Origin: Eledone cirrhosa | Taxonomy: Eukaryota | Direction: 5' to 3' | DNA length: 64,000 nucleotides | Assembly: GCA_964016885.1 (NCBI GenBank) | Contig: OZ024743.1 | Coordinates: 241,552,001 to 241,616,000, forward strand | Shown here: one piece after another, positions 1-64,000 of the stretch | How positions within the stretch are numbered: position 1 is the stretch's first letter | Layout of the letters: each line of letters begins with the position of its first letter | Translations under genes and position numbers: made by a program | Notes under the pieces: model-generated | Databases searched by the model: none | What the model was told of the DNA's origin: nothing | Seen by the model: only the letters and a program-made list of their open reading frames with translations

Positions 1-2002
1 CTATCACCTTTACTAATCCATCTATGACGGTGAAGATGATGATGATGATATTTATTATGATGATAACGATGACGCTGAGGACAATAACGATGATGGTGTT
101 GGTGGTGGGGTCATCTGTCGGTTTCACCTATGAGCATTTGGTTGTTCAATAAACTAAATGTCAAGCTCCCGAGTTAATGTGCATATGACCCAGTATTCCA
201 CAGACACGTGTAGTCTTAACGTAAGTTTGCGTTCGTATTAGAATGTCAATATAGGACAAACCTGGACCTTTCAATTACAAATACAATCCAGCCCACGTTC
301 TCTTGGACAGTTTCCGTCCGTCAGTTGGATTGAACCTGGTATCTTATGATTATGAGGCTACATTCTTAGTGTTATAGGGGTAGATATATATAACTGATTT
401 GGGAAGAAAAATAACGGTCATCAATTATGGTGCAGCTCATAGATATCGATTGTGCGTGGGAGAATATATATTGGTGTCTTGTTTAGCATAGGAAGCTGTG
501 CAAATTTGACATTTACACACACATATATATATACACACACATACACACACGTACACACACACACATACGTACACACACACGAAGGTCTCTAATGTTTATA
601 CAGCCTATAGTCTGTCAAATGAAATTATATCCATTATATATATATGTTCTCATATTTAATCTTATTTTAGCTTCGCGATAAAGTAATCTCTGGAGTATAA
701 AATATGTTTTGTAATGTTTATGTATAAAGAACCTAATTCAATTTCCCAGTCCTAATACAGAGTCGTACTGGGTTTTTTCTCTTTCCAGGAATTACCAATG
801 TATTTGGTTTCTTCAGATAGAGAGAGAGAAAAAAATAAAAGAATTAATTTCTTGAAATAACAACACTTACTCTAAGACAAGTAGAAAAAGAAACAGTTTG
901 TCATAGGAAAAATAAGTGTAGATTTTTCAATGTGTCTGTGCATTGCATGTGTCCCTGTATGTTCGTGCACGTGTCTGCGTGTCTGAGTGTGTATGTATGT
1001 GTTTGTGTGTGCGTGTATATGTTTGTTTCCGCCTGTTATATTTGTTTGGACGCTGCATAACTGAATGTTTAAGATATTTGCTTCACACTCACAATATTCC
1101 CGATTCGATCCCACGGCATAGCGTCTTGGTGAAGTGTCTCAGGTTGACCAAAGACTTATGAATGATGTTGGGGAGATGGAATCTGCATGGAAAATAATCG
1201 GATGGATTTTACCTGTAATTAAAAAGTCTAGCCTTGTTTAGACTGACTCTACTTGAATATTATATTATGGACACACGTGTCTATGGAATACTCAACCACA
1301 TACTAATTTAATGAGACTTTTGTTCATATGGTAATCCCGTCGTCGTATTCACCGGCAATTAATTTCCATTTTATGCATGTGCGTACGTATTTATGTATGG
1401 ATGAGTGGATGAATGATGAATGTACGAATGTGTATGCATGTGAATGTGTATAAGTATTTGTGTGATTGTATGTATGTAAGGAGAATATATAACATTATTA
1501 TCCTGTATTGAATCAGCACAACACAGTGTTCTATTTGGCATATATTCAATTCTTATATCTCTCTATTTATAATCTCAGGTCTTTCAATATGTTGCTGGTG
1601 TATATAAAGTGACTTCCAGAAAATTGTCAGTATTTATTCTCATTACTTTGGGGAATGGAAAAACAGGGAATGACGTTTTCAACCCAGAAACACTTTCCAG
1701 TCGTATGCAGAGATATTAAACTTACAAACTAACGGCTTGTAGTAACCCACTCAGCCAGTTAGTTTAGTATGTTAGCCAGTGTAGGAGGATCAGTTTGCAT
1801 GGTCTAGTGGCTTTGAAGGCTTTCTCAGATTGATCAGATTAATGCAGCTAGTATTCAGCTTCAGCTTCTGGAGCATATATGGTGTTATTTATATTTACAT
1901 TGTTATTGCTGTCGTTTTAATTGAGAGTCACCGATACATAATAATAATAACACATGCAGATAACAACACACCCGATATGGTGATATTATATACATACAGC
2001 AA

Positions 2003-2196
2003 AGGGCGGTAGATTGGCAGAATCAGTAGAGGATCGGGCGCCATGCTTTGCAGCATAGAGTTACGGCCCTTTATGATCTGAGTTCAAATTCCGCCGAGGT
2101 TAACTTTGCCTTTCATCCTTAAGAGGTCGGTAAAATAAAGTACCAGTAATGCATTGGGATAACTGCTGGCCTTGTGGCAAATGTAGAAATAATTAT
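2003..2196 (+). mobile_element. tRNA-derived SINE, family A
   Basis: Head with A-box-like TGGCAGAATCAGTAG and B-box GAGTTCAAATTCC; body ...TTAACTTTGCCTTTCATCC...GGTCG.TAAAATAAAGTACCAG; tail CTGGCCTTGTG...TAGAAA. About 10 recognisable copies in the window. Confidence 0.85.
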
Positions 2197-2781
2197 ATAG
2201 AGAGCAAAGATGATCGGGTAATTAAAGACTCCAAGTAAGTTCTACTGACTATTCGGACAGTTATCGCTTCTTTATTGCAATGTATTTACCTAAGTACATA
2301 AGAAAATTTAAGAGATATATAAATTCAGCGTGTAAAATTAGTTGTGTCTAACTACAACATGCAATCAAGGTTCTAATGCTGGTAATCCTCGCATAATTGT
2401 GGTTCTTATAATAAGAACATTAGAGATTTTATTGATAAATATTAAGTTGTTAAATTCAGTATCTGTCTGAATAATTAGCATAGGTTGAAATCTATCCCCA
2501 GCAAATGATTAGTGTTCTAGCTTTGATGTTCCATCAATTATTGTGTGACTTCAGTTTGAAACTACAATGGTAAATATAGTTATACCCATCTTTCTTTGTA
2601 CGTAATGTCACTTTGACACTCCGATCATTATTGTAATGTATTTTTATATATTAACTGCAACGTACGATCATTTAAAGTCTATTCGTGTTTAACTTCACTA
2701 TACAATCAGTGTTATACTGTCACTATGCGTCTAACTTCACAGTACGACAATGGTTATAATGTTTGTCTGAATCTAATTTCA

Positions 2782-3155
2782 CATTACTGGTACTTTATTT
2801 TATCGACCCCGTAAGTGTGAAAGACAAAGTTAAGCTCGGAAGGATTTGAACTGAGACCGTAAAGGAGCGAAACTCTATTCTGCAAAGCATGGCGTCCGAC
2901 CTTCTACCGATACTGCCAATCTACCACATAATAATAATGATTGCTACTAAAGGCACAAGGCCAGTAATTTGGGGGGAGGGGAAAGTCGATTAAATCGACC
3001 CCAGTACGTTACTGGTGTTATGTTTTATCGACCCCATAAGGATGAAAGGCAATGGTAACCTCGGCGGGATTTGAAATCAGACCGTAAAGGGCCGAAACTC
3101 TATGATACAAACCATGGTGTTCGACTCTCTAACGATACTGCCAATCCACCGCCCT
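2782..3155 (-). mobile_element. Two tandem family A SINE copies on the minus strand (~2782-2927 and ~2935-3155)
   Basis: Reverse complements of the family A head, body and tail (GGATTTGAACTGAG, ACTGCCAATCTACC, CTCGGCGGGATTTGAAATCAGA). Confidence 0.85.
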
Positions 3156-3384
3156 TGACAATACGATAATTATAATAATATCTGTTGTGTCAACGTTCGA
3201 TAATAATATGATCATTATTTAAATATCTGTGTGACGTCACAATTCGATAATAATAATAGGGTTTGTGTGTGTGTCGAACTATACAGTTCGATGATTATTC
3301 TAATGATCGAACTGTATTGTTTGTTTGTGGCTTTAGAGTACGTTTGTTATCCTAGTGTCTATGTCTAACTTCACATTACAATCA

Positions 3385-3870
3385 CTAGCAGAAAAACCAC
3401 CCTGTGGGTAGTTTTCTGCTAGCATGTGTAGTGTGCATATTGATATTATACGCAATATAAACGTTATGGTATAACGATGCAAATATATGAACGTTTATAT
3501 AAGCGATATAATATAGCGTACGTTATATCATAACCGGAAGTATTGACATTTGAAAATTTTAAAAGAAATGAATCTTAAAATAAGCAATCATTATATATAA
3601 TAATATTTATATTTTATCAACAGCTCTCGAAATTTAGTACATACATTATATAATTGTTTCTACTTTAGGCACAAGGCCAGCAATTACCCAGTGCATTACT
3701 GGTACTTTATGCACTGGGTAATTGCTGGCCTTGTGCCTAAAGTAGAAACAATTATATAATATTTATTCATTATTTATTCAGAGTAATCCGACTTATTTTA
3801 TAAACTGGATGAAAAAAATATATTCAAGACATAGACAGTCCCGCACTCCTCCCTTTATTATATTATGATT
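3385..3870 (+). mobile_element. Non-autonomous interspersed repeat, possibly Helitron/Helentron (HINE)-like; second partial copy at ~34697-34978
   Basis: Starts ACTAGCAGAAAA with a 5' hairpin (3386-3423) and ends CTCCCTTTATTATATTATGAT; the body aligns by eye with 34697-34978. Class assignment is inference from the termini. Confidence 0.45.
3645..3760. repeat. Perfect fold-back of a family A SINE 3' tail
   Basis: 3645-3696 is the reverse complement of 3709-3760; the 12-nt loop TACTGGTACTTT is also SINE sequence. Confidence 0.9.
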
Positions 3871-4089
3871 ATCATGCAGACTGTTTGCGTGTGACATCAG
3901 AATACGATGATTATCATAGTGTCTGCGTCTAACTTCATAGTACGATAATCAATATGATATAACGTCTGTTTGTGTGTGACGTCATAGTATAATCGTTATC
4001 TTAGAATCTGTTTGTGTGTGATGTCAGATTACGATGAATTTCAAGTTGTCTGCGTCAAACTTCACATTATGATCATTATTATAACGTCT

Positions 4090-5123
4090 GTTACGGCCCT
4101 TGCCATTCTGAGTTCAAATCCCGCCGAGGTTAACTTTGCCTTTAATCCTTACGGGGTCGATAAAATAAAGTACCAGTAATGCACTGGGTAATTGCTTGCC
4201 TTGTGCCAAAAGTACAAACAATTATTATGGCGTCTATTTCTATCTAACTTAATTATACGATCATCATTATAGGGTTAGTTTGTGTCTAAACTCATATGGC
4301 AGTATCGCTAGAGGATCGGACGCCGTGCTGAGTTAAAATCCCGCTGAGTTTAACTTTGCCTTTCATTCTTACTGGGTCGATAAAATAAAGCACCAGCAAT
4401 GCACTGGGGTAATTGCTTGAATTGTGCCAAAAGTAGAAGCATTATCAATTATTATTATGTTTGTGAGTGGTAGATTGGCAGTATCGGTAGAGGGTCGAAC
4501 GCCATGCTTTCCAGCATAGTTACGTCCCTTTATGATCTGAGTTCAAATCCCGCCGAGGTTGACTTTGCCTTTCATCCTTACGGGGTCGATAAAATAAAGT
4601 ACCAGTAATGCACTGGGTAATTGCTGGCCTTGTGCCTAAAGTAGAAACAATTATGTTTGTGAGTGGTGGATTATTATGTTAGGGCAGTGGATTGGCAGTA
4701 TCGGTAGAGCGTCGGAAACCATGCTTTACAGCAGTATAGAGTTGCACCCCTTTATGATCTGAGTTCAAATCCCACCGAGGTTGGCTTTGCCTTTCATCCT
4801 CACAGGGTCGATAAAAATAAAGCACCAGTAATGCACTGGCGTCGATTTAATCGACTTTCCCCTCCCCCAAAATTACTGGCCTAGTGTCTGTAATAGAAAT
4901 CCGTATGTTTGTGAGTGATTGGCAGTATCAGTAGAGCGTCGGTAAAAATGCTTCGTGGTATAGAGTTATGGCCCTTTATGTTGTGAGTTCTAATCTCGCC
5001 GACGTTAGCGTTGCCTTCCATTATTACAGGATCGATAAAATAATGCACCAGTAATGTGCACTGGGGTTGATTTAATCGACATTACCCTCCCACCAAATTG
5101 CTGGCCTATAGTAGAAATCATTA
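4090..5123 (+). mobile_element. Run of five family A SINE copies (~4090-4227, 4297-4445, 4468-4653, 4681-4900, 4917-5123)
   Basis: Repeated TGGCAGTATCGGTAGAG...GAGTTCAAATCCCGCCGAGGTTGACTTTGCCTTTCATCCTTACGGGGTCGATAAAATAAAGTACCAG. Confidence 0.9.
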
Positions 5124-5329
5124 TTTGAAATTATCCTTGTGCCGAAATTTAACATACAATCATTATTATAAGGTATGCTTCAGTCTAAGTTTAAAGTACG
5201 GTCATTATTATATGTGGTCTTTCTGTGTTTGGTGTCACTGTGCGATCATTATCCTAATATCTGTTAGAGACTAACTTTCCAATATGGTCGTTATCATAAT
5301 ATCTTTTATGTCTAATATCACAGACATAT

Positions 5330-5550
5330 GCTCACTGATATTCACTGATTTCACAGGCATTAATAGATATTTACTAACAGAAACTTACTATCAGACATTA
5401 ACATATATTTACTAATAGATATTTACAGACAAGTATTTATTGATAGAAAAAAAAATATTTATTGACAGACGATTATTGAGAAATATTAACAGATATTTAC
5501 TGACAGATTGCTTACATACATTAACAAATATTTATTTATAGATATTTGCG
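5330..5550. repeat. Degenerate ~14-bp tandem repeat
   Basis: Recurring TATTTACTAACAGA / TATTTACTGACAGA / TATTTATTGATAGA units. Confidence 0.6.
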
Positions 5551-5640
5551 GGTATTCATTGAAGATAAGAATAAGCCTTTACGTAGAGGAGGTTAACGTC
5601 GTGTCTTTAAATCTCAGATATTCTGACTTCTTTGTATTAT

Positions 5641-5842
5641 CGGCAGTATCGTTAGACACCATGCATTGCAGCATAGTGTTATGGCCCTTTACGTTATGAG
5701 TTCAAATCCCATCAAGGTTAGCTTTGCCTTTCATCTTTACGGGGTCGATAACAGAAAGTACCAGTAACGCACTAGGGTCGATTTAATCGAATTTTCCCTC
5801 CCACTAAATGGCTGGTCTTCTGCCTATAGTAGAAATCATTAT
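5641..5842 (+). mobile_element. Family A SINE
   Basis: GGCAGTATCGTTAGA...GAGTTCAAATCCC...GCTTTGCCTTTCATC...TAGTAGAAATCATTATT. Confidence 0.85.
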
Positions 5843-7014
5843 TCGTCTTCAGCTTCTTTAGCGTTTAGTCATCTTTGATTGAATCAGACCTAAAATCAAA
5901 GTCATTCTGTTTTGTTCATACTCAGAGTATGTTCAACTACAAGATCTAATGTTATATTTCTCTCTTCACAATATACAGCTGTGTTTTTGCGATAAATATA
6001 GCTTTTATGTCTAGATAAAGCAATCGCGTAGGCGTTCCCTGGTTTTGTTCTATTAATATTGTTTGGTATGTTATAAAAATGTATTCTTCCTTTCTCTTTT
6101 GTCAGAGTCTAGTGGACGTTTTTCTAAATCTCGACTAATCTTGTGATTATCCATGCTTTACTGTTATATCTAACGTAAGATATTGAATTCCTAATATGAA
6201 TTGAAATGAAATTATTAAATTAAGAAATTGAACAGCTCACTAACACCGCATTCAAGATTCTTACGGGGCTTGAGCTGTGGCCATCTGTTAATAAATGTAA
6301 TTATTTAAAATCCGCCTTCACAACTCTATTGGAAAACACTAGCGTTATTGTTTTATGTTTCTGTGACAGAGTACAGTAAATTATTGTTCAAAATTTTAAG
6401 ATGGCTGTTATATTTGTTTGGTAAATAACATGTTGCTAACATCTTGTTAAATAAATTGGAATCATCTCGTGAGATCTTAAAAGTTATTTTCAGCAAACAT
6501 TTTAGTGATGTTTGAATGCTTGTTGATTTTTAGTTGTTTTATAATTCAAGAAAATGTTCAAATTTCCAATCGACATTTTCCACCTGGTTTATTTTAATTT
6601 TATTCCGTAATATCTTTTCTTTATATATTTTAAATCTCAATTACGCGTGATTTCGTTACATTTTATCGAAATTTTATATCTTCCTTTTCAGAAAAATGTA
6701 TGGCTATTTTGGCAAATTTAGTTTTGTTTACTAAAAGATGTTTCTGTAGCTTTGCCTGTAGACAATTCAACATTGAGAGTTTCATATTTTTTGCGTAACT
6801 TTAAATGCTGAAGTGAAAGCCTTTGCTACTCTATAAAGATGCTCTCGCCTATATTATCTTGCAATTTCCAACACTGTAATCTATTAAATTAACAACTTAT
6901 GGGTTGTTATTATTTCTTCATTTATTTCATAGCCTTTCAATGGGACATTTTATTCTGCATATATCATGTCACCTAAATGTAGTGAACCAATCTTCCAGTA
7001 AAAAGGGCAATTAT

Positions 7015-7127
7015 ATATATATATGCATGTATTTATGTATGTATGTATGTATGTATGTATGTATGTATGTATGTATGTATGTATGTATGTATGTATGTAT
7101 GTATGTATGTATGTATGTATGTATGTA

Positions 7128-7163
<36 letters not shown>

Positions 7164-7262
7164 AAAAAATATATGTATGTATACATGTATGTATGGATGG
7201 ATGGATGGATAGATGGATGGATAGATGGAAGAATGGATGGATGGCTGCAGAGATGGATGGAT
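7015..7262. repeat. (TATG)n/(TG)n/(GATG)n compound microsatellite; further (TATG)n at 7725-7855 and 8301-8358
   Basis: Directly visible. Confidence 0.95.
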
Positions 7263-8078
7263 GAGCGGTGACAAGGAAATACTTCGTTTGATGCATGAGC
7301 GCGTGGTTAGCCCACCGCGAGTGAAAGAATGCTGGTTCTTGTAAGAAAATATTTTCTAGAATGGAAAACTGATGTAACAGCTGCGATTCGATGACAGCGA
7401 ATGGTGTTGACCTGTTCCTATTTTTCAATGCCTGACACCGATGTTCAAAGAGCAGGACTGGTTAAGTGCAAGGCCTTTCTTTACATAGAAACGCTTCAAG
7501 TACAAGCTTCACTTGATCTAAACATCTTTCATGTGTGTAAAACGAACATAGCTGGCTGTAAAAGAAGGAATGTATGTCCTTGGCAGGGCTAAAATGATTC
7601 AACCATCATGTATGTGTGTGAGTATGCATGTACGTATGTATGCGAGTATGTATGTAAGTATGTATGTGTACATGTATGGATGTGTGGCTGCATGTGTGAA
7701 TGTATGCATGCGTGTATTTATGAGTGTATGTATGTATGTATGTATGTATGTATGTATGTATGTATGTATGTATGTATGTGTGTATGTATGTATGTATGTG
7801 TGTATGTATGTATGTATGTGTGTATGTATGTATGTATGTATGTATGTATGTATGTTCTTCTGGTTTTATAATTTCACAAAGTTTTACCAATAAAGAGAGA
7901 GTCGGTTTCTAACATAGACACAAGACTCTCTCATTGGAATTTACACAACATCAACTAGGTAGATATGTATGCATGCACGTGTAGATATGGGTGTTATTGT
8001 ATGTGTGGATGTGTATGTTTTGAGTTGTATGTGTGCATGTGTATATGCTTTGTATCTGTACATGTGTATATGCAGTTA

Positions 8079-8300
8079 TTAGATGCAACATTTTTGGAAT
8101 GTTTTACATATTTGTACTGTTCCATTAATGGATTGTACTTGTAGTTTCCTAACTAGTTGTGTTCTTTCTATTCCTGTGAAGCCTAGCTTCTCAAGATTTG
8201 TATTGAGGCAGTTACTAACATATCCCAGTGCCCCAATAATCACAGGCATAAATCTGAAGGTATAATCAGGGTGGAGTATCTGCATATTTCTCATCAGTTC
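8079..8300 (-). pseudogene. 3' fragment of an RLE-type non-LTR retrotransposon ORF (R4/Dong/NeSL-like)
   Basis: Translation ...FRFMPVIIGALGYVSNCLNTNLEKLGF...LQVQSINGTVQICKTF matches the P-V-I-I-G-A-L-G ... GT..I C-terminus of restriction-like endonuclease domains. Confidence 0.7.
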
Positions 8301-8359
8301 TGTATGTATGTATGTATGTATGTATGTATGTATGTATGTATGTATGTATGTATGTATGT

Positions 8360-8640
8360 CAGGTCACCAGTTGGTGCTACTAGTAACATGTATCCCAGTA
8401 CAACCTGTTCCATGGTCGGGTCGTTGGCGACTAAACTGGCAACCCTACCAAGGTTTCTTGGTGAGGAGGGTGACTTTGGACATCTTGCAGGACTAAAAAC
8501 AAAACCTGTCGAAGGGCAAAGGAGCTCTTAAGAGTCAATTGCCATCCAAAATCACCGGGAGAGATGACCGCTTAGCCTTTGTCAAGGCAGAATTCTAGGA
8601 GAAGGAAAACTCTGATATAACACCTGCAACCCTGATGGTA
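8360..8640 (+). mobile_element. Probable 5' UTR remnant of an RTE-type LINE
   Basis: GC-elevated island with GGTCGTTGGCGACTAAACTGGCAACCC and GGACTAAAAACAAAACCTGTCGAAGGGC, resembling RTE-clade 5' UTRs from memory; no ORF support. Confidence 0.4.
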
Positions 8641-10129
8641 TCCAATGATGTTGACTTGTTCTTCTTTTTGGTAAATATCATCTTGGTTAAGAGAGTGGGA
8701 CTGGCTTTGTGCAGTGCCTTTGCTCACTATAAAAGCTTCACGGCACAAGCATTGCTTTATATCTGGAGATCTCTTTGCACTTGTCGTCACATGGTACCAT
8801 GGGCCCAACACTATGTGTCAATAATTGTCACAAGTGTAGTGTTTGTACCAGAGTTTTCAAGTCGCTGGCTGGACTAAAACGTCACACTCGTTCAGCGCAT
8901 CGGTAGGGGTTCTCCTACATGGATATAAATTAGTGGCCGTACTCAAAAACGAGTTGGTAGCCACCATGTATGTATGTAGCAAGATTTTGTAAAGTATTAC
9001 ATCTTTTCAATGTGAAATCCATAGTTTTTAAATATTTCTAAATTATGTTCTTTAACTTTTCATATAAAAAGATATTGTGAACTCCAAGCAATGCAATTAT
9101 CGTTAAAATATAATTCTTTATGAGTAATTATTCAAATTACTAGAGCATTTTTTTATGAGAAACATATTTTACCAGATAATAAATTATTAATATTTAAAAT
9201 TAATATTTTAGTTTCTATATTTGTGTTGTTTTATTTTTGTTTTTCGACACATTTTTATGGATGTCTTCCATACAGCAATTTTGAGAGGATCAGCATTCCT
9301 CAACCAAATGAAGATCTTTTTCAAGCAATTTATCGGACATATCGTAAATTCATGTGATTATACTTATTTTAGGTATTAATATAGGTGTGGGGCTAGTATA
9401 TGATGTATTTTTAAAATGTCACCTCCGATATGCTGTCGTCCCATCCAGTAAAACTCTTATCTCATATTCGCAGAGAGACACCAGTTCAGAAACCACTGCC
9501 CTGTCCTTTCAAATATAATATATTTCTGGTAGAAACTATATTTTATTTTCACCATACTTTACCGGGATTGTAGACGGACTCTATTTTTGTATCAGTTCAT
9601 TGCAACGGGTCAGAATTTATACTTCAACAACCATTGTGTTTGACAATTGATTTATTCTTACAATATTGATTTGATTTTAGTCAGCACAAAACTCCATTAT
9701 GATATAAGAATGGACATTAGTCTATGAAGAAAGCCTCGGATTAGGCTATCACTCTATCAGAACGGACATTAGTCTATAAGGAAAGCTACAAATGACCGAG
9801 TCGAGATGTTTGATGGTTCATATCTTGCGATCGGCATTATGTAATAAATATGGTGTGTGTACTGGCGGCCGACACTATGCGATATCTGTAGTATGCACAC
9901 TTGCGACCGACACCTTGCAATAACTATGGGATAATGCACTTATATCTCTCTAACTCAATAATTGTTGCCGTGAATACGATCAACAAGGTACTGTGGGTTT
10001 AGAGCATCTATCTTAAGATAAATTTGCACAAGAAACATAACACTAACTGGATTAAACAATCCCATACTTTTGATAATTGGGACTGTGATTGGTGTAGACA
10101 TGATCAGTGAGATTGCAGGCCCTGTGAAT

Positions 10130-10499
<370 letters not shown>

Positions 10500-12396
10500 T
10501 ACGTTTTTGTTGATGTTGTTTACAGAAAATGGATTGTTTTTTGTTTTTGCGAGGTGATCTACCTGCAATTTTTTACAGTTCAAAAATCCTTGTAAGGAAT
10601 TTCTTGATGGCTTTTAGCAACTGTCTGAACATTTGGTGTATTATAGTTCACTTTACTTGGGTTATTGATAACAGCGTGAAAAATATTCATAGAATACAAT
10701 CCTACTTCCATCGCTGATATATAAATAAGTAACTACGGGTATAAGAACTAAGACCAAATCAATTGTATTTTCTTTCAACCTGGTATAAGCCATCTAATCT
10801 ACAAGACATATTTAACTTTCGCGGAGCGTTCGCAGTGTTCATGTAGCATAAACATAATTCTTATGTTTTTGTATTTAACCCTTTAGTGTTTACATTACTT
10901 TATATATATTATTATATTTTCATGGTAAACCCTTTATTTCACATAATTATCTCACATAATATCAAATCTACGAGAGTTTGATATTATTTATTTTGCGAAC
11001 AATATCTTAACTTAAATATGAGTAGCCGGTTACAGCCGGTTCGAACAGAAGAAGGTGAGAAAATCCTGGTTTATTATAGGTGTGAAAGAAACGCAGCAAA
11101 ATCTTTTAGGAAAAAAATGAATATTATACCATGTGATTTCCAAAGCTTTGAGATTATGTAGACAAAAACTTTATCATTGATTGATACATGCCTGGTCATT
11201 GAACAACAGTTCACTTATTTCAGGCACTGCAGTCGTACTCACTGTCATTCATCTGTGTGATAGTGAAACATATTTATTAATGATGATTATATTTAATCTA
11301 ACTACCGATTTCACACCTTCATAAGGGAATCGAATCTAGGCTCTTGTGATTGCTAAGCAAACTTCTTAAACACTTAGCCAAAATTTATTTTCCATACAAA
11401 TATAATATCGATTTCTAATTCAGGCACAAGGCTGGCAACGTTGATTAGAAATATGGAGTAGACCATATAATAGAGTGGGGTCATGTACAGGGTTTGGTCG
11501 TTCATTCTCAGTGTGGCTTGTCACTTGAACCCATAGTAAGCTTCAGCCTGGCAAGCCACAGTTTACCTTTAAACTGTTAGAGTAGATCCAATATTTTATA
11601 CATCAGATCTGAGTTGGATAATTTTTTTTCAAATCAATTCTTTTTAAATATAAAAATAAATTGATGTTTTTTTGGTTAATCATGAGGTAGGAACAAGTCT
11701 TTAGAACCCGTATCAGGGTCTCTGAGATTGATGAGAAGAAAATAGGTATCCTCACATCACACATCTTTTCTACTAACTTGCAAAACAGCGAATTGTGCTA
11801 AATTACATAAGAGCCAAACAATTTTGTTAAATGATGAGTACGCCACTGCGATATTTGAAACCAGAACGTACAGAGCCGGAACATATACCGAAAATAATCC
11901 AGTGCTGTTCTTTAACAACGTGGACGTAAGCATGGCTGTATGTTTAGTTAAGAAGATCCCTTCGAAAACACGTCGCTTAGAATTCCAACCACACTCCACA
12001 GTATCTTGGGCATGTGCTTTCTACCATAGCCTCAGCTCAACCAAAGTATTGTGAATGAAATACACTGGACGGAAACTGTGAGATTGTATATCCAAGGAAC
12101 GATTACGGTTCATGGATTGTAAACATAATCAACCGGTTTAACACCACTGACTGATCGTTAGGGACTGACAGTGTAGTCCAGTCTTTTGCAAGCGCTAATG
12201 TCAGGTTTTTTTGTTTATAAGATAACTTCCTCGCTTTTCTCCACCAGTCTCAGAATACATGAATAAGACATAAAAATAAACAATCCAAGCTTCCTATATA
12301 TGAATTATTTCCGTAGGAAGGTTAAAGGAGAGCAGAGTGCTCTATGAAAGCTACAGAGCTATTTAGTTATGTAATAAACAACATTAGACAATTATT

Positions 12397-12465
12397 CCAT
12401 TTACCAAAGGTTTCATGAAGGCAGACGAGCTCGACGCAGACGTCTGAAATCGCTTGTCAGAATGG
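12397..12465 (-). ncRNA. Degenerate type-I hammerhead ribozyme motif
   Basis: Minus strand: CCATT-CTGACAA-(stem II with CAGACG/CGTCTG)-GAAACC TTT GGTA-AATGG; 5-bp stem I, one core substitution. Confidence 0.6.
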
Positions 12466-12615
12466 AAATAAATATTAAATATGGACGTAAGATATGAATT
12501 TAAAACAAAGGCTAAAATAATTGAAAGCGAGGCTGATATATAATATAAAATAAAGATAAGAAATAAAATAAAATAAAATATCGGGAAAATAGAACGTCAT
12601 AAAATATATCATTTG

Positions 12616-12707
12616 ATATATGACATACCTCTACGGTCTTGATATTTCAATTCCTGTATTGGCAGTCAGGAGTTGAAATATCAAGACCGTAGAGGTATGT
12701 CATATAT
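12616..12707. repeat. 41-bp-arm hairpin
   Basis: ATATATGACATACCTCTACGGTCTTGATATTTCAATTCCTG pairs with CAGGAGTTGAAATATCAAGACCGTAGAGGTATGTCATATAT (one G-T); 10-nt loop. Confidence 0.9.
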
Positions 12708-12926
12708 GAATCATATATGTTATATGACGAGGACGTATTGAAAAAACAACACAGTACCTTTGAAATATATATAATAAAGCATATATTTTGATTATGTGAA
12801 TATCTTCATTTGTTAATATTTTTAATAATATTAAAAGCTCCAGGAAAATCTTTTCACTGTTGGGTGCTTTTAATCTATTGTAAAACTGTATTCATTGGGT
12901 AATCAATGAACCATATTAATCTTTGG

Positions 12927-12970
<44 letters not shown>

Positions 12971-13076
12971 CGAAGGAAATGTGGTAAGGAACCAGGTGGA
13001 CCATAACGCCCCAAAGTACTCAATACTTAAGGAAGAAGAGTGGGTAATAGGAACGAGTAGGACCCCATATATATAT

Positions 13077-13130
<54 letters not shown>

Positions 13131-13255
13131 TCTATATACACCCGCCCACATATATATATATACATATATACATACATACATACACACGTACATATACACA
13201 CACATATATTCATATATATATATGTGTGTGTATGTTTGTATGTATGTCTATGCAC

Positions 13256-13303
<48 letters not shown>

Positions 13304-13355
13304 CAGGAAAGAAGGTTTACATGGTTTGCTATACAAAAAAGTTTTTAATCACATA

Positions 13356-13461
13356 GCTTACATTTGTTTCACTGAACTGGTATGTCTAGAGATCGCTATC
13401 CGCCTAATTTTGCGTCACTCGATCGCCAATACAGAATTATAACCAGTCAGATCTTCGGAGC
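13356..13461 (-). ncRNA. Hammerhead ribozyme motif in the PLE 3' repeat (mirror of 18963-19068)
   Basis: Reverse complement of the plus-strand motif. Confidence 0.7.
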
Positions 13462-13821
13462 ATGCGAGAATGAAGAAAATACACAGGCAAGAAAATAAAA
13501 GAAAATATGGAGTAGTTATGGCATTCAATTAGAACAATAAACAACAACAATTATTACAACAATGCTATCAATAAACTATTTAAGGAGACCCTGACATTAC
13601 TTAGGTGGGGGGCATATAATGTATCTAATGTTACGGCGTGAAAACCAGCTGTCATAAGGCAAAAAGTATCGTAGTGTGTATCAATTTTAAATTATAAAGA
13701 TAAGCTAGTTTTTACAGTCTTTCTCTTCATCTTCAACCGTATACATGAGTGGGACCACTGTCAAAGCTCAATAGTTGTAGAGTTAATACAGAGGTTAACG
13801 AATTAATATACGCATATATCT

Positions 13822-13894
<73 letters not shown>

Positions 13895-14230
13895 AATATA
13901 AATACATATACACATATATGTGTACATAGACACATACATACACACTAATATACACTCGTACAAAAATATACATACATGCAAAGAGAAAAGCGTGCTAATT
14001 GTAATATGGCAAAAAGAAGGTAAAGTAACATTGTAGTAGTGAAATGAGAAAAACTAGGATCTAGGATCAAATGATTGCAGCAGCTGAGAAGGAGTAAGAT
14101 TGTTGGTAGATGAGGTATTTACAGACTATTGTGTGGTATAGACTTGTGAAGGAAATAGTATACTTAATGAATATATATTTTTTGTGGGTAGTAGGTATCC
14201 TAATTTAAAGCTATGTTATGTTGGTTCGAT

Positions 14231-16144
14231 TCACGGAGGTTTGAATCTTATGAATTTAGTGGCTATTCTATGCCTGCAGAAGATAGATCTTTCTAACTTA
14301 TTATTAAGTAGTCTTTTAACATTTCTAAGGATATACAATAGCTCAAGATCACACAGCCCGCAATAGGACATAACTGTACTATAGGTTTTAGCAGCCGACA
14401 ACTTCGACCAGTTGATAGTGTAGCTAGCGTTGCTGTCCTTCAATTCCCATATTTTTCTGGCGAGGGTGGTGGAACCCATAAGAGCTCGGTTATTCATCGA
14501 GTGCCTGTGCACATACCATCTTTTCTTAAAAGAACCCGCGGTGGATCCTATGTAATTCCAAGTGGAGTTACCCGAGATGACAGTGCACATGTACACCAGG
14601 CTCGAATCGAGACATCTATTCGCCAATGGGCACCTATCTGGGAGGTGACAGTTGCAGTTTGAGGCGCTATTATGTGCAGCTTTTACATTCCTATTTAGTA
14701 CCCTGTTATAAGTGGGTTGTGATATATGCCCAATGGGGTTTTGCTGCTGCGCGTTTGTATGCGCTTGTGGTTGTGATGTTGTGATGAGTTTGTGCTTATG
14801 TATAGGTGCAATTGATTTACTTGAGATATTTCTGCGGTTGATCTTGCGTATGTGTGATTCTATGTTAGCTGCTGTTGAAAAAGAGAGTTTTATAGTAGAT
14901 CTATTGAGTAGTTTGTGATATCTATGCGAGATAGGGAAGTGTTTATCTATTAGTTTAAAGAATATAGAGGGCAGTCTAGTTTTTATAGAGGAGTTGAATA
15001 TTGGGTTGAACCATAGGTATTTCCTTTGTCTGTTTCTTCTATTGTTTCTAGGGTTTACGTTATTAGTGTTTTGGCCGTTTACTCTAGGTGTTACATGTCT
15101 AACCCTATGTCTAGTCAAGCTATTCCTATTATTATGTGAGCGGTTGGAGTAGAAATTACTAGGATTGTTTATGTTGTCCTTATTCACTATATACTGTAGT
15201 TTATCTTTATGACCGGCCCTACTTAATGCTGCATTATAATAGTCAGCATGCTCGTTAAAGATTTCTAGGTTTGAGGATAGGCGGGATATTCGGAGGGATA
15301 TACTACGTGCTATGGATTTAATTATGGATTTGGGGTGATTTGAGTTGTAACTAATGTAGGCAAGATTTTCATTATTTTTGTGGAAAGGTTCTATTAATCC
15401 AGTATTTAGATTTAGAGTTACATCTAGAAAATTTACCTTCTTATGGTTTAGTTCGTAGGTAATACTTAGGCCTAGTTTTTTGAAGAATATTCTAATATTT
15501 TTCCTTAGTCTTTCCATGCTCTGGTTGTTTAGGTTCCTAGCTATAAGTAACGTGTCGTCCCTATAAATTCCTCCTTGGAGGTTACTGAATTCCTTATGTA
15601 GGTTGTGTGCTATGAATAGCCCCACGATATCTGTAATTTGCGCAGAATCATTTGAACCCATTGTAATATCGAAGCTATTTATTCTATCCTTTCTTACCCA
15701 GTAGTTATTTTCAAATTTTACGATAGTCCTTCTAGCCGCTATTATTATTTCAATTTCATCATGGGTAAGATCAGAGTTATTTTGGGCAAATATAAGCGCC
15801 TTATCTAGGGTAGCTGGGGATATGGATGCATAATAGTCGTCTATATCAAATTGTATGAAGTTACACGTATCCCTATTTTGTATTTTATTGAACCATTTAA
15901 TTGCCTCGTTAGTGTTGCCCCATAGATTGATTTCTAGTTTACCCTTTATTTGTGCGATTACCCTATCTAGAATGTTTTTGCTAATTTTACCTATGTCTGA
16001 CTTGGATGGGCATATTAATCTAATGGTAGGATTAGTTTCAAAGTTATTTTTGTGATCTTTCAGGTTAAATGTAGGGTTGCACGGGGTAAGCGGTTCGGTC
16101 CTATCTGAAATTCCGAGTTTATTAACTATCTTGAGGCCCTCCAT
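14231..16144 (-). CDS. PLE reverse transcriptase + GIY-YIG endonuclease, N-terminally truncated (637 aa)
   Basis: Identical to the 16202-18205 product apart from two substitutions (MNNRAL vs MKNRAL; STVMSY vs STGMSY). Confidence 0.9.
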   Translation of the reverse strand: MEGLKIVNKLGISDRTEPLTPCNPTFNLKDHKNNFETNPTIRLICPSKSDIGKISKNILDRVIAQIKGKLEINLWGNTNEAIKWFNKIQNRDTCNFIQFDIDDYYASISPATLDKALIFAQNNSDLTHDEIEIIIAARRTIVKFENNYWVRKDRINSFDITMGSNDSAQITDIVGLFIAHNLHKEFSNLQGGIYRDDTLLIARNLNNQSMERLRKNIRIFFKKLGLSITYELNHKKVNFLDVTLNLNTGLIEPFHKNNENLAYISYNSNHPKSIIKSIARSISLRISRLSSNLEIFNEHADYYNAALSRAGHKDKLQYIVNKDNINNPSNFYSNRSHNNRNSLTRHRVRHVTPRVNGQNTNNVNPRNNRRNRQRKYLWFNPIFNSSIKTRLPSIFFKLIDKHFPISHRYHKLLNRSTIKLSFSTAANIESHIRKINRRNISSKSIAPIHKHKLITTSQPQAHTNAQQQNPIGHISQPTYNRVLNRNVKAAHNSASNCNCHLPDRCPLANRCLDSSLVYMCTVISGNSTWNYIGSTAGSFKKRWYVHRHSMNNRALMGSTTLARKIWELKDSNASYTINWSKLSAAKTYSTVMSYCGLCDLELLYILRNVKRLLNNKLERSIFCRHRIATKFIRFKPP

Positions 16145-16201
16145 GTTTATGCCACTAACGGTATCATAGTAAAAGCAGACAAAACATCAAACGTATACTC
16201 T

Positions 16202-18205
16202 ATGGACATTAACACATACAATAACTTTATTCAGCGTGAACTACATAAAAAATATAAAAAAAAAAATGAATCTACACTCACCAGCATAAACATGGAGGGC
16301 CTCAAGATAGTTAATAAACTCGGAATTTCAGATAGGACCGAACCGCTTACCCCGTGCAACCCTACATTTAACCTGAAAGATCACAAAAATAACTTTGAAA
16401 CTAATCCTACCATTAGATTAATATGCCCATCCAAGTCAGACATAGGTAAAATTAGCAAAAACATTCTAGATAGGGTAATCGCACAAATAAAGGGTAAACT
16501 AGAAATCAATCTATGGGGCAACACTAACGAGGCAATTAAATGGTTCAATAAAATACAAAATAGGGATACGTGTAACTTCATACAATTTGATATAGACGAC
16601 TATTATGCATCCATATCCCCAGCTACCCTAGATAAGGCGCTTATATTTGCCCAAAATAACTCTGATCTTACCCATGATGAAATTGAAATAATAATAGCGG
16701 CTAGAAGGACTATCGTAAAATTTGAAAATAACTACTGGGTAAGAAAGGATAGAATAAATAGCTTCGATATTACAATGGGTTCAAATGATTCTGCGCAAAT
16801 TACAGATATCGTGGGGCTATTCATAGCACACAACCTACATAAGGAATTCAGTAACCTCCAAGGAGGAATTTATAGGGACGACACGTTACTTATAGCTAGG
16901 AACCTAAACAACCAGAGCATGGAAAGACTAAGGAAAAATATTAGAATATTCTTCAAAAAACTAGGCCTAAGTATTACCTACGAACTAAACCATAAGAAGG
17001 TAAATTTTCTAGATGTAACTCTAAATCTAAATACTGGATTAATAGAACCTTTCCACAAAAATAATGAAAATCTTGCCTACATTAGTTACAACTCAAATCA
17101 CCCCAAATCCATAATTAAATCCATAGCACGTAGTATATCCCTCCGAATATCCCGCCTATCCTCAAACCTAGAAATCTTTAACGAGCATGCTGACTATTAT
17201 AATGCAGCATTAAGTAGGGCCGGTCATAAAGATAAACTACAGTATATAGTGAATAAGGACAACATAAACAATCCTAGTAATTTCTACTCCAACCGCTCAC
17301 ATAATAATAGGAATAGCTTGACTAGACATAGGGTTAGACATGTAACACCTAGAGTAAACGGCCAAAACACTAATAACGTAAACCCTAGAAACAATAGAAG
17401 AAACAGACAAAGGAAATACCTATGGTTCAACCCAATATTCAACTCCTCTATAAAAACTAGACTGCCCTCTATATTCTTTAAACTAATAGATAAACACTTC
17501 CCTATCTCGCATAGATATCACAAACTACTCAATAGATCTACTATAAAACTCTCTTTTTCAACAGCAGCTAACATAGAATCACACATACGCAAGATCAACC
17601 GCAGAAATATCTCAAGTAAATCAATTGCACCTATACATAAGCACAAACTCATCACAACATCACAACCACAAGCGCATACAAACGCGCAGCAGCAAAACCC
17701 CATTGGGCATATATCACAACCCACTTATAACAGGGTACTAAATAGGAATGTAAAAGCTGCACATAATAGCGCCTCAAACTGCAACTGTCACCTCCCAGAT
17801 AGGTGCCCATTGGCGAATAGATGTCTCGATTCGAGCCTGGTGTACATGTGCACTGTCATCTCGGGTAACTCCACTTGGAATTACATAGGATCCACCGCGG
17901 GTTCTTTTAAGAAAAGATGGTATGTGCACAGGCACTCGATGAAAAACCGAGCTCTTATGGGTTCCACCACCCTCGCCAGAAAAATATGGGAATTGAAGGA
18001 CAGCAACGCTAGCTACACTATCAACTGGTCGAAGTTGTCGGCTGCTAAAACCTATAGTACAGGTATGTCCTATTGCGGGCTGTGTGATCTTGAGCTATTG
18101 TATATCCTTAGAAATGTTAAAAGACTACTTAATAATAAGTTAGAAAGATCTATCTTCTGCAGGCATAGAATAGCCACTAAATTCATAAGATTCAAACCTC
18201 CGTGA
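16202..18205 (+). CDS. PLE reverse transcriptase + C-terminal GIY-YIG endonuclease (Naiad-type; frame open upstream to ~16154)
   Basis: RT motifs FIQFDIDDYY, MGSNDSAQITDIVG, IYRDD, VNFLDVTLNL; linker CNCHLPDRCPLANRC (CxCx5Cx5C, described for Naiad PLEs); LVY..NYIGST..FKKRWYVH; C-terminal CGLC..E..LLN. Upstream in-frame IVKADKTSNVY shows 5' truncation. Confidence 0.93.
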   Translation: MDINTYNNFIQRELHKKYKKKNESTLTSINMEGLKIVNKLGISDRTEPLTPCNPTFNLKDHKNNFETNPTIRLICPSKSDIGKISKNILDRVIAQIKGKLEINLWGNTNEAIKWFNKIQNRDTCNFIQFDIDDYYASISPATLDKALIFAQNNSDLTHDEIEIIIAARRTIVKFENNYWVRKDRINSFDITMGSNDSAQITDIVGLFIAHNLHKEFSNLQGGIYRDDTLLIARNLNNQSMERLRKNIRIFFKKLGLSITYELNHKKVNFLDVTLNLNTGLIEPFHKNNENLAYISYNSNHPKSIIKSIARSISLRISRLSSNLEIFNEHADYYNAALSRAGHKDKLQYIVNKDNINNPSNFYSNRSHNNRNSLTRHRVRHVTPRVNGQNTNNVNPRNNRRNRQRKYLWFNPIFNSSIKTRLPSIFFKLIDKHFPISHRYHKLLNRSTIKLSFSTAANIESHIRKINRRNISSKSIAPIHKHKLITTSQPQAHTNAQQQNPIGHISQPTYNRVLNRNVKAAHNSASNCNCHLPDRCPLANRCLDSSLVYMCTVISGNSTWNYIGSTAGSFKKRWYVHRHSMKNRALMGSTTLARKIWELKDSNASYTINWSKLSAAKTYSTGMSYCGLCDLELLYILRNVKRLLNNKLERSIFCRHRIATKFIRFKPP

Positions 18206-18541
18206 ATCGAACCAACATAACATAGCTTTAAATTAGGATACCTACTACCCACAAAAAATATATATTCATTAAGTATACTATTTCCTTCACAAGTCTATAC
18301 CACACAATAGTCTGTAAATACCTCATCTACCAACAATCTTACTCCTTCTCAGCTGCTGCAATCATTTGATCCTAGATCCTAGTTTTTCTCATTTCACTAC
18401 TACAATGTTACTTTACCTTCTTTTTGCCATATTACAATTAGCACGCTTTTCTCTTTGCATGTATGTATATTTTTGTACGAGTGTATATTAGTGTGTATGT
18501 ATGTGTCTATGTACACATATATGTGTATATGTATTTATATT

Positions 18542-18599
<58 letters not shown>

Positions 18600-18962
18600 C
18601 GTAGATATATGCGTATATTAATTCGTTAACCTCTGTATTAACTCTACAACTATTGAGCTTTGACAGTGGTCCCACTCATGTATACGGTTGAAGATGAAGA
18701 GAAAGACTGTAAAAACTAGCTTATCTTTATAATTTAAAATTGATACACACTACGATACTTTTTGCCTTATGACAGCTGGTTTTCACGCCGTAACATTAGA
18801 TACATTATATACCCCCCACCTAAGTAATGTCAGGGTCTCCTTAAATAGTTTATTGATAGCATTGTTGTAATAATTGTTGTTGTTTATTGTTCTAATTGAA
18901 TGCCATAACTACTCCATATTTTCTTTTATTTTCTTGCCTGTGTATTTTCTTCATTCTCGCAT

Positions 18963-19068
18963 GCTCCGAAGATCTGACTGGTTATAATTCTGTATTGGCG
19001 ATCGAGTGACGCAAAATTAGGCGGATAGCGATCTCTAGACATACCAGTTCAGTGAAACAAATGTAAGC
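18963..19068 (+). ncRNA. Type-I hammerhead ribozyme variant (CCGAAGA core, long stem II)
   Basis: GCT-CCGAAGA-T-CTGACTGG...CCAGTTCAG-T-GAAACA AA TGTA-AGC; predicted cleavage after 19065. Confidence 0.7.
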
Positions 19069-19293
19069 TATGTGATTAAAAACTTTTTTGTATAGCAAAC
19101 CATGTAAACCTTCTTTCCTGATTTATTATTACTCCAAGTGTTTACAACATAGGAATTACAGCATACCCGCAGCATCACTATGAAAACGCCTTGTTGAGTC
19201 AAACCAAGCCAAGCGTTAATATCATCCACTACCTGGAATACCATAACTGGACTTCACCTAAGTGGACTGCATTTAACTATTATTTGTTAATCC

Positions 19294-19336
<43 letters not shown>

Positions 19337-19426
19337 TGTGTGTGTGTATGTTTATGTTTATGTATATATATGTATGTGTATATTTATATATATATATGTG
19401 TTCGTGTATATATACGTATATATATG

Positions 19427-19457
<31 letters not shown>

Positions 19458-19659
19458 ATGTTTATGTTTATGTATATATATGTATGTGTATATTTATATA
19501 TATATATGTGTGTGCATGTATATGTACGTATATATATGTATATATGTATATATGTATATATATATATATATATATATACATATATATACGTATATATACA
19601 CGCATACATATATATATATATATAAATATACACATACATATATATACATAAACAAACAT

Positions 19660-19702
<43 letters not shown>

Positions 19703-19704
<2 letters not shown>

Positions 19705-21431
19705 GGAACAATTTGAACAGGGACAAAACAGAGAGGCAGTACAACGAATGTTTATTAATTTCACGCTCTGGAGAGTGGGGTGTTGGTGGGGGACGACGTT
19801 TCGGGCATAAGCCCTTCCCCAGGTGAGAAGTGTGTGGGAACAGAGTTCCAAGGGTGTGTAGGGGAGTGGTGGAGAGACATATAGCGAAAGGAAACGGTGC
19901 GAATGAAAAAAATAAAAATAAAAATAAAGCATGATCAAAATACAAGGAATGAAATAAATTTAAATAAAAAAGCCTGATCAAAATAAACTGAAATTAAATG
20001 GGGGGTAAAACAGGTGGTGGAAGGGTGTGGGGTGTGTAGAGGTGGTGGCGGGTGGCGTGGGGAGAGGGAGACGGGGTGTCCGAGCGGGGAGGGCTGAAGG
20101 TGGTGTGTGTGTGTAGGTGTACGTGTGTGTGTGTGTGTGTATGTGAAAGTAAGGGTTGGGGGAAGAACGGGGTTGCATGTTCAGGAAGAGGTGTGTGTGG
20201 GGGGGGGTCGGAGTGTCTGTGCGTGTGTGGATAGAGAGGTGGGGGAGAGGAATCAGGAGGCTGAGAGTGTAAATATGTGGTGGAAAGCACGTGTGTGTGG
20301 GGTTTAAGCGTGTTGTGGGTGTAGGTGGCGTGTGGAGAAAAAAATGTGTTGGGGTGTGTGTGTGGGTGAGTTATATAGGTGATTACGTAAGAGGATGGTT
20401 GAAAAGTTGGTAAAATCCAAAGGTGTTTAGTGGATTCTGTGGTGGTCAATTTCTGCGTGCGAGTATTCCATGAAGCGATGGTCGGAAGAGGAGAGATGTG
20501 GGGTGCGCGCGCAACAGGAAGTGGTCAAGCAGTGGGAGTGCTGTGTGTCTGTTTGGGCTGGGAAGTGGTCAGAGGGCATAGCAGCAGTCGGTGGGATGGT
20601 AAGGGGGCGAGGATGGGTAGGTGTGAAAGTTGGAGTGTGGAGGGTGTGTGTGTGTGTATTAGTAGAGGTGTTAGTGGGATGAGTGAGTGTGGAGCGAGGG
20701 CGTGGGTGGAGCGGGGAGAGAAGGGTGTGTGTGGTTCTATGGAGGGAGTGTGGTGTACTGATGTGTGTGTAGTTTGATGAAAGGGTGTTAGTGGGTGTTA
20801 GTATACGGGAGGTGGGGAGGGGTTGAATGTAGGTGTGAGTGGGGGTTAGTGGTGGTAGGGTGTGTAGAGTTGGTGGTGTACGAGGGTGTGTGGGTACGTG
20901 TGCGTGGGGTTGGGGGTGTTATTGATGTTAGTTGCGTGTGGGGTGGGTGGTGTAAGTGGGTGCGTGTGTTCGTGTGCTTGGGGTTAGGGGGTGTTAGTGA
21001 GGTTAGTTGCGGGGTGGTGGGATGGAGGTGTGGGGGTGAGAGGTGTGGGGGTGAGAGGTGTGGGGGTGAGAGGTGTGGGGGTGAGAGGTGTGGGGGTGAG
21101 AGGTGTGGGGGTGAGGGTTAGTGGTGGTAGTAGGGTGTGTGTTTAGTGTGAGTGCGTGTATATGTGTGCCGGTGGGTGTGTGCGTGTGATAAGGAGGGGG
21201 GGAGGAGAAGAAGGGAGGGATGTTAGTATGTTAGTTGGGGAAGGGAGGTCAGATGAGGGGTGTAGTGGAGGTGTTAGTATTGTTAGTTGTGTTGTGGGCG
21301 GTGAAAAGGAGGGGTGTGTTAGTGGTGTTAGTGGGGGATAAGTGGGGGGGGGAGGTCGAAGGCTAAAGGAATAAGGGTGGGGAGTTCAGGCCGGGGGGAG
21401 TGTGGGTCTGTAAGATGAAGATAGTTCGTTG
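19703..21431 (-). mobile_element. 5'-truncated Neptune-type PLE: last ORF codons, long CA/C-rich 3' UTR, terminal HHR
   Basis: 21431-21363 minus translates QRTIFILQTHTPPGLNSPPLFL* (GIY-YIG C-terminus, compare 42770-43023); HHR AC-CTGGGGA-A-GGGC TTAT GCCC-GAAAACGTC-GT at 19824-19793; flanked by (TA)n. Confidence 0.75.
21025..21116. repeat. 15-bp tandem repeat (GAGGTGTGGGGGTGA) x6
   Basis: Directly visible. Confidence 0.9.
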
Positions 21432-23318
21432 TATATATATATACAGGTGCATAGACATACATACAAACATACACACACATATGTATATATATATATATAG
21501 GTTTAGGAATAACCAAAGAGTGCTTAGAAATACATAGTTTTATTTGCTAACAGTGTTTCATCCATACCCTAGGGCAGGTATAATCAGAGCCTATAAACAA
21601 AAGTATATCAAAGGTTGCAGGCTCCATCGAGCCTAGTCACCAGAACAAGGAAGAAGGACAAGCAGGGGGGAACACAATACATGATACATATAATATTAAA
21701 AAATTACATCATAAAAATTACATCAAAAGTTTATCACATAAATGGTGCAATAGATCATAAGGATGTTGAGAGAGGAGAGCAAGAAATGGATGAGGGTGTT
21801 ACTCAGCATGATCAAAAAACAAATCAAGCATAGATACATCAATTCACAAGCAGTGCAAGTACATAATTTACAAGCAGAGTATGAAAGCTTGTAAGCAGGA
21901 GTCAGTAAACAGAAAAGTTGGTTAGCTGTGGTGCAGCTTTAGAGGCAGGATTGTTTATAGGAAAGATGGTGCACTCTAGCAGTATCGCCTTGTAACAGGT
22001 TGATTTCTCCATATCTGGCCAACACCCTTTATCCATTGGTTCCAGTTCCAAGTATTAGGCGACATAATACTAGGTTTCCAAATACACGCATAGAGGATTT
22101 GTCCACAGAGGCAGTCTGCAACAAACACCTTAAATCCCAAACAGAATACAATGAAGTGAGGTAAAGCGGAGTACATGCACTGCTGGCACTCCAATGAAGG
22201 AAGTGGAAATAAAAGGGGTCCGCAATATCTGCTATCTATCACAGTCTTCACGTTCGGTTACGCAACCCAACGTCCCACGTGAAATACACAGTATGGCCTA
22301 GTCGGCATCGGGCTAAAGTGCCATACCATATGAGGATAAACTACAGTAAATGCTATTCGTAATGGCTAGTTAGTCTCGTAGACAGAAAGCGTATATAGAA
22401 AATCCGCTATTGAATTACCTAGGGCAGAGTGAAGGAAAAGCAGTTATGGTTAGGTTAATAGGCGAGCTTATTAGAAAAAGTGTAAATTTCTGGTGTGTGC
22501 AAGTACTGCAGAAGATATAGTAAACTCACGGCTAGAACTATCGATGACAACAATGTTGTTTACATGTCCACCGCGTAGTTTTCGTGTAGATCACTGAATC
22601 TGGAGGTTGTAATCCTTTCACAGTCGGGTATAACCCCTCCTGGGTCGGCTGGAAGTCAATATCAACTGTCGTACTTTGCCTTTAATGTGGTTTTATAATT
22701 TATCATAATTGCAGCACAATTCATATTCCACAATTTCAATATTTACCTTTTCATTAGTAACTCCCAACGGTTGTCAAAATACGAACGCAGGAAGTCGTTC
22801 TGCGCTTATGAAAAGTATGGGAGGCAGCTCGCGTCATAAAGGGCGGATTCATTAGATATCCCCGGAACGCTTGGGACAAACCCGTTGTTCGATTCAAATC
22901 CTACGGGGGTTTGATCGATCATGTGGGACGTAGTCCACTCGATCCGCTTCAATTGTTCACTATATTATGTTTGATCTATCTACCACGTTATGGTTAAGGC
23001 TATCTGGACCCAAGATGCCCAGGCCATCCGCCTTATAGCTGTGGCGGAGTATGTTGGGCTTTCGATAAACTATTATGTTGTGCTTTCAGTTAGTGCACAA
23101 TGGGCATTTATATAAACCTCATCCCACTGGTTAGTATGGGTAGGTGCCCGTATAGGGTCAAACTGTGGTGGGTGGAGTGAAAAGGCCTTAAGTGGATTGT
23201 ACCATAAGGGTTATTGGGTTAAGGTAAAAAGATGATTAAGGTAAAGAAAAAAGTAAGAGAGAATGAAAGAGAGAAAAGAGGATAAGAGGCAATATACGTT
23301 TGAAGGGCTCTAATTGGT

Positions 23319-23358
<40 letters not shown>

Positions 23359-23369
23359 TGATAACCTGA

Positions 23370-23409
<40 letters not shown>

Positions 23410-23415
<6 letters not shown>

Positions 23416-24579
23416 TCAGGTTATCAATAATGTAGTGATAATATATCGTTACGTTAGAGATGAACAGCGTACGTGCAGGTTTGCTCAACGAGTATAAATT
23501 ATATTCCGGAGAAATGTAGAAAGGATGAATATAAAATGAAAGTGCTTTTGTTAAAAAAGGAATTTATTAGGTGTTGACATATGTTTCTGTAACAGACCGA
23601 ATACCTATGTATCGCTGCTTGCGTAATCATATATAGACATCGCCTTTATAGACATCGTTATTCGATAAAACATGAAAACCAGCGTTATGTAACAACACTC
23701 GCAGACAAGGCTTGGCAGCTGCGTGAAAATAACCAACAATTTCACCTAAAATGGGATATAATAGCGGCTGTCCCCCCATAATCCAATGGACAGGAATTTT
23801 GTAAATTATGTAATGTAGAATTATTTTGTATTATGAAATCCAAAAACATTTTATTAAATAACAGAATAGAGCGATCGTTATACTGTAACCATCGCTTAAG
23901 ATCTACATTTTCATATTATAAATACTACCAGGATTGAACGCCTGTCTCTATCCCCGTTTGATTGTCAAAATAGATATGAACATTCTTTATTAGTCTTAAT
24001 TCTATCAACTCTTCTATTATTTACCTTTTAATACAAACTACTATAGATAAAATGAGATTTCTGATTTCTTGATTCAATTCCCTAATGCATATACCAGCTG
24101 GCTACTAGCATTGATGTTATTTAGTAGCAATCGAAATCTCCCCCTTCCCCAATTGACACTTTATAATTAATACTACTGCACCAAATGACCAGCCCTGTCC
24201 ACTGTCCAGTTGGTCAAGTAGAGATTAAAATTGGCACTCCCAAAATTCTTATTTAGATTTACTCATGGTATTCTCATTAAAAACCCATTATATACTTGTC
24301 TAGCAGTAAATTATTTTACCATCTGTCATATACTATCCCCTCTGTTCCTTCCTCTTTTACTAATATAAATACTTCAATTTTTCTGATTTTATCCAGTTTA
24401 TCCAAAATCTCTGAAGAAGTGACAACTGATTATACATTTGCTATCGAATACTTGCTAACATTATATGATTACGCAAGCAGCGATACATAGGTATTCGGTC
24501 TGTTACAGAAACATATGTCAACACATAATAAATTCCTTTTTTAACAAAAGCACTTTCATTTTATATTCATCCTTTCTAT
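23410..24579 (+). mobile_element. Short Naiad-type PLE remnant with inverted 3' end on the 5' side
   Basis: ~23652-23936 translates HRYSIKHENQRYVTTLADKAWQLRE...KWDII...FCKLCNVELFCIM...LLNNRIERSLYCNHR (one stop); ~23517-23633 is the reverse complement of ~24462-24579; HHR CTGAAGA-A-GTGACA...TGTTAC-A-GAAACATATGTC at 24411-24519. Confidence 0.88.
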
Positions 24580-24618
24580 ATATATATATATATATATATA
24601 TTTATTGTATAGAAGGAG

Positions 24619-24665
24619 CTTCTACAGGACTAGTACTGTTTCATTCAGATTAAATCTTCAGGAAG
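24619..24665 (-). ncRNA. Compact type-I hammerhead ribozyme between two (TA)n tracts
   Basis: CTTC-CTGAAGA-TTTAATCTGAAT-GAAACAG TACTAGTC CTGTA-GAAG; intact core with stems I and III. Confidence 0.75.
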
Positions 24666-24678
24666 ATATATATATATC

Positions 24679-25287
24679 TTGGTTGTCCCTCGAAAACGAT
24701 GATGACATCTTTATTGTTGTTCCCGTTTGCCGTGGGCACGAAGGTGGCTGTGGAGGCCGATCCTTGATTTGCAGATCCGAGGAGAGTGGGGGCAGGGGAA
24801 GAGACCAGAGTCAGACTGGCAACTCCCAGAGGTTACCTCCACCTGTTACCTCCGCCTCTTGCCTATCACCGCAGGGCTTTGGGAGTGCACGCTAAAGAAG
24901 AAACCTGTGCGGGAAAGGTTTATAGTGGGAGGGCCAGTGTACAGTGACGGTCTCACTCACTCGGCCGCAGAAGTCAGAATCCGGTGGTACGGAGGACCGT
25001 CACGACCAGGGACTTCCTTGGCTGCAGTGGATGGCCACAATGTCTGTAGTGCCTTGCCGTGTCCTAGCGCTCCACACCGCTTGCTGTCGCCGCCTTCGTG
25101 AGCGTTGGGACGATGTTGTCCTCCTCCACCCACTCTACCGAGTCCAGTCTTCGCATATAGGGGCAGGCATCCCTTATCTAACTCACACGGGGGATTTCAG
25201 ACCCGTCCGGCTTCCCTCAACCAGGTTTGGCCCGCCAGCCAAGGCGGTTTACCGGAGTGTGGCCGCTGTCGCATGCTACAGCTTCGT
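24679..25287 (-). mobile_element. Internally deleted RTE-clade LINE derivative (5' UTR joined to 3' end)
   Basis: Minus strand ends in PCPHSPRICKSRIGLHSHLRAHGKREQQ*, the C-terminal zinc-finger motif of RTE ORFs; the 5' part GAAGCTGTAGCATGCGACAGCGGCCACACTCCGG resembles RTE 5' UTRs. Confidence 0.7.
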
Positions 25288-25384
25288 ATATATATGTAAT
25301 ATATGTATATATACACGCGCACACATATATAGATATAAATATACACATACATATATATACATAACCATAAACATACACACTCAC

Positions 25385-25462
<78 letters not shown>

Positions 25463-25659
25463 CCAAAGATTAATACGGTTCGTTGATTAATCTACGAATA
25501 CAATTTTACAATAGATCAGAAGCACTCAACAGTTATTTTCCTGGAGTATTTAATATTATTCAAAATATTAATCGATCTGACCTGACTCAGTAACCCGCGG
25601 CTCGTCAGACCACTTGTGATGTTAATGGAAAAAAATATTTTTGCATCAACATTACAAGG

Positions 25660-25748
25660 GGTCTGACGAGCCGCGGATTACCGAGTCGGGTGAGATCGAT
25701 ACAGATCGAACGAACCTTGAGCTGATCAGTGGCGAAACGCGCGTCACC
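25660..25748 (+). ncRNA. Canonical minimal type-I hammerhead ribozyme
   Basis: GGT-CTGACGA-GCCGC...GTGGC-GAAAC GCGC GTC-ACC; palindromic stem III (ACGCGCGT), GUC site at 25743-25745, AATAAA at 25753. Its 5' half is mirrored at 25571-25623. Confidence 0.85.
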
Positions 25749-25797
25749 AACCAATAAACGTAATGAAGGAGTGGCCAATCGTCCTTGTTATCTTATG

Positions 25798-25853
<56 letters not shown>

Positions 25854-25859
<6 letters not shown>

Positions 25860-26891
25860 TTTACATATATATATACATACATATACATATACGTGTTTTG
25901 CAACTGGTCACTTTGTGGCTCAATGAAAAATTAATAAATTAAACAATCAGAGCTATATATCATAAAACATGTCTATAGAATCACAAGATAAAATTTATAC
26001 TATTTCATCTCCCATATAGCATAATTAATTATATAAAAAATCGAATAGACCAGGCTATAAGAATGAGGCTTATATGAAGAAATCTCCGACAAATAACCGA
26101 AACTAGTGCTTCGCGTCGGCCGGAGCGGAATATTTATCGAATATTTCGACAGCGTAATCGCCCAGATATAGTCAACTAAACAGAATTAGGTGTGAAATAA
26201 ACTAGGAGAAAATAGAATACATTTAAATACCTCTACCATGGTTTCGTCCGTATTTTGAGTTTTCCAATAATTATGTAATAATTATATAAGTTGCAAAACA
26301 CGTATATGTATATGTATGTATATATATAGGTAAACTTTTATATGTAATAATCTCCCATCAGGTTGAGATACAAATTTGGCTGTATTGTGCTGTGCTTTCT
26401 AGCAAAAATGCCACCAGTCGTAAGCAACTACCACACCCCTTCCAACCTGACGGCGACTACGGCACGATTTTTAGCCATTTTGAAATGAATTCTTGGCGCG
26501 ATCACTTTGAAAAATTTAGTGTCTAGATAAGAGCGAGCTTCCTGATGAATCCGGCGCTCGAGTTTATATAATTATTACATAATTATTGGAAAACTCAAAA
26601 TACGGACGAAACCATGGTAGAGGTATTTAAATGTATTCTATTTTCTCCTAGTTTATTTTACACCTAATTCTGTTTAGTTGACTATATCTGGTCGATTACG
26701 CTGTCGAAATATTCGATAAATATTCCGCTCCGGCCGAAGCGAAGCGCTAGTTTCGGTTATTTGTCGGAGATTTCTTCATAGAAGCCTCATTCTTATAGCC
26801 TGGTCTATTCAATTTTTTTATATAGTTAATTATGCTAATTGGGAGAGGAAATAGTATATATTTTATCTTGTGATTCTATAGACATGTTTTA

Positions 26892-26899
<8 letters not shown>
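25854..26899. mobile_element. Non-coding HHR fold-back element (retrozyme-like)
   Basis: Inverted arms 25954-26289 / 26564-26899 and 25854-25905 / 26289-26341; (TA)n flanks; no ORF. Confidence 0.8.
26538..26623 (+). ncRNA. Minimal type-I hammerhead ribozyme
   Basis: CTTC-CTGATGA-A-TCCG...CGGA-C-GAAAC CATG GTA-GAGG; palindromic ACCATGGT stem III. Confidence 0.85.
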
Positions 26900-26925
<26 letters not shown>

Positions 26926-26984
26926 CACACATATATATATATACATATAAATATACATACATATATATATATACACACACATAC

Positions 26985-27024
<40 letters not shown>

Positions 27025-27404
27025 CCAAAATTAAGATAAATCAAATGAATTTAATCCAAATCAAAATTATGGGTGTCATGCCAGAAAGACATGCGCCATA
27101 TCACCCGCAAAATAAGCTCTAAGATTCTAACGAGTAGGTCCGAGCATTTTATAATAACTAGAAATTGATTAACATATAAATAAACATGAATAATCACAGG
27201 AGATAATTTTTACAAGTGTGTAACCACACATAGCTAGGTAGGTAACTACATAAAGTTGACCAGAACTTCAAAAATAGATACCTTATAATATGATTAATCT
27301 TCCCTGTATATATTCCATTAAAGAAATAAATTTCTCCAAATGTAAAAATTATCTCCTGTGATTATTCCTGTTTATTTATATGTTAATCAATTTCTAGTTA
27401 TTAT
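27025..27404. repeat. TA-flanked fold-back element with ~65-bp arms
   Basis: ~27151-27214 is the reverse complement of ~27341-27404; no clear HHR. Confidence 0.75.
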
Positions 27405-27424
27405 ATATATATATACATATATAT

Positions 27425-28440
27425 AACGAAGGAAATGTGGTAAAGAACCAGATGGACTATAACGCACCAAAGTACTCAATACTTAGGGTAGTAGAGTGGG
27501 TAATAGGAACAAGTATGACCCCGACGGCAGAGCTCAAGCCGTTTCGACGGCTAATTCTGGACTAAAGAATTTTTATAATGCAGCCCATCGGTCCTCTGTA
27601 GCCTCAGTAACCCCACCCCCCTAATTTTATGATAGAATTGGCCGATTACACTTTTTATTGCAGATGTGTTAGACCCTAGTGAATTGTGTTCTTTCTGGTT
27701 GCTGCTCCATTTCTGTGGTTTCTAAATTTCTTAGTGGTATTTTTGTATTAGTATTCTTGTATTAGTATTTATGTATTAGTATTTTTGTAGTAGTATTTTA
27801 GCATTTTTGTTCTCAACTTATTAACCTCTCATTGTAAGATATCATTGGCTGATTACTACTAACTATAGCAGTGGTGTTAGAACCCCTGTAAAGCCGCCTT
27901 TATAACATTCTTTTACTACAATCTCGTATTTAGTATTTTTCTCCACCTATTAAACTTTCCTATAGCTTAGAAATACCAATGAGAGATTTGGTGATTGTCG
28001 GAATGGAGTAGTAACCAGAAATTGTTTTTTTTTAAATATATTTATTTCCTTATTTTTATAATAGTTTTTTGTTTACTCCCTTTGGATTTACCTATTCTTT
28101 CAGCCTCCCCCTTCTCCAGTACACTTTTCTCGACCATCTATACACTATCCTTAGAATCTGCTGTATAGATTTCACTTTCAACGCTTGACTGGATTTTCCC
28201 CCACCCCCTCTTTGTTCTACCGGCAAGTTCAGCTACCCCTACCTCCCACCAAATGCCATGATAGAATCATCTGTCTTTACAACAAATTTTTGACCAATCC
28301 TTTTGACAATTACCATCTTCCCATATAAGGAATTACCCCCTGAGAAGTTCGGCTATTTATTTACCAGGCTAAAAATTCTTATTTAGTCCAGAATTAGCCG
28401 TCGAAACGGCTTGAGCTCTGCTGTCGGGGTCATACTTGTT

Positions 28441-28443
<3 letters not shown>
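27425..28443 (+). mobile_element. Non-coding PLE-type remnant with HHR and inverted 3' end; related fragments at 12969-13066 and 40573-40622
   Basis: HHR ACCCC-CTGAGAA-..CGGCTA...TAGCCG-TC-GAAACGGC TTGAGCTCT GCTGTC-GGGGT at 28335-28430; ~27503-27574 is its inverted 3' portion. Confidence 0.75.
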
Positions 28444-28489
<46 letters not shown>

Positions 28490-28835
28490 TTACATAGACA
28501 TACATACCAACACACACACATATATATATACACACATATACATACACATAGACACACACGCATATATATATATATATAAACACACACATATATATATATA
28601 AATATATACATAGACGCAATATATATATACACACACATAAAAAATAATACATACATGCATACAAACGCATTTATAAAATGCAAGCATAATATTCTGTGCA
28701 AAATTATGCGTATATAAACTATTATAGTATTTAGAGAAGAAATATGGTCAAGAAAGTATTTATATATAAACATACACACATATACACGCGCACTTACACA
28801 GACACGCGGACATAAATACACACACACACACACAT

Positions 28836-28908
<73 letters not shown>

Positions 28909-29315
28909 TATATATTTATATATATATACATATAGATTTTACTAAATTTCCATATGTATATACATATAGAAATATATACACATACATATACATGCGTACA
29001 CACATATGTGTATATATAAAAACACACATATATTCGTACATACCTACGCACACGCATGCATAAATAAATATACAAACACACATACATATACATATAAGAA
29101 CAAAAGAAGAAAAGAAAAAAAAAGAAAAATATAACAATACATAAATACACATATGCATGTACGCATGCACGGATGTATGTAGATATGGAAGTGTGGAAAT
29201 GCATATAATAGGAAAAGTGTGTATATGCACAGCTTAAAAAAAAAAATATATATATATATATACTATAAGATATACGTACATAAATATATACACACACATA
29301 TACACATATGTATAT

Positions 29316-29354
<39 letters not shown>

Positions 29355-29355
29355 G

Positions 29356-30366
29356 TATAAAAGAGAAAACACAGGTAAGCATTAAGAGAAGTATTTTATC
29401 CAGATATTTACGACCGTTTCATTGGTAAGTGCAACCTTATATTGCTATACTGCAAATAGCAGCCACTCAATTATAATTGTTGACTATCTTACTCCACGGC
29501 ACCAAATATAGAGGCACACATTGAGATGCTTAATGCTAAAAAGATACATAACAACACCAAAACACAAATTTACAACAATAACAATACAATCACCACCGAA
29601 CACAACAGAATATCTAATACACAACCACCCGCTAATAGGCAAACAAAACGTAACACACTTGTACAGGCATCGCAGCCCACCAATAATGTCAAAGTTGCCC
29701 ATGACAAGAATTGTAACTGCCACCTACCTAAAACCTGTCCATTACATAATGAATGTATGCAGTCTAACCTGGTTTACCAATGCACAGTGGAATCAGACAA
29801 CCAGAAATGGTATTACATCGGAGCAACTGGGAATACATTTAAAGCCCGTTGGCATACACACCGTTACGCAATGAAACATTCCCAGCATCGTAACTACCCT
29901 TGCAAACAAGACCTGGCAACTGATGGAAAGTAACCATCAATACACCCTGAAGTGGAAAACATTATCGAACGCGCCCCCATATCGAAGTGGTATGAGAAGC
30001 TGTCGATTATGCGACCATGAGCTGTTCCACATCTTGAGTTCGAAGAATTAGTTACTCAACAATAAAATCGAAAGATCAATTTATTGTAATCATAGACTCA
30101 AAGAGAAGATTTTGCACTACAAATCGAACCCTTAACCTCTTACTACCAACTGACAAACTGCATATACTTAGACTTTATACCCTCTTGTTGTATATAAACC
30201 CTTTTTATTACCCACAAAACCAATACATATTTCCCCCTCTTCTCCCTCATTCCTCTTCTATTTCTTCGTTTTCTTGCTTCCTTCCCTCCCCTTCTTGGCT
30301 ATCTTTTCTTTTCTTCTTTCTCACCCACTTCTTTGCTTTTATCTTTGTCATTATTATCTTAATCTT

Positions 30367-30432
<66 letters not shown>

Positions 30433-31002
30433 CTCTTTATATCTCCCCGCTCTCTCTCTCACTCTCTTAATTCTCTTTAACTCACTACATTCCACGACAT
30501 GAAGTCTGCTATTAAAAATGACCAAGGAATCCTTCCACCGCTACCCCTCCCTCCATCTCAGTTTGTCACTCTACTTCCTACCTCTTCCCTCTTCCACTCT
30601 CTCTATACTATTCCGTTTATCCCCTCACCTTCTGATTCCTCTCTCTCTATACTAGTAAATACAATTCCAAATAAATGTTTTTCTCTATATATTAAGAATT
30701 ATTTCAAGATTAACTTACTCACTATTTTGAAAATTTGGACACTGAACAACAATTATAATTGAGTGGCTGCTATTTGCAGTATAACAATATAAGGTTGCAC
30801 TTACCAACGAAACGGTCGTAAATACCTGGTTAAAATCCTTCTCTTAATGCTTACCTGTATTTTCTCTTTTATACTTTATACTCCAAGATTGAACGGAATT
30901 CTTACAAACTTGTGGAGTTACCCGTAACCGTACGTAGAAACTAACCATGGAACTGGCTTTCTTAACCAAGAACTGGATCACAATAAGCAATCTTTTGCTT
31001 CT

Positions 31003-31008
<6 letters not shown>
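29356..31008 (+). mobile_element. Decayed Naiad-type PLE with inverted 3' end on the 5' side and a tail
   Basis: CNCHLPKTCPLHNEC..LVYQC..YYIGATGNTFKARWHTH in ORF 29526-29933; frameshifted continuation CRLCDHEL...LLNNKIERSIYCNHR to ~30135; ~29356-29482 is the reverse complement of ~30747-30873; decayed HHR at 30723-30824. Confidence 0.9.
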
Positions 31009-31063
<55 letters not shown>

Positions 31064-31274
31064 AAAAAATAGAGGTGTAACACACGAGTTGTGATATATT
31101 AGTAAAAGGAAAAGAAAATGCTGACAAATTTTTCCCAGTGAAAAATAGTTTAATTAGGAATAAGTATAAATTAGTAATAAGTATTGGTTAGGATTCAGTT
31201 TTAGTTTTAACTTTTTACCGGTTGCGCATTTCTAATGCTTTTGAGATAGAGCGCTCGTGATTTTTGCTCTAATC

Positions 31275-32400
31275 CCTTTTGACGTCTCTAAGGGTTCGTT
31301 CGACAGTGCCGACGTGTGCGATTTAGTTGGATTATTCCTCCTCCACACTCTTAAAGAGAAATTTCCCAACCATACTATCGGCTTATACCGAGACGATGGA
31401 TTGTGTGTCTCTCATACCACCAACGGCCATAAGCTTGACAAATTCCGTAAAGATTTAATTAAAACCTTCTCTACCCCAAACCTCAAAATTACTATAGATA
31501 CTAATCTAGCTAATACTAACTTCCTCGACATCAATTTTGACCTACTTACTGCTTCTTTCACACCCTACCATAAACTTAACGAACATTTAAAATATATACA
31601 CAAAGCGTCTTGCCATCCTCCTATAGTATTTAAAATCCTTATTCCTAATATTAGCCGTAGGATCTCTACCTTATTTTCTTCCGTAGAGATTTTTAATGAA
31701 GCAGCCCCTTATTGTAATAAGGCCCTTAAAATAGCGGTTTCAACAAACAATAATAGGAAAAGAAAATAATATGGTTTACTCCACCTTTCTCTTTAACAAT
31801 TAAAACAAATATAGGAAGAACATTCCTTGAACTTCTAGACAAACATTTCCCACAACAACGTAGATATAATAAGATATTCATTAGAAATTTAGTTAAAATT
31901 AGCTACTCTTGCTGTCCATCCATGCAATCAAAAATTATCAGCATGAGTATCAATAAAGGAAATCCAGGATATAGTTGCAGAAAAGCTGAAAAATGCCTTT
32001 TACAGGGCAAATGCAATACGAAATCAATCGTATACGAGGCTAAAATAACACCTATTGTGATTAACCCGCCTGCCATGAGTGAGCGATATGTGGGTAAGAC
32101 GCAAGATACTACGCACATGTCGTTTCCTTCAAGCACCCAGAAAAAAGAACAACTACGGCGCTGGCAAATAAAGTGTGGGAGTTAAAAGAAAGCAAGATTC
32201 CATATTTGATTTATTGGTCCATCTTAGACTACTGAAAAGAATAGCGGAAAGGCTAAAAGAAATGTTCCTTGTGTATAACCGAAAAATACAAAATCCTGCA
32301 AAATCTGAAAGTTCCTAAAACTTCCCTCAATTCTAAAACTGAGGTTTTCAGAATTTGTCCACACATGAAATCACATCTTCTTTCCAGCTGGTATAATATA
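31275..32400 (+). pseudogene. Decayed RT/GIY-YIG ORF of a second Naiad-type PLE family
   Basis: FDVSKGSFDSADVCDLVG, GLYRDDGL, NFLDINFDL, then (frameshifted) IIWFTPPFS, SCRKAEKCLLQGKC..IVYEA..YVGKT, CSLCITEKYKIL. Confidence 0.88.
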
Positions 32401-32420
32401 ACTTTGGACACTGAATCACC

Positions 32421-32858
32421 CTGCTTCCGCCGAAAATTATAGAAGCTGGTTTCTTATAGAATTCCAGTAATAATCAGGAGATGATTATACAAAGCGATTG
32501 CCGGTCCAGCAAAAATTAGGTATTAGGATTGATGCTGTAAAATAGCGATGTAAACATGAATGTATGTATAGTATATTTGGCAATATACCGTATGTTTGAT
32601 TAAAACCATTGAGAAGACCATACGCTATCCGGCAATCGCTCTGTATAATCACCATCTGATTATTACTGGAATTCTATAAGAATCTAGCTTCTATAATTTT
32701 CGGCGGAAGCAGGTTGTTCGTGGCTCTGATGATCGCCAACCAGCGTGAAGCAGGCTGTTAGCTTCTCTCACTTCTTTCGCCGAAAATAAGTAAGTGACAT
32801 AGTCACTACTTTAAAACCGATAGCGTATGGTCTTCTAAATGTTTTTAATTCAAGCATA
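32421..32858. mobile_element. Non-coding HHR fold-back element (retrozyme-like, ~320-nt monomer)
   Basis: Inverted pairs 32421-32503 / 32629-32713 and 32592-32630 / 32817-32858; HHR GCT-CTGATGA-T-CGC CAACCA GCG-T-GAAGCAGGCTGTT-AGC at 32723-32762. Confidence 0.75.
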
Positions 32859-33141
32859 GCTTTATACAAATATGTATAGAAATTTCGTATTCTAAAGAAA
32901 CACGGTATGTTTACAAGAAACATTTAGGAAGCTGTAGCTATGCAAAAGCCGGGGCTAACGCCCTCTGGTGTTGTCCAGTAGAAGCAAAGGGGACATCATC
33001 ATGTAACCATTCAGGGCATTTTTTCTCTTACACACAGAAGCATCTAGTTTTTAAACATTAAAGCGTAGTCTCTACATTTTAAAACAATCAACCTCATCAG
33101 CACCCAATCATCATCATCATCAACAACATCCACATCATCAT

Positions 33142-33172
<31 letters not shown>

Positions 33173-33319
33173 AGCATTATTGCTTTTGCTTTTGTTATCT
33201 TTACTAATATTATCATTTTATTTCATTATTATTCATGATCCTCCGTAAGAGTTGGTAGGAATACCAGGAAGACAGCGAGTTTGGCTTTTACACCTATCCC
33301 CCCACTTCGTCTGATTGCT

Positions 33320-33462
33320 GAGGCTGGCGCTTTACAGCATCAGCTTTTGCATTTCTTACACTTAATTCAGCCTCCTGCATTCCATCACTCATGAACACGG
33401 CTCGAAGATACTTGAACTTCTCTAACTGCTTCAGTAGAACTCCATTCACATGTATATACATT
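33320..33462 (-). pseudogene. RTE-clade LINE RT fragment
   Basis: IHVNGVLLKQLEKFKYLRAVFMSDGMQEAELSVRNAKADAVKR matches the post-RT FKYLG..F.SDG region. Confidence 0.75.
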
Positions 33463-33656
33463 TGAGGGACTTCTGTCCACCCGTCCATCACGCAATGTGT
33501 ATGTGTGTTTGTGTGAATATATGTGTGTGTAAAAGGAAGGAAAGGGATACACACATATATATGTCTAACTTAAAAACCACACACACGTGTCTCTAATTTA
33601 AGAACGCTGACAAACTCCCGCACGCGCACATACAAACACTGTCCCATTACCACTGA

Positions 33657-34345
33657 AGAGCTTTGGCCCGGGCAAACATCCCCTCAATTTTGGAACCGGC
33701 TGGGTTGTCCTGAATTGATGGGAAAAGACTTGACGATCTTAATCTGTGCTCCTGGTCAAGAGGCACGTGCCTTAACGGGGACGTCACAGTTAGTGACTCT
33801 TTTGCTTCTTCCCACATCCTGGATGCAGCGGTAAGGGCGAGAGCTACAGCATCCGCAGCTGAACGGAACAAAATCTTAAAATACCATGTTCTGTCAGCTA
33901 ACTACATTATCCAGCCTGTGGCGTTCGAGATGTTTGGGGAGTTGGGCTACTGACAGCGAGGTGCTTATCTTCACTGGCGGCTCGCCAAACAGAGGTAACT
34001 GGTGATGCTTGTGAGGGCACTTAGTTGTTCCAGCACCTCAACATCGCCATCACCCCAGGTTACGCTGTGAGCGTGCTGGCTTGCCTCAAAAATTATTAGA
34101 GAGGTTTCCCACTGTTCCTCGCTATATTGCTCTCTTTTGCTCTGTTAGCGGCTCGTTTTCTCACTCTTTCGCCTGCATATTGTTCTGTGTTTATTACCTG
34201 CTTGCGTATTTTTTCTCTTTCTTTTTTGCTTTCCCTTTCCTTTGTATATATTATATTTGTTAGTGTTTTCGTTCTGTAACCATTATATTAAATGAGTTTT
34301 AAAAAAAAACAGTTAATACATATTTAAAGAATTAATAAATAAATA
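33657..34345 (+). pseudogene. 3' end of a CRE-clade non-LTR retrotransposon (RLE domain plus 3' UTR)
   Basis: Manual translation RALARANIPSILEPAGLS*IDGKRLDD..SWSRG..DVTVSDSFA..AAERNKILKY..IQPVAFEMFG..QHLNIAI; absent from the ORF track because of the stop codon. Confidence 0.82.
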
Positions 34346-34804
34346 AAATGTCATACTTGTTTTACCCTCCCATTTCCAATTCACGGAACGCTGCTATCAT
34401 GACTGTATGTGTGTATTTGTGTAAATGTATATGTGTGAATGTATGTATGTTTGTGTGAAAGTATGTGTGAATGTATGTGTATATGTGAGAATTATGTCCG
34501 TGAGCGTGTATTTTTATAAGTTTGTGTTTGCGCGATTATAGTTATATACTCATAATAGTTATATACTCATACATTCATACATATAGATGTATTTATGTGC
34601 ACACTCATACGCGTCAGCGTCTAGAAAATCATAATCTCCCTAACTCTCTCATCACACACTCTCTCTTTCTATATATATGGTAGTTTAAGTGGTGGTAACG
34701 ATATACCGGAAGTGCAACTTTGAAAAGAAGTCAATTTTAAATTATTTTTGTTTACGAAATTTAGTACATAAATTATGTAATATTCATTCATTATTTATTC
34801 AAAG

Positions 34805-34896
34805 GTTAACTTTGCCTTTCATCCTTACGGGGTCGATAAAATAAAGTACCAGTAATACACTGTTTAATTGCTGGCCTTGTGCCAAATGTAGAAACA
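34805..34896 (+). mobile_element. 5'-truncated family A SINE with a 15-bp target-site duplication
   Basis: ATTATTTATTCAAAG at 34790-34804 and 34897-34911 flanks the SINE tail. Confidence 0.85.
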
Positions 34897-35003
34897 ATTA
34901 TTTATTCAAAGTAATCCAACTTATTTTACTATCTGGATTAAAAGAAATAAACCGTACGCAGTTCCGCAGTCCTTCACTACTACTACTACTACTACTACTA
35001 CTG

Positions 35004-35065
<62 letters not shown>

Positions 35066-35279
35066 ACTACTACTACTACTACTACTACTACCATTTGACA
35101 CTTTTAAGCCAGAGTGGAAGAGATTTGATTTTCTTTTATGTCATTGATGTTCTTTGTAAGAGTTTTTTTTTGTTTTTGTTGTAATTTTTTGGAGGGATTG
35201 TTTTTTGTTTCTATATTTTCCTTTTTTTTTGTTTAGCTAATTTTTTTATTATCATTGTTGTTATTGTTGTTGCTTTTGT

Positions 35280-35677
35280 TATCGTCGTCCCCGTCCTCAT
35301 TGCTGTCGTCGTCATCGTCGTCATCGTCAATCGTCATCCTCATTGCTGTCGTCGTCGTCGTCGTCTTCGTTGCTGTCGTCGTCGTCGTCGTCCTCGTTGC
35401 TGTCGTCGTCGTCGTCGTCTTCGTTGCTGCCGTCGTCGTCGTCGTCCTCGTTGCTGCCGTCGTCGTCGTCGTCCTCGTTGCTGTCGTCGTCGTCGTCGTC
35501 GTCCTCGTTGCTGTCGTCGTCGTCGTCGTCGTCGTCCTCGTTGCTGTCGTCGTCGTCGTCGTCGTCCTCGTTGCTGTCGTCGTCGTCCTCGTTGCTGTCG
35601 TCGTCGTCGTCGTCGTCCTCGTTGCTGTCGTCGTCGTCGTCGTTGCTGTCGTCGTCGTCATCGTCGTCCTCGTTGCT

Positions 35678-35710
<33 letters not shown>

Positions 35711-36121
35711 CTCGTTGCTGTCGTCGTCGTCTTCGTCGTCCTCGTTGCTGTCGTCGTCGTCGTCGTTGCTGTCGTCGTCGTCGTCGTTGCTGTCGTCGTC
35801 GTCGTCGTTGCTGTCGTCGTCGTCCTCGTTGCTGTCGTCGTCGTCTTCGTCGTCCTCGTTGCTGTCGTCGTCGTCGTCCTCGTTGCTGTCGTCGTCGTCT
35901 TCGTCGTCCTCGTTGCTGTCGTCGTCGTCCTCGTTGCTGTCGTCGTCGTCATCGTCGTCCTCGTTGCTGTCGTCGTCGTCCTCGTTGCTGTCGTCGTCGT
36001 CGTCGTCATCCTCCTCGTTGCTGTCGTCGTCGTCGTCCTCGTTGCTGTCGTCGTCGTCCTCGTTGCTGTCGTCGTCGTCATCGTCGTCCTCATTGCTGTC
36101 GTCGTCGTCGTCCTCGTTGCT

Positions 36122-36172
<51 letters not shown>

Positions 36173-36320
36173 CTCATTGTCGTCGTCGTCGTCGTCGTCA
36201 TTGCTGTCGTCGTAGTCCTCTTCTTTGCTGTCGTCGTTGTCATCGCAGTTGTCGCTATCGTCGTCGTCGTTGTTGTTTTTTCCGTCGTCGTCGTCATCGT
36301 CGTTGTTGTTGTTATTGTTA
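35280..36320. repeat. (GTC)n array punctuated by CTCGTTGCT
   Basis: Directly visible higher-order trinucleotide repeat. Confidence 0.9.
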
Positions 36321-36649
36321 TTATTCCATTCTATAGTGCAGCATGACAGGGACAGAAAAGAACGACCACCATGTTTAGGGTGCTGTTTTTAAAACATCGA
36401 TTGCTTTCACTTGTAATAATCATGAAAAGGCCGTCACACACTCTCAGTTCGATGTTATTATCACTGATCAATATAGATGACTACACTTTCAACTTGCCGA
36501 CGTTACTCCCTACCTCGTCCTCCTCCTCCACCACTTCTTCCTCCAACATCTCGCTGATGGTGCAACCTGTTTTTACTCCACCGCAAGCTATTTGTGCACT
36601 ATAATATATTGCACACGACATTTCAAAGGTGGTTGCTGCGGTTGATGTC

Positions 36650-37790
36650 TTTTGTTGCTGTTGTTGTTGTTGTCGTTGTTGTTGTCGTTGTTGTTGTCGT
36701 TGGTGTTGTCGTTGGTGTTGTCGTTGGTGTTGTCATTGGTGTTGTCGTTGGTGTTGGTGTTGGTGTTCCTGGTGTCCTTATTGTTATGGCCGTTATTGTC
36801 GTTACTGTTGTTGTCGTTGTTGTTGTTGTTTTCGTTGTTGTCGTTGTTGTTGTCGTTGTTGTTGTCGTTGGTGTTGTCGTTGTTGTTGTCGTTGGTGTTG
36901 TCGTTGTTGTTGTCGTTGGTGTTGTCGTTGTTGTTGTTGTCGTTGGTGTTGTCGTTGGTGTTGTCGTTGTTGTTGTTGTCGTTGTTGTTGTCGTTGGTGT
37001 TGTCGTTGGTGTTCCTGATGTCTTTATTGTTATGGCCGTTATTGTCGTTACTGTTGTTGTCGTTGTTGTTGTTGTTGATGTAGTTGTTGTTGTTGTCGTT
37101 GTTGTTGTCGTTGGTGTTGTTGTTGTTGTTGTCGTCGTTGGTGTTGGTGTTCCTGGTGTCTTTATTGTTATTATTGTCGTTACTCTTGTTACTGTTACTG
37201 TCGTTACTGTTGATGTTGTTGTTACTGTTGTTGTTGTTGTTGTTGTCGTTGATGTTCCTGGTATCGTTATTGATATTATTGCCGTTAATGTTGTTGTTGT
37301 TGTTGTTCTTGTTGTTGTTGTTGTTGTCGTCGTTGACGTTCCTTGTGTCTTTATTGTTATTATTGCCGTTACATTTACTGTTACTGTTGTTGTTGTTGTT
37401 GTCGTCGTTGGTGTTTGTGTTCCTGGTGTCCTTATTGTTATTATTGTGGTTACTGTTGTTGTTGTTATTGTTGTCGTTATTGGTGTCTTTACTGTTATTA
37501 TTGTCGTTACTGTTGTTGTTGTCGTCGTTGTTGTTGTTGTTGTTGTTGTTGATTGTCCTGGTGTCTTTATTGTCATTGTTGTCGTTACAGTTACCGTTGT
37601 TGTTGTTGTTGTTGTTATTGTGTTTGTTGTGTTTGTAGTCATTGTTGTTATTGTTGTTTCCGTTGTTGTTCTTGCTGTTGTTACCATTTTCGTTGTTGTA
37701 GTTGTGGTGGTGGTAGTGGTATTATTTTTGTTGTCAACGGCGTTCCTACCACCGTTGTTGCTGTCAATACTATAACTATTATTGTTGTGT
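36650..37790. repeat. (GTT)n-based array with a higher-order unit GTTCCTGGTGTCTTTATTGTTAT
   Basis: Unit recurs about seven times among GTT/GTC triplets. Confidence 0.85.
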
Positions 37791-37953
37791 GGTTATTGTA
37801 CTTGTTATTTCTGTTGTTGTTCTTGTTATTTGTTTGTTTACTTAGTGTTGTTGATTATGACGAAGTTGACTATGTTGATAATGATGATGATGATGATAGT
37901 GGTGGTGGTGATGGAGACAACGACAGTAGCAGCAACAAAAACAGCAACAACAC

Positions 37954-38015
<62 letters not shown>

Positions 38016-38867
38016 GAATAAATAAATAGATAAATAAATAAATGTGAGCTCACACATATATACACACATGTTTACATACATATGTACATACACACATGCA
38101 CATACATATGCTAAAAATGAAAATGGAAAAAACCCAGCACAACGGCCACCTAGAAGGTTGTGGGGGTAGGAAGCGAAAGTGAAAGTAGCATGATTTGCTC
38201 CAACCATATTTAAAAGTTGAAATTAAAATACAATTAAACAAGAGACGGTTGAAGTATAGCAACAACTAAAGGGAACATTAAAAAAGAAATGTGTTGACGT
38301 CCTTTGATGTCTCAAAAACAGCCTCAAATATTGATGAAAGAAATAATATTTTCTTTTATATATTTTGTTTTCCAATGTTTACCTTTACAATTTTTACATT
38401 TTATTCTAGTTTTATTCACTACTCTCTCGACTTTCGACTTCTGGTTCTTTGTTGTTGTGGTGCTTTTGTTGTTTTCTACACGAGCACTTTTCGTTTATAT
38501 GATGGCTAACGGAAAATGACAACGTTTGCAGCCTTGACCAAATTTCTATGGTGTTAGTGACAAGAAATGATCGATCGCTCATTTAAGAATGTTGCTATAT
38601 AACAAAATAATTTAGCCTTGCGGAATTAAACCGGATGCTATGACCTGTATCATCACCAGATGGGCAAAGCTAAAAATGTCATCAAAATATTGGCTGATTT
38701 CCATGCAAATCACCATGATCTCATAGCATTAAACACAGAGATGCACACACACACGTATAGGTATATATATATACTTAAGTGTATATATTGATATTAGCAA
38801 ATGTTTACATACAAACACACACACACACACACACACACACGCATATATATATATATATATATATATA

Positions 38868-39610
38868 CATCTCGGAAGTTGTTTTTCGCTCATTTCCAAT
38901 AGACGAAATGCAATTCTCGTTAATTTATATATATATATATATAAATTACCGAGAATCGCATTTCGGCTATTCGAAATGAGCGAAAAACAACTTCCGAGAT
39001 GTGTGGCAAGCGCTCCATAGAAACTAGAGAACTAGTGCAACAACATAAGTTAAAAGGCCAAACACACTGAGACAATGGTTGAACCATTATCCGCAAAGCC
39101 ATAGAAACGACCACAGCTATTCGGCTCAAATAAATAATACAATATGATTGAAAATTATACCCGGACCCCTGGAAAACGTGGTAAGATCCGATATGGGGTT
39201 TCTGCAACTCCTAAATCAGGTACTGTCTGCTTAAACAAATAATGTTAAGCTTTTGGTATGATGATCGATCAAGGAAGTCACTTCTTCAACAGGCATTTAG
39301 TTCTATGCAAAGCTAAGGACTGACCGTTATCAAAACCCACGTGGGAGACAGCCCCTAGTCTTAGCGGATGAATTCAGTATCTGTGTTATTGCGGATGAAT
39401 TCAGTATGTGTGTTATTGCAAAATTACAAAATTTCACAAAACGAATTAAGCTCTCAACGGAATAGTTTTAAAAATTAACAAGAGCTATTAATCAGTCAAT
39501 AGAATTAATTAAAAACAAAAAAAAATTTAACTAGTTAATAGTCAGACTCTGGAGATTAATACAAATATAAATTAGCGAGAATCGCATTTCGGCTATTGGA
39601 AATGAGCGAA
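38868..39610 (-). mobile_element. Non-coding HHR-bearing unit (~626-nt period) with mirrored 3' end
   Basis: 38868-38927 is the reverse complement of 38942-39001 across (TA)n; 38941-38984 is directly repeated at 39567-39610; decayed HHR TGT-TGAAGA...CAAAAGCTTA-ACA at 39291-39243. Confidence 0.65.
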
Positions 39611-39615
39611 GATAC

Positions 39616-39894
39616 ATGTATAAAGTAGAATGTGACAAGTGCAACCACTACTATATCGGTAGCACAATCCGGCCGCTACACATCCGGATCAAGGAGCACA
39701 TCGACACCAGAGCCTCGTCTTTCCGGAAACACATAACCAAATGCGGAAACAAAGACGGAAGGCCCATTGTCACAGTGCTAGCGACAGAACGCAACACCGG
39801 CACGTTACGAATCAAGGAAGCACTTTGGATCAAACGCCTAGGGCCACAAATAAATAACCGATCCGAGAGAAGCGAAATGAGGTGGTTGGTGTAA
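39616..39894 (+). pseudogene. PLE GIY-YIG endonuclease fragment (Penelope/Poseidon-like), followed by a CA-rich 3' UTR
   Basis: YKVECDKCNHYYIGSTIRPLHIRIKEH...RIKEALWIKRLGPQINN. Confidence 0.85.
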
Positions 39895-40502
39895 ACAAAC
39901 GAGTAAACACACGCACACACACACACAAGCGAGACAACAACACACACACATACACACACACACAGTAGCATTCCACCAAACAGGCAGACGAATACCACCA
40001 CCATACGAATATACTACACTGCTAATACAAAAAACCAGCACACAATGGATTGACAGCTAACGCCACCCCCACTCCCACAATTAAAAGAACAACTTCGACC
40101 GTCGACCTTTGCTTGACCGGACTTATTCCGCGCCTCGGCGCGCTCTGCTGAATACCTCAGTTATTCAAAACAACGAAGAGCAGAGGACACGTACCGCTCC
40201 TCTCCGACAGATAACCTCCCTCCTCCCGGAAATGCCACAGTTGCTGAATGTGAATGCGAAATATAGAGACAATTAAATCTCTCTCAAGGTAACGCTATCT
40301 CGTGTTATTATTTTTATTTTTTTAAGCTCTTTCCTACGTTCTTCTACACACTATACATCTCATTCTACATTCACTTATATCTCTCTCTTCACCACAGGAT
40401 CTTGTTACCCGGAGAATTACCCATCTGCATTGTTGAGGCTTCCAAAACGACCAAAAGAAAATAAATCTTATTATTCCACAATGCTTCAAGCAAACTTCAA
40501 TA

Positions 40503-40551
<49 letters not shown>

Positions 40552-40713
40552 CTGTGTGTGTGTGTGTGTGTGTAGCCGTCGAAGCGGCTTGAGCTCTGCC
40601 GTCGGGGTCATACATTTTCCTATATATATATATACATATATATATATTAATTAATTAAAGGTTAATTAGTCTCTAATACGTAAAAATCTCAATGAATGGA
40701 TAAAATATATAAG

Positions 40714-40768
<55 letters not shown>

Positions 40769-41135
40769 AATATACATACATACACACACACATATATATA
40801 TATATGTGTGTGTGTATGTATGTATATATGCGCTCGCTAGTATGTATGTGGGTTTGTCTTTATCTGTGTGTGTCTGAGTACCTTTATGATCCCGTAACTC
40901 TAGATGGAGTCGTGGTGGGGGCCATCACGTCCTTGACGTGACATGGACATATTAAAGTTAGCGGAACCCATCCCCTCTCCATGAAAAAGAGATAAATGAA
41001 AGAATCGATTACAGTATTGGACAGGTACATTTTTATCAATGCCGAAATGAATAAATGGGACGCATTCTATTCGACGTTATAACGATCATGCCAATTATAT
41101 GCGCATGTATATATATATATTTTTATTTTTTATTT

Positions 41136-41358
41136 TTTTTTATCGACTTTCGTCAAATCGGACCGAGGAAACAATCAATGTTTCCATTGGTCTTTCCAAT
41201 TGCTAATACAATCTATCGGTCGCAACTCCAGGTAGAAGGAGCAACGTGAAATGAAGTGTCTTGCCCAAGGGCATAACGCATCGCCCGGTCCGGAAATCGA
41301 ATTCACAACCTCACGATTTCGAATCCAATTCTCTAACTACTCAACAACACGCTTTCAA
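41136..41358 (-). mobile_element. tRNA-derived SINE, family B; its 3' tail is duplicated in inverted orientation at 41358-41447
   Basis: Minus strand GCGTGTTGTTGAGTAGTTAGAGAATTGG...GAATTCGATTTCCGG...CTTGGGCAAGACACTT...ACGTTGCTCC plus tail AGTTGCGACCGATAG...CGAAAGTCGATAAAA; homologous to 42540-42749. Confidence 0.8.
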
Positions 41359-41443
41359 GTTGCGACCGATAGATAGTATTAGCAATTGGAAATACCAATG
41401 GAAACATTGTTTCCTCGGTCCGATTTGACGAAAGTCGATAAAA

Positions 41444-41499
<56 letters not shown>

Positions 41500-41657
41500 C
41501 ATGCGCATATAATTGGCGCGATCGTTATAACGTCGAATAGAATACGTCCCATTTCGGCATTGATAAAAATCTACCTGTCCAATACTGTAATCGATTCTTT
41601 CATTTATCTCTTATTCGTGGAGAGGGGATGGTTTCCGCTAACTTTAATATGCCCATG

Positions 41658-41830
<173 letters not shown>

Positions 41831-42411
41831 AAGCCTGTGGCTGAGTAGTTAGAGAATTGGATTATATATATATATATATGTATATATATAGACACACATA
41901 CATATATATGTATATAAAAGGCAAACAGAAATAACAACACAATCGTTACAGTATATGGAAGGAATATATTAGGTTAACGCTTGATATAGCAGGAAGAGGG
42001 TCTTAACGTTTCGGACGCTAGTCCTTCACTAAAAGAAAGAATGAGAAATTAGAAATATTGAAGGGACGGGTGGGGTGGAATTGGAAAAAATCTCTTTAGA
42101 TAAAAAATAACAGGTCCATTCATGTGACCACCTCTTGGAAAACTGTTGATGCAGAAGTTTTGTGTATTATATAATTTTTTTTGAAAAGTGGATGCTGGAG
42201 CGCATTTACCTGAAATGGAAAAAAGACCGTTTTTAATTAAAGAGCTATTGTTGTGCGCGTGCGTATGCGTGTATATATAGATAAATAGAGATAGAGAGAG
42301 TGAGAAAGAGATAGATAGATATGTGTGGGGTGTGTGTATATATTATACATACATATATATATATATTACGTTGCTCCAGTTTACTCAGCTCTAGAACTCA
42401 GCTGAGTTCTT

Positions 42412-42443
42412 GCCTGATGAACCAGGCGAAACTCCGAAGTAGC
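42412..42443 (+). ncRNA. Minimal type-I hammerhead motif just downstream of a SINE central-domain fragment
   Basis: GC-CTGATGA-A-CC A GG-C-GAAACT CCGA AGTA-GC; intact core but very short stems I and II. Confidence 0.6.
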
Positions 42444-42539
42444 CTTAATGAAATGAATATTATAACCCCGCTTCAGTACTGAGGATTCTTTTCTCTCAGG
42501 CGTCAAGCATATATGGATATACATATATATCCCGTAGTT

Positions 42540-42749
42540 AAGGCGTGTGGCTGTCTGGTTAAACAATTGGAATCGCAATCGTAAGGTTGTGAGTTCGATT
42601 CCCGGAACGGGCGATGCGTTATGTCCTTGAGTAAGACACTTTATTTCACGTTGCTCCTTCTACCTGGAGTTGCGACCGATAGATAGTATTATCAATTGGA
42701 ACGACCAATGGAAACATTGTTTCCTCGGTCCGATTTGACGAATGTCTAT
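42540..42749 (+). mobile_element. tRNA-derived SINE, family B
   Basis: A-box TGGCTGTCTGG, B-box GAGTTCGATTCC, GTCCTTGAGTAAGACACTT, and the same tail as the 41136 copy. Confidence 0.85.
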
Positions 42750-43645
42750 CGTTCCTTTATATATCCCGTGTTCCTTTTGTGGGTTCATACATATATTGGT
42801 GGACCGTTTCGCTGAACACTTGAGAGGCAAATGACTCGGCATGGATACACGCGTTGCTCGTCATTTCTGTTTCCCAGGCCACTTCCTCCTATATGTCTCA
42901 GTCCTTGGTATCCTTTCACATCACGGATCACTGACCTCGCGCACCAGGACTGAGCAGAGTCTGATTTTCCGCTTTGAGTCAAGTCTCTCCATTGGACTCA
43001 ACTCCCCTCCCCAATTTCTTTAACCTTACACACATACCTCATCCGATATCACACACGCGCGTTTATGGTCACAAACACAAACATACCTACAGCTAATACA
43101 GACCAACAATAACAAAAGCACACACCACTGCATTTATCTCCACTGCTCTGTATGAACCAATAACTAACATATACACATTTATAAACACACATTTGCTCAT
43201 AGTTTCGTACTTACATATACACACACACACTCTTATACTTACATTTACACATATACTCTTAGTTTCTTACGGACGTATACAAACGCACTCACACTCACAC
43301 ATGCATACACACGCGTACATGTACAGCTCTATATAAAAACGGTTTTTTCCCCTTGCAGATAGGAGCACTCGATCACCATCATTTAAAATAAGTTTATCTT
43401 ACACAAAACACCAGCATCAACAGTTTTCTTAGAGATGGCGATATAAATGGACCTGATATTTTTATCTTTTTTATTCCTTTCTACCACTGCCCATCTCCTT
43501 ATTCTTTCTATTTCTTCTTTAATTTCTCATTCTATTTTCTGATGAAGGACTAGCGTCCGAATGGTTAAGACTCTTTGCCTACTATATCAAGCGTGAGACT
43601 AATAATATATTTCTTCATTGTACTGTATCATTTGCATTTGCATTT

Positions 43646-43688
<43 letters not shown>

Positions 43689-43836
43689 GAAACCTCTTCG
43701 ATCCGCGATCGGGGGTTTACCTATCTCGCTCTCTCCACATTGAAAATATATATATATATATAATAGATCGACCTTTCTCAAAGCGGACCGAGGAAGCAAT
43801 GTATCTGTTGATCCCACCCCCCTCTCTCTCTCTCTC

Positions 43837-43867
<31 letters not shown>

Positions 43868-44592
43868 ATTGAACTTGTTGAAAGGGCAGGAGAATATGGA
43901 ATAGAGTTCAGCTCTGAGAAAACCAAAGTAATGGTGAATAACACAAGTAGCACTTGTGTCAGCATCCCCATGAACGGACATTCATTAGAGGAAATGTCCA
44001 GTTTCAAATACTTGGGAGCAGTCGTCAAAAGATGGTACCTGCAACGCAGAAATCCACACACTGATTGCCGCAGCATTGGCAATGATGGTCAAATTGGCAA
44101 GGAAATGGATCAGCAAAATCAGTTTTCAGACTAATTATAGATTGTACAAATTGCTGGTAGTCTCCGTCCACATATATATGGGTTTGAGACCTGGACATTT
44201 TTGGCAGAAACTTAGAGTAGGATTCAGGCGTTTGAGAACTCCTTCGTATTTCCTATTGGGAACGTAAAACCAATGAATACGTTCTGAGTAAGGTTAGAAG
44301 TTTTCGTGGGTCACTAGGAACCTCTCTTCGCCACTGTCAAGGGGAGGCAACTGGCGTGGTTTGGCCACATCACATAACATGACAGCCTGTGAAAGACCAT
44401 CATACAAGACACTGTTGAAGGCGGACGCAGGAGGGGATGCCAACGCAAAAACTGGTTGGACAATGTCAAAAATGGGCGCAAATGACTACACAAGATTTGT
44501 TGACGACCGCTGTTGATAGACTACTTTGAGTGTATGCTGCTTCTGCAGTAGAATTCGCCCGACGACTACAGAAGTCAAGAGACTGATAATGA
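43868..44592 (+). pseudogene. Decayed 3' part of an RTE-clade LINE
   Basis: EYGIEFSSEKTKVMV..EEMSSFKYLGA; later RQLAWFGHIT..TVEGGRRRGCQRKNWLDNVK; ends GTCAAGAGACTGATAATGA. Confidence 0.85.
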
Positions 44593-44594
44593 GG

Positions 44595-44641
<47 letters not shown>

Positions 44642-44819
44642 ATGTACATAGGTTCGCGCGGTCGTCTGTGTGTGAAAGAGAATGACCCCCTTCGGTAACG
44701 ATTGAGCATGTGCATGGTTTTTGCACGTAGAAAATTTCCTTCCAAGGCGCAAGCTTTATTTTTGTGGAAACCCACCAGTATTCCTGCCAGCAATGTTTTC
44801 CAAGGGAAAGGCAAAGACG

Positions 44820-44957
44820 GATATAGCTTAGCACCAGTTATCTCGCAACGCATTTCTACAGCTGAGTGAACTAGAGCAAAATAAAATGTTTTTCTTAAGG
44901 ACACAACACACCGCCCAGTCTGCGAATCAAACTCACAACTTCACGATTATGAGCCAA
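44820..44957 (-). mobile_element. Decayed tRNA-SINE fragment
   Basis: Reverse complement of GTGAGTTTGATTCGC...GTGTTGTGTCCTTAAG...GCTCTAGTTCACTCAGCTGTAGAAATG. Confidence 0.6.
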
Positions 44958-44999
44958 AGGACGAAGGAACTCGTTCTGGAAAGCCAATCTCATGAATAA

Positions 45000-45825
45000 A
45001 TGAACAAAATGTGGATGCGAGCGGTGATGGCAAAAAATTGCTGGTTAATTGTTAGGATTATTGCAGAAGAAACAGAATGTTGGCAGATCGTTTCCACATG
45101 CGAAAAATGTGTGCAAAACTAGTGGTCGAACACTGTCTGTGGAGCAAAAACCGAACCGGTTGGAAATTTGTCAGGATTCGCTAGAAAGACGCGAGATTGA
45201 GCCAAATTTCTTGGATAAAACAATAACAAGTGATGAATCAGTGTTTGAATACGATCCAAAGAAAAAAGTGCAATGTGAGAAGTGGCACACGAAAGATTCA
45301 CGTCGGCCGAAGAAAGAATGCATGAGCATATCTAGAGTGAAAACGGTGATTATCAGGTTTTCGACAGCCGTGGTATTTTTCACAAAGAATTCTTACCTCC
45401 TGCACAGACAGTTAATTTCATCTTCTACAAAGACGTCTTGGAATGACTTTGAAAAATGGGTCCAACGAGTCCGAAATGCCATTGCATAAGATTGGGTGCT
45501 GCACCATAATAAAATGTCTGCTCACACAGCACTTTCAATTAGAGAATTTCTGGCGAAGAAAAACATTTTCACTCATCTACATCTTCCTTACAACCAGATA
45601 TAGCACCGTGTAATTTTACCTCTTCCCTAAGTTAAAATCGAAGTTGAAGGGCATCATTTTGGGAGTGTGGGAAACATACAAACAATTTTAACCGACGAGC
45701 TAAGGTCACACATAGAAAATGACTTCTGGTACAGCTACGATCAATAGAAAAATGTTGTAAATGTTGTAACCACTGAGTAACTTTTCAATGGTCGTATTTT
45801 GAAGCAGATATCTTGTAATTTCATG
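45000..45825 (+). pseudogene. Mariner (Tc1/mariner) transposase fossil
   Basis: RLEICQDSL..FLDKTITSDESVFEYDP..WHTKDSRRPKK; downstream WVLHHN..AH, a YSPDLAP-like PYN.DIAP remnant, and GRYFEAD-like terminal codons. Confidence 0.85.
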
Positions 45826-45913
45826 TACATCTAATATACATTACGAATCTCATATATATATATGTGTGTGTGTGTATATATATATATATATACATTGATA
45901 CATACATATATAT

Positions 45914-45995
<82 letters not shown>

Positions 45996-46049
45996 GTATA
46001 CTATATGGTGCCTCACAGTTTCAGTCAGCCGGATTTCATTCACATCTAA

Positions 46050-49000
46050 ACATCTAATAAAAACATATGCAGACATGTCACCACGTGAGCGCACACGTAC
46101 AAACAAACATACACGTGCACATGACTACACATGGTACACACATGCAAACGTTAAAAATAAAGCAGCGTATATACATGAAGTGTTCTGTATACAGTTGCGT
46201 GCACAAATATACCGACACATACAGCCAGACATACACATACGCGCACACACATACGGTCACATTTATACAGACATACACATATATAGACATACACACATAT
46301 AGCAACACAAATATAAGCATACAAATATAGACACACGCAAACAGACACACATATATACAGGTATTCACATTCAGATACACACATACAGGCACATTCATAC
46401 TGACACACATACATATAAAAATAGAAACACACACATACAGACACATACATGCACCTAAACACCTGTATGCAGGCAAATACCTCTCACCTGCTCACACACA
46501 CGCACACACCTGTATTGACATACACACACACACACACACATGCCTGTATGTACGCATATATACACACATACACACCCACACGCATACACAGTCACACACA
46601 CGCACACACACCTGTATTTACACACACACACACATATACACACATACACACCCACACACATACACATGCACACACACACACACACATACGCACAGACACA
46701 CAGGTACACACACACATGTACACACACACACACACATACACACATACATGCACACACAGTTGAGAACGCTTGCATTCACACTGAGAATAAATGAATGAAA
46801 ACATGTCAAAGTGAAGGAAAATACAGTAATGGAATGTGGGAGGTGAATGGTGTGGAATGGGGGAGGGGGTACGAGGAGGAGTAGGATGAGGGGGTGTTGT
46901 TGCTGGAGATATGCGGGGAAGAGAATGGGGAGGTGACATGAGAAGAAGAAGAAGAAGAAGAAGAAGAAGAAGAAGAAGAAGAAGAAGAAGAAGAAGAAGA
47001 AGAAGAAAAGAAGAAGAAGAAGAAGAAGAAGAAGAAGAAAAGAAGAAGAAGAAGAAGAAGAAGAAGAAGAAGAAGAAGAAGAAGAAGAAGAAGAAAAGAA
47101 GAATAGCAACAACAACAAGAACTACTACTACTACTACAATACCATCAACTACAGCAGTAACAACGCCACCACCAACAGCAACAACAACTACAACACCAAC
47201 ACCACCACCAACAACACCACCAACACAAACAACATCAGCAACATCAACAGCCACACAACCAATAACAGCAATAACATGTGGTGGTGTTGATGGCGGTGGT
47301 GGAAACACAGTGGTGTTGGTGGAGAGACTGGTGGTTGTGTTGGTGGTAGTAATGGTGATAATAGAAGTGATATGGTGGTGGTGGTGGTGGTGGTGGTGAT
47401 AGTAGTGGTGGTGGTTTGGCGTTGCTGGTGGTGGTGGTGGTGGTGGTGATGATGATAGTGTTGGTGTTGATGGTGGTGGTGATGGTGGCGGTGATGATGA
47501 TAGTGTTGGTGCTGATGGTGGTGGTGGTGATGGTGTTGATGATGATGATGATGATGATTATTATGAGAGTGATTACTGTAGTATTGATGCTGATGGTGGA
47601 AGCTGAAGCGTTAGTGATAGAGGTAGTGATGATGGTGGTAGTAGTTTTGTGGTGGTAATGGTGGTAGCGGTGGTCTGGTTGTAATGGGAGTAGAGTGGTG
47701 GTGCGGTATTACTGGTATGCTTGTATTAGTAGTCATAGTGGTGTGCTTGTAATGGTAATTGTAGTGTTGTGATGCTAATAGTGATATGATGGTAATGGTA
47801 GTAGTAATGCTATAATGGTATAGGTGGTAGTAGTAGTTATGGTGATAGTAACGATGATAGTTGTGTTGTGATAGTAACGGTGGAGGTAGTTGCAGTATAG
47901 TATTGGTGGTAGTAGTAGTGTGATATTAACGGTGGTATCAGTAGTATGATGGTAATAGTGGTTATGGGGGTATTGGTGGTAGTAGAGGTATGATAATATT
48001 GGTGGTGGTAGTGATGTGATTTAATAGTAGTAGTAGTGTGGTATTGATAGTAGTAGTGTTGTTGTTGTTTTCTACGGTAGTGGCTTTTAGTATTGGCGGT
48101 GATGCCAATGGTATTTTTGTGCTGATGTAATGATGATGATGATACTGGTCGCCATTATGGCGGTGGAATTTACGATGGTTGTTGTTATAATGGCGGAAGT
48201 GATTGACATGATGGTGTGGGTGTTAAAGTAGAATGCATCAGTAGTAATGGTATAATGGTGTTGCTAGTGATGGTAGTTGGTATGGTGAAGGACGTGATGC
48301 TAATGGTATTGATGTGCTGAGAATGGTAGTAGTTTATTGTGATGGTTGGAGGGGTGTGTTAGTGTGATGGTGTCGATGGTAATAAAGTTGATAGCGATGG
48401 TAAAGTTGATGATGGTGGTAGCAGTGATGGCAATGGTGGTGATGCTAATGGTGTATTGGTGATGGTGGTAGTGGTGGTGGTGATGATGGTGGTGGTAGTG
48501 GTAGTAACGATGGTGAGGGTAGCAATGGTAATGGCCGCCATGGCGTTTGTAATGAGAGTGATGGTGATGGTAATTGTGGGGATTGTGATTGTAAAAGTGG
48601 TGATGGTTTTCTTATGGTGATGATGTCGGTGGTAAAGATAAAGATGGTGATGGGAATGGTGGTGATGGATTTGTAAGGGTGGGGATGCTGGTGGTAAAGA
48701 TGAACATGGTGATGGGAATGGTGGTGATGGATTTGTAATGGTGTTGATGTTGGTGGTAAAGATGAAGATGGTGATGGGAATGGCGGTGAAAACATAATTG
48801 GAAAGAACAACAACAGCAACAATTTAAACACCAACAACAACAACAAAAGCAATTGGTGCAGCGACAGCAACAATAAGAACAGTGAAAACAACACAAACAG
48901 CGACAACATCAAGATCAACAACATCAACAACAACACCACCAACAACAACAACAACCATTTTAGCAGCAACAATAACTACAACAAATGTAAAAGCGACAAC

Positions 49001-49267
49001 TTCAACAAAAGCTAAAGTAAAAAAAAACACCAGCTGCGACAACAACCACAACAACAAAACATCAACAGCAGCAATAAATATGTAAAAGTAAAAAGAGAAA
49101 ACAATGAGAAATACAATGGCAATTTTGTGAAGAGGCATTTAGATATCAGTATGGAGGTACATTAAGAATTGCATTGCTTGCTTTACGTAATGTCTTTCTA
49201 TGCGACCGTGTACATGGAGCCATGTTATATACACATATATATATACACATATATACACATACACACA

Positions 49268-49346
<79 letters not shown>

Positions 49347-49590
49347 CCATGGATACATAAATATATATGTGTATGTGTGTATAGATAGATAAAAAACATG
49401 CAATTTTAAGCGTATATAAACGATCATGTATATTATTTTATATATGCACAACGCACACACACATGGGATATATATTGCATATAACTTTATATATAATCAA
49501 TATAATATATATATATATGTATATATACACCCACCCACACACACTCCCATATATATATATATATATACACACACCCACACACACGCACTT

Positions 49591-49634
<44 letters not shown>

Positions 49635-49746
49635 TGTGGATGTGTATGAGCATGTGTATTTAAAGAAAATTACTTTGTATGTGTAAATTGTACCATACTA
49701 TTTCTATACATAAGATATATATATATAATGATAGTCTTTTATTCGA

Positions 49747-49817
<71 letters not shown>

Positions 49818-50122
49818 ATATATATATATGTATATATATGTATATATATATATATATGTATATATATGTATATATATATATATTATATATATATATATAT
49901 ATACACAGACGCACACACAAACATATAAATATATGTGTGCGTGTGTGTGTGTGTGTGTGTGCGTGTCTGTGTGTCTGTCTGTATGTATATGTATATATAT
50001 TGTGTGAAGGCATTATGTATGGATGTATGGATGTATATAAATGGGTATAACGATCATCTTTACAGCTGTAAAGGCACTCAAATATACACACATACATATA
50101 AAATTATATGTATGTATATCAA

Positions 50123-50176
<54 letters not shown>

Positions 50177-50200
50177 TATAACGTATGATGTGCTCATGTG
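46050..50200. repeat. Low-complexity block: (CA)n-rich, (AAG)n at 46941-47101, (GGT/GAT/AAC)n triplets, (TA)n
   Basis: Directly visible. Confidence 0.9.
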
Positions 50201-50433
50201 CTGGTCGGGGTGATCGGCTATGTATGCACTGTGTACGTATATATATATATACGTATTCTCGTGAATTTAAATATGTAAGGAGAAAGACAGGTAATTATTG
50301 GGGTTGGGTGCTGCAGAAAGAGAAAAGATGAGAGTGGGGAAGGAAGATGAATGATGCATATTCATCCTAAAGTAAATTGGTGTATATAATCTAATTAGAA
50401 ATATCCATTCTGTTACAGAGCATATTGATATAC

Positions 50434-50471
<38 letters not shown>

Positions 50472-50536
50472 AAAAAAGATGAAATCGAAAATGCTACTGG
50501 AGTCTGTTTTTTTTAAATATATATTTATTTGGTTCT

Positions 50537-50570
50537 GTTACCGGTTTCGCAGTTCTTCTGCTTTTCAAAA
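50537..50570 (-). ncRNA. Decayed minimal HHR (PLE 3' end); similar remnant at ~31215-31250 (-)
   Basis: TTGAAAA-GCAG AAGAA CTGC-GAAAC CG GTA; core mutated from CTGAAGA. Confidence 0.5.
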
Positions 50571-50732
50571 GTAGAATTGGGGTGAAGGGTCTGTGATTTT
50601 TCCCACATCTGTACAAGACGTTATATATATATTAAAAGTTTTATACTCTGCTATGTATTGAGTACCTTACTTACTGTGGTTACCTCCGATACAACCCGGA
50701 ATAACTTACATATATCTATCTATCTATCTATC

Positions 50733-53700
50733 TTGATAGAGTAAGACACGCTTCACATCGGCTCCGCTATTCCATCGGGATCTACCCTTACTATTGTAAG
50801 TACCGGATAAATTTTTCAGTGCAACACATTTGGAACACTAACCCCTGTTATTTAGGGAAACATTTTTGCATTTACCCCCTTTTTAGGGGGTAAAATAAAT
50901 ATCTATTTTTGCCGAAAAATTTCTTTCTTGGCAGCATGGCGGAAAAGATGGCAGACATGTCTGCCATTAGCTCTGCCACGCCCCCCAAGTCTGAAGAACA
51001 AAAAATAATTACAACAAAATTAGACAATGAAACAAACAAAGAAAATGAAAAAACAAATGTTAAGGAAAATGAGCAAACGGAAAACAAACAAACAGAAAAT
51101 AATACAAATAACAACAGGGCAACTTTCGCCCAGAAAACAAAACAATCCATTACATACACACCAATTGACCTAACTGCCGCCAGAGAAAAACTGGCCGAAG
51201 CAAAGAAACACATTGTTTTGGGGGAGAACGGAATGTTTTCCATTAACTCCCCCCCCCCCCAGAATTCAAGAAAGAAAGAACAGAGAACACAGTTCTCTTC
51301 AGAACTATACTGAACCAGACAAGAAAGCCAGCACAACCCAGCCAAATGGAAATAGAGTTAGTCCTAAAAGACTATATGAAGAATATTCTCTTCATACGAA
51401 AGGACCGACTCTATGGCAGCATTTCGGTCCTAACAAGAGACAAGGAAACGGCGGAGAAGCTTTCCCTAAGCCCACTCTCATCGACAACATACAGCTTCTA
51501 TCCCTCTTACATGGGTAGAAGAACACAGAGAGTAAAAGTAAAAACAATGCTGCCCACAATGGACTTCTGGTGGGCTATTGCTGGCTTCATAGACATGGGC
51601 GAAGACACAATGCTGTCAATGGGGAAGGCAACTGGAGATGCGTTCCTGGGAATGGGCCTCGACATACTAGTCCAAATGAGGCCCGAAAGAATAGCACAAA
51701 TCCCGGATCGCATCTGGCTGGATGACCTTACCCCAATAGACATAATTGTAGAGGGGAGAAGACCAGCATGCTATTTATGCATGGAAAGGGGACACGTTAA
51801 GGCTAACTGCCCGAAACGTATCCCCCAAAAAGGACTATTGCCCACACCCACCACAAACAGTACACCAACACCACCCACCTCCAAAAATACACTAATACAC
51901 AGCAAACAAAATACAGACACCACCAACCACAAACACAACACAAACATCACCACCACCAGCACCAAACACAAGCACGACACAAAAATCACCACCACCAACC
52001 ACAACACAAACATCACCATCACCAACCACAAGCACGACACAAACATTACCACCACCACCACCACCACAAAACCCATTCCAAACAAATAATAAAAAAAACA
52101 GTAACAAATCTACCCCTCCCGCAAAAAAAAAACAACCACACAACACGTCCCTCCCACCTAGCGCTGAAGAGTTTCCCCCAACTTCTGAAGAAGAAGGAGG
52201 AGAAGCCTTCAGACAAGTTAAAAGAAAAAAAAGAAAACACACACCCAGCACACCACAAATAACCCACACACAAACACCAACTCCAATCAAAAACACCCCA
52301 CCCTCACCAAACAAAAATAAATCTGCGCCTCCCCTCTTCGAAACATTGACAGCATCACAAAAAAAGACGTTGCAATACACATATATAAATAAAGAAAACA
52401 AAAAAACTGGTTAAATTAATAAACAATAACCCTATGGTGCAGACCGAAGGGCCAAACTTTATCTCAACAGAGAACTTCACCCATTTAAAAATGATAAAGG
52501 TCCCTATGGACCTTTATCGTTCCTTAAAAGAACAATTTAGACGGGACGTGAGCCCCCCCCCCCTGTTTAAAACCGTTGAATCGCGTCCTCTTGAAAGATT
52601 TCCCCATAACCGCCCCTCTCCCTGACACAACTCCAAATACCCCAACCCCACCACACACGTGTACCCCCACACCACCACAAAACATCCCTCCACCCAACAC
52701 ACCTGATGCGATGGAAATTACGCAACCCGGAGAGGTAGGTGCTTTTCTTTCTTCACTTTCAACACCAAAATAGATCAATTGAGAGTTGGCTGTTTGAACG
52801 CGCGTGGCCTGGGCTCAGCTTGGAAGCAAGCAAAGCTTCTAAGTGACCTCAGGTCACAAAGTATAGATGTGATTGTTGTTTGCGAGAGTCGGATCAGCAG
52901 CGTGAGACAGCTGGCGCCCGCCTTCGATGACTTTGAGATGCATGCATCTCTCTGTCAACCCGGAGGCGGGGGGGGGGGAGTTGCCGTACTGCTGGATAAA
53001 CGTCAGACTCTCGACGTACAGATTGTTCACTCGGACCCGGGGGGTCGATTACTGGTGCTGGACGTCGGAGGCGGTGAAGGTGGGGCTTTCAGACTGGTCG
53101 GTCTTTATGCTCCCTTCGGGGCGGAAAGAGCCGACTTCTTCCAGCGTCTGGAGACTTTTCTAGGAACGTCGCGTTCCCTGCTTTTAGTGGGGGACTGGAA
53201 TGGAATCCTAGATGCGCGTTGGGACTATGCAGGGGCATGTCCCGATAGAGGGGGGTGTAGCAGCCTCAAGGGGTTACTCGATCGATTCGACCTGGTCGAT
53301 AGATTTCGACTAGATTGTCCAACTGCGCCAACCTGGACCTGGGCAAACCGCAGTGGACAATCTAGATCGTACCTAGATAGGTTTTTGGTTAGGAGTAAGG
53401 ATAGGGACGTATTTAGTTGTCCAGAACTGATCATGGTTGGCTATTCAGATCACAAATTAGTGACCTGCGTGGTCAACCTTGATAGAATGCATAGACAGGG
53501 TCCCGGTTACTGGAAGATGAACTTGTCCTTGCCGACAAAGAAAGATTACAGAAACCGGATTAGTAGCTTAGTTAAGATGCGGTTGACGGGAGCGATCGTC
53601 AACAGTAGGTGGTGGGTATCTCTAAAGAGAGAGATTAGAGTAAGTTCGATAGGTTACAGTAAGGAACTAGCGGCGAATAGAAATAGGAAGGAAAGGGAGT

Positions 53701-55945
53701 TAACAGATAAACTAGAAGAGGCGATTAGGAGCGGAGACGTAGCCAGAGTGTTAGCGGCGAGAACGGCGTTGAGCCAGTTCTTTGACGCGAAGCACGAAGG
53801 CTGCGTTGTCCGAAGTAAAATACGTGCTTTAGGAAACGAGGGGACCAAAGCTGTTAGCTGGGCCCGCGTGACAGAAGCCAAGAGTGGGATTAAACCACCA
53901 TTCGGTCTTTGCGAGACCAGGATGGACGGGTGATCCTTGAACCTGGGTGAATGTGCGAGGCCTTTCAAAGGCACTTTGCTCGACTGTTCGGAGGTGGCGG
54001 GGGGCCGGACGGGGATGTGGACTTCGGTCCATACCTCGACGGTCTACCGCGTCTTTCGAGCGGCGAAGCGGAGTGCTGCGAAAGGCCAATCACAGCCACT
54101 GAAATCGGGGAAGCGCTCAGCCAATGCAGCAGACGCAAATCCCCGGGTCTCGATGGTCTACCATACGAACTTTATTTAGCTATGCCGGTCTTGTTCTCCG
54201 AACTCCTCGAGGCTGTCTATTTCAACTGGCAACAGATCGGGAGAATTCCCTGTTCTGTGACCAAGGGCGTGGTCACGCTAGTGAGGAAGGACGAGAGCAA
54301 GGGGGACGACTTAAGTAACTTTAGGCCCATAACTCTGCTGAATGCAGAGTTACAGATTTTGGCCAAGGTGTTGGCGAAGAGGTTGGCGCTTGTGGTGGGT
54401 GGTTTTGGTGGGAGACGCGCAGACATGTGCTATCCCGTCCAGGTCCATTCACGACAACCTCCACCTCATGCGATACATCATAGAGAGGGTTGGCTACGAA
54501 CCTGGCTTTGGTGAGGCCCTGATCAACTTGGATCAATCTAAGGCGTTCGATAGGGTCGACCATGGTTACCTGGATGCGGTGCTAGCGGCGGCGGGCTTCG
54601 GACCCGTTTTCAGGGGCTGGATTTCTGCCATGCACAGTGGCAACATCTACTCTAGGATTAAAGTAAACGGCTACCTCTCGGAGCCGTTTCAAATCACCCG
54701 ATCCATCAGACAGGGGTGCCCCCTCTCCTCCCTTCTGTACGTATTGACTCTCGAGCCACTGCTGCGGAAGTTGGAGTTGCTGCGGGGCATACCCCTGGAA
54801 CCGGGATTGCACAAAGTGGTCTCGGCCTATGCCGACGACGTAACAGTAATGGTGGCGGACGCCTCGGAAATCGGGGCAATCGCCACCCTACTGGAGGAAT
54901 ACTAAAGGCTGACGGGGGCTAAGCTGAACCAGGACAAGTCAGTCGGTTTGCAACTCGGAACGTGGAGGGGCAAACCGATGCCGTTAGACGGTGTCGTCGG
55001 GCGGTGGACGGAGGGCCCGGTGAAGCTGCTCGGGTCTGGTTCGGACCGGACCTCCAGGTGGAGAAGAATTGGGGCGAGGTGACGAGCAGGGTGTTTGCGC
55101 TGACCCAGAAGTGGGCCAAGTGCAAACTATCACTGAAAGGTCGGGCGGAGGTGACGAACGCTTACATAGCGTCCGTCATCTACTACCGCCTGACCGTCGT
55201 GCCTTGCCTAGCCTGGCAGTGTTACCGGGGGGCTCTGCCCGTTCGAGAAAAGCTCTACAGACACGGGCGCCCGGGCAGGGATCCCGCGAAAAAGATCTGT
55301 CCCAGATGCGTGCGCGACGAGGAAACCGTTGCGCATGCACTGGTACACTGCCCGGGCGTTGCCGATCTGTGGGGCTACGTCGAACGACTGCTGTCGCGTG
55401 TGGCGCCGATTCGATTAACCGCCGAGTCTGTGGTGAACATCAAGCCGCCTCCTCCCTTCAGAAATGAAGCAGAGGCGGTCTTTCTGTGCGTAATAGCCAT
55501 GATGAAAGAGGTTGTGTGGTGGACGCGCCTGAAAGGTCTGAGGTCGGGTGACTTTCTCTCCGGCCATCACCTGGTTTACTTCTTCCGATACCACTTCGGA
55601 AGAAGGATCAGGATGGAGAGAGAAGTGCTTGGTCCCAGACAGTTTTATGAAAGGTGGGTGAAAGAAGCGAGAATGGCCCGTGTAAATGGGCCTTCTCTCT
55701 ACATTGTTCTGTAGGTGAAGAAGTGAAGAGAAAAGGGGGAGCGCCTCCTCTCTGGGCTTCCCCCGCGAAAAGAGTTGCACACTTTTCGGGGGTATGTGCA
55801 ATCCCCAACACGCCCCCTCCCTTTTGAGGACTTTTTATTGTTATATTATTATTGTTATTCCTTTTTTCTTTACTCGATTTATGTAAACTCCCCCACTGTG
55901 TAAATGTCCCCTTCTTTTGTGCCCTCGTGGCAAATAAATAGAAAT

Positions 55946-55946
<1 letters not shown>
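50733..55946 (+). mobile_element. Tx1-clade LINE, copy 1 (divergent subfamily, frameshifted)
   Basis: ORF1 pieces with CCHC knuckle CYLCMERGHVKANC; ORF2 pieces with APE (GCLNARGL, GDWN, SYLDRF, SDH) and RT (LDQSKAFDRV, RQGCPLS, YADD); AATAAA then (TATC)n; (TATC)n also at 50713-50732. Confidence 0.9.

Positions 55947-56008
<62 letters not shown>
55947..56008. repeat. (TATC)n spacer between LINE copies; also at 50713-50732 and 61771-61800
   Basis: Directly visible. Confidence 0.95.
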
Positions 56009-56009
<1 letters not shown>

Positions 56010-56240
56010 AAATCTAGCTGTCGTCTGTTCTACAGTGTGGATGTCATTCACTTCGCACAGAAGTTTTGTTCAAATTTATTGAGGAAATTTTGTGAGTTCA
56101 AACTTAATTTTGATACAATTGTGTAGCTTGACCCTCCGTCTGAACTGTCAGGCGGTGGGTCAGCTCATCTTTACCCCTCCTAGAGGTGAAAAACCTGTTT
56201 TAAAAAATTTTGTGTAAAAAATTTCAATCGTCTAACAGAA

Positions 56241-58118
56241 ATGTTAAACGCAGCGAACGAAAATAGTGGTGGGGGGACAGCGGTAAGAGTTGTAAGCTCG
56301 CACGCTTTAGTCCTCCCTTCCTTCCCAACTAACGTCATAGAGAAGGAAGGAAAAATGAAAATAAAAACGGACGAATCTGCGGAGGAAAAATTAAATGACG
56401 AAAACAACGAAAAAAAAAAATTTGAAAAATTGCATGACAATACTAATAACACAAACAAAGACACAACAAACAAAAAAATAACAGTTGAAAATAACATCAT
56501 ATCAGAAAACAAAGCAGACGACAAGATTTCTTTTGCACAGAAAACAAAGAAATCTTTGACTTATATAGCGGAAAACATTTCAGATGTGGTACGAAGGATC
56601 ACGGACGCAAAACAATACATAAGTGAAGGTGAGAATGGTATTTTATTGGTAAAAATGCCTCAAGAATTCACGAAAGACATTGAAAGCCGAACGGTCAAGT
56701 TTCGGACCATCAACAACAGTACAAAAAAACCTGAACAGCCTTCTCAAGCAGATATCAAAACAGTACTCGCAGAAGTACTGAATGAAACAACTTTCATAAG
56801 AAAAGACAGACTGTATGGAAGCCTAGCAATTATCATGAAGAACGAATCGGCGGCAAAAAAATGTGCTTTGTCACCGATTCGTTCGAAAAATTTCACCTTT
56901 TATCCATCTTATATGGGAAAAAAAACTCAACGCATATGGCTGGATGCAATGATGCCAGATGTGGACTACTGCTGGCTCATAGCTGGCTTCATCGATCCAG
57001 TGAATGACAACGTGATTTCCATTGGGAAAACCACAGGCAATGCGTTCAGTGGAACAGGTATAGAGCTGGTAGTACAAATGAAGCCTGAACGCATCGCCCA
57101 AATACCCGACAGAATCCTATTAGAGGACCACGGGTATATAAACATTAGCGTGGAGGGGAGAAGGCCGTCCTGCCATATCTGTGCAGGCAGAGGGCACCTG
57201 AAGGCCGCTTGTCCACAACTCAACAAAAAGAAAACTCTGCTACCAACACCAGCTCCACCACCACCACCACAACAGATAAACAAACAACAAAACTCAGTCC
57301 CACCCAACCCGTCCCTCAGTAACACCACAACACCACCACAACACAAACAGTCACAACACATTACCCCAAAACAAAATACAGGCCCACCCAACCTCTCACT
57401 CAATAAAACAACACAACCACCGCAGACACAACACACAACACAGTCTAACATAGTGACATCCATCTCCCCCACAAAGAAAACCAACACGGAAACATTACCA
57501 GCAAACATACCTCTTCCCTCCAACACTGAAGATAACCCAACGAATTCGGAGGAAGAAACGGAGTCCTTCAGACAGATTAAAAGGAAAAAAAGAAAACATG
57601 TGCAAAACACACAAGGACAAACAACCCCCACCCAAATCGCAACACAATCTAACAAAACAGAAAACACCCCTCCAGCAACAAACAAAACCAATCCTGCCCC
57701 TCCCCTCTTCGAAACACTCACACCATCGGAAAAAAAGACATTACACTATACTTACATCAACAGAAACAATAATAAATTAAATGAACTCATATACAATAAT
57801 CCTTCGGTACAAACCGAAGGTGTAAACTTTGTTTCATCAGAAAACCACCCACATTTAAAACTAATAAAAATCCCAATGAACCTCTACCAAAAACTAAAAA
57901 AGGATTTTAAGGAGGACGTAGGACCACCCTCTGTCAAACCCATAAACCGCGTCCTACTAAAAAGCTTTCCCCCTCCCCTTCCCCTCCCCAACACAACTCC
58001 AAACACCCCAACCCCACCACACACCGACGACCCCACACCACCACAAGACACCCCTTCACCCAACACCCCCGACCCCACGGAAGTCGTGCAACCCGAACCC
58101 CGGGAAGCGGAAAGGTAG
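56241..58118 (+). CDS. LINE ORF1p (625 aa) with a CCHC zinc knuckle
   Basis: EGRRPSCHICAGRGHLKAACP, followed by a P/T/Q-rich region and basic RQIKRKKRK. Confidence 0.88.
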   Translation: MLNAANENSGGGTAVRVVSSHALVLPSFPTNVIEKEGKMKIKTDESAEEKLNDENNEKKKFEKLHDNTNNTNKDTTNKKITVENNIISENKADDKISFAQKTKKSLTYIAENISDVVRRITDAKQYISEGENGILLVKMPQEFTKDIESRTVKFRTINNSTKKPEQPSQADIKTVLAEVLNETTFIRKDRLYGSLAIIMKNESAAKKCALSPIRSKNFTFYPSYMGKKTQRIWLDAMMPDVDYCWLIAGFIDPVNDNVISIGKTTGNAFSGTGIELVVQMKPERIAQIPDRILLEDHGYINISVEGRRPSCHICAGRGHLKAACPQLNKKKTLLPTPAPPPPPQQINKQQNSVPPNPSLSNTTTPPQHKQSQHITPKQNTGPPNLSLNKTTQPPQTQHTTQSNIVTSISPTKKTNTETLPANIPLPSNTEDNPTNSEEETESFRQIKRKKRKHVQNTQGQTTPTQIATQSNKTENTPPATNKTNPAPPLFETLTPSEKKTLHYTYINRNNNKLNELIYNNPSVQTEGVNFVSSENHPHLKLIKIPMNLYQKLKKDFKEDVGPPSVKPINRVLLKSFPPPLPLPNTTPNTPTPPHTDDPTPPQDTPSPNTPDPTEVVQPEPREAER

Positions 58119-58151
58119 GTCTCTACACTCTCCTTTGGCTCTGCCGCCCAC

Positions 58152-61100
58152 ATGGATGTGTTAAGAGTAGGATGTTTGAATGCACGTGGCCTGGGCTCAA
58201 CTTGGAAGCAAGCAAAGCTTCTAAATGACCTCAGGTCATGTAGTATAAATGTAATGGTTATCTGTGAGACTCGAATCAGCGTCATGCGGCAGCTGGCCCC
58301 CACCTTCGATGACTTTGAGGTGCATGCATCTCTCTGTCAACCTGGAGGTGGGGGTGGGGTTGTCGTGCTGCTGCAAAAACACCTGGGTCTTGCCGTACAG
58401 GTTGTGCACTCGGACCCGGAGGGTCGTTTGTTGGTGCTAGACGTTGGCAGTAGTGAAAGTGCGGCCTTGAGACTGGTCGCCGTCTACTCCCCTTTCGGAG
58501 CTGAACGGCCCGACTTCTTCCAGCGTTTGGAGACTTTTCTGGGAACGTCGCGTTCCCTGCTTCTAGCGGGGGATTGGAATGACATCCTGGATGCACGTTG
58601 GGACTATGCAGGAGCATGTCCTAATAGAGGGGGGTGTAACAGCCTCAAGGGGTTACTCGACCGTTTTAACTTGGTCGATAGATATCGACTAGATTTTCCA
58701 ACTGTGCCTACCTGGACTTGGAGAAACCACAGTGGTCAATCTAGATCGTACTTAGATAGATTCTTAGTTAGAAGTAAGGATAGGGACATATTAAGCTGTC
58801 CAGAAATGCGCACGGTTGGCTACACGGATCACAAATTAGTGACCTGCGTGGTCAATCTCGAGAAAACACATAGACAGGGTCCCGGTTACTGGAAACTTAA
58901 TTTGTCTTTACCGGCAAAAGAGACTTACAGAAACCGGATTAGCAGATTAGTTAAGGAGAGGTTGACGGGTGCAATCGTCAACAACCGATGGTGGGCATCT
59001 CTCAAAAGAGAGATTAGAACAGAATCAATAAGTTATAGCAAGATGTTAGCTGCCAATAGGAATAGAAACGAGAAAGAATTAACAGGTAAATTAGAAGAGG
59101 CAATCAAGAGCGAAGATGTGGCCAGAGTGCTGGCATCGAGGACGGCCTTGAACCAGTTTTTCGATGCAAAGCACGAAGGCTGCGTCATTCGAAGTAAAAT
59201 ACGTGCTCTAGGTAATGAGGGGGCCAAAGCCGTTAGATGGGCCCGCGTGACAGAAGCTAAAAGTGGAAATCGATCCACCATCCGGTCGTTGCAAGACGAA
59301 GATGGACGAGTGATCCGGGAGCCTAAGCAGATGTGCGAGGCCTTTCAAAAGCACTTTGCCCGATTGTTCGGGGGAGGCGAGGGTCCGGGCCGGGGCGTGG
59401 ATTTCGGTCCATACCTCGACGGCCTGCCGCGTCTCTCGAACAAAGAGGCAGAGTCCTGCGAGGGACCAATCTCGGCTGATGAGATCGGAGATGCGCTGAG
59501 CCAATGCAGCAGACGCAAATCTCCAGGTCTCGATGGTATACCTTACGAACTTTATTTAGCAATGCCGGTCTTCTTCTCCGAACTCCTCGAAGCGGTCTAC
59601 TGCAATTGGCAGCAGAACGGGAGAATTCCTTGTTCTGTAGCCAAGGGCGTAGTCACGCTGGTGAGGAAGGACGAGAACAAGGGGGATAGTATAAATAATT
59701 TTCGGCCCATAACCCTGCTAAACACAGAGTTAAAGATTTTGGCCAAGGTGTTAGCAAAGAGGTTGGCGCTTGTCGTGGGTGGCCTGGTGGGAGATGCGCA
59801 GACATGTGCTATCCCATCCAGGTCCATTCACGATAACCTCCACCTCATGCGATACATCATAGAGAGGGTTGGCAACAAACCCGGCTTCGGTGGGGCCCTG
59901 ATCAACTTGGATCAGTCTAAGGCCTTCGATAGGGTCGACCATGGTTACCTGGATGCGGTGCTAGCGGCGGCTGGGTTCGGTCCTGTTTTCAGAGGCTGGA
60001 TCACTGCCCTACATAGCAACCACATCTGTTCTAGGATCAAGGTGAACGGCTACCTTTCGAAGCCGTTCGAAATCAGACGATCCATTCGACAGGGGTGCCC
60101 TCTCTCCTCCCTTCTGTACGTATTGACTCTCGAGCCTTTACTGAGGAAGTTGGAGTTGTTGCAGGGTATCCCCCTGGAACCAGGATTGAGCAAAGCGGTG
60201 TCGGCCTACGCCGATGACGTAACAGTAATGGTATCAACCGACTCGGAGCTCTAGGCGATCGGTACCTTACTGGAGGAGTACGAAAGGTTGTCAGGAGCGA
60301 AACTGAACCGGGAAAAATCCATCGGGCTGCAACTCGGAACGTAGAGAGGCAGACCGATGCCTCCTGACGGTGTCGTCGGACACTGGACGGAGGGCCCGGT
60401 AAAGTTGCTTGGGGTCTGGTTTGGACCGGACCTCCAGGTGGAAAAGAACTGGAACGAGGTTACGAACAAGGTGTTTGCACTAACCCAGAAATGGGCCAAG
60501 TGTAAGCTGTCCCTAAAAGGCCGGGCGGAGGTGGCGAACATTTACATAGCGTCCGTCACTTACTACCGCCTGACTGTCGTGCCTTGCCCTAAGGAAACAC
60601 TCACCACCATGGAACGCATGCTCTTCCAATTTCTTTGGAAGAAGCGTCCTCCTATGGTGAGAAGATCCATCTGCTGCCAACAACCTTCGAAAGGAGGGCT
60701 GGGGATGCCGTGGTTGATGATGCGTAGGCACGCATTAAGGCTACGGCACCTACAGGTATTCCTCCCTGGTCAACCGGTGTGGGCTCCGTTCGTGAAACGA
60801 GCCTTTCCGAGACTCGTCTCACTCACCGAGCTACAGTCCTGGGTCAAGCAAAGATCCGGAAAACTGGGAGACTGGCACACTGAGTGTGCTCAGGCGCTCA
60901 GGGCTCTCTGGCAAGCGGGCCAGGCCATCGGTGGAGAATCCACCTCATCATTCTATAGAGGGCTGGTGGCTAGCAGGGGCGATGACACCCTTGGAGAGTC
61001 GCTGGACATGGAAGAAGACGAACTGGCCAGCCTGTTCGGTAGGACTTTCGGCCCAGGACCAATGGACAACTTCCAGAAGTCACTGGCCTGGCAGTGCTAC

Positions 61101-61556
61101 CGAGGGGCTCTACCCGTTCGAGAGAGGCTCTACAGACACGGGCGCCCGGGCAGGGATCCCTCAAAAAAGATTTGCCCTAGATGCGTGCGTCACGAAGAAA
61201 CCGTAGCGCACGCATTGGTGCAATGTCCGGGCGTGGCTGATCTGTGGGGCTACGCCGAACAACTGCTGTCGCGGGTGGCGCCGATTAAATTGACCGCCGA
61301 GTCCGTGATGACAATCAAACCGCCTCCCCTCTTCACAAAGGAAGCAAAGGCGGTTTTTCTGTGCGTAATAGCCATGTTGAAAGAGGTTGTTTGGTGGACA
61401 CGATTGAAAGGTCTGGTCTACTTCTTCCGATATCACTTCGGAAGAAGGATAAGAATGGAGAGAGAGGTGCTTGGCCACAGGCAGTTTTATGAAAGGTGGG
61501 TGATAGTGGCGAGAATGGCTCGTGTAAATGGGCCTTCTCTGTATACCATCCTGTAG
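58152..61556 (+). pseudogene. LINE ORF2p (APE endonuclease + RT + C-terminal CCHC) interrupted by TAG at 60252 and 60342
   Basis: ORFs 58152-60254 and 60357-61556 are in the same frame; motifs GPGYWKLN, KSPGLDG, FRPITLLN, YADD, GGLG, CPRC..ETVAHAL..C. Confidence 0.9.
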
Positions 61557-61799
61557 GTAAAGAAGTAAAGGAGAGGGGAGCACCTTCTCCATGTGCTCCC
61601 CGGGCAAAGGATTGCACACTTTTTCGGGGGTGTGTGCAACCCCCATCACGTCCCCTCCCTTTTGAGGTTATTTTCGATTATTTTCATGTTACACCCTTTT
61701 TACTCGATTATATGTAAACTCCCCCTTTGTATTTGTCCCTTCTTTTTATGCCTTTATGGTAAATAAAGAAATCTATCTATCTATCTATCTATCTATCTA

Positions 61800-64000
61800 T
61801 AAATCTAGCTGTCGTCTGTTCTACAGTGTGGATGTCATTCACTTCGCACAGAAGTTTTGTTCAAATTTATTGAGGAAATTTTGTGAGTTCAAACTTAATT
61901 TTGATACAATTGTGTAGCTTGACCCTCCGTCTGAACTGTCAGGCGGTGGGTCAGCTCATCTTTACCCCTCCTAGAGGTGAAAAACCTGTTTTAAAAAATT
62001 TTGTGTAAAAAATTTCAATCGTCTAACAGAAATGTTAAACGCAGCGAACGAAAATAGTGGTGGGGGGACAGCGGTAAGAGTTGTAAGCTCGCACGCTTTA
62101 GTCCTCCCTTCCTTCCCAACTAACGTCATAGAGAAGGAAGGAAAAATTAAAATAAAAACGGACGAATCTGCGGAGAAAAAATTAAATGACGAAAACATAA
62201 ATCTGGACTTGGATTCCAACAACGAAAAAAAAAAAAATTTGAAAAATTGCATGACAATACTAATAACACAAACAAAGACACAACAAACAAAAAAATAACA
62301 GTTGAAAATAACACCATATCAGAAAACAAAGCAGACGACAAGATTTCATTTGCACAGAAAACAAAGAAATCTTTGACTTATATAGCGGAAAACATTTCAG
62401 ATGTGGTACGAAGGATCACGGACGCCAAACAATACATAAGTGAAGGTGAGAATGGTATTTTATCGGGAAAAATGCCTCAAGAATTCACGAAAGACATTGA
62501 AAGCCGAACGGTCAAGTTTCGGACCATCAACAACAGTACAAAAAAACCTGAACAGCCTTCTCAAGCAGATATCAAAACAGTACTCACAGAAGTACTGAAT
62601 GAAACAACTTTCATAAGAAAAGACAGACTGTATGGAAGCCTAGCAATTATCATGAAGAACGAATCGGCGGCAAAAAAATGTGCTTTGTCACCGATTCGTT
62701 CAAAAAATTTCACCTTTTATCCATCTTATATGGGGAAAAGAACTCAACGCATATGGCTGGATGCAATGATGCCAGATGTGGACTACTGCTGGCTCATAGC
62801 TGGCTTCATCGATCCAGTGAATGACAACGTGATTTCCATTGGGAAAACCACAGGCAATGCGTTCAGTGGAACAGGTATAGAGCTGGTAGTACAAATGAAG
62901 CCTGAACGCATCGCCCAAATACCCGACAGAATCCTATTAGAGGACCACGGGTATATAAACATTAGCGTGGAGGGGAGAAGGCCGTCCTGCCATATCTGTG
63001 CAGGCAGAGGGCACCTGAAGGCCGCTTGTCCCCAACTCAACAAAAAGAAAACCCTGCTACCAACACCAGCTCCACCACCACCACCACAACAGATAAACAA
63101 ACAACAAAACTCAGTCCCACCCAACCCGTCCCTCAGTAAAACCACAACACCACCACAACACAAACAGTCACAACACATTACCCCAAAACAAAATACAGGC
63201 CCACCCAACCTCTCACTCAATAAAACAACACAACCACCGCAGACACAACACACAACACAGTCTAACATAGTGACATCCATCTCCCCCACAAAGAAAACCA
63301 ACACGGAAACATTACCAGCAAACATACCTCTTCCCTCCAACACTGAAGATAACCCAACGAATTCGGAGGAAGAAACGGAGTCCTTCAGACAGATTAAAAG
63401 GAAAAAAAGAAAACATGTGCAAAACACACAAGGACAAACAACCCCCACCCAAATCGCAACACAATCCAACAAAACAGAAAACACCCCTCCAGCAACAAAC
63501 AAAACCAAACCTGCGCCTCCCCTCTTCGAAACACTCACACCATCGGAAAAAAAGACATTACACTATACTTACATCAACAGAAACAATAATAAGTTAAATG
63601 AACTCATATACAATAATCCTTCGGTACAAACCGAAGGTGTAAACTTTGTTTCGTCAGAAAACCACCCACATTTAAAACTAATAAAAATCCCAATGAACCT
63701 CTACCAAAAACTAAAAAAGGATTTTAAGGAGGACGTAGGACCACCCTCTGTCAAACCCATAAACCGCGTCCTACTAAAAAGCTTTCCCCCTCCCCTTCCC
63801 CTCCCCAACACAACTCCAAACACCCCAACCCCACCACACACTGACGACCCCACACCACCACAAGACACCCCATCACCCAACACCCCCGACCCCATGGAAG
63901 TCGTGCAACCCGAACCCCGGGAAGCGGAAAGGTAGGTCTCTACACTCTCCTTTGGCTCTGCCGCCCACATGGATGTGTTAAGAGTAGGATGTTTGAATGC
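61800..64000 (+). mobile_element. Tx1-clade LINE, copy 3 (runs off the window)
   Basis: Near-identical to copy 2 with a 5791-bp offset at the 5' end. Confidence 0.93.
62032..63935 (+). CDS. ORF1p of copy 3, split by a frameshift in the A-run near 62230
   Basis: ORFs 62032-62298 and 62247-63935 together match copy 2 ORF1, with a 21-bp insertion (INLDLDS). Confidence 0.8.

What the first reader, a model, noticed from the sequence alone, without database searches (positions are those of the whole stretch)
12812..25571. Mirror duplications of flanking DNA across (TA)n form nested shells around the palindrome
Seen: ~13220-13265 (left flank of the palindrome) reappears inverted and apparently exact at ~21435-21482; 12812-12929 reappears inverted and diverged at 25460-25571; ~19336-19430 resembles an inverted 25300-25390. 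Uninterrupted versions exist at 23352-23428 and 38868-39001, where sequence is simply mirrored about a (TA)n tract. Inference: nicked (TA)n snaps back and self-primes, giving an inverted target-side duplication, and later insertions into the central TA push the arms apart by up to 12.5 kb. This would be a non-standard insertion scar and a local genome-expansion ratchet.
Basis: partly seen in the sequence, partly recalled or inferred. Interest (0 to 1): 0.7.

Follow-up and report, generated by a model that had tools for sequence, protein, structure and literature searches.

The report
Penelope pile-up with TA-anchored fold-back copies
This animal DNA is a pile of Penelope-like jumping genes sitting in TA repeats, sprinkled with short backwards copies of neighbouring DNA that were likely made when broken TA ends folded back and rejoined; the pairs cross instead of nesting, and both ingredients resemble known processes.

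Summary
All five mirror pairs are real and local (39/39, 96/115, 84/97, 17/17, 54/58), but they are not nested shells: the exact 39-nt pair crosses the 19335/25296 pair, and divergence does not follow spacing (rho 0.21, p 0.35). Two things overlap. (1) The 5.8-kb palindrome and five similar units are head-to-head insertions with a one-sided tail, three of them carrying Penelope-like (PLE) coding sequence. The central one has Hydra-clade motifs; (TA)n targeting and the inverted copy are published. These fit fold-back synthesis from a broken (TA)n end onto the same or a neighbouring tract, with rejoining through TA, a known repair scar. Mirrors add about 357 of 12,760 bp; inserted blocks add 11,502, so insertion drives the expansion. 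Copy number genome-wide and empty alleles could not be checked. New variant of known kinds; interest 0.35.

The parts
12813..12927 (+). X: left arm of the oldest mirror, followed by (TA)21; no PLE motif found
12970..13066 (-). F: TA-bounded end piece of a 4-copy repeat family; direct copy at 27426-27522 (88/97)
13220..13258 (+). A: mixed microsatellite, exact inverted copy of 21444-21482; possibly the newer copy
13301..16152 (-). Inverted 5'-truncated copy of the central PLE, lacking the tail
16153..19123 (+). Direct 5'-truncated Hydra-like PLE: RT plus C-terminal GIY-YIG ORF 16163-18205, 3' UTR, hammerhead-like motif 18966-19065; 16153-16283 is the 131-nt loop
19124..19294 (+). 171-nt tail on the direct copy only, ending at (TA)20
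19335..19665 (.). B cluster: B1 19335-19426 and B2 19446-19554 (direct), B3 19599-19665 (inverted)
19703..21431 (-). TA-bounded block with a hammerhead-like motif at 19799-19822; likely a decayed PLE 3' part (no Pfam hit)
   Evidence: label is inference
21444..21483 (-). A': TA on both sides; its outer edge also matches the start of B2 (17/17)
21500..23320 (.). TA-bounded block of unknown identity (no Pfam or Atlas hit)
23354..23374 (+). 17-nt copy of the tail end of the adjacent PLE unit, tail-to-tail across (TA)18
23411..24577 (.). Head-to-head PLE unit: inverted copy with 107-nt tail 23411-23633; direct copy 23634-24577 with endonuclease fragment and hammerhead-like motif 24411-24519
24602..25295 (.). 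Block of unknown identity between TA tracts (no Pfam hit)
25296..25390 (-). B': inverted copy of B1/B2, directly inside X' across (TA)35
25462..25571 (-). X': inverted copy of X; its outer end abuts the hairpin at 25571-25700
25571..25801 (+). Short unit with a 55-nt inverted 5' copy (20-nt loop), hammerhead-like motifs and (TA)27 at its end; arm divergence 7/55, equal to that of X/X'
25856..26893 (.). Head-to-head unit: inverted copy with 98-nt tail, 52-nt tail-end piece in tandem, direct copy with hammerhead-like motif 26542-26619 spanning the arm boundary
27025..27401 (.). Head-to-head-type unit, 126-nt loop, 125-nt one-sided extension; element identity not shown
27426..28442 (-). Family-F unit with 77-nt tail and inverted copy 28370-28442
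29355..31007 (.). Head-to-head Hydra-like PLE unit with 133-nt tail
38868..38925 (+). 58-nt copy of the end of unit 38944-39569, tail-to-tail across (TA)9; third copy at 39570-39610
40769..40827 (.).
40940..41862 (.). Best flank mirror: 40940-41107/41496-41659 (8 substitutions in 160), with inverted copies of both ends of the SINE-like element 41121-41357 (41358-41439 and 41828-41862)

Best explanation
The region is a pile of Penelope-like element pieces sitting between (TA)n tracts, several as head-to-head pairs with a one-sided tail, plus short inverted copies of neighbouring DNA that were likely made by fold-back synthesis from broken TA ends. Class I (palindrome and five like units): the element's endonuclease likely cuts a (TA)n tract on both strands, each end primes reverse transcription at one of two start sites on the RNA (with or without tail), and the copies join head to head; for the palindrome, a cDNA snap-back over its 131-nt loop is as likely. 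Class II (A, B3, B'-TA-X', 40769, 41496-41659, 41828-41862, probably also the 17- and 58-nt mirrors): a 3' end finishing in TA would anneal to its own or a neighbouring (TA)n on the same strand, copy 17-250 nt backwards and rejoin the other broken end through TA. Because the switch can go between different tracts, pairs cross. Breaks would come from PLE nicking or from cruciform cleavage, with repair of the polymerase-theta type. Shown: the pairs, their TA ends, the crossing, the PLE sequence in three units. Inferred: every enzymatic step, the order of events, and which arm is new.
For: Central ORF: 113 homologues, best 38-39%; DKT, CxCX5C, CxxC and CxH motifs match the Hydra clade, which inserts in (TA)n (PMC8557442 section 11), one family being listed with an inverted 5' copy (supplement S1). 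Arms are element sequence: in three units the hammerhead-like core starts outside the arm and GAAAC-N4-GTH lies inside; the tail-less end lies 58, 54 and 58 nt past that motif in three different units. Family F reuses two ends, two copies each, as two RT start sites predict (PMC11167929). 13 of 21 pairs have a TA run of 10 nt or more at exactly one outer end and none at both; 6 of 21 have it at both inner ends; background 0.6-0.9% per end. Of 38 TA-bounded segments, 12 have a near-full local inverted partner, 5 a local direct one, 3 a distant one. 41828-41862 copies what looks like a SINE 5' head, and A and B are microsatellites, so an RNA 3' end cannot be their template (inference). X/X' and the adjoining hairpin both differ by 12.7%, as one event would give. 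Fold-back inverted insertions of 10 to over 150 bp occur at yeast breaks (PMC11724301); TA cruciform breaks are repaired by Pol-theta MMEJ (PMC13645644).
Against: The inverted-over-direct excess at TA edges is not significant (13 vs 6, p 0.17; 5 vs 2, p 0.45), and the 12 segments are only six events plus the B cluster. Pair limits were set by hand from alignments, so TA adjacency is partly ascertained. Hammerheads are motif-level only: no Rfam match at gathering score, relaxed scan 7 against a shuffled mean of 3.55 and maximum of 7, folding z -1.96 to -0.04. The 58-nt spacing fails for the 25856 unit (274 nt), and the motif is missing in the 27025 and 27426 units. Tails of 77-171 nt exceed the published 30-40 nt. 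X' has no outer TA. X/X' (87%) is less alike than the direct F pair (91%), so X alone could be two dispersed copies. In C. elegans, snap-back is only a minor part of Pol-theta inserts (PMC5068794, S7 legend). Hairpins without TA also occur (3645-3760, 12599-12723). No allele or orthologue was available.
Confidence: 0.62

Rival explanations
1. One reading: each mirror arises by snap-back within one (TA)n, and later insertions into the central TA push the arms apart into concentric shells.
For: Same-tract mirrors are enriched (p 0.002); 6 of 21 pairs have TA on both inner ends; 40940-41107/41496-41659 can be read as a shell round a head-to-head SINE; X-TA-B / B'-TA-X' encloses 5.9 kb of TA-bounded blocks.
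Against: A/A' crosses B/B'; A/A' is less diverged than X/X' (0/35 vs 14/110, p 0.022; against B alone p 0.32); no rise of divergence with spacing; the two cited uninterrupted cases are element ends; 15 of 21 pairs lack TA on both inner ends.
Confidence: 0.12
2. No DNA fold-back: all mirrors are retrotransposition products, either abortive cDNAs from the same PLE RNA end primed in the next TA, or independent insertions of one family that happen to face each other.
For: The 17- and 58-nt mirrors and the 52- and 41-nt tandem pieces all copy a unit's outermost end; the three 38944-end copies differ star-like, as if of one age; family F shows same-family TA-anchored ends 12-14 kb apart in direct orientation.
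Against: Does not explain A, the B cluster, 40769, the 164-nt copy at 41496 or the 36-nt SINE-head copy, none of which is an element 3' end; B' sits collinear with X'.
Confidence: 0.14
3. Class II copies arise during replication with no break: the fork stalls at a (TA)n hairpin, the nascent strand switches to the other strand by microhomology and returns through the self-complementary TA.
For: It gives the same product. 23354-23374 starts with the first bases of its template, as a switch-and-return would leave. TA-free hairpins exist.
Against: Several copies abut element 5' junctions (A', X', 41358), which points to coupling with insertion; otherwise not separable by sequence alone.
Confidence: 0.1
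4. The palindrome and exact mirrors are assembly or library fold-back artefacts.
For: Arms 99.86% identical; A/A' exact.
Against: Arms differ at 4 sites and in (CA)n length; the palindrome stops 58 nt past the hammerhead-like motif, as the 95% and 99% identical units do; most other pairs are 3-19% diverged.
Confidence: 0.02

Closest known systems
Hydra-clade Penelope-like elements (Craig et al. 2021, PMC8557442)
   Same: RT with C-terminal GIY-YIG; DKT, CxCX5C, CxxC and CxH motifs; (TA)n insertion; an inverted 5'-truncated copy is listed for Penelope-13_HM.
   Different: This copy is over 3.1 kb although 5'-truncated (clade generally under 3 kb); only 36-42% identical to the eight relatives aligned; no tree was run.
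Canonical PLE insertion: partial tandem, inverted pLTR, optional tail (PMC3846280, PMC8557442, PMC11167929)
   Same: Head-to-head copies, tail on either end, two reused 3' ends, palindrome at the junction.
   Different: Tails here are 77-171 nt, not 30-40; short tail-to-tail end copies across TA (17 and 58 nt) are the rarer orientation.
Fold-back templated inverted insertions at double-strand breaks (yeast, PMC11724301; Pol-theta inserts, PMC5068794; MMEJ at TA repeats, PMC13645644)
   Same: Short inverted copy of nearby DNA, primed by local homology and rejoined with little homology.
   Different: Here (TA)n appears to serve both as priming site and as rejoining site, between different tracts hundreds to thousands of bases apart, in a germline genome and at high density.
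Snap-back 5' junctions of R2-mediated insertions (PMC11371274)
   Same: The cDNA end primes a copy of itself or, less often, of nearby target DNA before joining.
   Different: Another retroelement class and an engineered system; copied lengths and TA anchoring were not compared.

Membership tests
Hydra-clade PLE (central element) | Single ORF, RT followed by C-terminal GIY-YIG | tested here: met
   Open frame 16163-18205; aligns end to end with RT-EN homologues; YIG at residue 574. Pfam gave no hit on this ORF.
Hydra-clade PLE (central element) | DKG motif changed to DKT | tested here: met
   DKT at residue 6
Hydra-clade PLE (central element) | CxCX5C linker; CxxC and CxH around the conserved E and N | tested here: met
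   CNCHLPDRC 540, CGLC 638, CRH 666
Hydra-clade PLE (central element) | CCHH motif absent from the endonuclease | tested here: met
   Read by eye from alignment A1: no cysteine pair in the GIY-YIG core
Hydra-clade PLE (central element) | N-terminal RWK motif | not testable with these tools
   The copy is 5'-truncated; its homologues carry RWK or RWR
Hydra-clade PLE (central element) | Canonical hammerhead ribozyme near the 3' end | tested here: inconclusive
   CCGAAGA core (one mismatch) and GAAAC-N4-GTA present; folding not significant; no Rfam match
Hydra-clade PLE (central element) | Insertion in (TA)n | tested here: met
   (TA)21 and (TA)20 at the two ends
Hydra-clade PLE (central element) | Generally under 3 kb; RT groups with Hydra families in a tree | tested here: inconclusive
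   The truncated copy is already 3,142 bp (16153-19294); no named Hydra references were at hand and no tree was run
Canonical PLE head-to-head insertion with tail | Inverted 5'-truncated copy adjoining the 5' end | tested here: met
   Palindrome, 23411, 29355 units with PLE coding sequence
Canonical PLE head-to-head insertion with tail | Tail on one end only, from two discrete 3' ends | tested here: met
   Six units with a one-sided extension; family F has 2 + 2 copies at two ends
Canonical PLE head-to-head insertion with tail | Tail length 30-40 nt | tested here: not met
   77, 98, 107, 125, 133 and 171 nt
Canonical PLE head-to-head insertion with tail | Target-site duplication | not testable with these tools
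   Cannot be read inside (TA)n
Fold-back templated inverted insertion | Short inverted copy of DNA near the junction | tested here: met
   17-165 nt copies; 12 of 38 TA-bounded segments
Fold-back templated inverted insertion | Homology at the priming site | tested here: met
   TA on both inner ends in 6 of 21 pairs
Fold-back templated inverted insertion | Excess of inverted over direct copies | tested here: inconclusive
   13 vs 6, p 0.17; 5 vs 2, p 0.45
Fold-back templated inverted insertion | Arises at a break and needs end-joining enzymes; absent from the empty allele | not testable with these tools
   No alleles, orthologues or mutants
   A/A' crosses B/B'; 4 crossings among 21 pairs
   rho 0.21, p 0.35 (21 pairs); rho 0.36, p 0.35 (9 pairs); low power
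   Holds within the window for A, X and 40940-41107; fails for 23354 and 38868; genome-wide copy number unchecked

The most novel reading that the evidence does not exclude
TA-targeting Penelope endonucleases drive a self-feeding cycle: each nick in (TA)n triggers TA-to-TA template switching that copies host flank backwards and leaves one more TA tract, which is a new target. Runaway islands of PLEs, TA tracts and local inverted repeats result (78 of 81 TA tracts lie in 12-52 kb, 3 in the first 12 kb). This would be a retroelement-specific flank-inversion scar and a steady source of double-stranded RNA in such genomes.
Probability: 0.25. Interest if true: 0.6.

Novelty: new variant of a known kind. 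Interest (0 to 1): 0.35.

Why it matters
PLE integration is still poorly understood, and inside (TA)n its junctions are usually unreadable. This window gives six head-to-head units with long tails, a fixed 54-58 nt distance from ribozyme-like motif to tail-less end in three of them, and short tail-end copies: usable constraints on the mechanism. If TA-to-TA fold-back proves genome-wide and tied to PLE nicking, it would explain how microsatellite- and repeat-rich invertebrate genomes build TA islands and local inverted repeats (possible dsRNA sources; speculation). As it stands, the large structures are known PLE architecture and the small mirrors resemble known repair scars.

Tried and rejected
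Nested-shell reading: rejected on crossing and on divergence. MicroRNA matches: 153 hits, all 150 listed below their gathering scores and falling on hairpins or microsatellites; none at gathering; treated as chance. Naiad or Nematis label for the central element: dropped, since the endonuclease is C-terminal and the linker is CxCX5C. Tails as the start of the ORF: only a by-eye likeness for the 30875-31007 tail; not claimed. First null for B was swamped by pure TA runs and was redone. First hammerhead scan missed the visible cases; the strict rescan gave 2 against a shuffled mean of 0.4, the relaxed one was no better than shuffles. Identity of 21500-23320 and 24602-25295: no Pfam hit among 14 window frames except GIY-YIG at 39607-39888, no tblastn hit with window LINE frames, no Atlas hit. 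Pairs 32417/32629 and 32591/32819 were left unresolved and out of the 21-pair table, as were dispersed SINE copies. PMC3212979 was read in passages and is not a precedent. No eukaryotic DNA collection was on hand, so genome-wide copy number stayed unchecked; the prokaryotic collection is not relevant and was not scanned, and viral and metagenome collections stayed unchecked.
Full report
Setting. The window is AT-rich animal DNA full of microsatellites and repeat fragments. It holds 81 (TA)n tracts of 10 nt or more: 3 in the first 12 kb, 78 in 12-52 kb, none in the last 12 kb. A cephalopod source is my guess from the recalled look of its SINEs; I did not test it.

Observation. A (13220-13258 / 21444-21482) is 39/39. 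X (12813-12927 / 25462-25571) is 96/115 columns. B (19335-19426 / 25296-25390) is 84/97. The mirrors at 23352 and 38868 are 17/17 and 54/58. A's next-best copy in the window has 6 mismatches, and 0 of 63 similar mixed-microsatellite 39-mers had an exact partner. B's 60-nt core has 3 mismatches to B' and 10 to the first copy outside its cluster; 1 of 33 controls did as well. X has one strong partner.

Not nested. A/A' crosses B/B', and 4 crossings occur among 21 pairs. Divergence does not follow spacing (rho 0.21, p 0.35; for 9 mirror-type pairs rho 0.36, p 0.35). A/A' is less diverged than X/X' (p 0.022) but not significantly less than B/B' (p 0.32). The 21 pairs were delimited by hand; two unresolved pairs near 32.4-32.9 kb and dispersed SINE copies were left out.

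The palindrome is a PLE insertion. The arms 13301-16152 and 16284-19123 differ at 4 sites and by 12 nt of (CA)n, with a 131-nt loop. The ORF has 113 homologues, the best at 38-39%, nearly all unnamed; Pfam gave no hit. It carries DKT, CxCX5C, CxxC and CxH, the marks of the Hydra clade, whose families nearly all insert in (TA)n (PMC8557442, section 11 read). Its supplement lists an Octopus family and one family with an inverted 5'-truncated copy (part 2 of the supplement file read). An inverted 5' copy with a one-sided tail is standard PLE architecture (PMC8557442 and PMC3846280, passages), and the tail matches the gap between two RT start sites, with both target strands cut and extended in vitro (PMC11167929, parts 1-2 of 4 read). 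Here 19124-19294 is the tail.

Five more units share the plan: 23411-24577, 25856-26893, 27025-27401, 27426-28442 and 29355-31007, with tails of 77-171 nt, longer than the published 30-40. tblastn with 60 of the 113 homologues finds PLE coding sequence in the 23411 and 29355 units. In three units the hammerhead-like core starts outside the arm and its GAAAC-N4-GTH lies inside, so the arm is element sequence and not copied host DNA. The tail-less end is 58, 54 and 58 nt past that motif in the palindrome, 29355 and 23411 units, but 274 nt in the 25856 unit, and the motif is absent in two units. Family F has two copies ending at the tail end and two at the tail-less end. The ribozyme calls are motif-level only: Rfam found none, the relaxed scan did not beat shuffles, and folding energies were not significant, although 24395-24530 folds with the expected stem II.

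The two 'uninterrupted mirrors' are element ends. 23358-23374 copies the last 17 nt of the tail of the 23411 unit. 38868-38925 copies the end of unit 38944-39569, which resembles the 23411 unit around its ribozyme-like motif (z 5.3) and has a third end copy at 39570-39610; the three copies differ star-like. Snap-back at TA and a second abortive RT event both fit, and sequence cannot separate them.

The residue that needs DNA-templated copying. A, the B cluster, 40769-40791, 41496-41659 and 41828-41862 are microsatellites, flank or what looks like a SINE 5' head (orientation inferred from its A-rich tail). Of 38 TA-bounded segments of 15-250 nt, 12 have a near-full local inverted partner, 5 a local direct one and 3 a distant one; the 12 are six events plus the B cluster. 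Mirrors about one tract are enriched (2 of 24 against 3 of 1575, p 0.002), but the overall inverted excess at TA edges is not significant (p 0.17 and 0.45). 13 of 21 pairs have TA at exactly one outer end and none at both, against 0.6-0.9% per end by chance, which fits one arm being a new copy rejoined through TA; this count mixes both classes.

Likely history of 12.8-25.6 kb (inferred). An old event copied X-(TA)-B backwards as B'-(TA)-X'. X' abuts a small hairpin unit with the same 12.7% divergence, so the copy may have formed at that element's 5' junction. X alone is weak evidence, since the direct F pair 14.4 kb apart is more alike (88/97); the collinear B' is what ties it. Blocks then entered the spacer and the TA between X and B. 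A has no counterpart between B' and X', and the outer edge of A' matches the start of B2 17/17, so A may be the newer copy, taken from A' across at least the B cluster. The palindrome unit went into the TA beside A. Six inserted blocks make up 11,502 of 12,760 bp, 2,515 bp of them unidentified; mirror copies add 357 bp here and about 720 bp in the window.

Mechanism and precedent. A 3' end finishing in TA can pair with any (TA)n on its own strand, copy backwards and rejoin through TA. Fold-back insertions of 10 to over 150 bp occur at yeast breaks (PMC11724301, abstract and section 15). TA cruciforms are cut and repaired by Pol-theta MMEJ (PMC13645644, passages). Snap-back onto cDNA or nearby target DNA is a junction class of R2 insertions (PMC11371274, passages). 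Against a Pol-theta origin, snap-back is a minor part of inserts in C. elegans (PMC5068794, passages). Non-autonomous PLE-derived tandem units are described in bioRxiv 10.64898/2026.07.22.740005 (passages; its supplements not seen). Nine searches showed no paper describing TA-to-TA flank inversions at PLE-rich loci; the library lacks most subscription journals, so this is weak evidence of novelty.

Verdict. Observation partly confirmed, interpretation partly supported. The large structures are known PLE architecture with unusually long tails; the small mirrors are real and likely TA-anchored fold-back scars. New variant of known kinds, interest 0.35. The boldest open reading, a PLE-driven cycle that multiplies TA tracts and inverts flanks, has probability about 0.25 and would merit 0.6.

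Noticed in passing
window 16153-16283, 27215-27340, 41228-41357: Three unrelated inverted pairs have loops of 131, 126 and 130 nt, among loops ranging from 12 to over 1,200 nt; may be chance or a preferred fold-back length.
   Followed up: no
window 51247-64000: Three head-to-tail copies of an L1/Tx1-like LINE (RT and AP-endonuclease domains), 80-92% alike, with no (TA)n tracts; the Tx1 label is recalled.
   Followed up: partly
window 35185-38017: Long trinucleotide-built arrays reading as Thr-rich or Asn/Asp-rich frames; could be a mucin-like exon or a minisatellite.
   Followed up: no
window 3645-3760 and 12599-12723: Hairpins with 12-nt loops and no (TA)n; the first is built from the end of the SINE-like family at 2002-5843 and is 61/61 identical to the copy at 4594-4654.
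   Followed up: partly
window 32417-32858: Interleaved inverted repeats at the 3' end of the decayed PLE at 31278-32382, without TA; not resolved.
   Followed up: partly
window 41947-43627: Old inverted pair (81% at aligned sites) with a hammerhead-like word near 43540; likely a decayed head-to-head PLE of another clade.
   Followed up: partly
window 39607-39888: GIY-YIG endonuclease fragment (Pfam E 6.8e-5) of a PLE type different from the central element.
   Followed up: partly
window 23628-23655: Short direct duplication at the head-to-head junction of the 23411 unit, as microhomology joining with slippage would leave.
   Followed up: no
window 21979-22257 (minus strand): 93-aa frame with a CX2C-H-C-like motif, recalled as typical of LINE C-termini; no Pfam or Atlas hit.
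   Followed up: partly
window 45049-45780: Broken frames that look like a mariner-type transposase (recalled likeness, not searched).
   Followed up: no

Follow-up and report, generated by a model that had tools for sequence, protein, structure and literature searches.

A young Hydra-clade PLE palindrome in Eledone cirrhosa, possibly formed by double priming at a (TA)n tract

Results

Two head-to-head copies form a palindrome within a (TA)n tract

The window analyzed here (64,000 nucleotides [nt] of Eledone cirrhosa contig OZ024743.1, positions 241,552,001 to 241,616,000, containing no N letters) holds a palindrome whose arms, determined by exact extension, span 13298-16152 (left, 2,855 nt) and 16284-19126 (right), separated by a 131-nt spacer (16153-16283). 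The arms are 99.4% identical (BLAST E = 0.0, far beyond chance), and the innermost 1,660 bp form a perfect stem, which gains only one or two wobble pairs into the spacer. An earlier sequence-only reading of this DNA had placed the outer ends at 13299 and 19125, one base off and within the 3-nt overlap with the TA tract, and had noted a few substitutions plus a microsatellite length difference; we found differences in five places, namely, four substitutions (13613/18811, 13840/18596, 14373/18063, and 14492/17944) and 12 nt more of (CA)n in the left arm. The substitution 13840/18596 sits inside the microsatellite, and the remaining three fall in 2,772 non-microsatellite bp. All four lie toward the outside of the arm, within its outermost 42% (p about 0.03 for this clustering, tested post hoc), and two of the four, inspected with a view to an A-to-I origin, are of the A/G type on one strand or the other, a split that speaks neither for nor against such an origin. 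The features of the locus are listed in Table 1.

TABLE 1 Features of the palindromic locus (positions in the window)
Feature	Position	Strand	Remarks
Flank segment, 51 nt	13220..13270		Exact reverse complement at 21432-21482; the pair brackets the palindrome
Left (TA)n target tract	13259..13300		Shares its last 3 nt with the arm (junction microhomology)
Left arm: inverted, more truncated copy	13298..16152	-	No tail; start corresponds to codon ~44 of the right ORF
Mirror copy of type I hammerhead motif	13359..13458	-	
Left ORF remnant: RT, linker, GIY-YIG	14231..16152	-	Stop-free
Spacer, 131 nt	16153..16283	+	In frame; encodes DKT (16178-16186)
Main copy, Hydra-clade PLE, 3,141 nt	16153..19293	+	5'-truncated
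Right ORF remnant, 683 aa	16154..18205	+	No native start
Telomerase-like reverse transcriptase, aa 3-380	16160..17293	+	YRDD at 16871-16882
CxCx5C linker motif, aa 543-551	17780..17806	+	Diagnostic of the Hydra clade
C-terminal GIY-YIG endonuclease, aa 560-663	17831..18142	+	
3' region, 1,088 nt	18206..19293	+	
(TA)n(TG)n microsatellite	18542-18599		In both arms
Type I hammerhead motif	18963..19068	+	U4C core; helix II extended to 79 nt; cleavage predicted after 19065
Short end	19123..19126	+	Inverted copy stops here, 58-61 nt past the hammerhead cut
Tail, 167-168 nt	19127..19293	+	Main copy only
Right (TA)n target tract	19295..19334		
Mirror of 13220-13270	21432..21482		At far end of older neighboring insertion 19703-21431

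The spacer is the 5'-most part of the main copy and, as the sequence-only reading had proposed, is itself in frame with the right ORF, where it contributes the DKT motif. The ORF listing gives open frames at 16109-18205 (+) and 16186-14231 (-); both are stop-free with YRDD (aa 240-243) and YIG (aa 577-579) intact, and the left differs from the right by K597N and G637V. The first in-frame ATG of the right ORF is codon 17, downstream of DKT; the left arm begins near codon 44 and therefore lacks DKT. The extra tail is carried by the right arm only and ends at 19293. (TA)n adjoins both outer ends of the palindrome, and a target-site duplication is unreadable because both flanks are (TA)n.

The protein combines a telomerase-like RT with a C-terminal endonuclease

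The structure model of the RT (pLDDT 85.7) matches telomerase reverse transcriptase (TERT) best (Foldseek E 1.9e-9; VIA Z 17.0, rmsd 3.0, 263 aligned), with a further TERT (Z 16.1) and a DGR RT (Z 15.8) next in the VIA ranking. Foldseek gave no match at E ≤ 0.001 for the endonuclease (EN) model, and its fold was therefore taken from VIA, in which the first three ranks are the GIY-YIG domains of I-TevI, T4 EndoII, and UvrC (Z 9.6, 7.8, and 6.7, with rmsd 2.3 over 89 aligned for the I-TevI catalytic domain). The GIY-YIG residues Y564, Y577, R588, H592, E647, and N660 are present. Pfam returned 0 families for either ORF, a PDB sequence search yielded only weak RT matches (E 0.65), and the closest database relatives are 38-46% identical over long stretches. 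Two N/Q/H-rich inserts are present, and the RDD-to-CxC distance is 302 aa versus a median of 217 in 63 homologues. Of 100 highly conserved columns, the protein deviates at 7 (the homologues at a median of 3 and a maximum of 16), and the activity of the source copy is therefore also uncertain.

Motifs, folds, and alignment place the element in the Hydra clade

The Hydra clade is marked by DKT, a CxCx5C linker, a missing CCHH, a (TA)n target, and a hammerhead, and Naiads by an N-terminal EN, DKA, CCHH, and CX2-5CxxC, without canonical hammerheads (Craig et al. 2021, PMC8557442). In the protein described here, the modeled EN lies C-terminal to the RT, and the DKG position reads DKT (aa 9-11), as DK[TS] does in all 56 homologues of at least 660 aa. 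The CX2-5CxxC linker pattern has no match in the protein, CxCx5C being present instead; CCHH is absent from the EN, in which the GIY and YIG parts of the motif have a single Cys (566) between them, and the conserved E and N are accompanied by CxxC and CxH (C641xxC644, E647, N660, C669xH671). RW[KR] occurs in 48 of the 56 long homologues, and the RWK region has here been removed by truncation. Compared by eye with the published alignment, the RT fits the Hydra block and shares its pattern of gaps and its spacing. For two further Naiad characters, a CxC domain between EN and RT and the IFD, the observations are a lost N terminus and, by eye only, this Hydra-like RT spacing. On these motifs, predicted folds, and alignment fit, the element is a Hydra-clade PLE, and the label "Naiad-type" given by the sequence-only reading is contradicted by the C-terminal EN, DKT, the lack of CCHH, and the presence of a hammerhead.

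Long-helix hammerheads precede the element ends

A hammerhead descriptor of our own matched at 18966-19065, against a background of 0.15 matches per shuffled 64 kb; all three stems of the motif are there, with one core variant, and cleavage is predicted only. Rfam listed no hammerhead in 18620-19295 and none for the whole window among the 150 of 200 matches listed; its microRNA matches, with scores below gathering, were set aside as microsatellite or hairpin noise. Such long-helix hammerheads would escape standard descriptors and Rfam. Folding z-scores were mostly unremarkable for whole hammerhead motifs (one of five below -2) and ranged from -1.9 to -3.8 for the helix II regions alone, and the five hammerhead regions, aligned as DNA, had diverged too far to permit an analysis of covariation.

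In four of the five long-helix hammerhead units in the window, either a TA junction or the end of an arm is located 54-61 nt past the cut. Among the 18 loci fetched as relatives, 12 have a hammerhead match, with helix II regions of 10-24 nt; (TA)4 follows at +32 to +60 from the cut in 8 of their 16 hammerheads and at +104/+117 in 2, with none within 400 nt in 6. The inverted arm of one such locus, L006, ends at +55.

Both copies are truncated and the insertion is recent

Neither copy is autonomous. About 106 N-terminal codons, including the RWK motif, are missing from the right copy, and about 150 from the left; in a set of 79 homologues, the stretch preceding the ORF start has a median length of 106 residues, in line with the missing N terminus suspected by the sequence-only reading. 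The N terminus was not found elsewhere in the 64-kb window in a six-frame search with an N-terminal HMM built from 69 homologues (best i-E 0.09). A circular permutation, with the tail encoding the missing part, was considered and rejected: the tail does contain an open frame, but the score of this frame against the HMM is only 2.7 bits. The locus has no complete ORF with a start codon and no upstream promoter-bearing pLTR, and no direct pseudo-LTR or partial tandem was found at the locus, where its expected 5' site is lost.

With three substitutions in the 2,772 non-microsatellite bp, the insertion was rightly called recent. On a borrowed octopus clock, its age is roughly 0.15 My (range, 0.03-0.44 My), which is an upper bound.

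Neighboring units share the anatomy and not the sequence

Neighboring insertions in the window also carry an inverted, 5'-truncated copy, with arms 2-26% diverged, and inverted arms of 0.6-1.5 kb were found at 3 of the 18 fetched loci, including L003 (1.5 kb, 8% diverged). The 2.85-kb arm is the longest among those compared. An inverted, 5'-truncated copy, recognized here by the sequence-only reading, is standard PLE anatomy, and the locus is ordinary in structure, only longer. This one is unusually long; calling such copies "usually short" overstated the rarity of long ones, because about 1 kb is reached in Penelope-13_HM (a listed 966-nt inverted, 5'-truncated copy; PMC8557442), 0.6-1.5 kb in the 3 fetched loci, and siRNA-yielding long inverted repeats are reported for Drosophila Penelope.

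In units 23411-24576, 25856-26893, and 27426-28442, it is the inverted copy that carries the extension, the copy with the spacer ending at the TA junction; orientation was set by hammerhead matches for the first two and by eye for the third. The extension of 25856-26893 is element sequence, a 50-nt segment of which recurs at 26289-26340, and that of 27426-28442 recurs in an independent copy at 12970-13066. The extension of 23411-24576 is less certain as an element tail because its end belongs to a TA-centered hairpin. Short TA-centered palindromes lie at 23358-23427 and 38867-39002.

The neighbors at 23411, 29355, and 31061 are remnants of other Hydra families (36-52% protein identity). The terminal 394 nt of the palindromic element gave no match beyond shuffles to any of the 13 neighboring units; the best-scoring unit, 19703-21431, had a score reached by 1 of 40 shuffles. 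A 3'-end kinship with these units was accordingly rejected, BLAST giving microsatellite matches only and local scores lying within those of shuffles. The suggestion that the palindrome is a candidate driver of the noncoding units is not supported, as the locus cannot encode a full-length protein and its terminal 394 nt show no kinship beyond shuffles with any of the 13.

Discussion

Origin of the palindrome

We favor, with slightly better than even confidence, the interpretation that this is a genuine, young, dead-on-arrival Hydra-clade insertion in a (TA)n tract, produced by double priming in a single event. We regard a real, truncated Hydra-clade insertion as very probable, and double priming rather than fold-back as the fairly likely source of the palindrome. 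A full-length master copy elsewhere would have supplied the RNA and the RT/GIY-YIG protein, and the nuclease would have cut both strands of the TA tract, as in vitro work on another PLE suggests. Each 3' end may then have primed reverse transcription, one at a "long" site (19293), which would give the tail, and the other at a "short" site (19126), 58-61 nt past the hammerhead cut. Both cDNAs would have stopped short of the ORF 5' end, 131 nt apart, and joining of their ends would have yielded the head-to-head palindrome. The PLE protein of Anolis, a predicted dimer, cuts and extends both strands and starts reverse transcription at two tail-defining sites (PMC11167929). The locus reads as genuine in that the mirror ends exactly at the short end of the family and the TA tract, not continuing into tail and flank.

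It is possible, though we think it not probable, that the second arm arose in the same event by self-priming, the first cDNA folding back over a 131-nt loop and being copied to the short end before the nuclease resolved the structure, or, in a variant proposed by Arkhipova et al. 2013, with antisense RNA as the folding template. The published literature attributes head-to-head junctions to self-priming (PMC3846280). At either end, the inverted copy falls inside the limits of the main copy, and only a short spacer intervenes, as fold-back predicts, which counts against double priming; double priming also needs the added assumption that two independent cDNAs stopped 131 nt apart after ~3 kb. Of the 12 inverted pairs examined in the window, 7 are separated by ≤131 nt, 4 of them by 124-131 nt. 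Where the two ORFs differ, the residue on the left arm is in each case the rarer one among 79 homologues (K 24 versus N 16; G 29 versus V 6), which weakly fits, at n = 2, derivation of the left arm from the right by copying. Against a simple cDNA fold-back, the stem has no extension into the spacer past the one or two wobble pairs, and fold-back has no way to tail the inverted copy only, as in the neighboring units; because their extension is on the inverted copy, cDNA self-fold-back cannot have made those. The antisense-template version is unaffected by either point.

Palindromic chimeras are a familiar long-read and amplification problem, and the near identity of the arms with their perfect inner 1,660 bp could be read as a mirror from a fold-back read or an amplification product. 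PLE tandem and inverted structures also trouble assemblers (PMC8557442). We nevertheless consider an assembly artefact improbable: the mirror halts at a conserved short end and TA tract, leaving out tail and flank; the arms differ by four substitutions and a microsatellite length difference; neighbors and L003 have like anatomy with more diverged arms; and a 51-nt inverted pair is common to the left and far-right flanks of a window free of N.

That a single truncated copy was inserted first and later duplicated in inverted orientation by host replication or repair is very improbable; the short TA-centered palindromes indicate that local inverted duplications happen here, but nothing would make such a process halt at the conserved end of the element or rejoin the TA tract, and no flank is duplicated beside the arm. 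Two separate insertions in opposite orientations were rejected because the inner junction shows neither a TA tract nor any remnant of a target. An active Naiad-type locus mobilizing the surrounding noncoding units can be practically dismissed: open frames with catalytic residues speak for it, as do the TA target, inverted-copy anatomy, and long-helix hammerheads common to the neighbors, from which it follows that some Hydra-like enzyme probably moved them, but the clade features given above and the missing N terminus oppose it, nucleotide kinship was found with 0 of 13 units, three neighbors come from other Hydra families, and cephalopod Naiads are reported as old remnants (PMC8557442).

Implications

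The window bears on a point that Craig et al. state as open, namely, how PLE inverted repeats and tails form (PMC8557442). It offers a countable genomic test: which copy bears the tail, where ends lie relative to the hammerhead, and which arm has the derived changes. The palindrome also belongs to a young, seemingly undescribed family of a clade with one listed octopus family.

As the sequence-only reading had foreseen, a hairpin RNA could be formed if the locus were transcribed through; small-RNA and editing pathways could then readily use its 2.85-kb stem as a substrate, as is reported for Drosophila Penelope, and the RNA might feed silencing or editing, not transposition. Cruciform extrusion across the 131-nt spacer is doubtful.

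More speculatively, and at low confidence, octopods may harbor a recently active, undescribed Hydra sub-lineage with hammerheads whose extended helix II measures 57-88 nt and with reverse transcription beginning at a fixed point, 54-61 nt beyond the cut. A dimeric RNP might carry out two simultaneous primings, such that palindromes record the integration mechanism; near-full-length palindromes would be hairpin-RNA loci that silence the family and load host A-to-I editing, and the same machinery might move retrozyme-like and SINE-headed passengers.

Comparison with known systems

Naiads share with this locus a PLE RT, a GIY-YIG nuclease, a (TA)n preference, an inverted, 5'-truncated copy, and a tail, and they differ from it in their reverse domain order and DKA, as opposed to DKT, no CCHH, no CX2-5CxxC, and a hammerhead here. 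Penelope of Drosophila virilis is alike in that its rearranged copies with long inverted repeats are reported to yield siRNA (PMC3681739, PMC3136932), and Poseidon of Anolis (PAc) in its two tail-defining RT start sites and the extension of both strands in vitro (PMC11167929). Both belong to another clade, and the present locus has no direct pseudo-LTR or promoter-bearing upstream copy left. Non-LTR retrozymes, which are hammerhead-bearing, nonautonomous PLE derivatives, resemble the neighboring units, notably 25856-26893, with their type I hammerheads and PLE-style ends; unlike retrozymes, the palindrome is coding derived, and the neighbors, which have no sequence in common with it, do not take the form of simple 300-bp tandems.

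The closest system is the Hydra clade (Craig et al. 2021, PMC8557442), exemplified by Hydra-1_Obim of Octopus bimaculoides and by Penelope-13_HM. Hydra-1_Obim is a different family, its divergence being clear by eye. Hydra elements are generally <3 kb, whereas the palindromic element reaches 3,141 nt without its 5' end and has a 1,088-nt 3' region; published Hydra hammerheads have a loop 2 of 3-10 nt (26 of 26 rows), compared with the 79-nt helix II region and U4C core here; and the tail of 167-168 nt compares with the 30-40 bp usually quoted for PLEs. The likeness extends to an RT followed by a C-terminal GIY-YIG, DKT, CxCx5C, the lack of CCHH, CxxC and CxH, a (TA)n target, and a type I hammerhead near the 3' end.

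Anatomy and age of the palindrome

Self-comparison of the window, which contains no N bases, revealed a single dominant inverted repeat of 2,855 nt with 99.4% identity and a 131-nt spacer, confirming the arms, spacer, few substitutions, microsatellite difference, open frames, and one-sided tail described in the sequence-only reading. The arms differ at four substitutions (see table) and by 12 nt of (CA)n, with no differences in the inner 1,660 bp, and both differences within the ORF are non-synonymous. The reading frames of both copies are open, the right copy alone extends 167 to 168 nt beyond the arm, and (TA)n tracts lie at both outer ends. Outside the microsatellite, the arms differ by three substitutions over 2,772 bp, which corresponds to an age of ∼0.15 My (0.03 to 0.44 My) on a scale of JC 0.09 = 25 My (PMC13282606), an estimate that reverse transcriptase (RT) errors would make younger and gene conversion older.

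Features of the palindrome and of neighbouring insertions (window coordinates)
Feature	Coordinates	Remarks
Left arm (−)	13298-16152	Inverted, more truncated copy
Main copy (+)	16153-19293	Arm 16284-19126; tail on main copy
Arm substitutions	13613/18811, 13840/18596, 14373/18063, 14492/17944	Left/right
Spacers of 124 to 131 nt	16153-16283, 27215-27340, 32505-32628, 41228-41357	4 of 12 inverted pairs in window; post hoc P ∼0.003, log-uniform null; one set by SINE head
N/Q/H-rich inserts	17267-17395, 17636-17767	Low confidence; lengthen ORF between RT and nuclease; resemble N-rich inserts of rotifer Penelope elements
Hammerhead, right arm	18966-19065	Type I descriptor
Hammerhead	24411-24519	Relaxed descriptor
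Possible 70- to 76-nt intron, two Hydra families	19063-19138, 30818-30887	By eye; GT at hammerhead cleavage triplet, pyrimidine tract, AG just beyond short end; third unit misfits; recalls 75-bp Penelope intron
13-nt stretch before short end	19114-19126	By eye, resembles stretch near 5' end of published Hydra-1_Obim consensus; perhaps conserved cis element
Flank pair, 51 nt	13220-13270, 21432-21482	Exact reverse complements
Decayed 5'-truncated Hydra-clade insertions, other families	23411-24576, 29355-31007, 31061-32860	Protein identity to the palindrome's element 36 to 52%; first two with inverted upstream copy and long-helix hammerhead; first with extension on inverted copy, second with tail on main copy and U3-A8 core variant (motif at 30727)
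Non-coding unit, ∼650 nt	25856-26893	Hammerhead 26542-26619; 50-nt segment repeated at main copy's start and inverted copy's outer end, as expected from tandem or circular RNA template (retrozyme-like); extension on inverted copy
Pieces of one further TA-targeting family	12970-13066, 27426-28442, 40570-40620	Two share TA junction and tail, 92% identity; 27426-28442 with tail extension on inverted copy
Hairpin-plus-hammerhead units at TA tracts	12599-12927, 25462-25801	Small; 12813-12927 repeated inverted at 25462-25571; motif 25663-25745 with canonical core
Older minus-strand insertions adjoining palindrome	19703-21431, 21500-23320	Degenerate short-helix hammerheads 19822-19792 (descriptor), near 21550-21595 (by eye)
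Unit with SINE-like head	40810-41659, 42540-42749	Head tRNA-derived in appearance, fused to 3' part whose inverted copy stops at (TA)n; PLE machinery may have mobilized a SINE here
PLE remnants, other clades	38868-40507, 41880-43648	Nuclease with two cysteines between GIY and YIG halves; short hammerhead near 43540 (by eye)
Short near-perfect palindromes	23358-23427, 38867-39002, 3645-3760	Two centred on (TA)n
Tandem LINE copies	50894-64000	ORF1 and APE-RT, zf-RVT; copy 56190-61556 nearly intact, interrupted near 60254; among named relatives the best is from Argonauta hians (61%), so the host is probably an octopod
SINE-like repeat, 200 to 220 nt	2002-5843, 34766-34904	About ten copies, both orientations

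Two truncated copies of a Hydra-clade protein

Pfam recognized no family in the ORF; relatives numbered 115 among 7,972 candidates and 12,053 at an E value of ≤0.001 in a representative set, the best with ∼40% identity over most of the length. Since a model from an 80-sequence alignment (pLDDT 85.7) had telomerase RTs as its first matches and the separately folded C-terminal 145 amino acids (pLDDT 91.9) matched GIY-YIG domains (I-TevI: Z 9.6, rmsd 2.3, 89 aligned), the domain order is RT followed by nuclease. The ORF contains the Hydra-type motifs DKT, CxCx5C, CxxC, and CxH, a motif check found no CCHH, and by eye the ORF fits the Hydra block of the alignment of Craig et al. 2021. That study (PMC8557442) characterizes the Hydra clade by hammerheads, insertion into (TA)n, a C-terminal nuclease, a CxCX5C linker, the motifs RWK, DKT, CxxC, and CxH, and the lack of CCHH, whereas Naiads have an N-terminal nuclease, DKA, and CCHH, without a canonical hammerhead. 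By domain order, motifs (including the hammerhead), and alignment fit, the element is assigned to the Hydra clade and not to the Naiads, the type proposed earlier.

In homologues, the part preceding the position of the right ORF's first codon has a median length of 106 residues (at least 100 in 58 of 79) and includes RW[KR] in 48 of 56 long sequences, and the left copy begins 44 codons further in and lacks DKT. No full-length copy with the missing N-terminus was found in the window, where an N-terminal HMM gave no significant match in six frames. Catalytic residues of the RT and nuclease domains are present, but among 100 columns of high conservation the protein deviates at 7 (median among homologues, 3). 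Neither copy is complete, and the locus is judged from its sequence to be non-autonomous; it was most plausibly dead on arrival, with the open frames a sign of youth.

Hammerhead motifs and the element end

A type I hammerhead descriptor gave five matches in the window (0.15 expected from 20 shuffles), one per arm and three in neighbouring units, and a relaxed descriptor added one long match and two short-helix matches, one of these doubtful; Rfam showed no hammerhead among the 150 of 200 matches listed for the window and none in 18620-19295. The palindrome's predicted hammerhead has a U4C core, a variant reported to reduce activity (PMC3088659), and a helix II region of 79 nt (57 to 88 nt in four neighbouring units). 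In contrast, loop 2 measures 3 to 10 nt in all 26 rows of published Hydra motifs. A scan of a prokaryotic genome collection yielded 18 loci (L001 to L018) of the Hydra clade, with TA targets and hammerheads among them, probably animal contamination of records filed as bacterial genomes, as described for such hits by Craig et al. (PMC8557442); the 12 with a hammerhead match have helix II regions of only 10 to 24 nt.

In four of five long-helix units of the window, an end lies 54 to 61 nt beyond the predicted cleavage site, and the remaining unit ends at +274; this recurrence indicates that the inverted arm stops at a biologically defined place. Among 16 hammerheads of the fetched relatives, (TA)4 follows at +32 to +60 in 8 and at +104 and +117 in 2, and is absent within 400 nt of the cut in 6. 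The U3-A8 core variant of one neighbouring unit is also described in PMC4209133, together with dual hammerheads on opposite strands 100 to 700 bp apart.

Origin of the inverted arm

Given a real insertion, the arms may well have arisen by double priming: each strand would be primed once, two primings in all, and joining the ends of the two cDNAs would give exactly the observed head-to-head layout. The purified protein of an Anolis PLE, a predicted dimer, cuts and extends both DNA strands, with reverse transcription from two start sites that define the tail (PMC11167929). The second arm could also have been made by self-priming or fold-back (PMC3846280); the palindrome taken alone fits both mechanisms and leans to fold-back, given the nesting of the inverted copy within the main copy, the short spacer, and two less-common residues in the left arm. 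However, three neighbouring units carry an extension on the inverted copy only (element sequence in two of the three), with the spacer-bearing copy ending at the TA junction, which is impossible for a cDNA copying itself. Double priming is favoured because a single mechanism allowing either tail arrangement is simpler; an antisense-template version of self-priming retains some probability.

An assembly artefact from a fold-back read is unlikely, as such a read would mirror whatever comes next, whereas here the mirror stops at the conserved +58 to +61 site, omits the tail, and joins a TA tract. Five differences separate the two arms, and the left flank has an exact reverse complement past the right copy. 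This flank pair suggests that the palindrome is nested in an older inverted structure whose two sides are one locus, supporting but not conclusive evidence, since exact matches of 32 to 56 nt also join distant microsatellite-rich units.

Relation to neighbouring units and known elements

The palindrome had been proposed to drive the non-coding units, but no such role is shown, because its terminal 394 nt are unmatched (0 of 13 neighbouring units above shuffles; BLAST of the 3' end returned microsatellite matches only) and the locus cannot encode a full protein. The neighbouring units were probably moved by related enzymes, since target and anatomy are in common. A transcript across both arms, if made, would form a 2.85-kb hairpin. 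Cruciform extrusion is in general limited to spacers far shorter than 131 nt, though inverted repeats of this kind can be unstable when replicated.

In the literature covered (few subscription papers, with Repbase and Dfam outside its scope), we found no account of this family or of long-helix Hydra hammerheads; the main text of a study that counts 31 Penelope-like families with recent activity in O. vulgaris does not mention Hydra (PMC13282606). Further literature on the subject includes bioRxiv 10.64898/2026.07.22.740005, PMC9977147, and PMC7229834.

An inverted 5'-truncated copy with a one-sided tail is textbook PLE anatomy (PMC8557442), and the 11 other inverted pairs examined in the window have arms of 56 to 342 nt with 74 to 98% identity. 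Arms of at least 600 bp that include ORF sequence occur in three of the 18 fetched loci, six of which are contigs of <2.6 kb, mostly too short for flanks: L003 (1.5 kb, 92% identity, covering amino acids 146 to 672), L006 (758 bp, 100% identity, with a hammerhead in both arms, the arm end at +55, and a one-sided tail), and L007 (602 bp). Penelope-13_HM has an inverted copy of 966 nt, compared with 2.85 kb here, and in Drosophila, long inverted repeats within Penelope copies give rise to matching siRNAs (PMC3681739, PMC3136932). The earlier interpretation is partly supported. The inversion, thought unusual because such copies are usually short, is the longest among the loci compared, yet these long inverted copies place it at the tail of a known distribution, in a Hydra-clade element of known anatomy.

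Follow-up and report, generated by a model that had tools for sequence, protein, structure and literature searches.

A hammerhead-bearing fold-back in a TA microsatellite, read as a two-ended insertion of a PLE 3' end

Within the window, the 64,000-nt stretch of DNA that was analysed, positions 25854-26899 fold back on themselves, and the two arms, read one after the other, spell what could be a single unit with a hammerhead motif inside it. An earlier note took the locus for a cDNA copy of a circular RNA or tandem template, that is, for a non-autonomous parasite of Penelope-like elements (PLEs). The question is whether such a unit existed, or whether its apparent period arose when two pieces of a PLE were inserted side by side. 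The locus itself consists of two truncated copies of one abundant family, lying head to head inside a TA microsatellite. As to its origin, we favour, at a probability of about 0.55, an ordinary two-ended insertion of a PLE 3' end in which a piece at the central junction (A) was recopied, and the earlier interpretation is partly supported; the odds attached to this and all other readings are judgements and were not computed. Published sources are cited for those parts of their text and supplements that were accessible.

Anatomy of the fold-back

Comparison of 25854-26899 with itself by self-blastn returned two inverted pairs as its sole matches (Table 1). B (26564-26899) is identical to B' (26289-25955) at 324 of 336 positions (E 4e-160), the differences being 11 substitutions and one indel, and A (26289-26340) is identical to A' (25905-25854) at 51 of 52. 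These alignments confirm the order in which the earlier note had read the strands, namely A-y-hammerhead-B on the plus strand and B-linker-A on the minus strand. The plus arm of 611 nt and the linker of 48 nt together make about 660 nt. Both outer ends meet (TA)n, with a few TA letters in common. The joins on either side of A are short overlaps, with 1 nt common to A and B' and up to 7 nt (TTTATAT) common at the join of A to y.

Table 1. Features of the fold-back and of its flanks, in window coordinates
Feature	Positions	Strand	Basis
(TA)n target microsatellite, left flank	25802..25853	.	sequence
A', outer end of the inverted arm	25854..25905	-	51/52 to A
Linker, read as PLE tail; follows B in some family copies only	25906..25953	-	contigs and loose ends
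B', inverted 5'-truncated copy of the 3' end; 5' break within the stem II hairpin	25954..26289	-	324/336 to B
A, inverted duplicate of the left outer end, where the two arms meet	26289..26340	+	self-blastn
y, family sequence upstream of the ribozyme	26341..26530	+	covered in all four runs, patchy in X5
Type I hammerhead motif	26531..26624	+	core and three stems by sequence, descriptor control
B, 3'-terminal 336 nt of the forward arm; stops where many family copies stop	26564..26899	+	self-blastn, other copies
(TA)n and compound microsatellite target, right flank	26900..27024	.	sequence

A' is made up of about 8-14 nt that continue the tail, a compound microsatellite and a 10-nt unique piece, and could be either target DNA or distal tail. 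Its 28-nt core has 27 separate matches with up to 4 mismatches in the window, A and A' counted among them; the two non-microsatellite ends of A, of 14 nt and 10 nt, have A and A' as their sole sites there. Neither self-comparison nor a motif scan found a further copy of the family in the 64,000-nt window. In none of the seven other fold-backs of the window that were tested does the centre hold an inverted copy of the outer end plus flank, and the two other elements that scored in this test are a hairpin inside a PLE 3' region and a bare microsatellite.

At eight of the sites shown, B carries the majority letter of the family and B' does not. Private changes number eight in one arm and three in the other, a difference that is not significant (p 0.23) and does not separate one template from two. 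Several minority alleles are common to both arms, which fits one event and one subfamily. The stretch has a low GC content of 35%, and its tail region folds no better than shuffled sequences (z +1.15).

The 1046-nt stretch contains no long ORF, as the earlier note had stated: the longest ATG frame has 26 codons and the longest stop-free frame 78. A reading of y as the end of a PLE ORF was considered, since one frame seemed codon-periodic (among 14 shown variants, four are synonymous and two lose a stop, none gaining one), and was dropped because two other frames score equally, single-base indels lie within y and the frame searches gave no match. A protein search with this one frame returned 11 candidates, none at E<=10, and the same frame had no match among 1.84 billion representatives. 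No match to a profile of 60 PLE-like proteins was obtained, and none of 124 PLE-like proteins matched at E<1e-3, the control being matched by 115. A coding partner of the family was thus not found in these protein searches, the large ones of which took the one frame of y.

The hammerhead motif and the PLE fold-backs of the window

The hammerhead motif, recognised here by sequence, has CUGAUGA at 26542-26548 and GAAA at 26608-26611, with predicted cleavage after 26619. Stem I has 5 bp (26537-41 with 26620-24). Stem II, with a total of 59 nt, consists of 4 bp and a long hairpin above them, and stem III is formed by the 4-bp palindrome ACCAUGGU, for which a dimer helix with a second copy is predicted at -11.2 kcal/mol. 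The base of stem II is A.C (26549/26607) instead of the usual G-C, and G10.1-C11.1 is described as highly conserved in hammerheads (PMC4209133). A contig from organism B that covers this position (record 23) has six differences, all at other listed places, so the A.C pair appears from this sequence to be a trait of the family. The unconstrained fold is not a hammerhead, at -18.2 kcal/mol versus about -13.5 kcal/mol when the hammerhead is forced. Since B begins inside stem II, the minus arm holds the 3' half of the ribozyme only and the locus has one complete core. The earlier note had called this core intact, which holds for its completeness and is qualified by the A.C pair, the differing free fold and the absence of Rfam hammerhead matches at the gathering threshold across the window; on the stretch itself, Rfam gave only four weak microRNA matches, all on microsatellite. 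A relaxed descriptor, composed after the motifs had been seen, picks out six hammerhead-like motifs in the window, whereas 30 shuffles give 0.33 on average. GAGCG at 26531-35 is exactly complementary to CGCUC in the stem II internal loop (26555-59), and this could be a 5-bp pseudoknot between stem I and stem II, predicted without reliable covariation; pseudoknot contacts of such a kind between these stems are common (PMC3088659).

Three other fold-backs of the window have a long arm coding for a PLE protein, one arm ending in (TA)n and other sequence extending beyond the matching end of the other arm. The largest, at 13298-19126 (the 13 kb element), has 2855-nt arms that are 99.4% alike and 681 open codons on its right arm. 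Its protein, at 16160-18205, carries DKT and CxCX5C, which are Hydra-clade motifs, and a GIY-YIG-like end; look-alikes carry RT, HTH_animal and GIY-YIG, and the best database relative is 38% identical. The fold-backs at 23428-24581 (the 23 kb element) and 29349-30880 have short inverted arms and related coding remnants in the long arm. These two and a further truncated PLE copy at 31278-32860 have 36-52% protein identity to the 13 kb element. A short hammerhead was observed at 32726 in the copy at 31278-32860.

Three of the six hammerhead-like motifs lie in the coding PLE 3' regions of the 13 kb and 23 kb elements, at 18966 (+), 13458 (-) and 24411 (+). All have a mismatch at the base of stem II, a stem II of 81 or 90 nt and a stem III of the form ACnnnnGT, and in both arms of the 13 kb element CCGAAGA replaces CUGANGA. 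In these two elements the ORF stops about 760 and about 475 nt upstream of the core, and at our locus 201 nt precede it, so that a copy of a coding element truncated at this point would lack the ORF. The 13 kb element also has microsatellites inside its RNA, in both arms; the argument that a microsatellite cannot lie inside a repeat unit is thereby ruled out, and the microsatellite in A is no objection to a tandem unit. No clear DNA similarity was found between the element and the local coding PLEs, and no neighbour is therefore established as its partner.

Several other repeats of the window were recorded. A GIY-YIG fragment (Pfam PF01541, E 1e-4), the relatives of which carry RVT_1 and HTH_animal, lies at 38867-39891, where it is preceded by a fold-back with about 58 nt per arm around a TA run (38867-39002). 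At 23358-23427 there is a perfect 70-nt palindrome, in which the last 17 nt of the outer end of a PLE arm are inverted across a (TA)n run; by analogy, it may be a small counterpart of a recopied end. Minimal hammerhead-like cores are present at 42414 (+) and 24661 (-), the former beside a SINE-like repeat (about 42540-42660) and also with A.C at the base of stem II. Inverted-arm insertions in microsatellites, belonging to other repeat families and 71-98% alike, occupy 27150-28445, 40939-41660 and 41881-43683, with related pieces at 12946-13066 and 40573-40623. The region 52206-64000 contains tandem LINE copies about 5.9 kb apart, with segments 92% and 80% alike and with endonuclease, RVT_1 and zf-RVT domains.

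Other copies of the family in public data

Some part of the stretch is carried by 12 public runs from nine organisms, eight of these runs having small shares. Four of the 15 runs listed were aligned to 25906-26563, a span that represents each part of the element once: the contig runs X1 (1358 contigs aligned), X4 (41 contigs) and X5 (21 contigs, the only small-share run aligned) and the RAD reads of X13 (1977 reads). The alignment skipped 26295-26335, within A, and three joint rows and nine loose-end rows there were left out. Copies of the family are numerous and occur in two organisms at least, A and B, and this multiplicity fits the earlier interpretation. There were no RNA runs among the 12 that carry parts of the stretch, which has no bearing on expression, and exact-pattern scans gave no copies in viral contigs, metagenome contigs or prokaryote genomes. 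The family is not described in the accessible literature on retrozymes and cephalopods and on octopus Penelope hammerheads, although the octopus repeat library of PMC13282606 and the supplements of PMC7229834 and of bioRxiv 10.64898/2026.07.22.740005 may hold it. Its motifs were found neither in the accessible papers nor in the supplement of PMC8557442, in which line breaks could hide a match.

The copies are strongly biased towards the 3' end. Summed contig depth over 25928-25993 is 11.1, 11.6 and 12.5 times higher than over 26346-26521 in the three contig runs, a rough ratio that is confounded by subfamily divergence (y being more diverged) and contig breakage and is non-monotonic within y. 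Loose ends running into (TA)n at 25954 were found in three of the four runs (12 contigs of X1, three contigs of X4 and 78 reads of X13), indicating copies that end where the plus arm ends; other copies also meet (TA)n at the loose end at 26253. In contig records 9, 17 and 18, B runs into the linker, so that the adjacency of the two noticed in the earlier note recurs elsewhere, and in record 23 the 5' half of the ribozyme is joined to B. Among the signs that the earlier note had named as speaking against its own view were fixed ends in other copies and a lack of the B-linker-A adjacency. These are partly borne out: in many copies the 3' end is fixed where B ends, and the organism B contig of record 17 departs from A after about 8 nt. 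Two variants were also recorded: at the loose end at 26102, the last approximately 150 nt of B are preceded by a different, partly similar sequence (177 reads of X13 and one X4 contig), and at 26467, 73 reads carry another upstream sequence. These variants are possibly sister subfamilies or a coding partner.

The joints in other copies point to the same mode of integration. One table of nine joints includes four head-to-head junctions (25965>26471, 25974>26514, 26090>26405 and 25966>26212), its other five rows being read as internal deletions or replacements, and a second table adds two (25958>26379 and 25991>26440), making six in total; each joint is supported by single contigs or two reads at 85% likeness. 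The forward arms at these junctions begin at scattered points. Together with the inverted, 5'-truncated B', the six junctions support the PLE-style inverted-arm integration that the earlier note had proposed. A is listed between the arms at none of the six, with 26295-26335 masked, and the order linker-A-y was seen in none of the listed joints, three joint rows at the mask having been left out. A contig of X1, entered at depth 10.3 in two rows that are taken as one record, has a 25-nt piece (25941-25965, from the B end and tail) between its arms, flanked by 4 and 3 extra letters, and judging from its sequence may be a precedent for a recopied junction piece.

Three observations bear on what adjoins A in the family. 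Record 17, an organism B contig (loose end 25908), is the only visible contig to extend beyond the linker; it continues through about 8 nt of A and then into a TA repeat, and no part of the 144 letters that follow is listed on y. On the other side, other copies can be aligned as far as 26337, which lies 4 nt inside A and 1 nt away from the masked span; this limit comes from bin arithmetic for X4, X13 and X5, with a depth-weighted value of about 26342 for X1, of which record 6 begins at 26337. The reach to 26337 reflects either the 7-nt microhomology at the join or a family sequence in which A precedes y. Finally, record 15, a multi-copy X4 contig (depth 30.9), extends upstream of 26337 by 94 unseen letters, roughly what A and the linker together would occupy. 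The reach to 26337 and this contig speak most strongly for the view of the earlier note.

Origin of the central duplicate and comparison with known systems

PLE insertions are 5'-truncated, often occur as partial tandems, often have an inverted truncated copy at the 5' end and bear a tail of 30-40 bp at one end (PMC8557442). For one PLE, it was reported that both target strands are cut and extended by the enzyme, and that reverse transcription begins at two internal sites, the tail being the sequence between them (PMC11167929). On this model our locus would be one insertion, in which a PLE reverse transcriptase primed one cDNA from each cut target end. At the right target end, priming at the first start site, the end of B, would have copied B, the ribozyme and y before stopping; at the left, priming at the second, more distal site would have produced the tail, that is the linker, and then B', this cDNA stalling inside the stem II hairpin. 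The central A would be a junction piece copied twice before the cDNAs were joined through up to 7 nt of microhomology, its source being either the left target end with the first tail bases or the distal tail, the latter by re-initiation as in PLE partial tandems. If A was recopied at this one junction, the 660-nt period is a by-product, and truncation inside a long 3' untranslated region, which y probably is, explains the lack of an ORF. From these features we infer a PLE as the source of the enzyme, its clade and the origin of A; the inserting element was probably a Hydra-type PLE.

This reading is supported by the 11-12-fold depth of the 3' end, the common 3' end, the scattered junctions, the X1 contig with its extra piece, the departure of the organism B contig from the path of the window within A and the agreement with published anatomy, and by the three coding fold-backs of the window that are built alike, two of them with the same hammerhead layout; the linker is well explained as a PLE tail. 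There are also points against it: the lack of a central duplicate in the seven other fold-backs, the alignments extending 4 nt into A, the 94 letters of record 15, the internal microsatellites of local PLEs, the missing coding partner, the lack of clear DNA similarity to the local coding PLEs, the confounded depth, the thinly supported joints and a tail longer than published.

Much of this would suit a short non-autonomous PLE derivative with a fixed period of about 660 nt (B-linker-A-y-hammerhead), copied from an uncleaved linear tandem RNA, an origin that we consider possible but with the odds well against it. Such a unit could have come about, for example, through an internal deletion that brought tail and 3' untranslated region together, and at this locus the forward arm would have run 52 nt into A and the inverted arm would have been primed at the end of A. 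A single junction then suffices, and the alignment of other copies up to the edge of the masked A (26337), the absence of a central duplicate in all seven other fold-backs and the lack of a coding partner would fall into place; each arm extends across the site of predicted cleavage, and the one PLE tested in vitro works mainly on uncleaved RNA (PMC11167929). Head-to-tail arrays of non-autonomous PLE derivatives are also known (bioRxiv 10.64898/2026.07.22.740005; PMC8557442). However, the doubled 52-nt A is the only argument for the period at the locus itself, arrays would give a flat depth profile and not a 3' end some 11-12 times deeper than y, linker-A-y occurs in no listed joint (apart from the three rows dropped at the mask), the organism B contig does not go on from A to y, and the hammerhead is laid out as in the local coding PLEs.

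A further step, which we hold to be unlikely, is that the hammerhead released the unit of about 660 nt, that the unit was closed by ligation to a circular RNA and that a PLE reverse transcriptase copied this circle; the locus would then preserve, in the genome, a cDNA made by going round it. All points for the period apply here too, and both arms read across the cleavage site, which is what cDNA copied from a ligated circle should do, but no evidence separates a circle from a linear tandem. The hypothetical circle folds at -147.8 kcal/mol (z -2.2, none of 40 shuffles as low), with 65% of its bases paired against 61% in shuffles, and the predicted 5-bp pseudoknot could make the ribozyme more stable. 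Circles are known from animal retrozymes (PMC7229834). On the other side, a palindromic stem III is expected to need a second ribozyme and PLE-type hammerheads cleave weakly in vitro (PMC4209133), stem II has A.C at its base, the sequence prefers a fold other than the hammerhead, and eight of nine predicted frog retrozyme dimers were uncleaved (bioRxiv 10.64898/2026.07.22.740005). The fullest form of this view, an abundant noncoding Hydra-type PLE parasite of about 660 nt with a circular RNA, dispersed as truncated inverted copies without arrays and bearing a 59-nt stem II clamped by the 5-bp pseudoknot, is likewise doubtful. Least probable is that A was doubled only later, when the inserted fold-back underwent a local inverted duplication, or that the assembly is in error here. 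Short perfect or near-perfect fold-backs do occur beside (TA)n in the window (23358-23427 and 38867-39002), and no listed read or contig spans the whole stretch; yet the arms differ at 12 places and B has the majority letters at the eight sites shown, so the fold-back is not one sequence assembled twice, and the difference rate of A and A' (1/52) is close to that of B and B' (12/336), which fits one event.

On the preferred reading, a PLE 3'-end insertion with a recopied junction piece, the locus is one more PLE end and would be a clear case of two-site, two-ended priming. If the 660-nt period were to hold in other copies, it would instead be a non-autonomous PLE derivative with dispersed inverted insertions, and its insertion anatomy would link animal retrozymes to PLE enzymes, for which the accessible papers argue from co-occurrence and sequence trees; a circle, if also found, would bear on the proposal that PLE tandems come from circular templates (PMC4209133, Discussion). 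Even then the kind would be a known one: animal retrozymes have repeats of 150-450 bp, with PLEs as their likely mobilisers (PMC7229834), their consensus lengths are 51-972 bp, with a mean of 650 bp in ray-finned fish, and their homology to PLE ends has been reported (bioRxiv 10.64898/2026.07.22.740005). The statement in the earlier note that the unit is larger than animal retrozyme monomers does not stand, 660 nt lying within that range. Under any reading, the long-stem-II hammerheads common to the element and the coding PLEs of the window are a candidate ribozyme variant.

The closest known systems are insertions of endonuclease-bearing (EN+) PLEs (PMC8557442; PMC11167929). As in these, the locus pairs a 5'-truncated copy with an inverted neighbour that is likewise cut short at its 5' end; one end alone is extended, a type I hammerhead lies close to the 3' end, the target is (TA)n, the copies have a 3' end in common and their 5' truncation varies. 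It differs from those in the accessible text in having no ORF and no coding partner found, a tail of at least 48 nt against the published 30-40 bp, and the 52-nt inverted duplicate of the outer end at its centre. Opposed hammerheads 100-700 bp apart are known from truncated PLEs (PMC4209133). Within the PLEs, the Hydra clade is defined by the protein motifs DKT, CxCX5C and RWK and by RT phylogeny (PMC8557442); this stretch encodes no protein. The likeness to this clade consists of the (TA)n insertion, the stem III, acca/tggt both here and in Hydra-1_Obim, and the mispaired base of stem II, which many Hydra hammerheads in File S2 have too (PMC8557442). A further link is the long-stem-II layout shared with two coding PLEs of the window, of which the 13 kb one has DKT and CxCX5C. 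In contrast, the 59-nt stem II, besides its A.C mismatch, far exceeds the accessible Hydra rows of File S2, from which the 81-90 nt stem II lengths of the window PLEs are absent as well, and cleavage is predicted 280 nt before the 3' end, a distance of only about 60 nt in the coding elements nearby.

With non-LTR retrozymes (PMC7229834; bioRxiv 10.64898/2026.07.22.740005), the element has in common a type I hammerhead, no ORF, the low GC content, a unit within their length range and the proposed PLE origin and mobilisation. Unlike the retrozymes described in the accessible text, it has one complete hammerhead, no head-to-tail array at the locus and a strong 3' bias among its copies. The canonical type I motif has a helix I of about 6 bp, a helix II of 4 bp with a small loop, G10.1-C11.1 and a contact between loops 1 and 2 (PMC4209133), and the hammerhead here is instead of the PLE type, with a 59-nt stem II, A.C and a palindromic 4-bp stem III. 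Li et al. count minimal hammerheads as well, and their wider definition of retrozymes could still take in the element. Because there is one non-canonical hammerhead, and neither arrays nor circles were seen, the element is not classed as a retrozyme; on every feature that was testable, it behaves as a PLE end.
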